This document shows positions 1 to 64,000 of a stretch of DNA of 64,000 nt, piece by piece (position 1 is the stretch's first letter; every line of letters begins with the position of its first letter). The notes below the pieces were generated by a model. That model was not told the origin of the DNA, made no database searches, and saw nothing but the letters and a program-made list of their open reading frames with translations. The translations under genes and the position numbers were made by a program. This stretch comes from Piromyces finnis finn. Its lineage: Eukaryota; Fungi; Neocallimastigomycota. The stretch covers positions 310,001 to 374,000 of the forward strand of contig MCFH01000005.1 of assembly GCA_002104945.1 (NCBI GenBank), read 5' to 3'.

Positions 1-3000
1 ATTCATTAAATGGACAAGTTGAAGATGCCAAGAATAAGATTTCAGAACTAGAAAAGCAAATTGCTGATAATGAGGTTAAAGCAAATGAAGAAAATGAATC
101 TAAGCAAAATGAAATCAATAAATTAATTAAGAAGATTACTATCATCGAAAGAATCATGGAAAGCGAAAGAGAAAAGAATAACGAATTAGAAAACCAATTG
201 AATGAAAATATCGAAAAATCTATTATAATTGAAAATGATAAGCAAGAAGAAATTGATTCATTAAACCGTGATATTAATGAAAAGAATGATGCAATTGATT
301 CATTAAACCGTGATATTAATGAAAAGAATGATACTATTGATTCATTAAACCGTGATATTAATGAAAAGAATGATGCTATTGATTCATTAAATGGACAAGT
401 TGAAGATGCCAAGAATAAGATTTCAGAACTAGAAAAGCAAATTGCTGATAATGAGGTTAAAGCAAATGAAGAAAATGAATCTAAGCAAAATGAAATCAAT
501 AAATTAATTAAGAAGATTACTATCATCGAAAGAATCATGGAAAGCGAAAGAGAAAAGAATAACGAATTAGAAAACCAATTGAATGAAAATATCGAAAAAT
601 CTATTATAATTGAAAATGATAAGCAAAAAGAAATTGATTCATTAAACCGTGATATTAATGAAAAGAATGATGCTATTGATTCATTAAACCGTGATATTAA
701 TGAAAAGAATGATACAATTGATTCATTAAACCGTGATATTAATAAAAAGAATGATGCTATTGATTCATTAAACCGTGATATTAATGAAAAGAATGATGCT
801 ATTGATTCATTAAATGGACAAGTTGAAGATTCTAAGAATAAGATTTCTGAATTAGAAAAGCAAATTGCTGATAATGAGGTTAAAGCAAATGAAGAAAATG
901 AATCTAAGCAAAATGAAATCAATAAATTAATTAAGAAGATTACTATCATCGAAAGAATCATGGAAAGCGAAAGAGAAAAGAATAACGAATTAGAAAACCA
1001 ATTGAATGAAAATATCGAAAAATCTATTATAATTGAAAATGATAAGCAAGAAGAAATTGATTCATTAAACCGTGATATTAATGAAAAGAATGATGCTATT
1101 GATTCATTAAACCGTGATATTAATGAAAAGAATGATGCAATTGATTCATTAAACCGTGATATTAATGAAAAGAATGATGCTATTGATTCATTAAATGGAC
1201 AAGTTGAAGATGCCAAGAATAAGATTTCAGAACTAGAAAAGCAAATTGCTGATAATGAGGTTAAAGCAAATGAAGAAAATGAATCTAAGCAAAATGAAAT
1301 CAATAAATTAATTAAGAAGATTACTATCATCGAAAGAATCATGGAAAGCGAAAGAGAAAAGAATAACGAATTAGAAAACCAATTGAATGAAAATATCGAA
1401 AAATCTATTATAATTGAAAATGATAAGCAAAAAGAAATTGATTCATTAAACCGTGATATTAATGAAAAGAATGATGCTATTGATTCATTAAACCGTGATA
1501 TTAATGAAAAGAATGATGCAATTGATTCATTAAACCGTGATATTAATGAAAAGAATGATGCTATTGATTCATTAAATGGACAAGTTGAAGATGCCAAGAA
1601 TAAGATTTCAGAACTAGAAAAGCAAATTGCTGATAATGAGGTTAAAGCAAATGAAGAAAATGAATCTAAGCAAAATGAAATCAATAAATTAATTAAGAAG
1701 ATTACTATCATCGAAAGAATCATGGAAAGCGAAAGAGAAAAGAATAACGAATTAGAAAACCAATTGAATGAAAATATCGAAAAATCTATTATAATTGAAA
1801 ATGATAAGCAAAAAGAAATTGATTCATTAAACCGTGATATTAATGAAAAGAATGATGCTATTGATTCATTAAACCGTGATATTAATGAAAAGAATGATGC
1901 AATTGATTCATTAAATGGACAAGTTGAAGATGCCAAGAATAAGATTTCAGAACTAGAAAAGCAAATTGCTGATAATGAGGTTAAAGCAAATGAAGAAAAT
2001 GAATCTAAGCAAAATGAAATCAATAAATTAATTAAGAAGATTACTATCATCGAAAGAATCATGGAAAGCGAAAGAGAAAAGAATAACGAATTAGAAAACC
2101 AATTGAATGAAAATATCGAAAAATCTATTATAATTGAAAATGATAAGCAAGAAGAAATTGATTCATTAAACCGTGATATTAATGAAAAGAATGATGCTAT
2201 TGATTCATTAAACCGTGATATTAATGAAAAGAATGATGCAATTGATTCATTAAACCGTGATATTAATGAAAAGAATGATGCTATTGATTCATTAAATGGA
2301 CAAGTTGAAGATGCCAAGAATAAGATTTCAGAACTAGAAAAGCAAATTGCTGATAATGAGGTTAAAGCAAATGAAGAAAATGAATCTAAGCAAAATGAAA
2401 TCAATAAATTAATTAAGAAGATTACTATCATCGAAAGAATCATGGAAAGCGAAAGAGAAAAGAATAACGAATTAGAAAACCAATTGAATGAAAATATCGA
2501 AAAATCTATTATAATTGAAAATGATAAGCAAGAAGAAATTGATTCATTAAACCGTGATATTAATGAAAAGAATGATGCAATTGATTCATTAAACCGTGAT
2601 ATTAATGAAAAGAATGATGCTATTGATTCATTAAACCGTGATATTAATGAAAAGAATGATGCTATTGATTCATTAAACCGTGATATTAATGAAAAGAATG
2701 ATACAATTGATTCATTAAACCGTGATATTAATAAAAAGAATGATGCTATTGATTCATTAAACCGTGATATTAATGAAAAGAATGATGCTATTGATTCATT
2801 AAATGGACAAGTTGAAGATTCTAAGAATAAGATTTCTGAATTAGAAAAGCAAATTGCTGATAATGAGGTTAAAGCAAATGAAGAAAATGAATCTAAGCAA
2901 AATGAAATCAATAAATTAATTAAGAAGATTACTATCATCGAAAGAATCATGGAAAGCGAAAGAGAAAAGAATAACGAATTAGAAAACCAATTGAATGAAA

Positions 3001-6000
3001 ATATCGAAAAATCTATTATAATTGAAAATGATAAGCAAGAAGAAATTGATTCATTAAACCGTGATATTAATGAAAAGAATGATGCTATTGATTCATTAAA
3101 TGGACAAGTTGAAGATGCCAAGAATAAGATTTCAGAACTAGAAAAGCAAATTGCTGATAATGAGGTTAAAGCAAATGAAGAAAATGAATCTAAGCAAAAT
3201 GAAATCAATAAATTAATTAAGAAGATTACTATCATCGAAAGAATCATGGAAAGCGAAAGAGAAAAGAATAACGAATTAGAAAACCAATTGAATGAAAATA
3301 TCGAAAAATCTATTATAATTGAAAATGATAAGCAAGAAGAAATTGATTCATTAAACCGTGATATTAATGAAAAGAATGATGCTATTGATTCATTAAACCG
3401 TGATATTAATGAAAAGAATGATGCAATTGATTCATTAAACCGTGATATTAATGAAAAGAATGATGCTATTGATTCATTAAATGGACAAGTTGAAGATGCC
3501 AAGAATAAGATTTCAGAACTAGAAAAGCAAATTGCTGATAATGAGGTTAAAGCAAATGAGGAAAATGAATCTAAGCAAAATGAAATCAATAAATTAATTA
3601 AGAAGATTACTATCATCGAAAGAATCATGGAAAGCGAAAGAGAAAAGAATAACGAATTAGAAAACCAATTGAATGAAAATATCGAAAAATCTATTATAAT
3701 TGAAAATGATAAGCAAGAAGAAATTGATTCATTAAACCGTGATATTAATGAAAAGAATGATGCTATTGATTCATTAAATGGACAAGTTGAAGATGCCAAG
3801 AATAAGATTTCAGAACTAGAAAAGCAAATTGCTGATAATGAGGTTAAAGCAAATGAAGAAAATGAATCTAAGCAAAATGAAATCAATAAATTAATTAAGA
3901 AGATTACTATCATCGAAAGAATCATGGAAAGCGAAAGAGAAAAGAATAACGAATTAGAAAACCAATTGAATGAAAATATCGAAAAATCTATTATAATTGA
4001 AAATGATAAGCAAAAAGAAATTGATTCATTAAACCGTGAAATTAATGAAAAGAATGATGCAATTGATTCATTAAACCGTGATATTAATGAAAAGAATGAT
4101 GCTATTGATTCATTAAATGGACAAGTTGAAGATGCCAAGAATAAGATTTCAGAACTAGAAAAGCAAATTGCTGATAATGAGGTTAAAGCAAATGAAGAAA
4201 ATGAATCTAAGCAAAATGAAATCAATAAATTAATTAAGAAGATTACTATCATCGAAAGAATCATGGAAAGCGAAAGAGAAAAGAATAACGAATTAGAAAA
4301 CCAATTGAATGAAAATATCGAAAAATCTATTATAATTGAAAATGATAAGCAAGAAGAAATTGATTCATTAAACCGTGATATTAATGAAAAGAATGATGCT
4401 ATTGATTCATTAAATGGACAAGTTGAAGATGCCAAGAATAAGATTTCAGAACTAGAAAAGCAAATTGCTGATAATGAGGTTAAAGCAAATGAAGAAAATG
4501 AATCTAAGCAAAATGAAATCAATAAATTAATTAAGAAGATTACTATCATCGAAAGAATCATGGAAAGCGAAAGAGAAAAGAATAACGAATTAGAAAACCA
4601 ATTGAATGAAAATATCGAAAAATCTATTATAATTGAAAATGATAAGCAAGAAGAAATTGATTCATTAAACCGTGATATTAATGAAAAGAATGATGCTATT
4701 GATTCATTAAACCGTGATATTAATGAAAAGAATGATGCAATTGATTCATTAAACCGTGATATTAATGAAAAGAATGATGCTATTGATTCATTAAATGGAC
4801 AAGTTGAAGATGCCAAGAATAAGATTTCAGAACTAGAAAAGCAAATTGCTGATAATGAGGTTAAAGCAAATGAGGAAAATGAATCTAAGCAAAATGAAAT
4901 CAATAAATTAATTAAGAAGATTACTATCATCGAAAGAATCATGGAAAGCGAAAGAGAAAAGAATAACGAATTAGAAAACCAATTGAATGAAAATATCGAA
5001 AAATCTATTATAATTGAAAATGATAAGCAAGAAGAAATTGATTCATTAAACCGTGATATTAATGAAAAGAATGATGCTATTGATTCATTAAATGGACAAG
5101 TTGAAGATGCCAAGAATAAGATTTCAGAACTAGAAAAGCAAATTGCTGATAATGAGGTTAAAGCAAATGAAGAAAATGAATCTAAGCAAAATGAAATCAA
5201 TAAATTAATTAAGAAGATTACTATCATCGAAAGAATCATGGAAAGCGAAAGAGAAAAGAATAACGAATTAGAAAACCAATTGAATGAAAATATCGAAAAA
5301 TCTATTATAATTGAAAATGATAAGCAAAAAGAAATTGATTCATTAAACCGTGAAATTAATGAAAAGAATGATGCAATTGATTCATTAAACCGTGATATTA
5401 ATGAAAAGAATGATGCTATTGATTCATTAAATGGACAAGTTGAAGATGCCAAGAATAAGATTTCAGAACTAGAAAAGCAAATTGCTGATAATGAGGTTAA
5501 AGCAAATGAAGAAAATGAATCTAAGCAAAATGAAATCAATAAATTAATTAAGAAGATTACTATCATCGAAAGAATCATGGAAAGCGAAAGAGAAAAGAAT
5601 AACGAATTAGAAAACCAATTGAATGAAAATATCGAAAAATCTATTATAATTGAAAATGATAAGCAAGAAGAAATTGATTCATTAAACCGTGATATTAATG
5701 AAAAGAATGATGCTATTGATTCATTAAACCGTGATATTAATGAAAAGAATGATGCAATTGATTCATTAAACCGTGATATTAATGAAAAGAATGATGCTAT
5801 TGATTCATTAAATGGACAAGTTGAAGATGCCAAGAATAAGATTTCAGAACTAGAAAAGCAAATTGCTGATAATGAGGTTAAAGCAAATGAAGAAAATGAA
5901 TCTAAGCAAAATGAAATCAATAAATTAATTAAGAAGATTACTATCATCGAAAGAATCATGGAAAGCGAAAGAGAAAAGAATAACGAATTAGAAAACCAAT

Positions 6001-8500
6001 TGAATGAAAATATCGAAAAATCTATTATAATTGAAAATGATAAGCAAGAAGAAATTGATTCATTAAACCGTGATATTAATGAAAAGAATGATGCAATTGA
6101 TTCATTAAACCGTGATATTAATGAAAAGAATGATGCTATTGATTCATTAAACCGTGATAATAATGAAAAGAATGATGCTATTGATTCATTAAACCGTGAT
6201 ATTAATGAAAAGAATGATACAATTGATTCATTAAACCGTGATATTAATAAAAAGAATGATGCTATTGATTCATTAAACCGTGATATTAATGAAAAGAATG
6301 ATGCTATTGATTCATTAAATGGACAAGTTGAAGATTCTAAGAATAAGATTTCTGAATTAGAAAAGCAAATTGCTGATAATGAGGTTAAAGCAAATGAAGA
6401 AAATGAATCTAAGCAAAATGAAATCAATAAATTAATTAAGAAGATTACTATCATCGAAAGAATCATGGAAAGCGAAAGAGAAAAGAATAACGAATTAGAA
6501 AACCAATTGAATGAAAATATCGAAAAATCTATTATAATTGAAAATGATAAGCAAGAAGAAATTAATTCATTAAACCGTGATATTAATGAAAAGAATGATG
6601 CTATTGATTCATTAAATGGACAAGTTGAAGATGCCAAGAATAAGATTTCAGAACTAGAAAAGCAAATTGCTGATAATGAGGTTAAAGCAAATGAAGAAAA
6701 TGAATCTAAGCAAAATGAAATCAATAAATTAATTAAGAAGATTACTATCATCGAAAGAATCATGGAAAGCGAAAGAGAAAAGAATAACGAATTAGAAAAC
6801 CAATTGAATGAAAATATCGAAAAATCTATTATAATTGAAAATGATAAGCAAGAAGAAATTGATTCATTAAACCGTGATATTAATGAAAAGAATGATGCTA
6901 TTGATTCATTAAACCGTGATATTAATGAAAAGAATGATGCAATTGATTCATTAAACCGTGATATTAATGAAAAGAATGATGCTATTGATTCATTAAATGG
7001 ACAAGTTGAAGATGCCAAGAATAAGATTTCAGAACTAGAAAAGCAAATTGCTGATAATGAGGTTAAAGCAAATGAAGAAAATGAATCTAAGCAAAATGAA
7101 ATCAATAAATTAATTAAGAAGATTACTATCATCGAAAGAATCATGGAAAGCGAAAGAGAAAAGAATAACGAATTAGGAAACCAATTGAATGAAAATATAG
7201 AAAGATCTATTATAATTGATAATGAAAATCAAAACAAAATTAATGAATTAAAAGAAAATATTGAATTATTAGATGGTAAAATTGAAGAAATGAATAATAA
7301 AGAAAAAATATATGAAAATATTCATAATGAGTCAATGAATAAAATATTAATATTACAAAATAAAATAAGTGAAAATGATATTAAATATAGGGAAATTATT
7401 ACTAAAAAGCAAAATGAAATTAATAATTTGATAAAGAAAATAAAAATAATTAAGAAAATAATTGAAAAAGCTAAAGAAAACTTAGAAAAATCAAAAATTA
7501 TTGAAAAAGAAAATAATGAAAAAATTGGTTTATTGACTCGTAATATCAATAATAAACAAAATGAAATTAATTTATTAAATGTTATAATTAAAAATTATGA
7601 AAATAAGATTTCCGAAATAGAAAAGCAACTTTCTAAAAATGAAATAAAATACAAGGAAGAGAATGAATCTAAGCAAAATGAATTCAATAAATTAATTAAA
7701 AAGATTACTATCATTGAAAGAATTATGGAAAGCGAAAGAGAAAAGAACAATGAATTAGAAAACCAATTGAATGAAAATATCGAAAAATCTATTATAATTG
7801 AAAATGATAAGCAAGAAGAAATTGATTCATTAAACCGTGATATTAATGAAAAGAATGATGCTATTGATTCATTAAACCGTGATATTAATGAAAAGAATGA
7901 TGCTATTGATTCATTAAATGGACAAGTTGAAGATGCTAAGAATAAGATTTCCGAATTAGAAAAGCAAATTGCTGATAATGAGGTTAAAGCAAATGAAGAA
8001 AATGAATCTAAGCAAAATGAAATCAATAAATTAATTAAGAAGATTACTATCATCGAAAGAATCATGGAAAGCGAAAGAGAAAAGAATAACGAATTAGAAA
8101 ACCAATTGAATGAAAATATCGAAAAATCTATTATAATTGAAAATGATAAGCAAGAAGAAATTGATTCATTAAACCGTGATATTAATGAAAAGAATGATAC
8201 TATTGATTCATTAAACCGTGATATTAATGAAAAGAATGATGCAATTGATTCATTAAACCGTGATATTAATGAAAAGAATGATGCTATTGATTCATTAAAT
8301 GGACAAGTTGAAGATGCTAAGAATAAGATTTCCGAATTAGAAAAGCAAATTGCTGATAATGAGGTTAAAGCAAATGAAGAAAATGAATCTAAGCAAAATG
8401 AAATCAATAAATTAATTAAGAAGATTACTATCATCGAAAGAATCATGGAAAGCGAAAGAGAAAAGAATAATGATTTAGAAAACCAATTGAATGAAAATAT
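1..8500 (+). repeat. Coding nested tandem array: 255-bp block plus n x 42-bp modules
   Basis: Repeat-unit ATGs at 156, 537, 960, 1341, 1722, 2061, 2442, 2949, 3246, 3627, 3924, 4263, 4560, 4941, 5238, 5577, 5958, 6465, 6762, 7143. Spacings of 297/339/381/423/507 bp equal 255+42n. Two further units follow a diverged copy (7725-8460). Confidence 0.97.
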
Positions 8501-11500
8501 TGAAAAATCAATTTTGATTGAAAATGATCAAAAATATGAAATAAATGAATTAAAAGTAAATATAGACCTATTAAATAATGAAATTGCTAATGCAGATAAT
8601 AAACTTAAAATTTATGAAGAAATAAATAATAAATCAATGAATAAGATATTAATATTACAAAATAAAATAAATGATAATGATAAAAAGTATAAAGAAATAA
8701 TAAATAAAAAGCAAAATGAAATTAATGATTTATTAAGAAAAATTAATATAATTAAAAGAGTTATAGAAAAAGCTAAAGAAAATTTAGAAAAATCAAAAGT
8801 AATAGAGAAAGATAATAAAATTAAAATTGATGCATTAAGCAGAAATATAGATAGTTTAAATAAGCAAATATGGGATGTAAATTCAAAAGCTCAAAATAGA
8901 GAAAATAAGCTTAAAGAATCAATGAACCAAATTTCAGTATTACAAAAACAACTTTTAGATAATGAAAATAAATATAAGAAAACGGTTGGTAATAAGCAAA
9001 ATGAAATAAATGATTTACTAAGGAAAATTACTATTATTAAAAAGATAATGGAAAACGCAAAAGAAAATATAATTAAATTACAGAAACAAAATGTGTATAA
9101 TGAAAATAAATTTAAGGAAGTGGAAATAACTAAACAGAATGAGATTAATACCTTACTTAAAAAGATAAATATTATAAAGAAAATAATGAAGAGTGAAAGA
9201 GAAAAATCAAATGAATTGGAAAATAAATTAAATGAAAATTTAGAAATGTCAAGAATAATTGAAAAGGGAAAGCAGAGTGAAATTGAAGCATTGAATTATG
9301 ATATAGAAAATAATAAAAATAAGATTATATATTTAGAAAAGCAACTTTCGGAAAGTGAAAAGAGGGAAAATGAAAATAATAATGCTAAACAAGAGGAAAT
9401 TGATAATTTATTAAAAAAGATTAGTATAATTGAAAAAATAATTGAAGATGAGAGAGAAAAATCAAATAATTTGGAGGAGCAACTAGTTAATAGCATTGAA
9501 AAGTCAAGAATTATTGAAAATAATAAACAAGATGAGATTGATGCACTAAATCGTAATGTTGATGATTTGAATAATCAAATTGACAATGCTAAAAATAAGA
9601 TTTTAGATCTAGAAAGCCAACTTGCTGAAAGTAAAGCCGGAGCTAATAAAAGTAATAATAATATTAAGCAAGACCAAAATGTTAAAGAGATTGTTCCAGA
9701 AAAGAAACATAAAAGAAAAATAAAAAAGATTGTAAAGACAATTACTACAGTTAAAAAGAATAATAATAAATCTCTAAATGAAGGTGTATTAGTATTAGAT
9801 GAATCAAAAATCATTGAAGATGTTTCTGATAATGTAAGTCATATTGAATATTCTCTTGAATCGGATGATGTTGGAAAAGAGGTTCAATGTGTATCTGAAC
9901 CTGAAAAAGAAATTGTAATAAAGGAGGAAAATGATAATAAAGATAAAGTTGAATATTTAATGAAAAAAATTATTGAGATTGAAAATATAGCTAAACAAGA
10001 AAAAGAAAGAGCTGATTCTTTAGAGAAAAAATTAAATGAAAAAGAAAATGAAAAGGCAATGATCATTAATCCAGAGAAAAAGCGTAAAAGAAAGATTAAG
10101 AAAATTATAAAAAGTATAAAAACTGTTAAAAAGAATGGTAATAAATCAGGAATACTTGATGAATTATCATTTTCTGATAAGTCTGATATTAATGAAAATA
10201 TAGATGAAATTAAGAATTCAATATTTACTAAATCTGAACCTAATGGGGAAGAAAATGGAGAAGATATTGTACCTGTACAAGTAAATATAATAGAAGAAAA
10301 TAAAGATAACTCATTGAATAATAATACTAAAAGTATTGTTCCGGTAATTATTAGTCAAATAGAAAATAATGAAAAAGTTATTGATAAACAAAAAGAAATT
10401 GAAAAGTTAACTTCTCAATTAGAAAAAGAAAAAGAAAGAGCAGATTCTTTAGAAAAATTATTAATAGAAACAAAGCAAAATAATCAAATTCCAGATAAGA
10501 AACGTAAAAGAAAGATCAAGAAGATAGTTAAGACAGTAACTACTGTTAATAAGAATGTTAATAATCCATTTGAAGAAAACATATTAAATAAGACTGGAAT
10601 TGAAGAAACCGCATTCTATGGAGAGTCAAATATGGAGGAAGCACTGACTAGTAATGACATAGAAAATGTAACTGTATTAAAAAATAAAGAAATTATTAGA
10701 AACTTAAAAACAGAAAAAGAGGAAAATCCCTGGAAGAATCTAATTCCACATATACTAAAATTAATTGTTGCGCAAGCTAAAAAAATAGATAAACTAGATG
10801 AACCAAAAATTCCAAAAAATTCATTTAATCACTTACTGAATATTTCAGCTGATGATGATATGAATATAGATAATAAAGATAATATTCAAGATGTTTATTT
10901 AATAAAGTTTGAAAAGAAGCAAAAAGAAAAATCTAAAAACTTATTAAATATTCCTGATGGAATAATAAATAACAATAATGATATTCATTATAGTTATTTA
11001 CCAAAGGAAAATAGTGGTCGTGAAGAAATAAATAAAGAAAGTTCAAACCAAACTGATGATTCAAAAAATAGTTTATGTCAAAAAGAGCAAAGAAAAGAAA
11101 GTATTATTGAAAGTATTGCAATTAATAATCAGTCAAGCAATAATGAATATGATAAACAAGATTCAGAAGATGAATCAACTGAAGTACCAAAGAAAAGTTT
11201 TGAAGAATTAGAGCAATCAATTCTTTGCGAGCCATCAATGGTATTTGATCCATCTATGATGGCACCTGATGTTTCAATAATTATTCCAAATGAATCTTCT
11301 ATGATTTCAGAAGATATAATTGAAATGCCAAGTCATAATATAGTGTCGAATATTTCTGAATTACCACAAGGAAACTCAACTCAAAATGAGAAATCTACAT
11401 TTTCATTAGAAAATGAATCTCAAATTATTATGAAATCCTTACCTATAACAAATAAACAAAATGATATTAAAGGTGATATGAAGACAAATAAGAAAAAGAA

Positions 11501-14500
11501 AATAAAAAAGATTATTACTACCAAAAAGACCATTACAACAAAAAACAGAAAGCCAGGTCAAAATGAATTTATAGTGATTAATAGAAGTACTGAAATCCCA
11601 GAACAGAAATCACTCATTATTTCAAGAAAATTTTCTCCAATTACAACACAAGATGTTGAGGTAATTGTTAATCCAGAAACAGGTAAGAAAACATATTTTA
11701 AGAAAACCATTGTTACTAAAACTATTAAAACTGATGTAACAAAGAAAAATAATGAATCAAAGATTAAAAATGAAAATATAAACTCTAAGGAAAATAAAGA
11801 AAATGATATTCCATTATTTGATAATTGTAAATATAGGAACCTAATTTCCTCAGTAATTAAAAATGTTAATCAAAATAAAGAAATAGATGATGATATAATA
11901 TCTGAACCTAAGAATGAAATCCAAGAAAAGGAAGAAAATAATGATATATTAATAACAGAACCGACCATTATTCATCAAATTCCAAGGTCTGTAGAAGAAG
12001 ATGAAGTATTAATATCAACTTTTAATCAAATAAATAATACTGAAAATAAAGAATTAAAATCTGAAAGTATTCAATTTATTGTTCCAAAAGATACTATTAA
12101 AAACAAAAATAATTATGAAAAGGGCTCAGAAAATATAAATAAATTAAATAAGAAAATTATTGAACTAGAATTAGATTTTAAGAATGTTAAAAATGAAAAT
12201 GAAGAATTAAAAAAGGAATTAGAACAATATAAGAATGCTCTTAAAAGAAATTCAAAAGGAAAATCTGAAGAAAAAATTGCAAAATTAAATGATGATATTA
12301 GTAGGTTAAAGAAAGGTATAAATATCATGAATGAACTAAATAAAAATTTGGAAACAGGAAATATTAATGATATGAAATCAATTAATATTCAACTTACTAA
12401 ACAGAAGGAAAAAGTACTTCAATTACAAAATATTGATACTGACAATATTACAAGTGATAACTTATATAGAATTAATAATAGAATTAATAATTTGAAGAAT
12501 GTTTTAGGTCAAATAAAAAATAATAACCCTATAAATAATAAAGAGATTTCTGAAAAATTAACAACTATTGCAATTAATGATAAGGAATGCTCAAAGATCA
12601 AAGAATTAGAAGATAAACTTAAGGAAAAAACTAAGTTGTTAGAAGAAAATCAAAACCAAAAGAAAATCAAAAACTTTGTAGAAAAAAGTAATAATGTAAT
12701 TACAAAACAGGAACTTGATAGCTTTAGTGAAATTCAAAATAGAGATAAAAATGCTATTAGTAAATTTATAAATAATGAACCCTGTTCAAAAGATATTGAT
12801 GATGACAAAAGAAATATCAAATTAGATGAAAATAAAAGATTGATTAATCAATTAAAAATCATGAAGAATGCTATTGATAATTCAAAGAAGGAAAAAATAA
12901 ATATATCAAAAGAAAATAAATCATTACATAATAAGATAGAAGAGTTAAACGATATAATTAAAGACAATCTAGAAAAAATTAAAAATTCAGAATTTGTAAT
13001 TAGCCAATTAAATTCGGACAATAATAAATTGAATGAAAAAATCAAAGCAGCTACTTTGGCATGTGAAACATTTAAGGACTTATATAATAAACAAATATAT
13101 AAACATGAAAATGATATTAAAACTAAGGAAATTATTAAAGATTTAAATAAAGACCAAAAAGATAGATATAGATGTATTCCATTTATAGAAAATAAACGTC
13201 GTAGAATGGAATTAACTAAGAGATTAAAGCAAGAAAATGGAATAAATATTGTACCACATAAAGAATTAATCACAATTAAGAGTAAAAAGGTTAAATCAGT
13301 TAGAGATAAAATTGATAGAGAAATAAAAAAAGAAATTGATCTTCTACCAGAAATTAAGCCAATTAAGTTTAATACTTACTTAACTTATTTACTTGGATAT
13401 ACTTCGACTGTTGCATCAGTAATTTTAGGATTAGTTTACACTCGAGAATATATGAATGCTAGACGATTTATTGATAAAAATAAACGTTATTATATAAGAA
13501 AAAAGAAGGAAATACCAACTCCAGGTCAATTAATTAGTAACAAACTAACAGCTGCATTACTTGGCTCTGTTGCTATATTAATACTTTTAAATATGATAGT
13601 TATTAGAGGTAAAAAGGTAAATGAAATTATAGAAGATAATGAAAAGGATAATAATAATGAATATGATAAAAATGATAATAAAGATAAAGAAAAAGAAAAA
13701 TCAATTACTAATTTAACAGCAAGTGTGGACTTCGAATCTAAATCCACATCAATTACAAATGAATACCAATACAATCGTAAAGATCATGAACAATATGATC
13801 AATTATCAAGAGATATTAAAGAAGAAAATAGTTTCATAATTAAACTTTTTGATAAAAATGAGCATTCGTACGATTTCAATAAATCGATTTCCATTATTAA
13901 ATCAAACGAGGATGTTAATGATTCATTGAATCAATATTCACTATTTGACCAAATTGAGACAAAAAATTTACTTGATCAAATTGAAAATGAAGAAAATATT
14001 ATCGGTAAAGTTATAAAAAGTCAAAATCAAATTCATAAACAAAGTTCATTAGTTAATATAAATAATAAAGAAGATCAAAAGCCTGAAAGTTTAATAATTT
14101 CTTCTAAATCAAATTCAAAAAACAATAAATTATCAGTTAATATTAATAGCTCAATAAATGAATATAATTCCACTGTTAAAATAAAAGAATGTTTAATTGA
14201 AGGCTCTCCAAAGAATGATACTTTACCAAAAATAAAAATTAATATTGAAGATGTTAGTTTATTCGATCAATCATTTGGTGATTTCGTAGATGCTAAAGAT
14301 GGTTCAGAAAATAGTAAATTAAAAGAACCAAAGGCTTCATTAAATGATATTAGTTATATTAGTGAAAGTGGGTTTGTAGATGCTAATGATGGTTCAACTA
14401 ATAATGAAATAGATATAGAAGAAGCTATTGAAAAAGTCATTGAGAAAGAGCAACGAGAATTAGCAAATATTATTCAACCTCTTATTAAACTTCCTTTAGC

Positions 14501-17420
14501 AGTAGATTATCTTTTTGAAAATATTATTGAAGAACCAAAAGAAGAAATTAAAAAAGAAATTGAAGAAGAAAAAACAAAATTAGAAAATATTATTCAACCT
14601 CTTGTTAAACTTCCTTTAGCAGTAGATTATCTTTTTGAAAATATTATTGAAGAACCAAAAGAAGAAATTAAAAAAGAAATTGAAGAAGAAAAAACAAAAT
14701 TAGAAAATATTATTCAACCTCTTATTAAACTTCCTTTAGCAGATTATCTTTTTGAACAAATTATTGAAGAACAATCATTTGAAGTTGAAATTACTAGGTC
14801 AATTTGTGATCAATCATTTAGTGATTTTGTAGATGCTAAAGATGGCTCAGAAAATAGTAAATTAATAGAATCAAAGATTTTATTAAATAATATTAGTTAT
14901 ATTAGTGAAAGTGGGTTTGTAGATGCTAATGATGGTTCAACTAATAATGAAATAGATATAGAAGAAGCTATTGAAAAAGTCATTGAGAAAGAGCAACGAG
15001 AATTAGCAAATATTATTCAACCTCTTATTAAACTTCCTTTAGCAGTAGATTATCTTTTTGAAAATATTATTGAAGAACCAAAAGAAGAAATTAAAAAAGA
15101 AATTGAAGAAGAAAAAACAAAATTAGAAAATATTATTCAACCTCTTGTTAAACTTCCTTTAGCAGTAGATTATTTTTTTGAAAATATTATTGAAGAACCA
15201 AAAGAAGAAATTAAAAAAGAAATTGAAGAAGAAAAAACAAAATTAGAAAATATTATTCAACCTCTTATTAAACTTCCTTTAGCAGTAGATTATCTTTTTG
15301 AAAATATTATTGAAGAACCAAAAGAAGAAATTAAAAAAGAAATTGAAGAAGAAAAAACAAAATTAGCAAATATTATTCAACCTCTTATTAAACTTCCTTT
15401 AGCAGTAGATTATCTTTTTGAACAAATTATTGAAGAACAATCATTTGAAGTTGAAATTACTAGGTCAATTTGTGATCAATCATTTAGTGATTTTGTAGAT
15501 GCTAAAGATGGCTCAGAAAATAGTAAATTAATAGAATCAAAGATTTTATTAAATGATATTAGTTATATTAGTGAAAGTGGGTTTGTAGATGCTAATGATG
15601 GTTCAACTAATAATGAAATAGATATAGAAGAAGCTATTGAAAAAGTCATTGAGAAAGAGCAACGAGAATTAGCAAATATTATTCAACCTCTTATTAAACT
15701 TCCTTTAGCAGTAGATTATCTTTTTGAAAATATTATTGAAGAACCAAAAGAAGAAATTAAAAAAGAAATTGAAGAAGAAAAAACAAAATTAGAAAATATT
15801 ATTCAACCTCTTGTTAAACTTCCTTTAGCAGTAGATTATCTTTTTGAAAATATTATTGAAGAACCAAAAGAAGAAATTAAAAAAGAAATTGAAGAAGAAA
15901 AAACAAAATTAGAAAATATTATTCAACCTCTTGTTAAACTTCCTTTAGCAGATTATCTTTTTGAACAAATTATTGAAGAACAATCATTTGAAGTTGAAAT
16001 TACTAGGTCAATTTGTGATCAATCATTTAGTGATTTTGTAGATGCTAAAGATGGCTCAGAAAATAGTAAATTAATAGAATCAAAGATTTTATTAAATGAT
16101 ATTAGTTATATTAGTGAAAGTGGGTTTGTAGATGCTAATGATGGTTCAACTAATAATGAAATAGATATAGAAGAAGCTATTGAAAAAGTCATTGAGAAAG
16201 AGCAACGAGAATTAGCAAATATTATTCAACCTCTTATTAAACTTCCTTTAGCAGTAGATTATCTTTTTGAAAATATTATTGAAGAACCAAAAGAAGAAAT
16301 TAAAAAAGAAATTGAAGAAGAAAAAACAAAATTAGAAAATATTATTCAACCTCTTATTAAACTTCCTTTAGCAGTAGATTATTTTTTTGAAAATATTATT
16401 GAAGAACCAAAAGAAGAAATTAAAAAAGAAATTGAAGAAGAAAAAACAAAATTAGAAAATATTATTCAACCTCTTGTTAAACTTCCTTTAGCAGATTATC
16501 TTTTTGAACAAATTATTGAAGAACAATCATTTGAAGTTGAAATTACTAGGTCAATTTGTGATCAATCATTTAGTGATTTTGTAGATGCTAAAGATGGCTC
16601 AGAAAATAGTAAATTAATAGAATCAAAGGTAGCAACTGATTATTTTTTCGAACAAACTATTGAAAAACCAAAAGAAGAGATTATTGAAAAACAATCAATT
16701 AAAGAAATAATTGAAGAAGTCATAGAAGAGCAAATAGATGAATCAATTGAAAATAGTGATCGAAGCATTTATGTAGATGCCCCAAATAGAGCAAATAATA
16801 ATGAAAATGACAAACTATACAATAATGATAACAATGAATCAATGAGCTTTATAAGTGAAAATAACTTTGTAGATGCTCCAGATGACACAGATAATATTGA
16901 AAATAATCGATTATTAAATTTAAATGACATTCCTTCAAGTATTATTAGCAATGAAACTAGTTATACTGATGCTCCCGATAGTATAAACAAAAATGATCAA
17001 TTTTTTGAGTCAAAATTAGATGATGTTTCAAATGTGGTTTTAAATGAACAAAATAATTTTAATGATATTTCTAATATTTCAATTAATAAAAGCTTATTAA
17101 GTGAAAATAGTGATTTTATTGATGCGTTTGATGTACAATCTAATATGAAACTATCTTTAAATATTGACACAAAGAATAACAAGTATGAAAATAATATAGA
17201 TAATCTAGCAAATAAATCAAATATAGATGCATTTGATATAACCTTAAATGAATTAATTAGCCCAATATATGGAGGAAATTCATTAATAGAAGTTGAGCAA
17301 ATATCTGAAGAAAGTTACTTTAATGATCAAGTCGGTTCTAATGAAGCTAAAAATAGTAAATTATTAGATGATAAAATCAAATCAGATTCTGAATTTAACA
17401 ATAATATTAGAGAAGAGTAA
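3..17420 (+). CDS. Giant coiled-coil repeat protein with two TM helices (5'-partial, >5800 aa)
   Basis: The frame is open from the window edge (tca tta aat gga at 3) to TAA at 17418-17420 with no stops. Heptad-rich E/K/N/I repeats dominate 1-9600. Hydrophobic stretches YLTYLLGYTSTVASVILGLVY (~13377-13439) and LTAALLGSVAILILLNMIVI (~13545-13604). The ATG at 156 is internal to a repeat unit, so the true start lies upstream of the window. Confidence 0.9.
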   Translation, partial: SLNGQVEDAKNKISELEKQIADNEVKANEENESKQNEINKLIKKITIIERIMESEREKNNELENQLNENIEKSIIIENDKQEEIDSLNRDINEKNDAIDSLNRDINEKNDTIDSLNRDINEKNDAIDSLNGQVEDAKNKISELEKQIADNEVKANEENESKQNEINKLIKKITIIERIMESEREKNNELENQLNENIEKSIIIENDKQKEIDSLNRDINEKNDAIDSLNRDINEKNDTIDSLNRDINKKNDAIDSLNRDINEKNDAIDSLNGQVEDSKNKISELEKQIADNEVKANEENESKQNEINKLIKKITIIERIMESEREKNNELENQLNENIEKSIIIENDKQEEIDSLNRDINEKNDAIDSLNRDINEKNDAIDSLNRDINEKNDAIDSLNGQVEDAKNKISELEKQIADNEVKANEENESKQNEINKLIKKITIIERIMESEREKNNELENQLNENIEKSIIIENDKQKEIDSLNRDINEKNDAIDSLNRDINEKNDAIDSLNRDINEKNDAIDSLNGQVEDAKNKISELEKQIADNEVKANEENESKQNEINKLIKKITIIERIMESEREKNNELENQLNENIEKSIIIENDKQKEIDSLNRDINEKNDAIDSLNRDINEKNDAIDSLNGQVEDAKNKISELEKQIADNEVKANEENESKQNEINKLIKKITIIERIMESEREKNNELENQLNENIEKSIIIENDKQEEIDSLNRDINEKNDAIDSLNRDINEKNDAIDSLNRDINEKNDAIDSLNGQVEDAKNKISELEKQIADNEVKANEENESKQNEINKLIKKITIIERIMESEREKNNELENQLNENIEKSIIIENDKQEEIDSLNRDINEKNDAIDSLNRDINEKNDAIDSLNRDINEKNDAIDSLNRDINEKNDTIDSLNRDINKKNDAIDSLNRDINEKNDAIDSLNGQVEDSKNKISELEKQIADNEVKANEENESKQNEINKLIKKITIIERIMESEREKNNELENQLNENIEKSIIIENDKQEEIDSLNRDINEKNDAIDSLNGQVEDAKNKISELEKQIADNEVKANEENESKQNEINKLIKKITIIERIMESEREKNNELENQLNENIEKSIIIENDKQEEIDSLNRDINEKNDAIDSLNRDINEKNDAIDSLNRDINEKNDAIDSLNGQVEDAKNKISELEKQIADNEVKANEENESKQNEINKLIKKITIIERIMESEREKNNELENQLNENIEKSIIIENDKQEEIDSLNRDINEKNDAIDSLNGQVEDAKNKISELEKQIADNEVKANEENESKQNEINKLIKKITIIERIMESEREKNNELENQLNENIEKSIIIENDKQKEIDSLNREINEKNDAIDSLNRDINEKNDAIDSLNGQVEDAKNKISELEKQIADNEVKANEENESKQNEINKLIKKITIIERIMESEREKNNELENQLNENIEKSIIIENDKQEEIDSLNRDINEKNDAIDSLNGQVEDAKNKISELEKQIADNEVKANEENESKQNEINKLIKKITIIERIMESEREKNNELENQLNENIEKSIIIENDKQEEIDSLNRDINEKNDAIDSLNRDINEKNDAIDSLNRDINEKNDAIDSLNGQVEDAKNKISELEKQIADNEVKANEENESKQNEINKLIKKITIIERIMESEREKNNELENQLNENIEKSIIIENDKQEEIDSLNRDINEKNDAIDSLNGQVEDAKNKISELEKQIADNEVKANEENESKQNEINKLIKKITIIERIMESEREKNNELENQLNENIEKSIIIENDKQKEIDSLNREINEKNDAIDSLNRDINEKNDAIDSLNGQVEDAKNKISELEKQIADNEVKANEENESKQNEINKLIKKITIIERIMESEREKNNELENQLNENIEKSIIIENDKQEEIDSLNRDINEKNDAIDSLNRDINEKNDAIDSLNRDINEKNDAIDSLNGQVEDAKNKISELEKQIADNEVKANEENESKQNEINKLIKKITIIERIMESEREKNNELENQLNENIEKSIIIENDKQEEIDSLNRDINEKNDAIDSLNRDINEKNDAIDSLNRDNNEKNDAIDSLNRDINEKNDTIDSLNRDINKKNDAIDSLNRDINEKNDAIDSLNGQVEDSKNKISELEKQIADNEVKANEENESKQNEINKLIKKITIIERIMESEREKNNELENQLNENIEKSIIIENDKQEEINSLNRDINEKNDAIDSLNGQVEDAKNKISELEKQIADNEVKANEENESKQNEINKLIKKITIIERIMESEREKNNELENQLNENIEKSIIIENDKQEEIDSLNRDINEKNDAIDSLNRDINEKNDAIDSLNRDINEKNDAIDSLNGQVEDAKNKISELEKQIADNEVKANEENESKQNEINKLIKKITIIERIMESEREKNNELGNQLNENIERSIIIDNENQNKINELKENIELLDGKIEEMNNKEKIYENIHNESMNKILILQNKISENDIKYREIITKKQNEINNLIKKIKIIKKIIEKAKENLEKSKIIEKENNEKIGLLTRNINNKQNEINLLNVIIKNYENKISEIEKQLSKNEIKYKEENESKQNEFNKLIKKITIIERIMESEREKNNELENQLNENIEKSIIIENDKQEEIDSLNRDINEKNDAIDSLNRDINEKNDAIDSLNGQVEDAKNKISELEKQIADNEVKANEENESKQNEINKLIKKITIIERIMESEREKNNELENQLNENIEKSIIIENDKQEEIDSLNRDINEKNDTIDSLNRDINEKNDAIDSLNRDINEKNDAIDSLNGQVEDAKNKISELEKQIADNEVKANEENESKQNEINKLIKKITIIERIMESEREKNNDLENQLNENIEKSILIENDQKYEINELKVNIDLLNNEIANADNKLKIYEEINNKSMNKILILQNKINDNDKKYKEIINKKQNEINDLLRKINIIKRVIEKAKENLEKSKVIEKDNKIKIDALSRNIDSLNKQIWDVNSKAQNRENKLKESMNQISVLQKQLLDNENKYKKTVGNKQNEINDLLRKITIIKKIMENAKENIIKLQKQNVYNENKFKEVEITKQNEINTLLKKINIIKKIMKSEREKSNELENKLNENLEMSRIIEKGKQSEIEALNYDIENNKNKIIYLEKQLSESEKRENENNNAKQEEIDNLLKKISIIEKIIEDEREKSNNLEEQLVNSIEKSRIIENNKQDEIDALNRNVDDLNNQIDNAKNKILDLESQLAESKAGANKSNNNIKQDQNVKEIVPEKKHKRKIKKIVKTITTVKKNNNKSLNEGVLVLDESKIIEDVSDNVSHIEYSLESDDVGKEVQCVSEPEKEIVIKEENDNKDKVEYLMKKIIEIENIAKQEKERADSLEKKLNEKENEKAMIINPEKKRKRKIKKIIKSIKTVKKNGNKSGILDELSFSDKSDINENIDEIKNSIFTKSEPNGEENGEDIVPVQVNIIEENKDNSLNNNTKSIVPVIISQIENNEKVIDKQKEIEKLTSQLEKEKERADSLEKLLIETKQNNQIPDKKRKRKIKKIVKTVTTVNKNVNNPFEENILNKTGIEETAFYGESNMEEALTSNDIENVTVLKNKEIIRNLKTEKEENPWKNLIPHILKLIVAQAKKIDKLDEPKIPKNSFNHLLNISADDDMNIDNKDNIQDVYLIKFEKKQKEKSKNLLNIPDGIINNNNDIHYSYLPKENSGREEINKESSNQTDDSKNSLCQKEQRKESIIESIAINNQSSNNEYDKQDSEDESTEVPKKSFEELEQSILCEPSMVFDPSMMAPDVSIIIPNESSMISEDIIEMPSHNIVSNISELPQGNSTQNEKSTFSLENESQIIMKSLPITNKQNDIKGDMKTNKKKKIKKIITTKKTITTKNRKPGQNEFIVINRSTEIPEQKSLIISRKFSPITTQDVEVIVNPETGKKTYFKKTIVTKTIKTDVTKKNNESKIKNENINSKENKENDIPLFDNCKYRNLISSVIKNVNQNKEIDDDIISEPKNEIQEKEENNDILITEPTIIHQIPRSVEEDEVLISTFNQINNTENKELKSESIQFIVPKDTIKNKNNYEKGSENINKLNKKIIELELDFKNVKNENEELKKELEQYKNALKRNSKGKSEEKIAKLNDDISRLKKGINIMNELNKNLETGNINDMKSINIQLTKQKEKVLQLQNIDTDNITSDNLYRINNRINNLKNVLGQIKNNNPINNKEISEKLTTIAINDKECSKIKELEDKLKEKTKLLEENQNQKKIKNFVEKSNNVITKQELDSFSEIQNRDKNAISKFINNEPCSKDIDDDKRNIKLDENKRLINQLKIMKNAIDNSKKEKINISKENKSLHNKIEELNDIIKDNLEKIKNSEFVISQLNSDNNKLNEKIKAATLACETFKDLYNKQIYKHENDIKTKEIIKDLNKDQKDRYRCIPFIENKRRRMELTKRLKQENGINIVPHKELITIKSKKVKSVRDKIDREIKKEIDLLPEIKPIKFNTYLTYLLGYTSTVASVILGLVYTREYMNARRFIDKNKRYYIRKKKEIPTPGQLISNKLTAALLGSVAILILLNMIVIRGKKVNEIIEDNEKDNNNEYDKNDNKDKEKEKSITNLTASVDFESKSTSITNEYQYNRKDHEQYDQLSRDIKEENSFIIKLFDKNEHSYDFNKSISIIKSNEDVNDSLNQYSLFDQIETKNLLDQIENEENIIGKVIKSQNQIHKQSSLVNINNKEDQKPESLIISSKSNSKNNKLSVNINSSINEYNSTVKIKECLIEGSPKNDTLPKIKINIEDVSLFDQSFGDFVDAKDGSENSKLKEPKASLNDISYISESGFVDANDGSTNNEIDIEEAIEKVIEKEQRELANIIQPLIKLPLAVDYLFENIIEEPKEEIKKEIEEEKTKLENIIQPLVKLPLAVDYLFENIIEEPKEEIKKEIEEEKTKLENIIQPLIKLPLADYLFEQIIEEQSFEVEITRSICDQSFSDFVDAKDGSENSKLIESKILLNNISYISESGFVDANDGSTNNEIDIEEAIEKVIEKEQRELANIIQPLIKLPLAVDYLFENIIEEPKEEIKKEIEEEKTKLENIIQPLVKLPLAVDYFFENIIEEPKEEIKKEIEEEKTKLENIIQPLIKLPLAVDYLFENIIEEPKEEIKKEIEEEKTKLANIIQPLIKLPLAVDYLFEQIIEEQSFEVEITRSICDQSFSDFVDAKDGSENSKLIESKILLNDISYISESGFVDANDGSTNNEIDIEEAIEKVIEKEQRELANIIQPLIKLPLAVDYLFENIIEEPKEEIKKEIEEEKTKLENIIQPLVKLPLAVDYLFENIIEEPKEEIKKEIEEEKTKLENIIQPLVKLPLADYLFEQIIEEQSFEVEITRSICDQSFSDFVDAKDGSENSKLIESKILLNDISYISESGFVDANDGSTNNEIDIEEAIEKVIEKEQRELANIIQPLIKLPLAVDYLFENIIEEPKEEIKKEIEEEKTKLENIIQPLIKLPLAVDYFFENIIEEPKEEIKKEIEEEKTKLENIIQPLVKLPLADYLFEQIIEEQSFEVEITRSICDQSFSDFVDAKDGSENSKLIESKVATDYFFEQTIEKPKEEIIEKQSIKEIIEEVIEEQIDESIENSDRSIYVDAPNRANNNENDKLYNNDNNESMSFISENNFVDAPDDTDNIENNRLLNLNDIPSSIISNETSYTDAPDSINKNDQFFESKLDDVSNVVLNEQNNFNDISNISINKSLLSENSDFIDAFDVQSNMKLSLNIDTKNNKYENNIDNLANKSNIDAFDITLNELISPIYGGNSLIEVEQISEESYFNDQVGSNEAKNSKLLDDKIKSDSEFNNNIREE
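14265..16630 (+). repeat. Second coding nested array: 543/666-bp super-repeat containing ~120-bp sub-repeats
   Basis: DQSF(G/S)DFVDAKDG starts at 14265, 14808, 15474, 16017, 16560. The 40-aa sub-unit IIQPL(I/V)KLPLAVDYLFENIIEEPKEEIKKEIEEEKTKLEN recurs within each copy. Confidence 0.95.
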
Positions 17421-17520
17421 AATAATAGAGAACATAAATTTAAAATATATTCCATTTATAATTAAATTAAATAAGCTTTTATTAACAACAACAAAATATA
17501 TATATATATGTTTATTTATT

Positions 17521-17772
17521 TATTTATATGTAACTTTATATTTTTTTATAATAACATAAAAAACTTTTATTAACAACAACAACAACAACAACAAAAAAAA
17601 AAAAAAAAAAAAAAAAAAATTATTTATATTGTAACTTTATATTTTTTTATAATAACATAAAAAACTTTTATTAACAACAACAACAACAACAACAAAAAAA
17701 AAAAAAAAAAAAAAAAAAATTATTTATATTGTAACTTTATTTTTTTTTATAATAACATAAAAAAAAAAAAAA
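17521..17772. repeat. ~100-bp tandem repeat (~2.4 copies) with (AAC)n and poly-A
   Basis: gtaactttat at 17530, 17631 and 17731. The first two copies continue into (aac)n and an A-run; the third is truncated. Confidence 0.9.
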
Positions 17773-18025
17773 CACTATCAAATAATCAATATTTTAATTT
17801 TATTTTAACAATCAAAATAAATATTTTAATATTAAATAAAATTATTTATAATAAAATTTTTAATAATTAATATCTAATGTTTATAAAGTTAAGTGTATAA
17901 ATTTATTGTATATTAGCAAATTCATCATGATTTAGAAAACCACATTTTGTGGACAGAAATTCTTATGTTGGTAAATCACCTTTTAATTTAATTATCAGAA
18001 TTGTTTTTATGTTCCAATGTTTTCG

Positions 18026-18061
<36 letters not shown>

Positions 18062-18483
18062 GACATGATAGGGATATAATATATATTATTATTAAAATTG
18101 TAATTCACATATTTAAAATATTTAAAATAGATTTTACAAAATATATTTGACATTATATATCTTATTAAGATACCATTATGAAAAGATGAAAAGACTACAG
18201 TTTACTATATGAATTAAATAAATGTGTATAATATATTCTACTCATTTTAAAAGTATAAAGGTCATCGTTGAGACCAAAAAAATCTAAAAATCTAAAAATC
18301 TAACAAGGGCACCATCCACCATCAACAAGACATCTACCATTATGTTTATAAAATGATACCAGATTTTGTCATTTGAAAAAAAAAGTAATTATTATTATAT
18401 TTAACAATAATAAACAAGTTCTTTTATATTTTTATATTTTTATCATTTTTATTATTAATGTTTTTACTTTTTTTCTTTTTTTT

Positions 18484-18659
18484 TTTAAATTTTTTTCTCT
18501 TATATTTAATATTATTTTAATTTTATTTTTTTTGTTATGACTTTAAATTTTTTTCTCTTATATTTAATATTATTTTAATTTTATTTTTTTTGTTATGACT
18601 TTAAATTTTTTTCTCTTATATTTAATATTATTTTAATTTTATTTTTTTTGTTATGACTA
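18484..18659. repeat. ~59-bp tandem repeat x3
   Basis: tttaaattttttctcttatatttaatattattttaattttatttttttgttatgac occurs three times, downstream of the GDI stop codon. Confidence 0.9.
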
Positions 18660-18969
18660 TTATTCGATTTACTTTTAAATTAATATAAAAACAAATAATA
18701 GTGACTTCATATATTCAATGCTAATTTCTTTATAGGTTATTTTATATAAATAGTTTTTATAAATCCATAATGAAGAAAAAATATTGAATACCCTTAATAT
18801 TATTTTTGCTTGTTTTAAGCTTTTTTTGGTATAAGTATGAAATGAAATTTTTTGAAGAAATAAGAAATAAATTCTAACTTTTTTCTTTTCTTTTCTATTT
18901 CTATTTCTATTTCTTAAAATAAAAAAAAAAAATTGAATAATTTATAATTTAAATTTAATTTATTATAAT

Positions 18970-21244
18970 TTATTCTTCGTCTTCTTCAAGAATATCTTTA
19001 CGTAACTTTCCTTCTAAAGATAAAGTCTTTCCAGTAATACGATTGTAAAGATTCTTTACATCATCACTAACAGTTTCAAAGTGACTAGTAGCATCGTATG
19101 ATTTTGAAATGAAAACATGATCAGTAGTACCATCAGCTAATGGTTCATATAAATCAGAAATTTCAATGAATTTTCCTTCATAATCACCTAATAACTTTAC
19201 AGCTTCAGCGATTTCTTCTTCTGGATTATCAGTTTCAATAATAGTACTAACCATAGCAATATAATGTTCTGGAGCAGCAACCTTGTGAGCATTAGAGACA
19301 CAAGTAACGTAGATATCTATTTAAATTATTATTTTTTATTTTAATGTTTAAATAATTAGTATAATTTTTTTAATAATTTCTTAATATATTATAATATATT
19401 TATATTTTATTATGTGAATATCTAATATAATTATTACCATGTTGACGATTAAGTTGTTTTTGTGGAATAATAATTTGAGCAGAATCAGCATTATTAGTAT
19501 CAGCGAGTGGATGGTTTAATAAGTAAATTGCACGAATAGCTTGACCTTTCTTTTGAACTTTATTCTTAAAGTAGCTTGGGTCACCAATAACAGTACTAGC
19601 CTTAGTAACCTATTATATATAAAAATATGTTATAATTAATATATATTATTTCATATTTTATAAACTATTAAATTTAATTATCAATAATTTACTATTGATT
19701 TTATTAAAATTAATATTAAAAAATACCTTTCCATCAATTTTAACACCAGAAGCAACACCATTTTCATAAACAACTTCTTCGACATTAGCGTTAAGCATGT
19801 ATGTACCACCGTAAATAGCACTTAATCTTTATTAAAAAAATATTAAAAATAATGATTAATTAAAAAAAATAAATATAACTTAAAAATATTAAATATATTT
19901 ACCTAGCAAAACCTTGAGAGAGTTCACCTAAACCATATAATGGATAAATGAATGGACTCTTACCATAACGTGTGACGGAATTCATGTATAAAACAATTTT
20001 TTGGAAAGTTTCCTTGAATGGTTTATCAAGGTAAGTATCATCATTATAAAGAGCTAATGCATGTCCACATAAATCACAAGTACTATTTTCTAAGTTAAAC
20101 TTCTTGTAAATATCCTTCATTGGAACCTTTTCCCAGTCTAAACCTATAATATTTTTAGTAAATTTTTATTCATTATTTATATATTAGCATCATTCATATT
20201 TAAAAAAAAATAATTCATATTATTTTACAAACCATCAGTGGTGGATGGGTCATCAATGTTGTATTTTTGGATAAATTCAAATAACTTTCTTAAATTATTC
20301 TTTTCAGAAAGACTGAAAATAGAAGTAGTTAAAGCTTCTTTTTCAGTAGCTGGGACTTTGACAATCTTACCATCTTGATAGACGAAAGAACCTTCAATTT
20401 GCTTGAACTTTAAGTACCTTTTAATGATTATTACAGAATTTTTTTATTATTACTAATATTATATTTTGTTTTGAAAAATATAAATTTCATAATATAATTT
20501 TATATAGCAGATAATCTATTTACTTAGTAACATCAGTGTAAACAAGAATTTGAACAAAATCACCAGCAGACATAGAGAATTTTGGGACAAGATCAATATT
20601 GTAATCTCTTGGACGACCAAAGCTTTCACTTGGAGCATCAGTTTTACCAAACTTTTCATAAAGCTATTTTATTTTTTAATTATTTTAAATAATTTTATAA
20701 TTAATAAATATTCTTAAATTGTGAAATTTTGTTAATAATGAAGTTTACTTGAGCTAAGTTTAATGAAGCACATTCACCACCATAAAATTCGTTGTTGTCA
20801 AGATGTAAAACCTTTTTACCTTCAACAGATAATAAACCGGAAATAATACATTCAGTTAAACCAGTACCGAGAACAATAACATCATATGATTCTTCCTATA
20901 ATTATAGTGATGTTTATTTAAATATTATTTATTAATTTAGATATCTTATTCAAAAATATGTTTTTGTTTTCTCTATTATTTAAATACAATTTATGTTTCA
21001 TTGTTTATTTACGAAATTTTATTATTCCATTCAACTGTAAATTTTTATTGTCTTTGTTTATTTTAAAAATTTACATTTAAAATATTATAAAAGATAATTG
21101 CGAAAAATAATCTTTTTTACTTTATGTAAATACTACTTGTATTGAAATAACTATATATATATATATTTTTATTATTATTATCTCTATTTTTTATTTATTT
21201 TTATCTAATAATACAATTCAGAAAATAAATATCGATCTTACCAT
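18970..21244 (-). CDS. GDI1: Rab GDP-dissociation inhibitor (444 aa, 8 exons)
   Basis: Exons 21242-21244 (ATG only), 20749-20895, 20524-20663, 20233-20417, 19903-20143, 19727-19826, 19438-19609, 18970-19316. All introns are GT-AG and phases are consistent, totalling 1335 nt. Motifs [84 protein letters not shown]. Confidence 0.98.
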
Positions 21245-23372
21245 TTTTGTTTATTTTTCTTATAAAAAATAATATTTCGTTAAAAATAAATAAATTACGT
21301 TTAGATATGTACGAATAAGATTAATAAGAATTATTAATAAAATAATTATCTATAATTTTAAATTTATTTTATTCTTTAATATCTTTTTTTATTATTAATA
21401 ATAAAAATGATAAATAATATTTTTTTTAAAAAAAACAAAAAAAAAACAAAGAAAATTGTAAATACTTCTTGGACTTAAATAATCAAAAAATGATTAATAT
21501 TTAGGTTTATTATTATTAATTATCATATTATCATGAATAATTATTATTTTAATATTTACTTAAAACAATTTATTATTAAATTTATATTAATAAATAATAA
21601 ATAATAAAATTTTTACCTACTTTATTTATTATAATTTAATATATATTATTTTTTGATCTATAAAATATATACATATCCATAATTATACATGTTTATTTTT
21701 TTTTTTTACTTTCTCAGTTTTTTTTTTATTATTATTAAAAGAATATCGAATAATATGATTAAAAGAATTAATAAAAAGAATAGATAATGCTTTTGAGTAT
21801 TGTCTTACAACTAATTAATAAAAAATAATATATTTAAATAAAAATAAAATATATTCATTTTCATTATTATTATATATAATTAAAGTATATTTTTTAAATA
21901 CTCTATTTAACAAATGCAAAAATTAAATATACTATATATATATATACTAAAATAGTATAAACATATATTCATCAAAAAACTAATTATATGATTTAAATAA
22001 TATAAAGTTAAATTAGATACATATTACAGTATAATAATTAACTTTTTTTTTTATTTCATATTCCTAAGCATCTTTATAAAATAAAACCATTAAACTAATT
22101 TTATTTTATACTTATAATTCTTTCTATTACTAATAATATTATTTACAACACGTTTCAAATTTAAATGTATCAAACAACAAAAAATTAACAACCATTAAAT
22201 TAACATAAAGATGTGATGTAAATTTTTAACCAATAAAATACCACTTTAAAGTTTTTTAATTATTTTTGGCTTTTTTATAAATTTCCAAAATTATATAATT
22301 TAATTAAATAATATATAGAATGAATAAAATCAAAATAAAAAATTAAAAAATTTTAATTTAAATAATTAATTTCCTAACTAAAAGTAATAATCTTTTATAT
22401 TATTCAATAAATGAAAATAAATTATAATAAATTATTAATTACTATATTAGGAAAAAATCATTAATAAATAATAAAAGTTAGGAAAAAGGAACAGTTTAAA
22501 ATTGCTTTTTAGGTATTGTATAATAAATAATTTTATTAATAAAATATTACAGTATTGGTAAGAACGAAAATAATGAAACTATTTTTATTATATATTATTT
22601 AAATAAATTAAAATAATTGTGAGATATAAAATACTTTTCATTATATTTTATTAAAATATTTATATAATTTAAAAAATTATCTAAATACTATAAAAGTTTA
22701 TGATATTAGATGTTTTGAAGGATTATGATAATAAATAATTTAAATTTAATGAAAAGAAATTCTTAGTAAAAGTATGAATATTAGTTTTTAAAAACATCAT
22801 CTATATATTATTTTTATTAAATATTAAATAATTATGAAATATTTTTAAATAATTAATAAAAGTTAAAAATGGCTCATAATTTCAATTATTATATGATTAT
22901 TGTTAATCTAACCATAATAAAAATTGAAAAACTTTATATAATGTAAAAATTTTTAATATCAAATATTATCATATCCATAACTAGAATTTATATGAAAACA
23001 TTTAAGATAATATGAAAATAAAAACTGTTTTTGCTAAAGTACTGTTAAGTTATTATTAAATATAATTAAAAATAAAATTATAGTAAATAAATATTTAAAT
23101 ACAAAAAAACAATTAATATTATTTAAAAAAGATATATTTTTTCATATATAATATTTAATAAAAATAAAAAAGAAATTAAATATAAATGAATATAATTGAT
23201 GTCAAATATTGGTATTTAAAAAAAAAAGATTTTTAAGTTTTACTCTTGTAAATAATAAAGATTGAAATATATTTTTTAAATTTTGTTTCTTTATTAAATT
23301 TTGTTTAAAATATATTTATATGAAGATGCTTAAATTTGTTTATAAGTATCTTGTAATTACATTATTTATTAT

Positions 23373-24182
23373 CTATTTATTTTTGAAACTATTTCTATTA
23401 CTGAGATTACCAAAGAAGCTAATTGAACTACTACTGCTATTATTACTATTGCTTTCTATACTATCAATTATCGTCATGTCATCCTTATGCTTTTCTTCTA
23501 ATTTTTTAAGACATGCATAAAATGGTAATACTGTAATTGAAAAAATTACAGAAATTATAATTAGATATGTTACAATATATGATAATGAATTTGTACCAAA
23601 GATATATATAGTTTTTTCAGTTGGACATAAACTTCCATCAATTGACCAACAATAGTATTTATAATTACTAAAAGTTTGAATTAATGCAAGTATTGGAAAT
23701 CCAATAAATAAAGTTTTTGGTAATTTATATGCGTATAGTGTTTGAAAAATATATAAGAAACTGTAAGTAATATATAAGAAAAAGAAAAATTGATTACTAC
23801 CGCCCCCAAAGGTCCAAATAATAGAATAAAATAGATATAGTAATAATGCATTACCGCATATTGCATTTTCAAAGTAAAGTAATAATGCAGAATGAAGCAT
23901 CATAAGAAGATGATGTTCTACGATATTAAAATCTTTGTGTATCATATTTGTAAATGTAATTTCCCAATAAAACAAGACAATTTGCAGTATTAACATAATT
24001 TTAATTTGGTAAACAGCGCCTGATTGTATGATTTTACGAGAAGGCCACATATATTTATTTATATAACATGAGCCAAGAGCTATAATTAATTGGATTAAAA
24101 ATATCCAATTAATGTATTGATTCCATTTTTTTGGAAATTGTGTACTATCAGACAAGTTGTTTAAAATTTCCCAAAAACCCAT
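23373..24182 (-). CDS. Intronless multipass membrane protein (269 aa), possibly TLC (TRAM/LAG1/CLN8)-like
   Basis: ATG-started ORF with roughly 6-7 hydrophobic segments and an HH motif (NIVEHHLLMMLH). The family assignment is weak. Confidence 0.6.
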   Translation of the reverse strand: MGFWEILNNLSDSTQFPKKWNQYINWIFLIQLIIALGSCYINKYMWPSRKIIQSGAVYQIKIMLILQIVLFYWEITFTNMIHKDFNIVEHHLLMMLHSALLLYFENAICGNALLLYLFYSIIWTFGGGSNQFFFFLYITYSFLYIFQTLYAYKLPKTLFIGFPILALIQTFSNYKYYCWSIDGSLCPTEKTIYIFGTNSLSYIVTYLIIISVIFSITVLPFYACLKKLEEKHKDDMTIIDSIESNSNNSSSSSISFFGNLSNRNSFKNK

Positions 24183-24677
24183 TTTATTTTTATTTAAATA
24201 ATATAATCCCTGAATAGTATTTAAAGATTTTTTTTCCCTCTTTTTCTCTTTTTTTATTATTATTTTTTTCTTCTTCTTCTTATTATTGTTATATTTGCTT
24301 TATTTTTCTAGTTTTTATTTTATTTCTAATTTTTTATTATAAGTTATCTTCCTTAATTTTTTTTTAATATTATATTGAAATATATAAAGAAATTTTTTTT
24401 TCTTTTTTTTTTTTTTTTTTTTTTTTCAATTATTTTATATTCTTTCTTTTGTAATTAATTATTCATTTAATTATTCATTATATTTCTTTTTATAATTATG
24501 ATTTAACATAAATATTAAAAATTATATGTTTTTTATTTAAAAAAGATTTTTTTAATAGAAAAATTTTTATTATAGGAAAATAGCTCATAATTTAAAGTTT
24601 AATAAATATTTTTTTTTTTTTTAAATATTTATTTATTTAATTTTCGTTTATTAGAGTCTTTAATAAATGAATTAAAA

Positions 24678-27600
24678 ATGAAATTCAATTTTTCCAAAAC
24701 TTACTCAAATAAAAGACTTAATGATAAAGTTTTAAAATTATTAAACAAAAATGTATCGATTAATAATACTTGTTCCGAAGAAAATATAAAAAAAAAAATT
24801 AAATTATGTGATAAACCGAATGAATGTATTTTTTTTATATTTTAAATTGGAAAAAAGTTTTATTATATTTTTAATAATTATTTATATATTAATTTATGCT
24901 AATATTCAGACATTTCATTTAATTAGTTATTTTATTTATAATTTTATTAATGAAATTATTAATGTTTTTGTTAATTATTTAAACAGTAATATATATACTG
25001 AAAAAGGAAGCAAAAGAGAGAGAAATTTCTTTAAAAATTTATTCTTCTTATTGGATTTCTGAGTTATTTTATGAAGAAAAGTTATGGGAAAATTTTTTCA
25101 ATGTATTGGATATCTTGAAGTTAATTTGTATAAAGAATAAAATATAGATTTATTTTTTTTAAATATTAATATTATAATATTAATTTTAATTATTATATAA
25201 TATTAATTTTAAATGTTATAAAAATTAGACAGAAACAATTAATACTATATGTCTTATGATTGACCATTTAGATGAAACACAGAGTATTTCAATAAATATT
25301 TTATATAAAAATATTATTGAAAACATAAGAGATAAATCAATTCAGCATTCTTATTCTTCCAATTATATTAATTCACCGGAGTATAGTAATTATATAATAA
25401 ATGTATTTTTAAATGTCTATCAATTTTATATCGAAATTCCACACATTTTCAATTTTAAGAATTTCATTTTTTTGTGGCTAGAAAATCAAATATCATTATA
25501 TAATTCTTTATTAATCTTATTTACAAGAATTGAAGAACAAATTGAAAAAGATTCATTAAAGCAATCACTCTTAAATGGTATATATAGATATAAAAGTGAA
25601 TGTATTATATATGAATTTTAATTTTATATTGAAATATTATAATAGATATATTATTATATACATTACAAATATTAATAAGTAAACACGAGTTTGATAAAAA
25701 GCAAGAATATATAAAAATTCTATTTGACAATTTAATTAATTATCCCATAAAATTAATACGAGATTTTAAGTAAGTACTATAATTCTGTTTTTTTTTTTTT
25801 TAAAAAATTTTTTTATAGTCATAAATTAATTCACTTTTTTTTTTTTTTAAATGGTTTATATTTATTTAATAAAATAGCAAAGATTTAAATAATAATAATA
25901 CAGTGAAGCTTTTTATTCATCAAATTGTATTAATTTCAATATGTAATCAGAAAATATTATCTATAGAGGAAAAAAAGGATTTTATCATTCATATATGTAA
26001 AAAATTATGTAAAACTTCTAAAAGTAATGCTGAATTTTTTCAGTTAAACAAAAATAAATCTAAAAATAATATAAGCAAAGAAAAAATAATTTTTCCTTTT
26101 AATAAATTATTAGAAATATATTCAATAAGTAATTATTAAAAATATTATATATATTATATATTCCTATTATATAAACAACAATAATAAAAGAGTTTATTTA
26201 TTCAGTTTCGGAATAGCTTAATAATCACAAAAATGTAAAAATAATTTTAGGTGATAATGATGATTATCAAAACTCAAAGAGTTTTAATGATAGAGAGGTG
26301 CTATTTGAAGCCATAATAAAAATATCAAATTCCATAAATTTGGAGGATAATTTTATTCTTAAATTTGTATATGATACTATAGATCAAAAGGAGGTAGATA
26401 TTTTAGGCAAAACCACAATAATTATATTTAGAGTATAAATAATATATATTTATTGTAATGGATAATTTATAAAATCTTAAATATTATTATTTTATTTAAA
26501 GAAAAGTATCAATTATGAATTGATATTTTCCTTGTTAAAAACCTTTATCAGTACAAATATCAAAAATAGTTTAAATAGCGAAAAAATGTTTAATATTATT
26601 AACCAAAAATTTGAAAAGGTGTTAAGTCAAAATATTGAGACTGAAGAAGATTATTTGAATTTCAAAACACTCTTTTATGTTATCATTATTTATTTCATTG
26701 AAAAGAAGAAAAATGGTGAAGAAGATAATGAGTTTGAAATATGGTTTAATGTAAGTAAAGATTGATAATAATATAAATTAATATAATAATAGTTAAATTA
26801 TTACCAATTATAATGATAGAGTAATACAATTATCTTATATTATAATGTTTTAATAGAATACTTTTAGTAAAACGCCTAGTCATTTTCAATGGGTTATAGA
26901 TAATATGAGACCATTTACAAATATGCTATATTTGTTAATATGTTATATTCCAATAGAATGTTCTAAGGTTTATATATATAGTTCAACTTAAAAAATTTCT
27001 AATTGTATTATTTAATATTTATATTTATAATTATTCTTAATTAAATATTAAAGTCTGCATATCATGAATTAAAATCAATGATACCGAATATTAAAACTGA
27101 AGATCAAAAAAGTTTTGTAATTGATTATTGTGAAAATGTAGAAAATAAGTTCAAAGAAATGGGAGTAGGTTTAAAAAATTTAAAATTATTATATCTTTTA
27201 TTAATACTTCATTTATGTAAAATATTAATCGAATAATTTTAACTAAATATTTTATAAATTTATTTAAAGTTTTCATTAACAAATCAAAAGGGAGCGAAAG
27301 GAAATGTTATTGAAAATGAAATTCAAGAATATATTGAGTATTATAATAATAATTTTACTATTTCGAAAAAGTTAATATCAAGAATTTTATTTAAAAATAA
27401 ATGGTACATAAATATGTTTTTACCAAATCTTTTAGATATTGGTAGAATAACTACTCCATCTCAAGTATCTCTAATGAATGATGAAAGAAAAAGGTTCATT
27501 TTAGCATTAAATGAATATGGCGAGATTCAAGAAAAAGCGAGGATTTCTAAATTTTTGTGGTAAACAAAATTATTACTATTATATTATATATTTAAGAATA

Positions 27601-30600
27601 TAATTATATTGTTAATAATTATAATATATATGTGTATATATGATTTAATATAAATTGTAGGAATACATATTTAGAAACCCATTTATCTACAACAGAAGAA
27701 AAGGAAAAAGAAGAAAAAGTAGAAGAAGAAGAAAAAGAAGAAATACCAATTAATGAAAATCAAAAAAATGATGAAAAAAATAAAGAAACAGATAGACAAG
27801 AAGAAGATAACTTTGTTAAAATTAAAGTTATTAAAAATAAAATTAATAAAATATTTGAAGATTTTATTCAATATTTATCAAGTAAAAATATTTCTAAAAT
27901 TAAAATGGGAATTTTCTCAAATAATTCTTCTATCAATAGTTCAAGTAAAAATATAGAAGGTAGCTCGAATTACAATTTAATAGAGTTAAATATTATTGGT
28001 ATGTGTAATAAATTGAAAGGCCTTTTTGATCAATATATCCATTATAAATATAACATGTCAAGAAAATTAGTTCAAGGACAGTCTGTTACTGAAAATTCTT
28101 TTATTATCGGGCAATTGAATATAAATAAATCATACATGTATTATAGAAAGGATGATAAACAACTTTGTTTTTCAAGAACTTTTTCATTTGATGAAATGGA
28201 ATTTGTTGAAAATCTTATTGAACGGTTTCATGAGTTAATTCATTGTGTAACTAATGATACAAATAAAGAATTTGTTAATTTTATCCTTTTTAAAGTTATT
28301 AAACTTCTTTCTAATTATCCTATTATCCACCCTCTCATTTATATAAGATTAATGCTCCTACTCTATGATCAAATTGGAGATATTAATGAAGGATTATGTG
28401 ATAGTTTATCAAGAATAATATCTATAATGTCGTCTATAAATTATGGGTTTCCTGATATACCCATTCTTCATACGAATAAAAGTAATTTAGATGATAATAG
28501 TTTTAATATTGATAAAGGTGATGAAATAGGAAATGATTTTTTAAAAGAATATATAGATGATAATATATATACAATGACTGAAAAAATTAAGCCAATAGAA
28601 GTATTATTGAACCCTTATTTAAATAATTTAATGTCTCTCTATACCAGTAATAAGTTTAATTATAAGGAAGAAAGTATTTTCTTAAGGATTGCTTGTGGTA
28701 TTCTATATTTTATGAAAAGTCAATCAGCATCTATTCATCTTTTATCTCATGATAATGATATTAAATCGTTTAATATTTCTAATATTCAAAATAAAGAAGG
28801 TATGTTTTATAATTTAACCATATATATATATATATTATTTATAACTCTTCTTTATAATTTAAATTTATCATAATAGATACAATTCTTTTTTACTTACCTG
28901 AAGAGCTAATATGTAGATTAGAATATTTAAATCAAAAATTAAAATTTTCATCAACTTATTTGTTCGAAAAAGATGTGAATTTTCTAGTTGATACAAGAAA
29001 CAATATCCAGAATTATATTAACGATAATGATACTGTTGATAATAAAATGTTACTTTATAGTAATATTAAAATTTTGAAGAGTATATTTTCATATTCATCA
29101 TTAAATTTGAATTATAAAGCTATTTCCATAAATCAATGGATCTTTTGGCAATATATGAATTTTAATCAATGGTTAACATTAGAAGAAGAAATGGAATATA
29201 TGAGATCCTTGATATACGGTGTTTTCTTAAATGAAAATTATTCCACAAAAGAAGTTTTTGATTTAGCACAATTTTTATTGTTAGAACTTGTAAAGTTTGA
29301 ATTATTGAATGAGAAAGAGTTAAATGTTAAAGATGATATTTATTGTATTGATAATGAATCAAAATTTTCCAAATTATTATTAAATTTAATTAGTGAGTTA
29401 ATATTAGAAGCATGGGATATTTCTCAATTAAATAATGATGATAATGATTATATTTTTCATTTAAATTGGTTAAATGAATGCTTATCTAATCTGTTAAAGT
29501 TTAGTAAAAAAAGTGTATGTAACTTGTTTATTAATTTTTATACTTTTAAGATATTTATTTATATATAATTAAATAAATTAATTTTATTTTCAACTCTTTT
29601 AATATAATAACATAGCATACTAAAGTAATAAAAAAGTTTATTAACAAATTAGTATTCTTCTCACCACAATTTTTTTTCACAAAAGGTTAAGTACAACATA
29701 TGAATTTTATTAATTATATTAAAAAATCAGAATAAAGGTTAAAATGAAATTATTATCAATAAATTAATAATTTGTTTATATATATATAATTAATATTTTT
29801 ATTATTTTTAGGATTAGAAATTGCAAAAATTAAAAAAGATTATCAAAAAAAAAAAATAATTAGTGAAATTTTTGGTAGTACTATATCATTTATTCAAAAT
29901 TATATTTGTTCTCTTGAAATAATGGATACCTCAAATAGAAATATAGTAGATTTTGTATGGAGAGGGTATAAACAATTTCTTATATCTATTCAAGCAGCAA
30001 ACATTACCCATGAATGCTGCTTTTTAAATGTAAGTTTAAATATTTAAATTTTTATGTTATAATGTTAAATATAAATAGTTTATATTAAATATTGTTATAT
30101 AGATGATTTCAAATAGTTGTCCAAAGTTTATTTGTATGTCAATTATCAATTTCGATGAACTTTTAATATTCAAGAATTTATCACAGAGAAAAAAAGAAAA
30201 AATATTATGTTGTAATCATCATTCAACCAATATCCACTTAATGTTTTGTAATATTAAAAATTTAATAAATCAAATTTTAGAATTTCAACATACAAAAGAT
30301 TTGTAAGTATATTATAAAAACAATAGTATGAAAGTATGTTTTTTAATAAATTTTATTTGGATGTTAATATTTACTAAATACAGGTCATTTATAAAGATTC
30401 CACAATTTATAAAAGAACACCATATAATTTTATCGTCATGTTTATTATTTATAACCTACCAAAAAATATTATTTAATAATAGTAATGAATATAAGAATTA
30501 TTGTTCAAAAATAATATTCTTTCTTACAAAAGAACTGGATTATACCCTAAAACAATTTATTGAAAACAAAGATTCAAAAGAAGAAATAAATTATGATATG

Positions 30601-31962
30601 TCATTTTACATTAATATTATATTAGATATTATTAATATTTCTATATATTATATTTATTATTATAATCAAATAAAAGAGTTGTTAGATTATAAATTTAATG
30701 ATAACAATCCAAAATTTGTTAAAAACTATAGCTTTTTTAAGGATTTGATTGATACGTTGTTAATTTTATATCCTAATATTGTGATTCAAGCTTTTTCTCT
30801 ATATAAAACTTCTAATATTGATAAAAACGAAATTAAAAATTATAATAAAAGTAATGATAAGACTAATGATATTAAAGAAGATAATAAAAAAGATAGTAAT
30901 AATATAAACAAAAATATTAACAAAGAAGAAAAAAATATCTATAATATAAATAATAGAAATAACAGTAATGTTTCTTTTTCAAATTTAATGGTTCATTTTT
31001 ATTATCAAGATAAATGCAAAGAAAAAGAAGTAGATTCAAATAAAATGAAACGAAAAGAAATAATTTTTAAAATAAAGTATAATTTTTTATGGCAGTCAAT
31101 TTATAACCTTTTTCAAACAACAATTGAAATAAATAATTTTTATATTGAATTAAGATTATTTTATTTATTTTGTTTTATATTTAATTCTGATATATTTAAA
31201 CAAGTTATTTCATTAAATCAACAAAAGTATGACAAAAAAACAACAAAACTGGTTATAGATAAATTAATAGAAAATTATTTTTATCTTATTAAATATTATA
31301 GTTATTATCAAAGTACAGCAGATTCAGAAAGTAATGTTAATAACTTATTATTAGAATCTAATTTTTTGAATGAATCTACTTTATTTCAATCTAATACAGT
31401 ATCATTTAAAGAATTATTTAATAGTATTACAGAATTTAAGAATTTACATACAGATAAAATGAATAACTATAAATTATCACCCTTAATTAATATACCAGAA
31501 AAGTCTGTCATCAACATTACTAATATTCTAATTAAATTGATCGAGTATTTTGAATCAAAGAATAAAGTGAAGGAAAAAAAGATAGAAAATAACATCAATA
31601 ATGAAAACTCGGAAAAAACAAAAAATTCTGAATTAGAGACTAATATTGATCAAGATCCTAATAATAATAGTATAAAGAATAATTTTAATACGAATTCAGT
31701 TACTAGTGCTATAAAGAAAACTGAAGAAGTTAAGCAATTACTTAAGCCATACAAAATAGATTTTGAGATATTTAGAATATATACTTCTAATAATATTGAT
31801 ATTATAAAAAAATTTGTTCTTTGGCATAATGATATAAATGATAATGAAGAAAATAAAAATGCAACAAGTCAATTAAATAGTGAAAGTTATTCAGAAAAGT
31901 CTATAAATGATTCATTTTATAAAATAAATATTATGAACTTAAAATCAGGCTTAATAAAATAA
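24678..31962 (+). CDS. FANCA: Multi-exon FANCA-like protein (Fanconi anaemia group A); terminal exon boundaries approximate
   Basis: In-phase GT-AG exons ...-26750, 26857-26967, 27054-27164, 27270-27559, 27661-~28800. They splice to INYELIFSLLKTFI...FEIWFNNTF...MLYLLICYIPIECSK...KSFVIDYCENVENKF...ILFKNKWYINMFLPNLL...DERKRFILAL, and later NFNQWLTLEEE. This matches in order the recalled human FANCA segments VHWQRVLSFVSALV, YADWFKASF, FLSELVPFESPR, RSLLTDYISLAKTRL, IFRRPYYVSHFLPALL, DSRVAFIESL and TYQDWLHLELE. The start ATG at 24678 and inclusion of the 30328-31962 ORF are inferred. Confidence 0.68.
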
Positions 31963-32749
31963 ATTAATATTCAGCTTTCAATTATATTAAATCATTTTTG
32001 GGTTATTAAAAATTAAATTTTTTCAATTTAAGAATTTAAAAAGTCTAAAGGAAAAAAGTTTTTTTTTTTTACTGATATTTGTATAAAAATATTAATTTAA
32101 ATTGAATTTATTAATAAACTATTAATAATATAATAATTATATAATAATTAAATTTAATAAGTGTATTAGGATGTTCTTAAATTTATGGATATAATAATAT
32201 AATAAATTTTAATTTATAAAAATTTATAAAAAAATAAAAAAGAAAAAATATATTATAAAACTAAAACTAATTAGAAAATTACTATAATAACATATTGACA
32301 TTTTTTTATATTTAAATAAAAATTATATATTTCTTATTAATGTAATTTCTGGGTATTTAAAAAAAAAAATTAAATGAAATATAAATATAGATATTCAAAT
32401 CATATTGAAGAAAATGATATTTTAAATATAAAAAACACTAGAATCAATGATAAAAATGATTTAAGACCGTTAATAATTTTTTTTTTTGGGATAAAACAAA
32501 GAGGTTAAAAAAAAGGAAGATGACAAAATTAAAATAAAAAAGGAGAAAAAATAAATGATGGAAAAAATATAAAGATAAAATATATTAATAATTTATAAGA
32601 TCAATTGGAGAAAAGAATAAATTTGTTGATAAAAAGTTGATGGAAAATTAATAAAAATCGGAAATGCTTATTTTATAGAATATGCATTATCATATTTTCC
32701 ATATCCTTGTATTATTTAACAGCTAATGGTGTATTACATATTCATCAAA

Positions 32750-33227
32750 TACATTAATATATCAAGATAAATATAATAAAGAAATAATTTTATATTTAGT
32801 AATTTGATATGATAATATTATCACAGCTAATTGAATGGAATGAATGTCAATTTTCATTTGATTTTGATGTTGCTTTATCATTAATATTTTTTGTAAGTGT
32901 TTATGAATCAAATAATATTTCAGTTTTACATATTGAGTCAGAAAACAAATTAACTGCATTAATGATTGCTTGTCAAACAAAGCAATATATTGTAGTAAAG
33001 ACATTATTTAACAAAAAAGCAGAAGTAAATATTCAAAATAATTTTAGTTATTGTCCTCTTTTGATTGCCATTTAGAACAATGATGAAGAATTAATCAATT
33101 ATATATTAGGGTTATAAATATCAATATTAAGATATATGATACATATGGAAATAATTCTTTAATATTGGCTTGTTTCATCGGAAATGAAAAATGTAAAATA
33201 CTTTTTGAGTTATAAAAGCTTCTTGTT

Positions 33228-33229
<2 letters not shown>
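32750..33229 (+). pseudogene. Decayed ankyrin-repeat gene, 5' part
   Basis: ENKLTALMIACQTKQYIVVKTLFNKKAEVNIQNNFSYCPLLIAI* followed by DTYGNNSLILACFIGNE (33138). In-frame stops and frameshifts lie between the repeats. Confidence 0.75.
33217..33229. repeat. Left target-site duplication AGCTTCTTGTTAA
   Basis: Identical 13-mer at 38639-38651; the left copy abuts the T28 run at 33230-33257. Confidence 0.93.
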
Positions 33230-33260
<31 letters not shown>

Positions 33261-33495
33261 GGCATCAAATATTTTAAACTTTATTATTAATTTAATTAAA
33301 ATTATAATACATGTAATATAAAAATTAAAATAAAATAAAAATAAAAAAAATATGTTTAAATAAACACAAATGAATAAAAATTGGGTATAATGTATTCTAG
33401 TAATTTTAATTAAAGTAAGAAAGCCACTATCATACTAAAGTATAATAATTGTATTTGACTTCCAATGGGACACCGAGCCAAAGATCAAAATTTTG

Positions 33496-36400
33496 TCATG
33501 GAACAAAATTATGATCTCCATTGGTTGCGCTGGCCCTCCTGGCCTGTCTTACTGTTTCTTCAGTATTGACGCTCTTGGATGTTGCTTCAAACCTTTTGAA
33601 CATTGTCCATTGCTGGCCAATATTAAAAGGCATGATTTTGGTTAGAAGTTCCGCGGTTACCGTCAAGAATGGTGTTCCTTCGTTAGTACCAGATTGAATC
33701 TGACGCTTACAAAGTTCTTTCCATTCCCTTGAATTGTAATTAATATTGTTAAAACTTCTTCCCCCAAGAAGGAATTTAAATATTTTACTGCACACACTAG
33801 AATAATCATACACATTAATATTCACCGGATTATTAGAACTATTACTATCATTAACTAAATTACTATCTAAATTAGAATTATTATCTTCACTATTGTTATC
33901 ATTACTAATATTATTATTTCTATAACTACTATTGTTACTATTACTATTAATGTTATTGCTATCTCTACTGATATTAACATTTTCATTATTATTGATAGGA
34001 CTATTGGAATTACGTTGACTGAAAAAATTTAGTAGCTGGACTATGGAATCATAATGTTTAATACGGATATCTCTAAATGTTGGACAATCTAATAACCAAT
34101 GTTTAATACTTTGAACACCACACTTGCAACATGGACAGTAGTTAGGACAAACTGGATCAACAAATTTGGCAGCTTTGGCAACTCTAGCATCCAACTTGTA
34201 TCCACTTCTTGCTTTCAAGAGCCAGTAGAAGCCATAGGCAAACTCTGGGTACTCATAACATAATTTGATAAAATCTTTAGTTTCAATAAATTTATTATCA
34301 TCATAATATTGCGCTTTGATTGAATTCCCTTTGAGATCTTTCCAATAAAAGTTTTTGATTGCTTTAACATCTCCATGCTTCTTTAGTTTTTTATCAAGTG
34401 TCCTACTTGATTTGCACCACGTGTATTTTCTAAATTTAGGAATGTAATTGACAAGGTGTGAGATAATACAATTTGAGTTTTTCCATTTGTTAAAACATCT
34501 AACCTGAGTTAAAGCACATTTGGCTGACAATGGAGGAATATTCAAATCTTTTGAGATAGAGTATAAAGATATAAACGATACAGCTTTATGAACTCCGGCA
34601 ACCCATCGTATTCCTTTGTTAACATGCTTCTGAGCAATTCTAGACCTGGCTTTGTTGGATCCAAGTAATGGTGCAAAGTATGAAACTCTGCTAATCACTT
34701 GTGAGTTAAGTAATAGCTTTTTGAAGGGAATAGGAATATTAGAATTTCTTAAGAATTTACTGACTGAAAAAAGTCCTTTCAAAACCTTGTTATTAAGAGC
34801 TTTAATTACTGGTTTAAGGGACAGATTCTTATCAAATGGAACACCAAGATAAGTATAACAATCAGTAGTTGGAATGGGTTGTCCTGCTAAGTAAAATGTT
34901 GGATCTCTCTTGATCTGATTTTCTATTGATTCAGAACGAATCACCATCGTTGAACATTTCTGGATACCAAATTCCATTTCATTATACAAGGCCCATTCAT
35001 TAACTCTTCTTAGCATCTTTTTTAAGCATCCTCTTGTTGGAGCACAAATAACTATATCATCTGCAAAAAGTCCACCACAGCATCGAGTGTCACTTAAACT
35101 GACTCTAAGATCTTCGCACTCTTTAAATATATCATTAATAAAGAGATTAAAGAGAATAGGAGAAAGAGGGCATCCTTGACGGACTCCTTTCTTCACATCA
35201 AAAGATTTCGAGAATTGTCCATCTAATTTGACATTAGCCTTAGATGTTAAATATAAATTTTTGATAAATTGTAAACTCTTACCTCGGATTCCTAAACAAT
35301 CTAATTTATGGAGAATATTACCGATTGGGACTGAATCGTATGCTTTCCTGAGATTTAAAAAGGCCAAATATGTCTCTTTATTATCTAATTGACGTCTACG
35401 GCATATTTCTTGGATTGAAATGAAAAGACTGATACTTTCTTCCTTTTTTCGAAAACCAAATTGTTCAGGTCTAATGAAATTATTCTTTAGACCATATTCT
35501 GAGATTCTAGTGGTGACAATTTTGGAAATCAACTTAATACTATTATTGATAAGTGATATACCTCGATAGTTATCACAATCTGTCAAATCTCCCTTCTTAG
35601 GAATAGAAACAATACTGGATTCATTCCATGAGTTGGGGAAGTCTCCATCCCAAATACGGTTGAATAATTTAAGAATAAAATTTAAACCATGAGCATCATT
35701 ATCTGAAGTGGTATTACCGGAAGAATTATTATCTTTAGCATTATTAGAATCATTACTTGATGGAATTAATGCTTTGTAAAATTCAATTGGAATACCATCT
35801 GGACCTGATGCTTTATAATTTGGAGTAGAGAGGATAGCTGACTTGACTTCATCAATACTAATATCTTGGTTGATATCCCACTCATCAAGCATAGGAAGTG
35901 AAAAACGTTTATTCATTGGTTCTTCATACCAATGCTCCAAATCAAGACTTACACTACTTGGATCTGATGCAAGCTTTTCGAAATGATCATGCCACACTTC
36001 TAGTTGTTCTTCTGTAGCAACAACTAATTCTCCATTTTTATTTTTAATTGGTTGAGCAATAAAGAAAGAATCTTTTCCAATTTTTGCAGTTTTCTTGATC
36101 CATTTCCAGGCCTTCTTAGAATTATGACTCTTCATATACTCACATCCTGTTTTAATCCAATGAAGATATTCTTGTTTCCTAAATTCATTACATCTTTTGT
36201 GGATGTAATCAATGAGCTTACGGTAGATTTTAATTCTTTTAATAAATTCATTTATATCATAAATCCTTTCTTTTTTAAATCTCTTATACAACTTCATTTT
36301 GATTTTTTGAAGATTAAAAATTTGTTGTGAAATATGAAATGAAGACTTTATAACATTATTTGCTGAGGTAATACTGAGCTCGTCTGCAATTGAAAAAGCA

Positions 36401-37992
36401 GTTGAAGTAAACTCTTTGGAAAGTTCATCTGTAGAAACATTAGGATCGTTGAATTTTGCTGAAAGTATTTGGAATTTATTATGACTGAGAATAGATTCCT
36501 TTTCCTCAATACATTTTAATCTATTCCATTTCAGAATTTTCTTAGGAACATTAAAGTCATTAGAAAAATCTTCCATAGGAATAATTTTACCATTAATAAG
36601 AAGTGGCTTATGGTCTGATACAGGATAAAAATTATTTATAAATGATCCTGAGTGAATAAGATCTTTCATCTTCGAATTGATAAGAGCATGGTCAATGTCG
36701 GAAGATTGATCACCTCGAGTCCAAGAGATAGTAGACCCTCTAAGCGGAAGAATTTCCCAATCTCCTAATCCATTAGTTGATAACCAGTTGGATAATTTTA
36801 CTTTAGACATATTAAAATCACCAACAAGAATCGATGGATGGGATGAATGAGTTTGTAACCACAAGCGAACTTCTAACTTTGCATGATCAACATAGATGTT
36901 GTGATGACTATGAGGCATATAAACATTTCCAATCGAGCATTTGAATCTATTCCAGAGACTAAAAGTATAAATAGAAATAATATACTTTCCAGAGAAGTTT
37001 TCAAGTGAGGCTTGACACGAATTGTGAAAACCTAAATATAAACCTCTCATTCCCGGAACTGATTCGTCAGCTTTCTTGAAAAAGTGTCTATAGTTTCGCA
37101 AAGTAACACGACAAGGATAATCTGTATTCGATCCAGAACCATTACCAGTTTCTTGGAAACATAAAAATAATGGTTTGAAAATAGCTGTGAAATAGCTAAT
37201 ACTATCTCTCTTTTCGTGATTCCACCCATTGGTGTTCCAACTAAGACAAAAAGAAAAGTTATCAGGCTTGTTGGATGAGGAAGAATCGTTGCTATTATTA
37301 TTATTATTAAAGTCATCGTTATTAATGGATGATGCATCAGAGGAATAAGTAGAACTATTACTAGATGGCTGTGAAACTGAAGAACTATTAACTATTGAAC
37401 TGTTATCAGAGTTGATAGAACTATTAGAATTAATTGTTGAATGTTGAGATTGAAATTGTGTTTGCTGTAGATCTGGAATATTTTCATGATGGGAAACTTG
37501 TTGAAGATCTTGTTGAAGATCTTGTTGAAGATCGGATTGTTGAAGAGATTGTTGAACTGATTGTTGATGAGATTGTTGAATAGAATGTTGATGTTTATTA
37601 GAAACTAAAATTTTACGTTTGAGAGTGGAAAAAGTGTATTTGTGATTCCTTCTACTACGAGCTGAAAAGGAAATTGAGGTAACTGAAAGTTTCTTCTTTA
37701 ACATGTGTAAGATTTTAATACAATCTTTTGATGAACCATGAACCTTGACTAAGAAAAAGTGATCATTGAAAGTTTGAAAATATTTAACACTAATAACTGA
37801 ATTAAATTTATCTTCTAGAATAACCTCGAGTTTTTCCCATAGCATATTTACTGACCATGATCGAATACCACGGATAAAGAAGGAGCGAATATCATCTAAG
37901 GGGATACCATAAGACCGGGTACCACGTAAATATAACGTATATGGAAAAAAATCTGTCTCTCTCTCTCTTCTTAAAAGTACTGGATAGTACAA
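33496..37992 (-). CDS. Retrotransposon polyprotein: N-terminal extension, APE endonuclease, reverse transcriptase, zf-RVT-like finger
   Basis: APE motifs SWNTNG, FQETG, GDFN, SDH. RT motifs GPDGIP, EQFGFR, KAYDSV, GVRQGCPLSPILFNLF, FADD (35056-35067), YLG. C-terminal CPCCKCGVQSIKHWLLDC (C-x2-C-x8-H-x4-C). 37992 is a TTG; the first in-frame ATG is at 37845. Confidence 0.95.
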   Translation of the reverse strand: MYYPVLLRRERETDFFPYTLYLRGTRSYGIPLDDIRSFFIRGIRSWSVNMLWEKLEVILEDKFNSVISVKYFQTFNDHFFLVKVHGSSKDCIKILHMLKKKLSVTSISFSARSRRNHKYTFSTLKRKILVSNKHQHSIQQSHQQSVQQSLQQSDLQQDLQQDLQQVSHHENIPDLQQTQFQSQHSTINSNSSINSDNSSIVNSSSVSQPSSNSSTYSSDASSINNDDFNNNNNSNDSSSSNKPDNFSFCLSWNTNGWNHEKRDSISYFTAIFKPLFLCFQETGNGSGSNTDYPCRVTLRNYRHFFKKADESVPGMRGLYLGFHNSCQASLENFSGKYIISIYTFSLWNRFKCSIGNVYMPHSHHNIYVDHAKLEVRLWLQTHSSHPSILVGDFNMSKVKLSNWLSTNGLGDWEILPLRGSTISWTRGDQSSDIDHALINSKMKDLIHSGSFINNFYPVSDHKPLLINGKIIPMEDFSNDFNVPKKILKWNRLKCIEEKESILSHNKFQILSAKFNDPNVSTDELSKEFTSTAFSIADELSITSANNVIKSSFHISQQIFNLQKIKMKLYKRFKKERIYDINEFIKRIKIYRKLIDYIHKRCNEFRKQEYLHWIKTGCEYMKSHNSKKAWKWIKKTAKIGKDSFFIAQPIKNKNGELVVATEEQLEVWHDHFEKLASDPSSVSLDLEHWYEEPMNKRFSLPMLDEWDINQDISIDEVKSAILSTPNYKASGPDGIPIEFYKALIPSSNDSNNAKDNNSSGNTTSDNDAHGLNFILKLFNRIWDGDFPNSWNESSIVSIPKKGDLTDCDNYRGISLINNSIKLISKIVTTRISEYGLKNNFIRPEQFGFRKKEESISLFISIQEICRRRQLDNKETYLAFLNLRKAYDSVPIGNILHKLDCLGIRGKSLQFIKNLYLTSKANVKLDGQFSKSFDVKKGVRQGCPLSPILFNLFINDIFKECEDLRVSLSDTRCCGGLFADDIVICAPTRGCLKKMLRRVNEWALYNEMEFGIQKCSTMVIRSESIENQIKRDPTFYLAGQPIPTTDCYTYLGVPFDKNLSLKPVIKALNNKVLKGLFSVSKFLRNSNIPIPFKKLLLNSQVISRVSYFAPLLGSNKARSRIAQKHVNKGIRWVAGVHKAVSFISLYSISKDLNIPPLSAKCALTQVRCFNKWKNSNCIISHLVNYIPKFRKYTWCKSSRTLDKKLKKHGDVKAIKNFYWKDLKGNSIKAQYYDDNKFIETKDFIKLCYEYPEFAYGFYWLLKARSGYKLDARVAKAAKFVDPVCPNYCPCCKCGVQSIKHWLLDCPTFRDIRIKHYDSIVQLLNFFSQRNSNSPINNNENVNISRDSNNINSNSNNSSYRNNNISNDNNSEDNNSNLDSNLVNDSNSSNNPVNINVYDYSSVCSKIFKFLLGGRSFNNINYNSREWKELCKRQIQSGTNEGTPFLTVTAELLTKIMPFNIGQQWTMFKRFEATSKSVNTEETVRQARRASATNGDHNFVP

Positions 37993-38469
37993 AAATTGTT
38001 ACGATGCTTTGTTTAAAGTTTCTTTTTTTTGAATTCTAGTTGTAAATTTACTTTAAAAATTCTAGTTTTGGTTTGTTGTTAGTAAATTCGATTCGCTTTT
38101 TGACACTAAAATTGTTTGACTTTACTTTTCATTAAATATTTAAATTGGTAAAAAATTTGAATCAAGAATGTCGACACCAGAAAGCTTGTGAATAGTATTT
38201 TTACATGATGTAGAGTGAATCAGTCTCTTACAAGAAACAATACAACAATAGCTACATGAATATAAAAATACAATGCAAATGCTAAAGTTGACTACATTGG
38301 ATTCTTACAAGAGAAGAGTAGTACTACATGAATACATGAATAAAAGAAAAAAATACAGCAACAAAATGTATTACTCTTCTAATTAAATACTATACAAACT
38401 TACCTGAGTATCAAACATTCAACTTATTCATCAAATACTTAAATTCGATGAATAAAATGTTTTTTAATC

Positions 38470-38638
38470 GCTCAGTACCATGAGCTTAGTCCTAATAATT
38501 TTCCCTTAAAGACTAACCAAGCATCCATTGCGCAATGCTTGGATTTAATTCTTTCTACTCTCTCAGTACCATGAGCATGAGTAGACCCCCTTGAGAAACT
38601 ACATTTATTAAATAAATGAAGGCACGTTCCCAAGAGGG
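38470..38638 (-). other. Structured 5' leader of the retrotransposon (five hairpins)
   Basis: Inverted repeats 38586-97/38627-38, 38554-60/38579-85, 38517-24/38535-42, 38486-91/38511-16, 38470-74/38481-85. A 15-nt direct repeat ctcagtaccatgagc occurs at 38471 and 38562. Confidence 0.7.
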
Positions 38639-38651
38639 AGCTTCTTGTTAA
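38639..38651. repeat. Right target-site duplication AGCTTCTTGTTAA
   Basis: Matches 33217-33229. Confidence 0.93.
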
Positions 38652-38870
38652 ATATTAATTAGAAACACTCATTTAAGTAATGATGCTGCTTTATATAATG
38701 CGTGCATGTGAAAATGAAAATTATAATATCGTTAAAATGTTGTTACACAAAAATGTTAATTAATAATTTAAATAACAAAAATTTAATTAAATTAGCTATT
38801 TCGGACCAAAATAATAAATACGAAATTGTGAAAATACTATTAGCTGAAAATGCATTATTAAATATTTAAA
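38652..38870 (+). pseudogene. Decayed ankyrin-repeat gene, 3' part
   Basis: LLYIMRACENENYNIVKMLLHKNVN* and LIKLAISDQNNKYEIVKILLAENA continue the ankyrin pattern after the right TSD. Confidence 0.65.
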
Positions 38871-39150
38871 GCTATTTAAAAATTAATTAAAAAGGATATA
38901 ATAAAATAGAAGAGTTAATTTTAGATGCGAGTAATTTATTATAATTATTGAAACAAAAAAGTATAAATATAATGTAAAACAATAAACATATAAATGTATT
39001 ATTAAAATAGTGATTCAATAAATTTCATTACCAAAAGAAAAATAAATACAAAATACATTTTTGTAATTAATTTTATTAATAATATTACTTTAATTTTATA
39101 TTATGAAATTTAGATTTTAATATAAATATCAATAACAATTAACTAATGCT

Positions 39151-42119
<2,969 letters not shown>

Positions 42120-42756
42120 TTAAAAATTTTTGAATATGAAGTAATATTGTTATTTTTATTTTTAATTTTATTTTATATATGCTGAAAATTTAAAAATCAT
42201 AATTTTGTGTAACAATTTGAATATTAATCTTAATTAATAATAAACCATACTAACACCTTCTCAAAATGTTATTTAATAACAAAAATTAAATAATGATTAA
42301 TAATCAATTGAAACTAAAATAAATAAATAAATAAATAGAAAAAAAAAAAAACAATAATTCAATTAAATTGTTATCAAAGTCATTTTCATTTTCCATTTAT
42401 ATATAATTTATAATAGTTAAATTTTTATGTAATACATATAAAAAAATGGACATTTTAAAGTACATCAAATAAAAGCCATGAAATATTTAATCCAATAAAA
42501 TATTTAATAATTATTAATAATTCGTATCAAGAATGACCATGTAAAACATATGTCCATTTTTATATTTATATAAATATAGTAATATTTAACAATATGTATA
42601 GTTTTAATAGTTGATATTCTTATTTTAAGATATAAATATTGATATAAATAATAATTTATATTATTTCTCTTTATCATCTTTTTCAAAATAACTTTGAGAA
42701 AAACTAATATAAATAATTACAATAACCTTGTTATATAAGGTTATTAAAATAAAAAA

Positions 42757-45700
42757 ATGAGTAATCTATTAGATTTGAAAAAAAATAATGAAAATAATAA
42801 TATTTCAAATGAAAATAACAACTTTAAAGACATCCATAAGGATAAAAACGAGAAGCAATTATTAAAAGAAAAAGAAAATTACGACAAAAGAAAAAATATT
42901 AACATGGAAAATATTGATACTGACGTAGAAGAAAATAATATTAATAATAATACTAATGATAACTATAGCTCATCCCAAAGAATTATTAGTAAAAATATTA
43001 CTAATAACAAAAAAAACCATTCTCAAGCTACTCATATATTTTTTATTATTTCTATATCAGAAGATACATTATTAAAAAATAACTCAATAGAAATCCTTGG
43101 CTGTTCTAAAAATGATAAAGAAATTAAAATATTAAAAAAGGAATTAATCGATATTAAAGTTAATAATAACATCAATTTTATTGATATAAAGAACTATGAA
43201 AAAGGTTTTGATGAAAAAAATATTTATATTGTTAAATTTGAGTTAGATTCAAACAATGATGATGAAAAAATATGTTTTAAAATATTAATTAATAATACAG
43301 AATTTAATAAAATGGAATATTCAATTCAAAAGTACGAGCAATTATTTATATATAATGATCTGAATATGAACCATTTATTAAAAAAAGATAAATACAAAAT
43401 TTCACTTCAACAAAAATTTTATATATTTGAAAGATATATATCTAATAATAAAATCAATTTTTTAGTTCCCTCATTATTAAAAGATACATTAAACCCATTA
43501 ATTAATCTTGAAAAAATCGATATTGAATTTATTTTATATTATCTTTTTATTTTAATTGATTATCAAAAAGTTTATTCAGAGATGCCAGAAATTTCAAAAG
43601 AATTATTTTATACTGTCATAATAAATATAAAAAAAAAAAAAGAACTTTTTATTAATTTTCCACTTAAACATGAATATAATGAAATTATTAAAATAATTGA
43701 AAATTACAGCTTTGATTATGATGAAGAATTTTTTTATAGTTTATATCTTTTCTTTTTGTTATGCTATCAAAATAATCATGAAAAATTCATTTCTTATTTT
43801 AAAAAAATATCTCATAAAAAAGAAACTATTCAATATATTAAAAAACATAAAAAATCATTTTCAATGCTTCAGGCATCACATCTACAATCAATCTTTAATA
43901 TTTCCAACAATAATATTTCATTTAATGATCTAATATCAATAATACCAAACTATAATGAATATTTAAAATTTATATGTTTGAATTGTGATTATATTCTTTC
44001 CAACAAACCAGAAATATTTGAATATCCTCCTCCAGATGATAATATAGAAATTGATTTATTAGTAAATTTCATTGAAATAATATTAAATATGAAATTGAAT
44101 AAGAAAAATACTATAATTTTTCAAAGTCAACTTACCAGCTTAATTAATAAATTAAATATGAAAAATTATAATAAATTATTTATTTTAAGAGAAATTATTA
44201 TGAAATATAAAAATAACGATATTTTTAAGAAGCCTTTGAATGAACTGAATAAAGCAATCCATATAACTGGTAAACACTTCATAAAAAATAAAAAACTAGA
44301 AAACTTAGAAATTATTATTTTTATTCACAAAGATGCTGAGGTATTTTATAAAGAATATGAAAATAATTATGAATATGCTTGTTTAATAAGTTATATTGAT
44401 ATTAACAAAATTGATGATAAATTTTGTAATGAATTTATTGGAAATAATTATGATTATAAAAAACTATTTAAAAAACAATATCCTATTTTTCTAAGTTCAA
44501 TAACACAACGTGTAGAATACTTTGAACAATTAAAAACTTTATATAAAATTTTTAATATTGATAATAATCCATCATCTATAAAAGAAATTATAAGTCATTT
44601 AATAGAAACATTGAATTCTAACTCCTTGAAAGTTAAAAATTTAAATATATTCAATTTAAGTGAAATAATTTTCCCATTATATAAATTAGTATCTGATAAC
44701 AACAATTATAAAGTTGATTCTTTAATAAAGGCTACTAAAAGAAAATTTTCTGATAAGGAAATAAATGATATTTTTATTATATTTTTAAATAATTTTATTG
44801 ATCAATTAAATAAAGATATGATTAAAAAATTAATAATAAATACAAATAATTCAAATAGTGATGATATAATCATTAATTTAAATCAAATAGAAAATATAGA
44901 AATAAAAAAGAAATTTTTACAAAGATTGGATAAAAAAGTTTTGAAAGAAAATGAAATTTTTAGAAAAGAAATATCGGATAATATGAAACTACTTCATGAA
45001 TTAATTAATATGAAATATTTTGATTATGAAAATAACAATTATAATATTCATTTTAAAGATATACACTATATTAAATCTACAACAGAAATTATGAAATGCT
45101 TATACGAAAAACTATTTCAATTTGATTTTTCATTAGATGAGATGAAAATTTTGAATCAATTAATTAACGAAGGAAAACTAATGAATAGAATACATTTAGT
45201 TACTTTAGGAAAAGAATCTTTAATGAATATTTTATACAATAAATTAAATAATAAAATAAATGAATATATTGATATATATAATAAAGTTAATGAAATTATT
45301 GATGTATATTCTTATTATTTCAAAAATAATAAAGCTAATTTAATAGAGTACTACAAAGAATTTAGAGAAAGATTTATCCATATGAAAGTAAATGAATTTC
45401 CTCAAATTAAAGAAATTAAGAATTTCAATGAATCATATACAGAGGTACATCAAATTACAATTTATAAATCTTCTAAATTTTTTATTGAAATATTCCAAAA
45501 CTTATCATCAAAAGCAAATAATGATTTTGAAGAAGTTAACGATAATATTTTAATTAATAAAACTAAAGAAGAATTCTTAAAATTAAAAAATTTATTTGAT
45601 GAAAAAACCGAAAATAGAGTAGATTTGTCATTATTAGAAGATATAGTAATAAATATTAATAATAATGATATGGAGAATCAAATTGTTAATCTCTCTTATA

Positions 45701-48700
45701 TATTAGATGTTAAAGAAATACCTAATAATTTATGTAAAAAAATCACCCTATTAAATAATAGAAAGAATAACATAATTACATTAAATAACATTGTTTTACT
45801 CCTCTATGATTTTAAAATTTATATTAATAAAACCGAAAATCATATAAGTAATCTAATATCAATATTACAAAAAAAAGAAACATTAAATGATCTTATTGAT
45901 GTAGAATTGTCTTTACAAAAACTAAATATTAATATTTCAAATTCGGATAAGTATTTTGTTGTAAAAACAGTTATTAATAAAATGTATATTAAACCAGAAT
46001 TAATAAGTTTTTTAATTAATAAAAAAATAAACGATATTCATTCAATGGGTGAATTTATTGATGATTCAGAAAATGAATTTTTATCTTTATCTGATATAGA
46101 TCAATTAGAAACATGTGCTGCCTTTATACATGAATTAAAGAAAAAAAGTACTAGTTTGAATGAAAAAACTTTTTTAGATGCATTTTTAAAACTTGTTGAA
46201 AATGAAAATTATAAAGAAATTGACATTAAGTTTGAAAATTCTTCTAATAAATACCATGATTTTTGTGAACTTTTTACTAGTCACTTAAATCCAAATGAAT
46301 TAAATAAGAAGCACATAAAAGAAATATATCAAAAAAGTCTATTTATTTTAAAACCAAATGAATGCATAATAGAATATGTAAATAATAGAAAGAAAATCAC
46401 TAAATATTTTGAAGAAATACTTGATTTAAGAGATGTAGCATTGTTAAGAAAAAAAGATCAAAAAGAAAGTAACTATTTTAAAATATGTGAAACCTTTGCA
46501 GAAATAATTAGTGATATTCAAGAAATTTTAAAATTAATCAATATTATTACTTTAAAAGGATATTATAAAGAAATAAAATTTACAATTAGAATTGCTGATG
46601 GTAAATCATATGAATGTCAAAATTCAAAAAACGAAATGGAATTAAAAAATATTATTAATTATTTAAATGAAATTAAAAAGGTTCAAAATGAAGAAGTAAA
46701 AAATATATATTTATTAAATGACATTGTTCGGTTAATTTATGGAAGACAGTTTAGTTACATATATCAATACTTAATAACTAATAATAACAAAGAATTAAAT
46801 AAACCAATGAATAATAATATTTTGAATAATATCTTAAAATATGCTACAAATAATAAAAATACTAACTATAATGATAATTATAATAATAATAATATGAAGA
46901 ATATTAACAAAGAAAATACACAAATACTTTTAAAAGAAATGTATACTACTGTAGGTACATATCTAAACGAATTATATAAAATAAATAATATAGACTTAAA
47001 AAGCATATATAATAAATCAATTATTGTAAATGGTTCAAAAAAGGGAATATTTAGTTATTCAAGTCAATTAGAAAATATTGAAAGAAATGCAATTTACTGT
47101 TCATTAAATTTAACTGGAAACTTTCCAATTGCTCAAACAGTTTTATTATGTAATTGTAATACTACAGAAGAAGAGATAACTTCGTTTACATACAGAAGTA
47201 TTAAATGTAAATATAACACATTATTTCTTATTATTAAACCAGAAAATTTAAGTCTTGAGAAGAAGCATTTACTCATTGAACTATTAAAAGAAATTTATTC
47301 ACCAAACCCAAAATGTATTAATTCGTGTATAATCTTTATATATAATAATAAAAATAAAACTAATGAAATTATAACAGAAATTGAAAAATTACCATATCAT
47401 AAATATTTTGACTTAAAAATAGAAAATAATAATGAAAGAAAATATCCAAATATAGAAATTTATTCTAGTGAATTCTCTGGATTAGGAAAGTCAACATTGA
47501 TTAAAAGTAATTTTAAAAAAGAGGATAATAATAATGAATATGATTATCATTATTTTCCATTGGGTGGAGATATTAATGAAAATGAGATTTTTGAAAAAGT
47601 ATTACCATTTACAGATAAAAAAATTGCATTACATTTAGATTTATATGATACTGAACAAATTGAATTAATTAATGAATTTTTATTTTCATTTTTAATTTTA
47701 AGATGTTATTCAAAAAATGAAACTGTATTTTATTATGGAAATAATATAAGAATTAAAGTTGAAATACCAAATAGCTTTATTGATTTTAAAAAAATATTTC
47801 CAATATTTGGATTTTTTAAAAATATTCATTTAGCGTCTGATAAGATGTTACCATTAAATGTTCCTAATAATATATATTCCAATGTCCAAATTGTTTCAAA
47901 TTATTTAAAATATATTAATCAAATTAATACCAGTGATATATTTATAGAAGAAATAAGTAAAATCGATCGTATAAATAGTATTAATGCAGTCCCACTAAGT
48001 CAAACAGAATGTCAACGCCTTATATTTGAAAATTTAAATATTAATAAACCAAATTATTATCAAATTGAGTCTTTTATGAAAATTTTATCTGAACAGTTTA
48101 TTCTCTTATCTAATTCTATATATTTAAATGCAAATCACATAAATAGTCTTTCACAAATAAAAAAAAATCTAAATAATGTAAGATATTTTTTTGTAAATTC
48201 ATTATTATCAATGACAAAGCACTTTATAACATCTTCATATGATAATATTTTAAAAAGTCAAAATATAACCTATTCCCATCAAAAAGGAGAAATTGATATT
48301 ATTGAAGCTAATGAACGAGCAATTGAAATTTTAACGGAAAAAGAACCATTTTCAATTGATAATATTAAACCAAGTATGATTATAATTAATGAAGACTTTC
48401 AATCTATATCTGAAATTGTAACATGTGAAGAAGATACAGATGAATATAGATTATTAAAAGCAATATATAATTCAGATTCACATGAAGAAAAAAGGAATGT
48501 TTTGGACTATAAAAATTTGAAGTCAGAAGAGTTTTTAGTTGAAGTTAAAAAAGTTCTAAATATTAACAATCCAATTAATGAACTTGATAAAAATTCTCCA
48601 AAAATATTGGGTGGAAAACAATTAAGATATTTGAATGATATTACAAAATCTTATGTATTTACTGCTGATAACTTTATTAAATTAATTATAATTTCATTAA

Positions 48701-51700
48701 GATTAAGAACAAATATTCCAGTTATATTAATGGGTGAAACAGGATGTGGCAAAACTTCATTAATTAGAATTATTGCAGAATTAAAAGATATTGAACTAAA
48801 TTCACTAAATATCCACGCAGGCATCGAGGATAAAGATATTATTCAGTTTATTCGAAATAAAAATTTATTTGAAAATAGAAATTTAAATACAAATGAAAAA
48901 ATAAATAAAAGAAGTAATAATAATATTTGGGTATTTTTAGATGAAATTAACACATGTAATTCATTAAGATTAATAACAGAAATCATGTTAAAACATTCTT
49001 GTAATGGAAATAAAATAAAAGATAATGTGAAATTTATAGCTGCATGTAATCCATACAGATTAAACACAAAAAATAATGAAGTAATTGGGTTATATGATGA
49101 ATCAAAGCACTCTGTTAGAAAATTGGTATATAGTGTTAATCCAATTCCTATCCCACTTCTCAATTTTGTTTTTGATTTTGGAACACCTAAAAAAGATGAC
49201 ATTAAAAGATATATTTCAAATATGGTTTTCCAGATTCTTCAAAGCTTAATTCCAAATAATAATATATTAATTGAAATTCAACGTATTGCTGAAAATGCTA
49301 TATTTGAAGCTCATAAATTTATTCAAAAAAATTATGAAATATCTTCAGTAAGTCTAAGAGAAATAAGAAGATGGGGAATTTTATATGAATGGTTTGTTCA
49401 GTTATTAAAAAATAATTTATACGTTAAAAATAAGTTAGAATATAATGATGAAAGTGTATATCTTTATTCCTTAAATTTAAGTATTTATCTTTGTTACTTT
49501 ATAAGAATTTTTAATAAAAAACAAAGAGAAAAATTTGTTCAATTAATGAAAAAAGCATTCGAAGAAAAAATTAATTTCGAAAGTTTTCCAAGGAAATTTC
49601 AAGAAATAATTGCAACAGCAGTTGAATTAGAAATAGGTATTGCTAAAAACAGAGCATTATTAGAAAATTTGTTTTCGATTTTTGTATGTTTGAACACTAA
49701 AATTCCTTTATTTATCATTGGAAAGCCAGGATGTAGTAAGTCATTAAGTGCCCAATTAATTTTTAAATCAATGAATGGTAAAAATTCAAGAAATGAGTTC
49801 TTTAAATCTTTTCCCAAAGTTTATACAAAATCATACCAAGGATCACTAACTAGTAATTCTAAAGGTGTCTTAAAAATATTTAAAAAAGCAAGAGATTCCC
49901 TAAAGGATAAAGAGTTAGCAAAAGAAATTATATCTGTAATTTATTTTGATGAAATGGGTCTTGCTGAGATTTCTAAAAATAACCCTTTAAAAGTAATTCA
50001 TTCTCAATTAGAATATGATGAAAATCAAGAAAAGGTATCATTCATCGGAATTTCTAATTGGCCTTTGGACGCGTCTAAAATGAATAGAGGTATTCATCTT
50101 TCAATTCCAGAACCAGATAAAAATGATTTAATTGAAACAGCACTATGTATAGCTAAATCCTATGATATAAGATTAATTCATGAATACAATCAGTATTTTG
50201 AATATTTAGCTCTAACCTATTTTGATTATAAAAAAGAATTAAATAAAAATTCATTTAAATTTGAATCAATTACTAACTTAGATTTTAATTCTAACCAAGC
50301 AAATAAGAAAGAATTTCATGGTACAAGAGATTTTTATCATTTAATTAAAACAGCATCCAAATTATTAGTCAAAAGCAATTTTACTAAAGATACTAATTAT
50401 ATTGAAAGCATTTTAAATGAAAGTATTGAAAGAAACTTCGGTGGATTGGATTTTTCAATTAGAATTTTCAAAAAATTATTTAAAAACTATGTTCCATTTA
50501 TTAATGAGATTAATGAATATGATGTCATTCAATGTATTAAAGATAATATTCAAGATACAAAAAGTAGGTATTTATTAATAGAAACAAAAAGTTCTATAAG
50601 CCATTTTCTAATAACATTAATATTAGATAAAATGAAAAAAGATCATGTATTTTATTATGGTAGTAACTTTGAAGAAGATACTTTAAATGGATATTATAGT
50701 GCTAAGGTATTAAACAAAGTTCAGGTAACGATGAGTCGTGATAATGTAATGATATTAAAGAATTTAACTAGTATGTATCCATCTTTATATGATTTATTTA
50801 ATCAGAATTTTAGAAAAGTAGGTGAAAGCAACTATGCTAGAATTGCTTTAGGAAATTCAAATACTCAAAATTACTTTGTTAATAATAACTTTAGATGTAT
50901 TGTTTTATTGGATAAAAGTGAAATTGATAATCAGGATCCTCCATTTATTAATAGATTTGAAAAACATATTATGTCATTTAAATTTTTATTGAATAAATAT
51001 CAAATTGAAATTGCGAAACAAGTTTTTGAATTAATTAATAAATTAGTTAAATATAAAAATATAAATATAAAAATTGACTTATATCATGAATTAATTAATT
51101 GTGATTTAGAAGAAATCCAAGGAATAATATATCAATATTCTATAAAATATAAAAAAGAAAAAAATATAGGTAATGCAAAAAATGGTATATCTAATATTGA
51201 AGAGAAAATTAATGAAAATAACTATATAAATAAATATGATTTTGAAACATACTCTGAAAATATTTTACAAAATATTGTTCCAACATTTTCACAGGACATC
51301 ATATTTTATGCCAAAAATTCAATTTTTGCTAAAAATCATAACAAAGAATTTCAAAATATTTTATATATATATCTTAAAAATAATTGTAGAAACATTAAAA
51401 CATATTTAAAAAATATTGATTCCCCTAAACATATTATTTATACATTCTCAAACATTTTGGATTCCATCTTTGAAACAAGCGAAAGTAAAATATTTAATAA
51501 AATATATGGTGTATTTAATATTAAATCAACTAGAAATATTTTTATAAAGGAATATAACTCTGAACGTGCTATTGACGATTTAATAATTGATTTTTATTCC
51601 AATAATAACAATAATTTATGTATATTTCATTTTGATTCTAAAGATATTATTCATTTAAATCACATTAATAATTTAATTATAAATAATAAATATAACATTA

Positions 51701-54700
51701 AAGATTCGAAAAATATTAATATGAAAGTAATTATTTTTATTATTCATTTAAAAAGAACTCAAAATAACAATAAAAATGAAAATATTAGAAATGAGTATTT
51801 CATATCTCATTTAACTGAATGGAAACAACTTTTTATTGATAATTTAAATGGTATGGATATAGATTTCAATGAAATATTTGAATCTTCTACAATTGAGTTA
51901 ATTAATAATAATAAGTTAATAAATTTGGATGACGAATTTGAAAAAGACTTATTCCATGCATTTACCTTGATAAAATATAATTTCAAAATCAATTTCAGCA
52001 ATATTAAAAATACCCAATATATAGAAAAAGTTTGTGAATTCATTAATAAAAATCAAAATCTAAAGATTTCTATTCAAAATGTTATCCTAAAAAAAATAAA
52101 AAGTATTAAAGAAAATATAATTATGAAAATATTTTCTGAATATAACTTTGATGATGATGATGTTGATTTTATTTCTATAATTATAAAATACTTAAAAACA
52201 ATTTACAGTGAAGCACTAATTAGCACTTTAATTCAATTCGAAAATCATAACATTTTATCAACGAAAATGACTGAAAAACGGGTGATGAAAAACGAATTCT
52301 TTAACAAAATTTATGAGAACTTCATTGAAAACTTTGATATTAAATTTGAAAAATATTCTGTTTTTTCTCATGTAGTTAATGTTAATTTAATTTTGGGTGT
52401 TTCATATCCATGTATTATTTCTGTATTTAAAATTATAAATAATTATACAAATTCTTTAATAAGCAAATATTTAGAAAATGAAAATAAGTACAGATTCCAA
52501 CAAATTAATGAACTAAATGAGTATTTCACTGAAAAAACTAATCTTGAATGTAACTTGAAAATTGAATTTGAAAGGCAATACATAGAAAAAATCTTCGATA
52601 ATAATGCCAATGAAGATCTTGATATTGATAAATTAACAGAACTTTTATTTAAAGATTATAATATTTATTATTTATCCAAGTCAAACAAATGTTTTTCTAA
52701 CAAAAGAATTTTAAAATTTTTTAAATCTTTATACAATTTACTTTTATCAAGAGATGGTAATGAAGAGAATAATACTAAAAATTTGACATTTGAAAACATA
52801 GTAAAATATATCTTATTTATTGAATCCTATAAAGAATATATTTATCCACTTTGTGAATTTTTATGTACGATGGATTACTATATTAAAGACTTTATTAATA
52901 TATTTATTTCAAAAATTCTATCAAATAATTTTAAAATGCTAAATAGAAACATTTCTTATGTTAATGATATTTTTTATAATTTGTTTGAATCAGTTGTTTA
53001 TTGTATTCTTTCAACAAAAAATCTCAAATACATGAGCAATAATTATTTTGATATAATATTAAATAATATTAATATTTTTTCCCATAGTTTAATGAAAGTA
53101 AATATTGAACTACGTTTAACATTAAAACAAATTTTATATTTACAAGATTTTCTAAATGTTTATGAAGAATTTTGTAAAAATGGTATTCCATTAAAAGAAA
53201 ATTTGAATATATATCTTAAATTATTACAGAAAGAAAATGAAGCTTATTTATTAACTATAAATAATAATGCTAAAAGTATTATAAGTTCAACAAAAGAAGA
53301 AATTGATAAAGAATTTGATTTTTTAAAACAAAAACTATCAAAAAGTAAAGGATATTCTGATTTAATTGTAAGATTATTAAATAATAAAATAAAAATGTCA
53401 AAAGATGAAGAATATAGAGTAAAATTATTAAATATTCTCTGCTCTAATAATTCTTTTATCTTTAAATCAAAAATTATTTTTGAAACTATCTTAAGAAAAT
53501 ATGATATAATACCTATAAATTATTACCAAGAAAATGAAGATAGCTCATCCGAGGATGAAAGAAACAATATCCATAAAAATAATTATTATTCGGAAAATGA
53601 ATTTACATATGAAGAATCTGATTATGAAGAAAGTTGTAGTGAAAACTCTGAAGAAAGTGATGAATATATAAATAACGATGAAACTATTTATAATGAAGAG
53701 AATAGTTATAAAGATACTGACGAAAGTGATAATTATTCAATTGATGATGATGAAAGTGATGAATATAGTGACTATGAAGATAGTGAAGATGAAAATTATA
53801 ATGCAATTGGTCTTAGATTTTTATCTCAATTAAAAAAAGATAAAGGAAATGTAATTATTTTATTCTTAAATAAAACCAATAATGAATGCTTAGATGAGAT
53901 TTTATTGTTGTTATTTGATGGAAAAATTTCAAAATATTTTGATAAAAAGTCTGACACAAAAAACATGATATTAAACCAATCATTCTATATATTTCAAAAA
54001 TGTATTAATTTCATAGAAGAAGATAATTTTAAAGTTACAAAAACAAATAAGTTAGGAATTTTATATTGTATTTCATATATAAAATATTATTGTTTTCATG
54101 TTTGTAGAATAATGTATAATGAGAATGAAAATAATGAAATTTCAAAAACAGAAATTTTTGACTTTTTAAATAAGCCAAGTGAATTTAGAAAAATAATTAA
54201 AATATATATTCTTAAAGTATTGAATTTAATAGTAATTAAAAATTATAGCCGCTTTATTAATTTTATTAAAATAAAAAAATTATTTATTAATGACTTTGAT
54301 TTTAATGAGAAGATTCCATGTACTCTAAATTATTTATTCATTCACAACAAAACATTTGATAAATATAAAGAGTTAAGAAATGCTTTCACACTTAATAAAT
54401 TTGAAAAGTTCAAATCAAATAATAGTATACTTAAGGTAACTGAAGAAAATATGTTAGATTTCTATAATCTATTAATTAATGAAATAGTCTCAAATTTATT
54501 GGTGTCATATAATAAAGAGGATTATGCAATATTAAGCAATTATATAAATGAAATAATTAGTAAATTAAAGATATCACCAATTTCGTCAAGGATTTTATCA
54601 TTATATTTTGATATAAATTTCTTATCCAATCATTTACCTTCAATTCAAAAACTCACACCAGAACATTTTGAAGTATTATTATATTCACATAAATGGGCTT

Positions 54701-57198
54701 TTATATGCTCTCTTTCAAAGAAGAACTCTGTTTACTCTAAAATTTTATCACCGACAGTAAAGATGGACATAAATAATATATACATTCCAGGAGGAGAACC
54801 AAATAATTGTTTATTGATTGAATCTTATGATCAAATTGAAAAATTTATTAATTCTGGAAGATCTGGTGCAATTTATATGTGTAGCTGTTACTCATGGTAT
54901 ACAATTGGAGAATGTGGAAGACCAATGGAAAAAAAAATATGTAGAAAATGTGGAAATGAAATCGGGGGTATAGATCATCGTTTAATTGATAGACAAGGTC
55001 ATGTGAGAATTTTTATTAATGATAATGAAAGAATACAAAATAATGATGGTACCAGATTTAAAATGCTACGCGATTTAAAAATAGAAGCCAATAATAAAAG
55101 AAATATTCAAGTGAAAGGATTTAAAAAAGTGGATAAATCATTTTTTTTGGACAAAAACAAAATTGTAAGAAATATTAGTAATATAACTTATAGAGTTTTA
55201 AGTTTTATATTTTATTCTTGTATACTTTATAATGAAAAATTAGAACATTTAACAAAAAATGATATGAAGCAATTTTATTTATCTGATAATAATCAATCTA
55301 TTCTTTCTATCTTAACTGATATATGGAAAATATTAATAGAGGAATTATCAAATAAAGGAATTGATAATATTCAGTGCTTCATAAATATGATAATTCCTGA
55401 TATTTCTCAAATTATATCTGAAAATAATAGCGGAATGGAAATTTCAAAAGATAGAGATAACTTTGAACAAAAATGTAATCAAATTATTGATTTAGCAATT
55501 AATAATTATAGATATTATCAAAAAGACTACATGACAAATAATAAAACAATTCTTGAAATTGAAGATGATACTATTAAATCTATATTACAAGAAACATCTA
55601 ACATAAATAATTTACCATCAGAAACTTATCCATTAATTAAATATTTTAATGCAGCGGATTATCCAAATTATGAAAAATTTTTTGAACAATTTAATTCAAT
55701 TAACAATTGCGTTAGTCAATACCCAGTTATTACTAATTATATTAATGCAACACAAGAAGAAGAAAAATTCCAATTTTTGGAAAATTTCCATCTTATTAAT
55801 CCATTTGTAAACTATTTATTAAGTAAGTATAATAATAAAATATCAAGAAAAAAAGCAAAAGAAAAAAAATTATATGAAGCCTTTGAAGATAATGAAAATA
55901 ATAACGAAATGAAAAAATTATATAAACATTTCAAAAAAGGGTGGAGAAATATATATAATAAATTATCAAATTATGATTGTAATGGTCAATTACCCCCAAA
56001 AAATCTTTCAAAAAAGGATTGTTTAGCCTTCTTTTTAAATGATAAATTTGAAAATAATTATGGGAAATATATTGCTACTGCTTATAAAGATTTTATTACT
56101 TATCAAAATGAATTTTTAAAACCTTTAATTAAAGACAACTCTAATAATGAATATTTATATGCATATTCAAATCAAATTAAAAAAGAAGTTGTTATACAGA
56201 GAGCAAACAAGAAAGAAGTTGTTTCTTTACATATTGAAAATGATCTTTTTGATTCATTTGAAGATATAATTTATTCTTTCTCCTATCGTAATTATAACTT
56301 TAATGATAAAAGCATAAACTATTTAAATTATAAAGAAATTAAATTTGATTTTAATTCAATAGAAATGGAGCTTACAAAAATTTTATTACCTGAAAAAAGA
56401 TTATTCTTAAATGAAGATAATCAAGATTTTATTACATATGCTTTTGAAGGATTTAATCAAAATGAAAGTATTATTTTAGACTACAAAGAAAAAATTCAAA
56501 AAGTCAAAACACTAACTAATGAAGAAAAAGTAAACATTGCTAAACATATTAAAAAAATAGATTATAATGTGATTCTATTTAATTTACAATCCTTATTACT
56601 TTATATGACAAATGCTAAGAATATAACAGGAAATGAAAAATTAGTGGATGAAATTAAAAAATTACCAAATAAGGTTATAAAACTAGATTATGAATTTATA
56701 AAGTTTTTTGAGGATTTTCAATTTGAAATAACACTAAATCAATTGATAGATTGTTACGAATACATCGAACTTTTAAATTATAGTAAAATATTAAAAAACG
56801 TATCACAAAAAGTCAAAATTATTAGTTTAGATAAAGAACAAAAGGAAAAATTACAAATACATTTTGGAAAAAAAGATCTTTTAATTTCCAAAAAAGACCT
56901 TGGACACGCAGTTAGAAAATTTATATCAAGATATTTAGTTAGCGATAGATTTAAAAATTTCGACTGGAATATATTTGTTCTACTAAAGTTCAAAAGTGAA
57001 CTATGGAGTGAACACATTGTTTCTGAAGAAAATGAAAGAATATTTGATAATGAAATTGAACAATTAGAAAGTTTTGATATTAGAATAGAGCAATCTGTAG
57101 ATTTTTATGAAAATCTAAGAGATGATAAAGTTGAAAAAGTAATTAAGACCCAAAAATTCAAAAAAGAAAAGAGTAAATTTGCTGATTTGAACTATTAA
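42757..57198 (+). CDS. RNF213: RNF213/mysterin-like giant AAA+ ATPase / RZ-finger E3 ligase (4813 aa, intronless)
   Basis: P-loops SSEFSGLGKST (47464), GETGCGKT (48733) with Walker B FLDEIN (48934) and FIAACNPYR, and GKPGCSKS (49720) with FDEMGLAE (49945) and ISNWPLDASKMNRG. RZ finger YMCSCYSWYTIGECGRPMEKKICRKCGNEIGGIDH at 54874-54978. Motif order is as in RNF213. Confidence 0.9.
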   Translation: MSNLLDLKKNNENNNISNENNNFKDIHKDKNEKQLLKEKENYDKRKNINMENIDTDVEENNINNNTNDNYSSSQRIISKNITNNKKNHSQATHIFFIISISEDTLLKNNSIEILGCSKNDKEIKILKKELIDIKVNNNINFIDIKNYEKGFDEKNIYIVKFELDSNNDDEKICFKILINNTEFNKMEYSIQKYEQLFIYNDLNMNHLLKKDKYKISLQQKFYIFERYISNNKINFLVPSLLKDTLNPLINLEKIDIEFILYYLFILIDYQKVYSEMPEISKELFYTVIINIKKKKELFINFPLKHEYNEIIKIIENYSFDYDEEFFYSLYLFFLLCYQNNHEKFISYFKKISHKKETIQYIKKHKKSFSMLQASHLQSIFNISNNNISFNDLISIIPNYNEYLKFICLNCDYILSNKPEIFEYPPPDDNIEIDLLVNFIEIILNMKLNKKNTIIFQSQLTSLINKLNMKNYNKLFILREIIMKYKNNDIFKKPLNELNKAIHITGKHFIKNKKLENLEIIIFIHKDAEVFYKEYENNYEYACLISYIDINKIDDKFCNEFIGNNYDYKKLFKKQYPIFLSSITQRVEYFEQLKTLYKIFNIDNNPSSIKEIISHLIETLNSNSLKVKNLNIFNLSEIIFPLYKLVSDNNNYKVDSLIKATKRKFSDKEINDIFIIFLNNFIDQLNKDMIKKLIINTNNSNSDDIIINLNQIENIEIKKKFLQRLDKKVLKENEIFRKEISDNMKLLHELINMKYFDYENNNYNIHFKDIHYIKSTTEIMKCLYEKLFQFDFSLDEMKILNQLINEGKLMNRIHLVTLGKESLMNILYNKLNNKINEYIDIYNKVNEIIDVYSYYFKNNKANLIEYYKEFRERFIHMKVNEFPQIKEIKNFNESYTEVHQITIYKSSKFFIEIFQNLSSKANNDFEEVNDNILINKTKEEFLKLKNLFDEKTENRVDLSLLEDIVININNNDMENQIVNLSYILDVKEIPNNLCKKITLLNNRKNNIITLNNIVLLLYDFKIYINKTENHISNLISILQKKETLNDLIDVELSLQKLNINISNSDKYFVVKTVINKMYIKPELISFLINKKINDIHSMGEFIDDSENEFLSLSDIDQLETCAAFIHELKKKSTSLNEKTFLDAFLKLVENENYKEIDIKFENSSNKYHDFCELFTSHLNPNELNKKHIKEIYQKSLFILKPNECIIEYVNNRKKITKYFEEILDLRDVALLRKKDQKESNYFKICETFAEIISDIQEILKLINIITLKGYYKEIKFTIRIADGKSYECQNSKNEMELKNIINYLNEIKKVQNEEVKNIYLLNDIVRLIYGRQFSYIYQYLITNNNKELNKPMNNNILNNILKYATNNKNTNYNDNYNNNNMKNINKENTQILLKEMYTTVGTYLNELYKINNIDLKSIYNKSIIVNGSKKGIFSYSSQLENIERNAIYCSLNLTGNFPIAQTVLLCNCNTTEEEITSFTYRSIKCKYNTLFLIIKPENLSLEKKHLLIELLKEIYSPNPKCINSCIIFIYNNKNKTNEIITEIEKLPYHKYFDLKIENNNERKYPNIEIYSSEFSGLGKSTLIKSNFKKEDNNNEYDYHYFPLGGDINENEIFEKVLPFTDKKIALHLDLYDTEQIELINEFLFSFLILRCYSKNETVFYYGNNIRIKVEIPNSFIDFKKIFPIFGFFKNIHLASDKMLPLNVPNNIYSNVQIVSNYLKYINQINTSDIFIEEISKIDRINSINAVPLSQTECQRLIFENLNINKPNYYQIESFMKILSEQFILLSNSIYLNANHINSLSQIKKNLNNVRYFFVNSLLSMTKHFITSSYDNILKSQNITYSHQKGEIDIIEANERAIEILTEKEPFSIDNIKPSMIIINEDFQSISEIVTCEEDTDEYRLLKAIYNSDSHEEKRNVLDYKNLKSEEFLVEVKKVLNINNPINELDKNSPKILGGKQLRYLNDITKSYVFTADNFIKLIIISLRLRTNIPVILMGETGCGKTSLIRIIAELKDIELNSLNIHAGIEDKDIIQFIRNKNLFENRNLNTNEKINKRSNNNIWVFLDEINTCNSLRLITEIMLKHSCNGNKIKDNVKFIAACNPYRLNTKNNEVIGLYDESKHSVRKLVYSVNPIPIPLLNFVFDFGTPKKDDIKRYISNMVFQILQSLIPNNNILIEIQRIAENAIFEAHKFIQKNYEISSVSLREIRRWGILYEWFVQLLKNNLYVKNKLEYNDESVYLYSLNLSIYLCYFIRIFNKKQREKFVQLMKKAFEEKINFESFPRKFQEIIATAVELEIGIAKNRALLENLFSIFVCLNTKIPLFIIGKPGCSKSLSAQLIFKSMNGKNSRNEFFKSFPKVYTKSYQGSLTSNSKGVLKIFKKARDSLKDKELAKEIISVIYFDEMGLAEISKNNPLKVIHSQLEYDENQEKVSFIGISNWPLDASKMNRGIHLSIPEPDKNDLIETALCIAKSYDIRLIHEYNQYFEYLALTYFDYKKELNKNSFKFESITNLDFNSNQANKKEFHGTRDFYHLIKTASKLLVKSNFTKDTNYIESILNESIERNFGGLDFSIRIFKKLFKNYVPFINEINEYDVIQCIKDNIQDTKSRYLLIETKSSISHFLITLILDKMKKDHVFYYGSNFEEDTLNGYYSAKVLNKVQVTMSRDNVMILKNLTSMYPSLYDLFNQNFRKVGESNYARIALGNSNTQNYFVNNNFRCIVLLDKSEIDNQDPPFINRFEKHIMSFKFLLNKYQIEIAKQVFELINKLVKYKNINIKIDLYHELINCDLEEIQGIIYQYSIKYKKEKNIGNAKNGISNIEEKINENNYINKYDFETYSENILQNIVPTFSQDIIFYAKNSIFAKNHNKEFQNILYIYLKNNCRNIKTYLKNIDSPKHIIYTFSNILDSIFETSESKIFNKIYGVFNIKSTRNIFIKEYNSERAIDDLIIDFYSNNNNNLCIFHFDSKDIIHLNHINNLIINNKYNIKDSKNINMKVIIFIIHLKRTQNNNKNENIRNEYFISHLTEWKQLFIDNLNGMDIDFNEIFESSTIELINNNKLINLDDEFEKDLFHAFTLIKYNFKINFSNIKNTQYIEKVCEFINKNQNLKISIQNVILKKIKSIKENIIMKIFSEYNFDDDDVDFISIIIKYLKTIYSEALISTLIQFENHNILSTKMTEKRVMKNEFFNKIYENFIENFDIKFEKYSVFSHVVNVNLILGVSYPCIISVFKIINNYTNSLISKYLENENKYRFQQINELNEYFTEKTNLECNLKIEFERQYIEKIFDNNANEDLDIDKLTELLFKDYNIYYLSKSNKCFSNKRILKFFKSLYNLLLSRDGNEENNTKNLTFENIVKYILFIESYKEYIYPLCEFLCTMDYYIKDFINIFISKILSNNFKMLNRNISYVNDIFYNLFESVVYCILSTKNLKYMSNNYFDIILNNINIFSHSLMKVNIELRLTLKQILYLQDFLNVYEEFCKNGIPLKENLNIYLKLLQKENEAYLLTINNNAKSIISSTKEEIDKEFDFLKQKLSKSKGYSDLIVRLLNNKIKMSKDEEYRVKLLNILCSNNSFIFKSKIIFETILRKYDIIPINYYQENEDSSSEDERNNIHKNNYYSENEFTYEESDYEESCSENSEESDEYINNDETIYNEENSYKDTDESDNYSIDDDESDEYSDYEDSEDENYNAIGLRFLSQLKKDKGNVIILFLNKTNNECLDEILLLLFDGKISKYFDKKSDTKNMILNQSFYIFQKCINFIEEDNFKVTKTNKLGILYCISYIKYYCFHVCRIMYNENENNEISKTEIFDFLNKPSEFRKIIKIYILKVLNLIVIKNYSRFINFIKIKKLFINDFDFNEKIPCTLNYLFIHNKTFDKYKELRNAFTLNKFEKFKSNNSILKVTEENMLDFYNLLINEIVSNLLVSYNKEDYAILSNYINEIISKLKISPISSRILSLYFDINFLSNHLPSIQKLTPEHFEVLLYSHKWAFICSLSKKNSVYSKILSPTVKMDINNIYIPGGEPNNCLLIESYDQIEKFINSGRSGAIYMCSCYSWYTIGECGRPMEKKICRKCGNEIGGIDHRLIDRQGHVRIFINDNERIQNNDGTRFKMLRDLKIEANNKRNIQVKGFKKVDKSFFLDKNKIVRNISNITYRVLSFIFYSCILYNEKLEHLTKNDMKQFYLSDNNQSILSILTDIWKILIEELSNKGIDNIQCFINMIIPDISQIISENNSGMEISKDRDNFEQKCNQIIDLAINNYRYYQKDYMTNNKTILEIEDDTIKSILQETSNINNLPSETYPLIKYFNAADYPNYEKFFEQFNSINNCVSQYPVITNYINATQEEEKFQFLENFHLINPFVNYLLSKYNNKISRKKAKEKKLYEAFEDNENNNEMKKLYKHFKKGWRNIYNKLSNYDCNGQLPPKNLSKKDCLAFFLNDKFENNYGKYIATAYKDFITYQNEFLKPLIKDNSNNEYLYAYSNQIKKEVVIQRANKKEVVSLHIENDLFDSFEDIIYSFSYRNYNFNDKSINYLNYKEIKFDFNSIEMELTKILLPEKRLFLNEDNQDFITYAFEGFNQNESIILDYKEKIQKVKTLTNEEKVNIAKHIKKIDYNVILFNLQSLLLYMTNAKNITGNEKLVDEIKKLPNKVIKLDYEFIKFFEDFQFEITLNQLIDCYEYIELLNYSKILKNVSQKVKIISLDKEQKEKLQIHFGKKDLLISKKDLGHAVRKFISRYLVSDRFKNFDWNIFVLLKFKSELWSEHIVSEENERIFDNEIEQLESFDIRIEQSVDFYENLRDDKVEKVIKTQKFKKEKSKFADLNY

Positions 57199-58967
57199 AT
57201 TACTATTAAATGCTTAAATAACAACTCTTAAAATGTTTATGTAAATTTAATTAAATTTTCAAAAATAATTATAAATAATCAAATTTAACTTAAATATAAT
57301 AAGAAAAATCATATATAAATAATTTAATATTAATAAAATTAAATTATATAAAACATAATTTATTTATTTTTATGGTAACTTTGTACTTTTTTAGTACAAA
57401 TATTATATTAAATTTCATTAAAAAAAATGGATATACAAATTTCTGTTATCTTTGAGATATTTTTTTTATTTAATATTAGATTTATTAATTAGTAATAATT
57501 ATAAATAGTTAATATATAATCTATATATATTTCTACAAACAACTTTATAAAAATATATTACATTATCAATTTCAAAAATATATATATTCTTTTATATCTA
57601 ATATAATGGTCTGTCCAAAGTATAATTTTAATTATAAAAAAAAAAAATAGAGGTATTATAAAAAAAATTAATTAAAAAATGATAGAATATTCAGGTTGAA
57701 AAATATATTTATTAATTATTATATGGAATAATTTTAAAAAATTATTATTATATTGAACATTAATACACTTTCTCATTTTCTAATGTTACAACTATATATA
57801 TATAAATATTCTTCAAAAATTTATATTTACAGAAATTCTTTTTTTTATATAAATATGCCACAAATTTTGCTAATAGAAACAGCAGCAATAAAATGTTATA
57901 TATATATCGGCATAAATCAATAACTATGAATAAATAAAAAAAAAAAAAAGATATTTATATCACCTTATATATATACACATTCTCTTAGTTTTTAATTCTT
58001 CTATTTCCTATTTTTTCGAGACTAAATATAAATATTAATAAAATTATGAAATATATTAAATATTATAATATTTAATTAATTTAATTTGTTTTAATATATA
58101 AAATAAAATGGAATGAAATTTTTTTAAAAAAAAAAATTTCCATTTTTAAATTAAAATAAATATTAACATATTTGAATACATTTCAATATACTTAAAAATA
58201 TATAATTATGGAATTGTTATAAAAAATGAATTATGAATTATTAAATAGTAATATTTAAATTACTCATATTACTCAAATTTTTAATAATAAAACTAAAATA
58301 AAAATAATAATTAAATAATAATTAAACAATTAAAATAAAATTAATACTAACTTTTTAGAAAAGATAAATATATATAAAATAAAAGAAAAATAATAATAAA
58401 TTAGAAAGGAAAAAGAAAAAAAAAAAAATCTCATTTCTATTATATTATTTTTATTCTTTATTTAATTTAATTAAAATTTCAAATTGGACTTTAACATTTA
58501 ATTAAAAATAATATCATAATTCAAAATCAATTATGAAAAATTAAATAAAATAAAAATATTTTATTTATAGAATAAGTAAAAGCAAAGAGTGGAAACAAAT
58601 TCATAAATAAAATATATATATTTTTGTAAAATATAAAATCAGAATATTTATATAAAAGAAAAAAAATAGAATAAAAATAGTGAATATTAATAGGCATAAA
58701 AGGTATATACATGTATGCATATTAAATTAACAAAATAAATAAAGGAATAACATTAAAGACTATTTTTTTATAGTTAATTTTAACTTTACTTCGTTATTTA
58801 TTACAATATTTAATAATTAAAGAACATTCCAAATATTGGTTTTTCATAAAGTAGAAATAGATATAAATATATAATTAAAACATAAAAACTATATCAGATA
58901 AAACTATCTCATAAAATAATTATATATTAATAGTATTTATGATTATAATAAATAAAATATAAATAAA

Positions 58968-61302
58968 ATGGAAGACTATAATAATGAAAATAACTTTTAT
59001 CAAATACCACCAAAACCCAATTTTCATGTAGATAACACAGTTTATGATAATTATGACTACAACAATTTGATAGGTATGGATATGAATTCAACCTTATCCC
59101 GTCCTGCAACCCCAACTTCACCTTTAGGTACGCCAACTAGGATTTCATCCCCTATTCCACCAAGAGTTGCATCACCAATACCACCAAGAATTTCTTCACC
59201 TATACCTCAAAGAATTTCCTCCCCAATTCCACCAAGAGTTGCTTCACCAATTCAACCAAGAGTCTCTTCACCAATACCACAAAGAATTGCTTCTCCTATT
59301 CCTAGAATTTCATCACCAATACAAAGAATAAATTCACCTTCAACAAGAGATTTAAATTCTCCTTTAAATTCGAATTTTGATTTCGAAACACATAATTTAG
59401 AAGTAAATTATAATAATGATTATAATATAAATTATATAGACAACTATAATAATAATATTGCCGAAATGAAAAGTTTAAGAAATTCAAGTAGTTTTACTTC
59501 CTTAAAACTAGAAAAGGTCAATAGTATTAAAAATTTAAGAAATTCAAATAGTGTTAACTCCTTAAGTAGTTTAAGAAATCAACAACAACAGCAACTTGTA
59601 ACTAAAAAGCCCTTGGAAATTATTGGTACACCACAAGACCAATTACAAAAATTAATTTTCCAAGCTAAAGTAATTACGAATCAACTTCAAACTCTCTCTT
59701 CTCAAGATACAAAATTAGGTATGAAATGTTATAATTTATAATAAATAATTATAGTTAAGTTTAACAATAACAATGAAAAAATATTTGTATATAAAATAGA
59801 AATTTATTCGGAAGGAAAACTTCCAAGCTATGAAAATTTAGTTAAAACAGTATCTGAAAAATTCCAAGTTCAAAGAGAAATTAACCAAGTTAGTATATTA
59901 ATTTTTTGATTATACTATAATTTTTGATAAAATAGAATATATAGTTATATACTAAATATTTTAAAATTATTGTATAATAAATAAATAAATTTGATTTTAT
60001 ATTGTAATAATATGTTAATTGGTAAAAATAAAGGCTAGTGCTAGACTTTTAACAATAAATTATATTGTAAATATAACTAATTTTTGTAGAACCCATCAAT
60101 TACACGTAAGTAATGAATGTATATATATAATTATTCAATCTATTATAATAAGGAAGTTAAAATTAAAAAAAATTATTTTCATTATTATAATAAATAATAG
60201 CAAAATATTTTAGAGGGACAAAAAAAAATTTCAGAACTTGAATCTACCATTCATATGTTAGAAAATTTCATTGAAGATATTAATGTCGAAAATGAAATGA
60301 ATAAGCAAACAGCCGAAAGATTAAAATCATCCTTAGATGATACTAGAACTATATTAGAAAATGCTATACAAGAATATAGAAAAGAAATTAATGATCATAG
60401 AAAAATTCTCAGAAAGCAAAATAATTACATTGATGTTCGTTTTCAAAATATTCTTTTAATATAATTCTTCAATTTTTTATATATATAAATTATTGATAAC
60501 GATAACATTTATTTTTAGATAAATTTTTTAATTATATATAATATAATATATTTATAATATTTAATGGATATAGGCAATTCACAATTCAAAAATTAATCAA
60601 GATTTATTAGTTGATGCTAGGTGAATATACCATTTATATTTCATATTATATTGAAAAATGAAATAATCTAAAATATAAGCTGACTCTCAAAATTGATTCT
60701 ATATAGTATATTTTGTATAGCAATGTATGTTGTCAATTTACCATTAATTGACTTTCCCCTTCATTCAATATTTCAAACATTAATGAAGCCAGGAAGAAGA
60801 AGGGCATTTACCAAACAACTTGCAAAATTAATTATGATATATTTACTTGTTAGGAAAATGAGAAAATTCGCAATTCAATACGGACTTCATAATAAGTAAG
60901 AATAATAATAACAAAATTAAATAATAATATAATAAAATAAATAATAATAATTTTTATTGTTTATCTTTTGTTTTTGTTTTTTCTGTTTATTTGTTTGTTT
61001 TTTATATGTTTTTAATTTTTCATTCAAAACTATTGCATTTAATATTATGATTCTAAATTAATTAATAACTTTTTTCATCAAATTATTTTTTAAATAATAG
61101 AATTGGATCCTTTTCACCATATTTTTATAAATTAATAAACTTTTTAATACCAACTTCATATCAAAATGAAATAAAAGATATGACATTCTTTTTATTACAA
61201 AGTAATACTAATAACAAAAATAATGTTAAAAAACCTGAAGAAATTAAAAAGATTGAATCCTTAGAAGATATGAAATCTAATATTGATATCATTACGCAAT
61301 AA
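58968..61302 (+). CDS. Hypothetical protein with RxxSP octapeptide repeats, coiled coil and C-terminal hydrophobic segments
   Basis: Phase-consistent GT-AG model: 58968-59718, 59800-59888, 60216-60434, 60574-60620, 60707-60895, 61101-61302. The last two acceptors were chosen for frame continuity. Confidence 0.65.
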
Positions 61303-61586
61303 TTACAATAATAAAAACTTTTAATAAAAACTAAAATAATAAACATCTATCATTATCATTATAAGCATAAATACTACTATATTACTAATAAATTATTATG
61401 AAAAAAAAATAAATTAATAAAATAACTATTATACATTTATATAAAAATATGAAATTATATATTTTTTATACAAACTTTTTATAAAGACAATGTGTATATA
61501 CATATATATATAGTTTAGTGGTTTTATTTAAAAATCATAAAATAACTTTTTAAACAAATAAAAAAACAAATAAAAATAAAAAATAA

Positions 61587-61620
<34 letters not shown>

Positions 61621-62553
61621 GTAATAGGCTAAACATATAATTTTATATTTTATAATTATATAATTATAGTCATTAATACAGAATTATATAAATTGTAATT
61701 AATTCTGGCATAATAGAATTTATTTATTATTCTCCAATATCATAAAAAAATATGATTTTTTTATTTTTCAATAAGTATTGTAAATTCATAGTTTTTAGTA
61801 TTAAGTATTTTAATTAAAATTTATTAATATAAAATAAAAAATTAGAAATATATTTTTACGAAGAAAAAATAAATAATATTTATAATAATTTACAATTAAA
61901 TATTACTCATTAAAAGTATTATTATAACCTCATTAAATATTTAGCCTTTTTGACTTAAAATATTATTCTTATTAAATATTATAAAAGTTTAATCTATTAA
62001 AAATTTTTTTTAATTTATTTTTTATTTAATTAATTTTTATTTTTTTTAAATCCACATTTAAAAAAAAAAGATATAAAATAAACTATATAAAAATAAAGAA
62101 ATTGATTTAAACTCTCTGAATAACATCTGAATAATATAATAATTAAAATAAAATAATAAAATAATATGATAGAAAGGGTAATTAACTATAAAATGAAGTC
62201 CAATACATATTAATTTTTTTTGTATTTATTATTTATTTGTTCATTATGAATTATTAATATTTAATAAAAGTAGCTAAGCAAAATATTAAAACGAATAGAA
62301 AATGTATAATAAAATAGGTGAATGATTCCTTAGACTATTAAATTTAATTTTTAATTATTTATTTATTTATATAATTAAAAATACAAAAACAGTAACTTGT
62401 TATTTTTAAAAAAGTGTATTTATTTAATAAAAATAAAATATAAATACATAAAATATAATAAAATATGAATATTACTTATAAAAGCAAAAATATGTAAATT
62501 TTTAAATAATAACACATATTATAATTTTTATTTTGTTATATACAATATTGAAG

Positions 62554-64000
62554 GCCCATGAATTAGTAAGAAAAGCAAAAGAAAATGTAAGAAAAGGAAA
62601 TATACAAGAAGCTGCTAATTTATATTCCGATGCTGCTGGTAAAAAAAAAAAACATAATATATACTATAATGTAAAAATTAATTATTAAGTTTTGTTTTTT
62701 CAGAAATTTACCAAAACATGTATAAACAGACAAATAATGAAGAGGTATATTTTTAAATAACTATTATGACTAACAATTTTTCAAAAAATTAACAATAGAA
62801 ATATTACTAATTAATCGTTTGAAATGTTATATAATAAAAAGGCTATAAAAACTATTCAGCAATTATATGTTCAAACAGATAAAGAAGCTAAAAGAATAAT
62901 GAAATTAATTATTGATAAGCAAAATAAAGATATAAATCAGCAACAACAAAGCAATAATAGTACGCCATTACTATCTACAACAAATATTCCTGTTCCTCAA
63001 ATATATTCCATAAAAAATCAAAGCGATAAATATAGGTATGATACTTCACAAAAAACTAATATAGATAACACTTTTACACAATCTTCATACTTGAATAATG
63101 CTCAAAATTTACTAAACAGTCCAGTAAATACAAAAACAACTATTTCAAATACAAATAATTTTTCATACCAAAATCATGGATCTATTAATCAAATTAATTC
63201 ATCTTTTAATAACTATAATCTTACTAACCCAAAAAACGCACATTCTAATGGAAATAATAATACAACATTAACTTCTTCTAATCCTTCTAATACTGGAATT
63301 AATTATAATCAACCTATGTCTTCTAATAAAAATCAGGAATTAAACTCTGTTCGACAAAATGTTTTATATAAATCCAACAGACCTAAGCCAACATTAGATA
63401 CTCGTAATGTAGTTAGTAGAAACTACTTTATTGGTCAAGCAATTACGAATAGTGCTATTCTTCTTCCACAAAATAACTATCAAGGTATATTAATATTAAA
63501 TTCTTTAAAAATATACATTAAATAATAATAGGGATTTGATACCATCATAAAATTAAATTAATAATAAATAATAATAATATTTAAAAGACAATACAAAAAC
63601 TGTCACAACAAATTATAGAAATCAGGAACCAGCTGTTATACCTGTAACGTCTTTAAATTCCAGTACAGTTGACGAAAATACTTCATCTCATTTTATTGAT
63701 CAATCTTATTTCGTATTAAAAGAAACTAAGGTTAATTATATTCTAATATTACTATATTAAACAAATAAAAAATTATTTTATCTAAATATATATATATACT
63801 TTCAAAAATTTTAAAATTATATATAAAAATTATAGAAAGATGAAGCTGAAAAAGCATTTATAAAATTTTGGGATGTAATAGATAATCTTGTTCAAAATAA
63901 AGTTTCTATGCCAGTAGCATTATTATCAGTACCATTATCAAAAGACGATAATATAGTAAATCCGATTAAAAATGATTTGTCTACCACTTCAATACCCTCA
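62554..64000 (+). CDS. 3'-partial multi-exon gene with N-terminal MIT-like helical bundle
   Basis: Exons 62554-62638, 62704-62744, 62842-63484, 63588-63730, 63836->64000 are in phase. They read AHELVRKAKENVRKGNIQEAANLYSDAAEIYQNMYKQTNNEE and later AFIKFWDVIDNLVQNKVSMPVALLSVPL. The first exon is unresolved (candidate ATG exon 62166-62177). Confidence 0.65.

Follow-up and report, generated by a model that had tools for sequence, protein, structure and literature searches.

Which protein is encoded at positions 24678-31962 (+ strand) of the 64,000-nt stretch of DNA analysed here (the window), and is it related to FANCA? The initial annotation had recognised a multi-exon gene in what appeared to be a fungal genome and had proposed, from six peptide blocks, that its product resembles FANCA. 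The fungal origin was borne out, the sequence being identical to contig MCFH01000005.1 of the Piromyces finnis assembly GCA_002104945.1, and a plus-strand gene could be modelled on exactly these coordinates. That identity also disposes of a Plasmodium or Dictyostelium origin, which the AT content and giant open reading frames had suggested.

Gene structure, conservation and distribution

The gene at 24678-31962 is real and conserved. It was modelled as one multi-exon gene with 15 exons and 14 short GT-AG introns, encoding ~1,900 aa, and the joined model, in which junctions E1/E2, E2/E3, E3/E4, E6/E7 and E12/E13 are tentative, has a reading frame open throughout and a length that is a multiple of three. 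Exon 1 (24678..24825) was placed by coding score, open reading frame and a candidate junction, with an uncertain 3' boundary; its ATG at 24678 is also the start of the 1,195-aa NCBI model (L013:4757), and its conservation was absent from the upstream DNA of the orthologous lineage L010. Exon 2 (24987..25102) was drawn from the frame-1 coding score and GT/AG candidates, both boundaries being tentative, and no orthologue match to it was found. Amino acid identity to L010 was 69% for exon 3 (25229..25577, aligned to L010:1135-1512, dN/dS 0.07), 78% for exon 4 (25646..25769, with donor GTAAGT at 25770), 74% for exon 5 (25878..26128, dN/dS 0.17) and 60% for exon 6 (26251..26432, delimited by junction candidates, with a tentative 3' boundary). 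Exon 7 (26502..26750) ends in ...EIWFN, followed by a donor GTAAGT, and exon 8 (26857..26967) runs from NTF to YIPIECSK. The exon 8/9 junction and the junctions of exons 9 (27054..27164) and 10 (27270..27559, residues ~548-643) are those of the public Piromyces sp. E2 model P0005.

From exon 10 onward several lineages could be compared. Exon 10 itself was 62-79% identical in four other lineages (dN/dS 0.14-0.32), and exon 11 (27661..28799), in which an acidic and lysine-rich low-complexity start precedes a strongly conserved core at 27866-28798, was 58-70% identical in four lineages and P0003 (dN/dS 0.16-0.22). Identity was 52-69% in four lineages for exon 12 (28877..29512, dN/dS 0.19-0.29, donor at 29513 or 29515), 64-75% in the orthologues for exon 14 (30103..30302), both junctions of which equal those of the public P. 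finnis model P0008, and 51-63% in three lineages for exon 15, which includes the stop codon (30384..31962, dN/dS 0.21-0.30) and carries two N/K-rich low-complexity inserts. Colinearity holds in four further lineages of anaerobic fungi, with 51-79% amino acid identity and dN/dS values of 0.07-0.32 indicating purifying selection. Scanning the locus for Rfam families and tandem repeats returned nothing notable.

Word-index searches with exon 11, with exon 15 and with profile A7 (E<=10) recovered the same five to six anaerobic-fungus lineages each time. A phmmer search with the spliced model P0005 against 1.84 billion representatives returned nothing beyond close anaerobic-fungus relatives, and metagenome scans gave no match. 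As far as sequence search reaches, the gene is restricted to anaerobic gut fungi.

The NCBI annotation divides the locus into two hypothetical proteins, at 24678-29817 (1,195 aa) and 29922-31962 (603 aa), a label that the initial annotation had correctly forecast. Exon 13 (29812..30029) bridges both models and contains the Met of the second (29922). Two separate genes, as in that annotation, would also accommodate the putative exon 12/13 intron of 299 nt, two to four times the length of the other introns, and would be independent of family membership; we consider this arrangement unlikely. Conservation in exon 13 extends ~36 aa beyond the annotated Met on its upstream side, through a segment without a start codon, and the Met itself is a Leu in lineage L002; this pattern argues for a single gene. 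Only ~100 nt separate the NCBI models, exon order is conserved in L001 and L002-5 (for exons 13-15 also in L014), and the 15-exon model is in frame.

A sub-threshold FANCA_helical match in exon 10

All six peptide blocks were found in the translation, on the plus strand and in colinear order, and they coincide with the most strongly conserved residues. WFN/NTF (26742-26750 and 26857-26865) straddles the exon 7/8 junction and is followed by YIPIECSK (26944-26967) and by VIDYC (27117-27131), which lies in exon 9; LFKNKWYINMFLPNLL (27387-27434) and RKRFILAL (27486-27509) lie in exon 10 and NQWLTLEEE (29164-29190) in exon 12. The blocks of exons 10 and 12 sit on residues that are invariant in the five anaerobic-fungus lineages. 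Their proposed likeness to FANCA was upheld for the fourth and fifth blocks, which fall within a sub-threshold profile match, but not for the first three or the sixth, to which neither Pfam (E<=10) nor PDB sequence searches lent support.

This match is to the Pfam family PF24781 (FANCA_helical), which aligned with P. finnis exon 10 at 27312..27527 (+ strand; residues ~562-633, profile positions 5-70 of 82) with an E-value of 0.0011 and a score of 19.8 bits, short of the 28-bit cut-off. The match recurred in all five lineages (E 0.0011-0.039, 14.8-19.8 bits, all below the 28-bit gathering score), with values of 0.0055-0.039 in the orthologues L001, L002, L006 and L010, and was the top or near-top Pfam match on exon 10 in these lineages and the best long one, an alignment over ~80% of the profile and not just a short motif. 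The C-terminal two thirds alone still scored 13-14 bits in two lineages, and in L006, the most diverged lineage, PF24781 was the sole Pfam match on this exon. Some 560 residues precede the match in a protein exceeding 1,400 aa, a placement comparable to that of the helical domain of FANCA, which presumably separates the N-terminal domain from the C-terminal half. FANCA had been proposed in the initial annotation, which used no searches, from blocks that include those of this exon. An E-value of 0.0011 over 24,736 models corresponds to ~4e-8 for a single model named beforehand, and it is very unlikely that a wrongly named family would coincide by chance with the best long Pfam match.

Exon 10 also matched rve_2, with E-values (1.9e-4 to 0.09) similar to or better than those of PF24781, and several further Pfam families weakly; because of these spurious and weak matches the E-values on this exon look optimistic. 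An integrase-related reading of the rve_2 match was rejected, the match being a local motif of 16-24 aa (EYIEYYNNN). No FANCA match came from some 55 further exon pieces of these loci, whose chance matches in Pfam mostly had E-values of 0.01 or higher.

Identity of the protein and rival readings

Apart from PF24781, the FANCA models in Pfam had no match at E<=10 in any exon, any orthologue or the spliced partial models P0005 and P0008. The C-terminal model PF03511 (Fanconi_A) was unmatched at E<=10 by exons 11-15 of the window, L001, L002, L006 and L010, and by the public models P0008-P0012, in single-sequence hmmscan runs that extreme divergence could escape. Fanconi_A_N, the N-terminal FANCA domain, which we take to be PF15865, was likewise unmatched at E<=10 by exons 1-9 of two lineages, scanned singly as pieces of 35-130 aa that afford little power, and no Pfam match is recorded for the annotated 1,195-aa NCBI model. 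Sequence searches of the PDB with single exons and with profiles of three to six lineages (E<=10) gave no chain named FANCA, whether human, frog or chicken, among the matches listed; exons 11, 12 and 15 had no Pfam or PDB match. AlphaFold2 models from 6- and 10-row alignments had mean pLDDT values of 36.5 and 32.1, too low for use, and the ESM Atlas models reached 0.35 and 0.37. The low-confidence AlphaFold2 models were mostly helical, and the nearest protein-language-model clusters in the ESM Atlas were helical-repeat scaffolds, with noise-level scores.

We conclude that the protein is probably a highly diverged FANCA orthologue of Neocallimastigomycota, with a probability of roughly 0.55. 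The part of the proposed identity that held is the PF24781 match on exon 10 in five lineages; it is below threshold and was joined by neither a second FANCA domain nor a solved FANCA chain. The position of the match, the mostly helical models, the purifying selection and the presence of FANCD2 and FANCI in P. finnis also speak for this identity. Homology to FANCA over the whole length of the protein is putative. That these fungi, which are obligate anaerobes, retain an orthologue of FANCA in which divergence has left the helical domain alone faintly recognisable is, in our estimate, an evenly balanced proposition.

The protein might instead be a lineage-specific helical scaffold of anaerobic gut fungi, unrelated to FANCA, its resemblances arising by chance between amphipathic helices; we hold this to be a serious but doubtful alternative. 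It would accommodate a PF24781 score below threshold, a spurious rve_2 match of equal or better E-value on the same exon, the lack of any other FANCA domain or of a FANCA chain among the PDB matches listed, and relatives confined, in the searches above, to the anaerobic-fungus group. It also agrees with the survey of Barua, Plecha and Muszewska (2024, PMC11061109), which found no FANCA in chytrids or in Neocallimastigomycota, the P. finnis proteome included. A proteome scan would, in turn, miss a gene whose annotation is split in two. Chance resemblance fits poorly with a family named beforehand proving to be the best long Pfam match, with an alignment spanning most of the profile, with its persistence, alone, in the most diverged lineage, and with the part of the score that remains without the motif-bearing first third. 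A further reading, that the protein is a diverged member of another helical-repeat family (a HEAT, TPR or ARM scaffold such as Integrator subunit 4, DOP1, LAA1 or HEATR5), seems improbable to us. A PDB search with the exon 11 profile listed a weakly matching INTS4 stretch (E 0.34), and the nearest named Atlas clusters of the C-terminal part were LINES, DOP1, virilizer, Tra1, HEATR5A, Urb2 and LAA1 (0.79-0.82), but all of these are at noise level, a third of shuffled proteins reaching 0.8 in the Atlas, no family recurs between searches, and the Pfam repeat families were unmatched at E<=10.

Proposed role and comparison with known systems

The gene product is probably a fast-evolving, mostly alpha-helical scaffold protein. 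If it is a diverged FANCA, it would, by analogy with animal FANCA, belong to a reduced Fanconi core complex as one of its non-catalytic subunits. Such a complex may aid the FANCL/UBE2T ligase in placing a single ubiquitin onto the FANCD2-FANCI clamp at stalled forks, a modification that starts the repair of interstrand crosslinks. The role in crosslink repair and all of the partners named are projected from the animal pathway and are accordingly putative for this protein; genetic tests are hard in anaerobic gut fungi. The link that the initial annotation drew to aldehyde stress in a fermentative organism is speculative.

Part of this setting is documented. The survey lists FANCD2 (ORX59191.1) and FANCI (ORX34875.1 and ORX55468.1) in P. 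finnis, describes UBE2T as conserved across all fungal lineages and FANCG as absent from all fungi, and did not find FANCE in Neocallimastigomycota (PMC11061109). It reports FANCA, identified in its accession table as PF03511/IPR003516, in Mucoromycota (Mucorales; e.g. Mucor lusitanicus KAF1798129.1), Endogone and Basidiobolus, includes these fungal homologues in its FANCA tree, and shows the gene to be older than the fungus-animal split (PMC11061109). The evolutionary novelty claimed in the initial annotation was thus overstated, and there is no new kind of biology here, as the presence of FANCA among early-diverging fungi, and of FANCD2/FANCI in P. finnis, had already been published (PMC11061109). 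Confirmation would add one further fungal phylum to those that keep FANCA, rejoin a gene that the P. finnis reference annotation has split and show that tables of Fanconi core presence and absence are detection-limited for AT-rich early fungi. Were a FANCE-like gene also present, the ancestral fungal core would have exceeded the 'minimal' complex that most early fungi are now assumed to have, and surveys of proteomes would undercount the core because gene models are split and AT content drives divergence.

Generic alpha-solenoid scaffolds (INTS4, DOP1/LAA1, HEATR5) share with the P. finnis protein a similar helical-repeat-like composition and size, but their matches are noise-level and their Pfam repeat families are unmatched. 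In animals, FANCA (human O15360) is the scaffold of the FANCA-FANCG-FAAP20 module in the Fanconi core complex. It too is large, mostly helical and non-catalytic, and it is the profile of its helical domain that is matched here, below threshold and comparably far from the N terminus. Human FANCA has 1,455 aa, whereas the P. finnis protein has ~1,900 aa with low-complexity inserts, leaves the other FANCA Pfam models unmatched and has no solved FANCA chain among the PDB matches listed. P. finnis also possesses the substrate pair FANCD2/FANCI, whereas all fungi are reported to lack the partner FANCG (PMC11061109). The published fungal FANCA homologues, whose family model PF03511 has no match in the P. 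finnis protein and with which it is compared here by description, belong to early-diverging hosts that keep FANCA together with FANCD2/FANCI (PMC11061109), a list that the P. finnis gene would extend.

Structure, conservation and public annotation of the gene

The plus-strand interval 24678-31962 holds a genuine gene. Its successive coding pieces lack stop codons, score positively for codon usage and are joined across frame-keeping GT-AG introns into 15 exons (E1-E15) separated by 14 introns of 68-299 nt, for a coding length of 5,703 nt (1,900 codons plus stop) and a G+C content of 16-25% in exons and 9-16% in introns. Junctions E8/E9, E9/E10 and E10/E11 match a public partial spliced model from Piromyces sp. 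E2 (P0005), and E13/E14 and E14/E15 match a public P. finnis model (P0008). The remaining junctions were placed on frame, donor consensus and conservation, those of E1/E2, E2/E3, E3/E4, E6/E7 and E12/E13 being tentative. The initial annotation's attribution to an apparent fungal genome was right, the whole gene being identical to P. finnis GCA_002104945.1 MCFH01000005.1 (reference contig L013; window coordinates equal L013 coordinates plus 19921).

The order of exons E3-E15 was kept in four more lineages, namely Piromyces sp. E2 (L001) and those represented by the gut-metagenome contigs L002-5, L006-9 and L010-12 with L014-16, with amino acid identities of 51-79%. Pairwise dN/dS values ranged from 0.07 to 0.32 in all exons tested, indicating that the protein is under purifying selection. 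No counterpart of E1-E2 was detected in the single contig extending that far. In L006 the region beyond E12 (L006:2797-4914) showed no E13-E15; its minus strand has ORFs of 171 aa and 503 aa in their place, the result of either rearrangement or chimeric assembly. A 1.8-kb metagenome contig (L017), carrying the second half of a diverged E15 (47% identity) joined on both sides to unrelated sequence, with far higher G+C in the 3' flank, is probably a chimeric assembly.

In the NCBI annotation the locus is divided between two models, one of 1,195 aa (24678-29817) and one of 603 aa (29922-31962), both hypothetical proteins with no Pfam matches on record; when E15 was used to query a word index, the second (P0008) was identified as 'hypothetical protein BCR36DRAFT_366948 [Piromyces finnis]'. 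Since about 36 residues of E13 are conserved upstream of the second model's Met with no start codon among them, and this Met is Leu in lineage L002, we read the reference annotation as dividing one conserved gene in two. P0008 also splices out, as an intron, the E15 segment KYDKKTTKL...YLIKYYS, which is invariant in orthologues. A public run of 2017, guessed to be RNA, contained a fraction of 0.67 of the 31-mers sampled from 24600-30600, against an arithmetic expectation of ~0.65 for the 15-exon model given all exons and no introns. This agreement is only suggestive of a run holding exons without introns, and the run may be a transcript assembly.

Genomic neighbourhood

The window has an extremely high A+T content, with 16-26% G+C outside its retrotransposon. 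Upstream and in divergent orientation, a minus-strand gene (23373-24182) encodes a 269-aa hydrophobic protein, without a family in the reference annotation and without a match in our Pfam scan, which is probably a multi-pass membrane protein. The window also contains an RNF213-like giant ORF, a giant coiled-coil ORF and, on the minus strand at 33496-37992, a non-LTR retrotransposon (LINE) with endonuclease and reverse-transcriptase domains. The syntenic downstream neighbour in metagenome contig L014 is an intact ankyrin-repeat gene of 1,516 aa (L014:3398-7948). With this protein as a tblastn query against the whole window, the P. finnis gene was found reduced to N-terminal residues 6-135 and C-terminal residues 1297-1400 and 1460-1508, in pieces at 32389-33191 and 38795-38941 that flank the LINE, itself inserted between the last two. 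The locus looks like a shrunken ankyrin gene broken by the LINE insertion.

Resemblance to FANCA

FANCA, a Fanconi core-complex subunit, had been proposed initially from six peptide strings read without tools, among them WFNNTF, YIPIECSK, VIDYC, RKRFILAL and NQWLTLEEE. All six are present and colinear in the translation, and those in E10 and E12 overlie residue runs invariant across the five lineages. Human FANCA presumably carries similar blocks at similar spacing, around residues 490-660 and near 985. The proposed resemblance found support in a sub-threshold match of E10 to the Pfam FANCA helical domain (PF24781) in all five lineages and in no other FANCA model. Pfam was scanned at E<=10 with exons taken one at a time; P0005 and P0008, both public and partial, were the only spliced queries.

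The P. finnis E10 match (E 0.0011, 19.8 bits) covers profile positions 5-70 of 82 and, compared with a gathering score of 28 bits, lies below a Pfam-grade assignment. It recurs in each of the four other lineages (E 0.0055-0.039), and in the most diverged (L006) it is the sole Pfam match on E10. When the first 30 residues of E10 were removed, the match kept 13-14 bits in two lineages and was gone in three; the retained bits indicate a score distributed across the domain. The initial part of E10 contains a short motif (27312-27356, EIQEYIEYYNNNF) that, like its orthologues, repeatedly gave local matches of 16-24 residues to rve_2, an integrase C-terminal model, at E 1.9e-4 (in L010) to 0.09, and E10 draws several further weak Pfam matches. 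The rve_2 identity was taken as chance and is plainly spurious, so E-values on E10 look somewhat optimistic and an E of ~1e-3 there is not decisive alone. The PF24781 match carries weight because FANCA had been named on E10 beforehand: the chance of one pre-named model among 24,736 appearing at E 0.001 is ~1e-7 to 1e-6, inflation allowed for. About 55 other pieces from the same loci gave no FANCA match in Pfam (E<=10), with noise mostly at E>=0.01.

Interpretation and the published fungal record

The initial observation is real, and its interpretation as FANCA is plausible, with specific but weak support. We favor a highly diverged FANCA orthologue, with a probability of roughly 0.55; by inference, the protein would serve FANCD2-FANCI monoubiquitination as the scaffold of a Fanconi core complex reduced in its subunits. 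A helical protein specific to this lineage and unrelated to FANCA is a less probable, if serious, alternative. The C-terminal Fanconi_A model (PF03511) and every other FANCA Pfam model apart from PF24781 matched no exon, orthologue or public partial model (E<=10), including the N-terminal domain, scanned with very little power as nine separate short exons. PDB sequence searches with single exons and with profiles of 3-6 lineages (E<=10) gave no chain named FANCA among the listed matches; these include a short-query search that might have shown the block alignment with human FANCA. With P0005, phmmer against 1.84 billion representatives recovered close relatives only, and the lineages retrieved through the word index were the same small set. 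Membership of another helical-repeat family, to which the small remaining probability falls, may be set beside the Atlas feature searches, in which neighbours were at noise level and the C-terminal part led to generic helical-repeat scaffolds. AlphaFold2 models from shallow alignments had pLDDT values of 36.5 and 32.1, too low for fold comparison.

The proposed diverged FANCA orthologue in P. finnis can be compared with the survey of Barua, Plecha and Muszewska (Sci Rep 2024, PMC11061109), who scanned 183 fungal proteomes, including those of P. finnis, Piromyces sp. E2, Anaeromyces robustus and Neocallimastix californiae. P. finnis is present in their FANCD2 (ORX59191.1) and FANCI (ORX34875.1 and ORX55468.1) trees, and Neocallimastigomycota are absent from the FANCE tree. 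FANCA was not reported for Neocallimastigomycota; division of the gene between two models is enough to account for its being overlooked in P. finnis. Their FANCA tree groups Mucorales, Endogone and Basidiobolus with animals, Neocallimastigomycota and chytrids being absent; even if true, our assignment would therefore add a further FANCA to early-diverging fungi, where the protein is already known, and is modest in import.

Follow-up and report, generated by a model that had tools for sequence, protein, structure and literature searches.

The locus raises two questions: what is encoded by a single, very long reading frame in the genome of an anaerobic gut fungus, and where did the gene come from? 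The original prediction was of a complete RNF213/mysterin-like machine and a candidate animal-like system of defence or symbiont control. The reading reached here, to which a probability of around 0.6 is attached as a whole, is that the Piromyces finnis gene codes for a giant AAA+ ubiquitin ligase of the RNF213 (mysterin) family that lacks a RING, would work through the RZ-based mechanism proposed below and probably derives from a ciliate gene.

The predicted 4813-aa ORF was recovered at exactly 42757..57198 on the forward strand of the 64-kb window (the whole stretch of DNA that was analysed), unbroken and followed by a stop codon (Table 1). Its product is a 100% match to the P. finnis protein BCR36DRAFT_318513, confirming the guess, made from the letters alone, that the host is an anaerobic fungus. 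The local DNA is ∼20% G+C, a composition at which approximately one chance stop per ten codons is expected, and thus 4813 open codons cannot be due to chance (estimate about 1e-200). The public model of the 14.4-kb gene is 4747 aa, as three in-frame pieces are cut out relative to the ORF; two of these three are conserved coding sequence in homologues, as judged from the alignment consensus.

Table 1. Features of the P. finnis gene in window coordinates.
Feature	Residues	Position	Strand	Basis or remark
Whole gene	1-4813	42757..57198	+	single ORF, BCR36DRAFT_318513
N-terminal region	1-1249	42757..46503	+	place of RNF213 N-arm and part of linker
Linker end, AAA1 and AAA2	1250-1959	46504..48633	+	AF2 model, Foldseek
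AAA3 to AAA6	1960-2980	48634..51696	+	phmmer and profile against RNF213
E3 module, mostly helical scaffold	3185-4384	52309..55908	+	AF2 model; contains acidic loop and RZ finger
Disordered acidic loop	3592-3683	53530..53805	+	pLDDT about 30; D/E/S/N/Y-rich
RZ finger	4036-4082	54862..55002	+	Pfam PF20173, alignment to human RNF213
C-terminal domain-like region	about 4520-4813	56314..57195	+	weak profile match, offset-based boundaries

The presence of RNF213-like AAA motifs is borne out by Pfam, which placed AAA, AAA_5 and AAA_7 matches at residues 1962-2100, followed by another P-loop near 2314-2340, and by a phmmer search of the PDB, in which residues 1960-2767 matched human and mouse RNF213 (E 2.8e-98), collinear with human residues 2387-3202. 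In a profile search the RNF213 match reached approximately human residue 3423, through AAA6 (E 1e-8). AAA3 contains the Walker A sequence GETGCGKT (1993-2000) and the Walker B pair D2062/E2063, while in AAA4 the respective motifs are GKPGCSKS (2322-2329) and D2398/E2399. These motifs align with those of human RNF213, and K1999, D2062/E2063, K2328 and D2398/E2399 are invariant in an alignment of 23 fungal and ciliate homologues. In AAA2 the P-loop SGLGKS (G1575, G1577 and K1578; GLGKS at 1575-1579) is accompanied by the sequence HLDLYD, in which D1628 is not followed by the catalytic Glu; these residues are also invariant in the alignment. At the level of motifs, AAA3 and AAA4 are thus furnished with complete Walker A and B sequences and AAA2 with a P-loop that lacks the catalytic Glu, matching the active-type AAA3/AAA4 and ATP-binding but non-hydrolysing AAA2 pattern of RNF213.

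An AF2 model of residues 1250-2000 (pLDDT 86.9, pTM 0.83) returned RNF213 as all of its top eight Foldseek matches (E 3.7e-18 to 3.7e-14, TMq 0.56-0.61), with dynein next at E 2.5e-5. The homology to RNF213/mysterin originally claimed is therefore upheld by both the phmmer score and the leading structural matches. Assembled from these separate segments, the predicted protein is a dynein-like six-AAA ring, as is RNF213. Dynein heavy chain and midasin (Rea1), which also carry six AAA units per polypeptide, form the second tier of structural matches; unlike them, the P. finnis protein contains neither a linker or stalk motor apparatus nor a MIDAS domain, and its similarity to them is far below that to RNF213. 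At the sequence level, profiles of residues 1150-2000 and 3400-4100 matched only the already-known parts in the PDB.

Downstream of the ring, an AF2 model of residues 3185-4384 (pLDDT 80.1, pTM 0.62) was compared with the PDB, and the only matches at E<=1e-3 were seven RNF213 entries (9.3e-8 to 2.5e-4), the next being at 0.085. The TM-scores against RNF213 are low (TMq 0.31-0.34), and the match shows kinship of the modelled fold with the RNF213 scaffold (shell, back and core), not detailed congruence. By the account of the RNF213 authors, its E3 module is structurally unlike anything else in the PDB (PMC7311170). A re-comparison of the model by VIA-align, in which chains of >3000 residues (all RNF213) were skipped, yielded generic helical-repeat matches only (Z<7) and was set aside.

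One departure from RNF213 lies within this module. Searched against Pfam with a cut-off of E<=1, the E3 segment gave no RING or U-box match, a C3HC4 regular expression found 0 matches in the P. finnis protein or in about 250 relatives, and no conserved Cys or His occurs between residues 3218 and 4042 of the 23-sequence alignment. Roughly at the place of the RNF213 RING (mouse 3940-3999, which by residue offsets corresponds to about residues 3535-3600) the model contains the acidic, disordered loop, at model residues 408-499. By its sequence, the P. finnis protein is without a RING. As the activity of RNF213 is RING-independent (PMC7311170, PMC11549300), this loss is compatible with function.

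An RZ finger was found as predicted (Pfam PF20173, E 1.6e-11, residues 4036-4077), although not at the C-terminus, where it had been proposed; it lies ∼730 aa before the end of the protein, similar to its location in human RNF213 (about 700 aa). Alignment with human RNF213 equates C4042 with C4505, C4062/C4065 with C4525/C4528, C4053 with the nucleophile C4516 and H4074 with the general base H4537, the catalytic roles being those described for RNF213 (PMC11549300). Three of the four ligands of the C4505-H4509-C4525-C4528 zinc site are kept (C4042, C4062 and C4065), while H4509 is replaced with S4046. An invariant extra cysteine, C4044, generates a CxC with C4042, and the site is thus CxC...CxxC, in contrast to Cx3H...CxxC in RNF213; it could be guessed that Cys4044 substitutes for the H4509 ligand. 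All of the 23 fungal and ciliate homologues have C4053, C4062 and C4065, at least 90% of them have H4074, and the nucleophilic Cys is retained in 179 of the 180 RZ matches among the relatives. The finger is predicted by AF2 to fold into a helix and five strands. The only other RZ finger described, that of ZNFX1, shares this catalytic Cys/His pair (bioRxiv 10.1101/2025.10.14.682297). ZNFX1, however, combines an SF1 RNA helicase core with a Miz domain and, upstream of its RZ finger, NFX1-type zinc fingers, and it is devoid of an AAA ring. None of the first three elements was detected by Pfam in the P. finnis protein, where the matches are confined to AAA-type P-loop families and the RZ finger. 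A natural RNF213 relative that lacks a RING and has one zinc ligand changed, but retains its ATPase motifs and both catalytic residues of the RZ finger, speaks for this finger being the ancestral catalytic centre and sufficient by itself, and provides a simpler protein for mechanistic study.

The termini are less readily related to RNF213. Residues 1-1250, for which a helical stalk had been proposed, gave no Pfam match at E<=1 and, as a profile of 23 sequences, no match in the PDB; similarity to the long helical N-arm of RNF213 is absent by sequence and profile, the CBM20 carried by the human protein was not detected, and the N-terminal part is ∼430 aa shorter than that of RNF213. This is also the least conserved part of the protein, with paralogue identities of 32-57% compared with 60-86% in the AAA core. 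The C-terminal region displays a weak but collinear profile match to the C-terminal part of mouse RNF213 (domain i-E 0.79), and its boundaries were inferred by offset from the mouse domains (PMC7311170). With no RING, one different zinc ligand and an unrelated N-arm sequence, the machine is not "complete" in the sense originally proposed. Nevertheless, the domain order and spacing are those of vertebrate RNF213/mysterin (human Q63HN8; 6TAX, 8S24 and 7OIK), the span from AAA3 to RZ being 2042 aa in P. finnis and 2078 aa in the human protein, even though identity in the core is only about 35%.

Closer relatives are found in the rumen. The RNF213-like family comprises 4583 clusters at 50% identity across animals, ciliates and fungi, and the best 120 matches include more than 100 clusters from rumen ciliates. 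The fungal distribution of the family is judged here from the best 120-150 matches listed. Two peptide patterns, of limited sensitivity, detected no relatives in IMG/VR viral contigs or in bacterial and archaeal genomes. Rumen-ciliate relatives (P0093 on contig L004, P0042 and P0031) align over their full length with the fungal protein at 29-33% identity overall and 45-59% in the core; they are likewise RING-less with a CxC-type RZ finger, are about 4600-5000 aa in length and come from the same habitat. Unlike the fungal gene, they are carried by nanochromosomes with no other gene or by short chromosomes with several genes, and their family is much larger. By contrast, the multi-copy RNF213-like proteins of invertebrates (Mya arenaria 'R213A-like', other bivalves, amphioxus and a nemertean) belong to the same family, with an AAA core 37-38% identical and linker-AAA1-2 matches at 200-250 bits, but are placed opposite the fungi and ciliates in the tree. 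Their E3 module could not be aligned by the fungal/ciliate profile at >=80% coverage, and the named examples gave no match to the fungal/ciliate RZ profile.

The ciliate identity of these metagenomic relatives was judged from their contigs. L004 is a 15.2-kb contig that contains this gene family's copy alone and has (CCCCAAT)n, the rumen-ciliate telomere (bioRxiv 10.1101/2022.01.05.474053), at both ends; telomeres were not found on L001, L002, L003 or L027. The genes neighbouring the family on L001 and L003 (PP2A and proteasome beta4) have, among their best 120 matches, their closest relatives on telomere-capped nanochromosomes, and no anaerobic-fungus protein is present among those matches. 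That the contig is approximately the size of the gene had been considered a ciliate sign for the metagenomic matches at 45-51%, but was dropped as Neocallimastix genes are alike in this respect; the telomere and neighbour-gene evidence was used instead.

Phylogenetic analyses place the fungal copies, as one clade (support 100), among the rumen-ciliate sequences in an LG+C20 tree of the core. The same nesting was observed in a Dayhoff-6 recoded tree, in a tree of a non-overlapping region and in the concatenation, where two key nodes have support of 100. Identity is 49.7% between fungi and rumen ciliates and 51.7% within rumen ciliates, compared with 36.8% between fungi and animals and 29.6% between fungi and Tetrahymena. 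By descent, therefore, the protein is probably not "animal-like". In AU tests, with groups named after a first tree had been viewed, ciliate monophyly was rejected at p 0.033 and, in a second test with 27 rows, at p 0.0006. Given this rejection, a trichostome (gut) ciliate was probably the donor of the family to the common ancestor of those anaerobic gut fungi that have been sequenced, and later duplications generated at least four old paralogue lineages. The direction of transfer hinges on the sister group P0031-34 being ciliate, an assignment that rests on one L003 neighbour gene, and P0030, P0036, P0043 and P0117 are tips without a taxon label.

An alternative explanation is vertical inheritance from an opisthokont or eukaryotic ancestor, the likeness to ciliates reflecting hidden paralogy, differential loss or AT-driven bias. 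The age and breadth of the family would fit such a history, as would the marginal first AU test and the FYMINK-rich composition common to fungi and rumen ciliates (a fraction of 0.44, compared with 0.29 in animals). Vertical descent is nonetheless considered unlikely, since the fungi are as close to rumen ciliates as these are to one another, and far closer than rumen ciliates are to Tetrahymena, which is equally AT-biased yet distant; the persistence of the nesting in the recoded, independent-region and concatenated trees and the second AU test also argue against it. Both lineages are extremely AT-rich, and the recoding and the distant position of AT-rich Tetrahymena speak against a compositional artefact, without excluding it.

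That the nearest non-fungal relatives are rumen ciliates, together with the apparent absence of introns, could also mean that the assembly was contaminated with ciliate DNA or that the gene is an inactive relic. Contamination, raised as a concern in the original prediction, is contradicted by the host scaffold of 1.37 Mb, as in rumen ciliates the mean size is 2.3 kb for nanochromosomes and 14.3 kb for minichromosomes (bioRxiv 10.1101/2022.01.05.474053), by flanks in the window consisting of ordinary eukaryotic genes and a LINE-type element, and by orthologues and paralogues in several independent genomes of cultured fungi, with paralogues in Piromyces sp. E2, Neocallimastix and Anaeromyces. 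A relic, in turn, is at odds with 4813 open codons in which all catalytic motifs are intact. An artefact of either type is thus extremely improbable. If the ciliate-to-fungus transfer occurred, it would be an unusually large one between eukaryotes. Uptake of nucleic acids has been reported for the zoospores of anaerobic gut fungi, and single-gene, telomere-capped ciliate nanochromosomes could have provided ready-made packets of DNA. A survey of horizontal gene transfer in anaerobic fungi does not name ciliate donors (bioRxiv 10.1101/487215); its 2017 UniProt reference sets are assumed to contain few or no rumen-ciliate proteins, in which case such surveys could hardly have detected this event.

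By analogy with RNF213, in which ubiquitin transfer is regulated by ATP and uses an E2 such as UBE2L3, nucleotide binding in AAA3 and AAA4 may gate the E3 module. A cysteine-reactive E2~ubiquitin would then transfer its cargo by transthiolation to Cys4053 of the RZ finger, with His4074 aiding discharge onto the substrate, possibly via a hydroxyl group. The RING would be dispensable in this scheme, and the variable N-terminal 1250 residues may select the target. Ligase activity of the P. finnis protein is inferred from this analogy. A role in cell-autonomous surveillance of intracellular microbes, viruses, or organelle or lipid surfaces is speculative, and the antibacterial or symbiont-control ubiquitylation of non-protein substrates is pure inference. 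The literature search found no work on RNF213-like proteins in fungi or ciliates, in agreement with the original statement that functional descriptions in fungi are lacking. There is perhaps an even chance that the complete sequence of events took place, in which a complete 15-kb gene moved from a gut ciliate to the gut-fungus ancestor, gave rise by duplication to at least four lineages and today operates as a RING-less, RZ-only system of defence or symbiont control. If so, an innate-immunity machine has been passed between eukaryotes within one ecosystem.

The same molecule might instead perform housekeeping, as an ATP-gated E3 whose targets are lipid droplets, hydrogenosomes, membranes or stalled protein assemblies, with the multiple copies reflecting sub-functionalization and not an arms race. 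In mammals, substrates of RNF213 outside immunity are known, and lipid droplets are among its sites of action. For walled, non-phagocytic organisms such as the anaerobic fungi, the benefit of coating bacteria in the cytosol is less apparent, and no defence genes are evident beside the gene within the 64-kb window. The housekeeping role is judged possible but somewhat doubtful, as big lineage-specific expansions and the fastest divergence in the presumed target-binding N-terminal part are typical of genes in host-microbe conflict, an argument that is circumstantial. The massive expansions in rumen ciliates, which eat bacteria and harbour endosymbionts, and in gut fungi show that the family is far larger and wider than the vertebrate-centred literature implies. 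Whether eukaryotes in general respond to dense bacterial surroundings with RNF213-type surveillance is a question that this raises. Lineage-specific expansions of RNF213-like genes have also occurred in symbiotic bivalves (PMC9993606).

DNA holding the giant reading frame has a G+C content of 16-23%, a composition at which about one in ten random codons is expected to be a stop, and the 4813-residue ORF is therefore a gene. Its core region is a 100% match to a 4747-residue 'hypothetical protein BCR36DRAFT_318513 [Piromyces finnis]', named 'RZ-type domain-containing protein' in UniRef and carried by a contig of 1,372,137 bp, and thus the guess from sequence that the host was an anaerobic fungus was correct. 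In a full-length alignment the two proteins show zero mismatches apart from three gaps, so that their sole differences are three in-frame pieces (66 residues in all) missing from the public model. The first and second pieces fall on conserved positions of the fungal and ciliate consensus and so were probably called as introns in error; the true product is probably the open 4813-residue reading.

Features of the RNF213-like gene and its surroundings (residues refer to the 4813-residue reading)
Feature	Window position	Strand	Residues	Remarks
RNF213-like gene	42757..57198	+		single open ORF, 4813 aa, no interruption
AAA, AAA_5, AAA_7 (Pfam)			1962-2100	
Second P-loop (Pfam)			near 2314-2340	
RZ-type zinc finger (Pfam)			4036-4077	E 1.6e-11
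Piece 1 absent from public model	43738-43824		328-356	in frame
Piece 2 absent from public model	52027-52062		3091-3102	in frame
Piece 3 absent from public model	53635-53715		3627-3653	in frame
Non-LTR retrotransposon ORF	33496-37992	-		1498 aa; Exo_endo_phos endonuclease and RVT_1 reverse transcriptase
Second giant ORF	156-17420	+		5754 aa; largely nested tandem repeats

When all PDB sequences were searched, the only matches were nine RNF213 sequences (best E 2.8e-98); residues 1960-2767 are collinear with human RNF213 2387-3202, and a second segment (4041-4078) aligns with the human RZ finger. The lysines of Walker A (K1999, K2328) and the acidic pairs of Walker B (D2062/E2063, D2398/E2399) lie opposite their counterparts in human AAA3 and AAA4, and all are invariant in an alignment of 23 fungal and ciliate homologues. 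A profile of residues 2700-3500 prolonged the match to human RNF213 ∼3423 (E 1e-8) and, given the limits in mouse RNF213 (AAA core 1775-3405, hinge 3406-3588, E3 module 3589-4926, RING 3940-3999; PMC7311170), the match therefore extends to the end of AAA6. The predicted structure of residues 1250-2000 (pLDDT 86.9, pTM 0.83, 46-sequence alignment) had RNF213 as all eight of its best PDB matches (E 3.7e-18 to 3.7e-14, TMq 0.56-0.61); dynein motors came next (E 2.5e-5). Within it are the P-loop SGLGKS (1574-1579) and a strand, HLDLYD, that lacks a catalytic Glu, the pattern described for RNF213 AAA2, which binds ATP without hydrolysing it (PMC7311170). For the predicted structure of residues 3185-4384 (pLDDT 80.1, pTM 0.62, 42 sequences), the PDB entries at E≤1e-3 were seven RNF213 structures only (9.3e-8 to 2.5e-4), the next match being at E 0.085. 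This match is specific, because the E3 module, according to the RNF213 authors, has no structural counterpart elsewhere in the PDB (PMC7311170), although TM-scores of 0.31-0.34 indicate that the modelled kinship is at the level of fold only. A predicted structure without the six-AAA ring and E3 module, the outcome named as counting against the original prediction, was thus not obtained.

The protein differs from RNF213 in three respects. First, RNF213 has a RING domain, while the Piromyces protein does not: Pfam detected none on the E3 piece even at E≤1, a C3HC4 regular expression matched neither this protein nor any of ∼250 relatives, and the 23-sequence alignment contains no conserved Cys or His between residues 3218 and 4042. 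Residue offsets from mouse RNF213 give an estimated RING position of ∼3535-3600, near a 90-residue stretch (3592-3683), acidic and rich in D, E, S, N and Y, that is disordered in the model (pLDDT ∼30). The RING of RNF213 is dispensable for auto-ubiquitylation and for bacterial ubiquitylation (PMC11549300, PMC7311170) and so, by analogy, a RING-less relative can be active. Second, the zinc ligands of the human RZ finger are C4505, H4509, C4525 and C4528, while C4516 is the nucleophile and H4537 the general base (PMC11549300). Three ligands are matched by C4042, C4062 and C4065, and C4053 and H4074 occupy the nucleophile and base positions, respectively, whereas H4509 is replaced by Ser4046 and an extra, invariant Cys4044 creates a CxC motif. 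The CxC form is the norm for the fungal and ciliate part of the family: the collected relatives yielded 180 RZ fingers, 179 with CxC and one with the human CxxGH form. Third, the N-terminal 1250 residues are unrelated to RNF213 at the sequence level, no similarity being found by Pfam (E≤1) or by a profile against the PDB, and are the most variable region (paralogue identity 32-57% versus 60-86% in the core). The ATPase motifs are intact and conserved, and the same is true of the RNF213-type scaffold and of the RZ catalytic pair.

The family is very large: with clustering at 50% identity, 4583 clusters match at E≤1e-3 and 1094 at E≤1e-30. The better matches included the anaerobic fungi Piromyces sp. 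E2 (four proteins), Neocallimastix lanati, Neocallimastix sp. 'constans' and Anaeromyces robustus, the bivalves Sinanodonta, Mya ('R213A-like') and Mercenaria, amphioxus, the nemertean Lineus and one ciliate with a species name, Tetrahymena malaccensis. Fungal proteins are 57-100% identical to the Piromyces protein and animal proteins ∼38%; between them, among the matches listed, are >90 rumen-metagenome proteins at 45-51%. No relatives came up in pattern scans, of limited sensitivity, of IMG/VR viral contigs and of the genomes of bacteria and archaea. The T. malaccensis protein (KAL4475077.1, 7271 aa, partial) contains two RNF213-like AAA3/AAA4 cores, mutually 90% identical, with Walker A positions at 2192/2513 and 6187/6518; either the gene model has fused a tandem pair or the protein truly has a double ring.

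Telomeres and neighbouring genes show that the >90 metagenomic relatives are from rumen ciliates. One contig (ENA ERZ28616782, STEW19-1_SAMEA5384017 scaffold_1903; 15,221 bp) is, over positions 1-15221, a complete nanochromosome, capped by (CCCCAAT)n at one end and the complement (ATTGGGG)n at the other, whose sole encoded protein is RNF213-like (P0093, 4951 aa). This repeat is the telomere in all rumen ciliates examined, whose macronuclei contain gene-sized nanochromosomes with a mean of 2.3 kb (bioRxiv 10.1101/2022.01.05.474053), a size that the 15.2-kb molecule far exceeds. Other members are on two longer multi-gene contigs, L001 (protein P0042) and L003 (P0148, from the P0031 cluster). For PP2A and proteasome beta4, the housekeeping genes beside them, the closest relatives are 79% and 68% identical and lie on telomere-capped 1-kb nanochromosomes, and the best 120 matches include no protein of an anaerobic fungus. 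A 2.2-kb rumen-ciliate contig (L018:1-2187), with the telomere repeat at one end, carries two divergent 307-aa PP2A catalytic-subunit genes, and is either a two-gene nanochromosome or two joined by assembly. An NCBI entry, 'MAG: proteasome subunit beta [archaeon]', probably comes from a eukaryotic contig that was wrongly assigned to an archaeal bin, as it is 69% identical to the ciliate-type eukaryotic beta4 of L003 and was placed among rumen-ciliate nanochromosome genes. The RNF213-like gene on L003 adjoins one (24880-26814, minus strand) for a 644-aa protein of alternating LRR_5/DUF285 repeats (BspA-like); surface-repeat proteins of this kind usually occur in bacteria and some gut protists.

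In a tree of the AAA3-AAA5 core (815 columns, LG+C20 PMSF), in which several intermediate branches carry no taxon label, the fungi form one clade (support 100), sister to the group of P0031, P0033 and P0034 (96) and nested among rumen-ciliate sequences, with animals and Tetrahymena outside. Dayhoff-6 recoding kept this topology (fungi 100/100; fungi plus the P0031 group 95.9/99), as did the non-overlapping linker-AAA1-AAA2 region and a 1502-column concatenation, in which both key nodes had support of 100. Rumen-ciliate monophyly was rejected on the core (p-AU 0.033) and on 27 rows of ∼1500 columns (p-AU 0.0006), for groups defined post hoc, after sight of the first tree. Mean identity is 49.7% between fungi and rumen ciliates and 51.7% within rumen ciliates, against 36.8% between fungi and animals and 30.8% between rumen ciliates and Tetrahymena. 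Amino-acid composition alone does not account for the grouping, because Tetrahymena is as AT-biased as the fungi (FYMINK 0.42 versus 0.44) yet distant. Within the fungal clade Piromyces pairs with Neocallimastix or Anaeromyces in several separate sub-lineages, so that duplication within the family predates the split of these genera. The simplest reading, to which we assign a probability of 0.6-0.65, the nearest sister group having been identified as ciliate through one neighbour gene, is a single transfer from a trichostome ciliate to the ancestor of these gut fungi. Such a transfer is mechanically plausible given the shared gut, the single-gene telomere-capped DNA molecules and the nucleic-acid uptake reported for zoospores of anaerobic fungi (bioRxiv 10.1101/487215). 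The same study, a survey of horizontal transfer, lists 34 events with eukaryotic donors and does not mention ciliates; we assume that rumen-ciliate proteins were few or absent in its reference sets, which date from 2017.

By homology, the nucleotide state of AAA3/AAA4 would gate the E3 module, a cysteine-reactive E2 would pass ubiquitin to Cys4053, and His4074 would help discharge it onto substrate. By analogy, the RZ domain may allow ubiquitin to be joined through an ester bond to substrates other than proteins, a possibility discussed for RNF213 and ZNFX1 (bioRxiv 10.1101/2025.10.14.682297). The expansion, the rapid N-terminal divergence and the habitat fit, circumstantially, a role in conflict or symbiont control, and RNF213 expansion is reported in symbiotic bivalves (PMC9993606); a credible alternative is that the protein does housekeeping work on organelles or lipid stores. 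The bare existence of the protein is not new, the gene having been automatically annotated. In the literature available for searching, RNF213-like proteins of fungi or ciliate protists were the subject of no paper, in line with the earlier remark that no functional description in fungi was known, and the paper on the RNF213 structure calls the protein 'expressed in all vertebrates' (PMC7311170). The present analysis adds the structural confirmation of AAA1-2 and the E3 module, the CxC form as the RZ norm, a very large family in rumen ciliates, carried on nanochromosomes, and phylogenetic arguments for deriving the fungal genes from ciliates.

Assembly contamination, a concern attached to the original prediction, is excluded by the 1.37-Mb scaffold, the fungal gene context and the fact that several species in culture have members of the family. 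The gene context in the window comprises a LINE-type element and other eukaryotic genes. The retrotransposon ORF has a G+C content of 31-33% compared with 16-22% in the DNA around it. The repeats of the second giant ORF have periods of 42, 297, 339 and 381 nt, are up to 98-100% identical and give Pfam matches to coiled-coil families only (SlyX, TolA_bind_tri, DUF948); a further repeat array, with a 120-nt unit, lies at 14458-16524.
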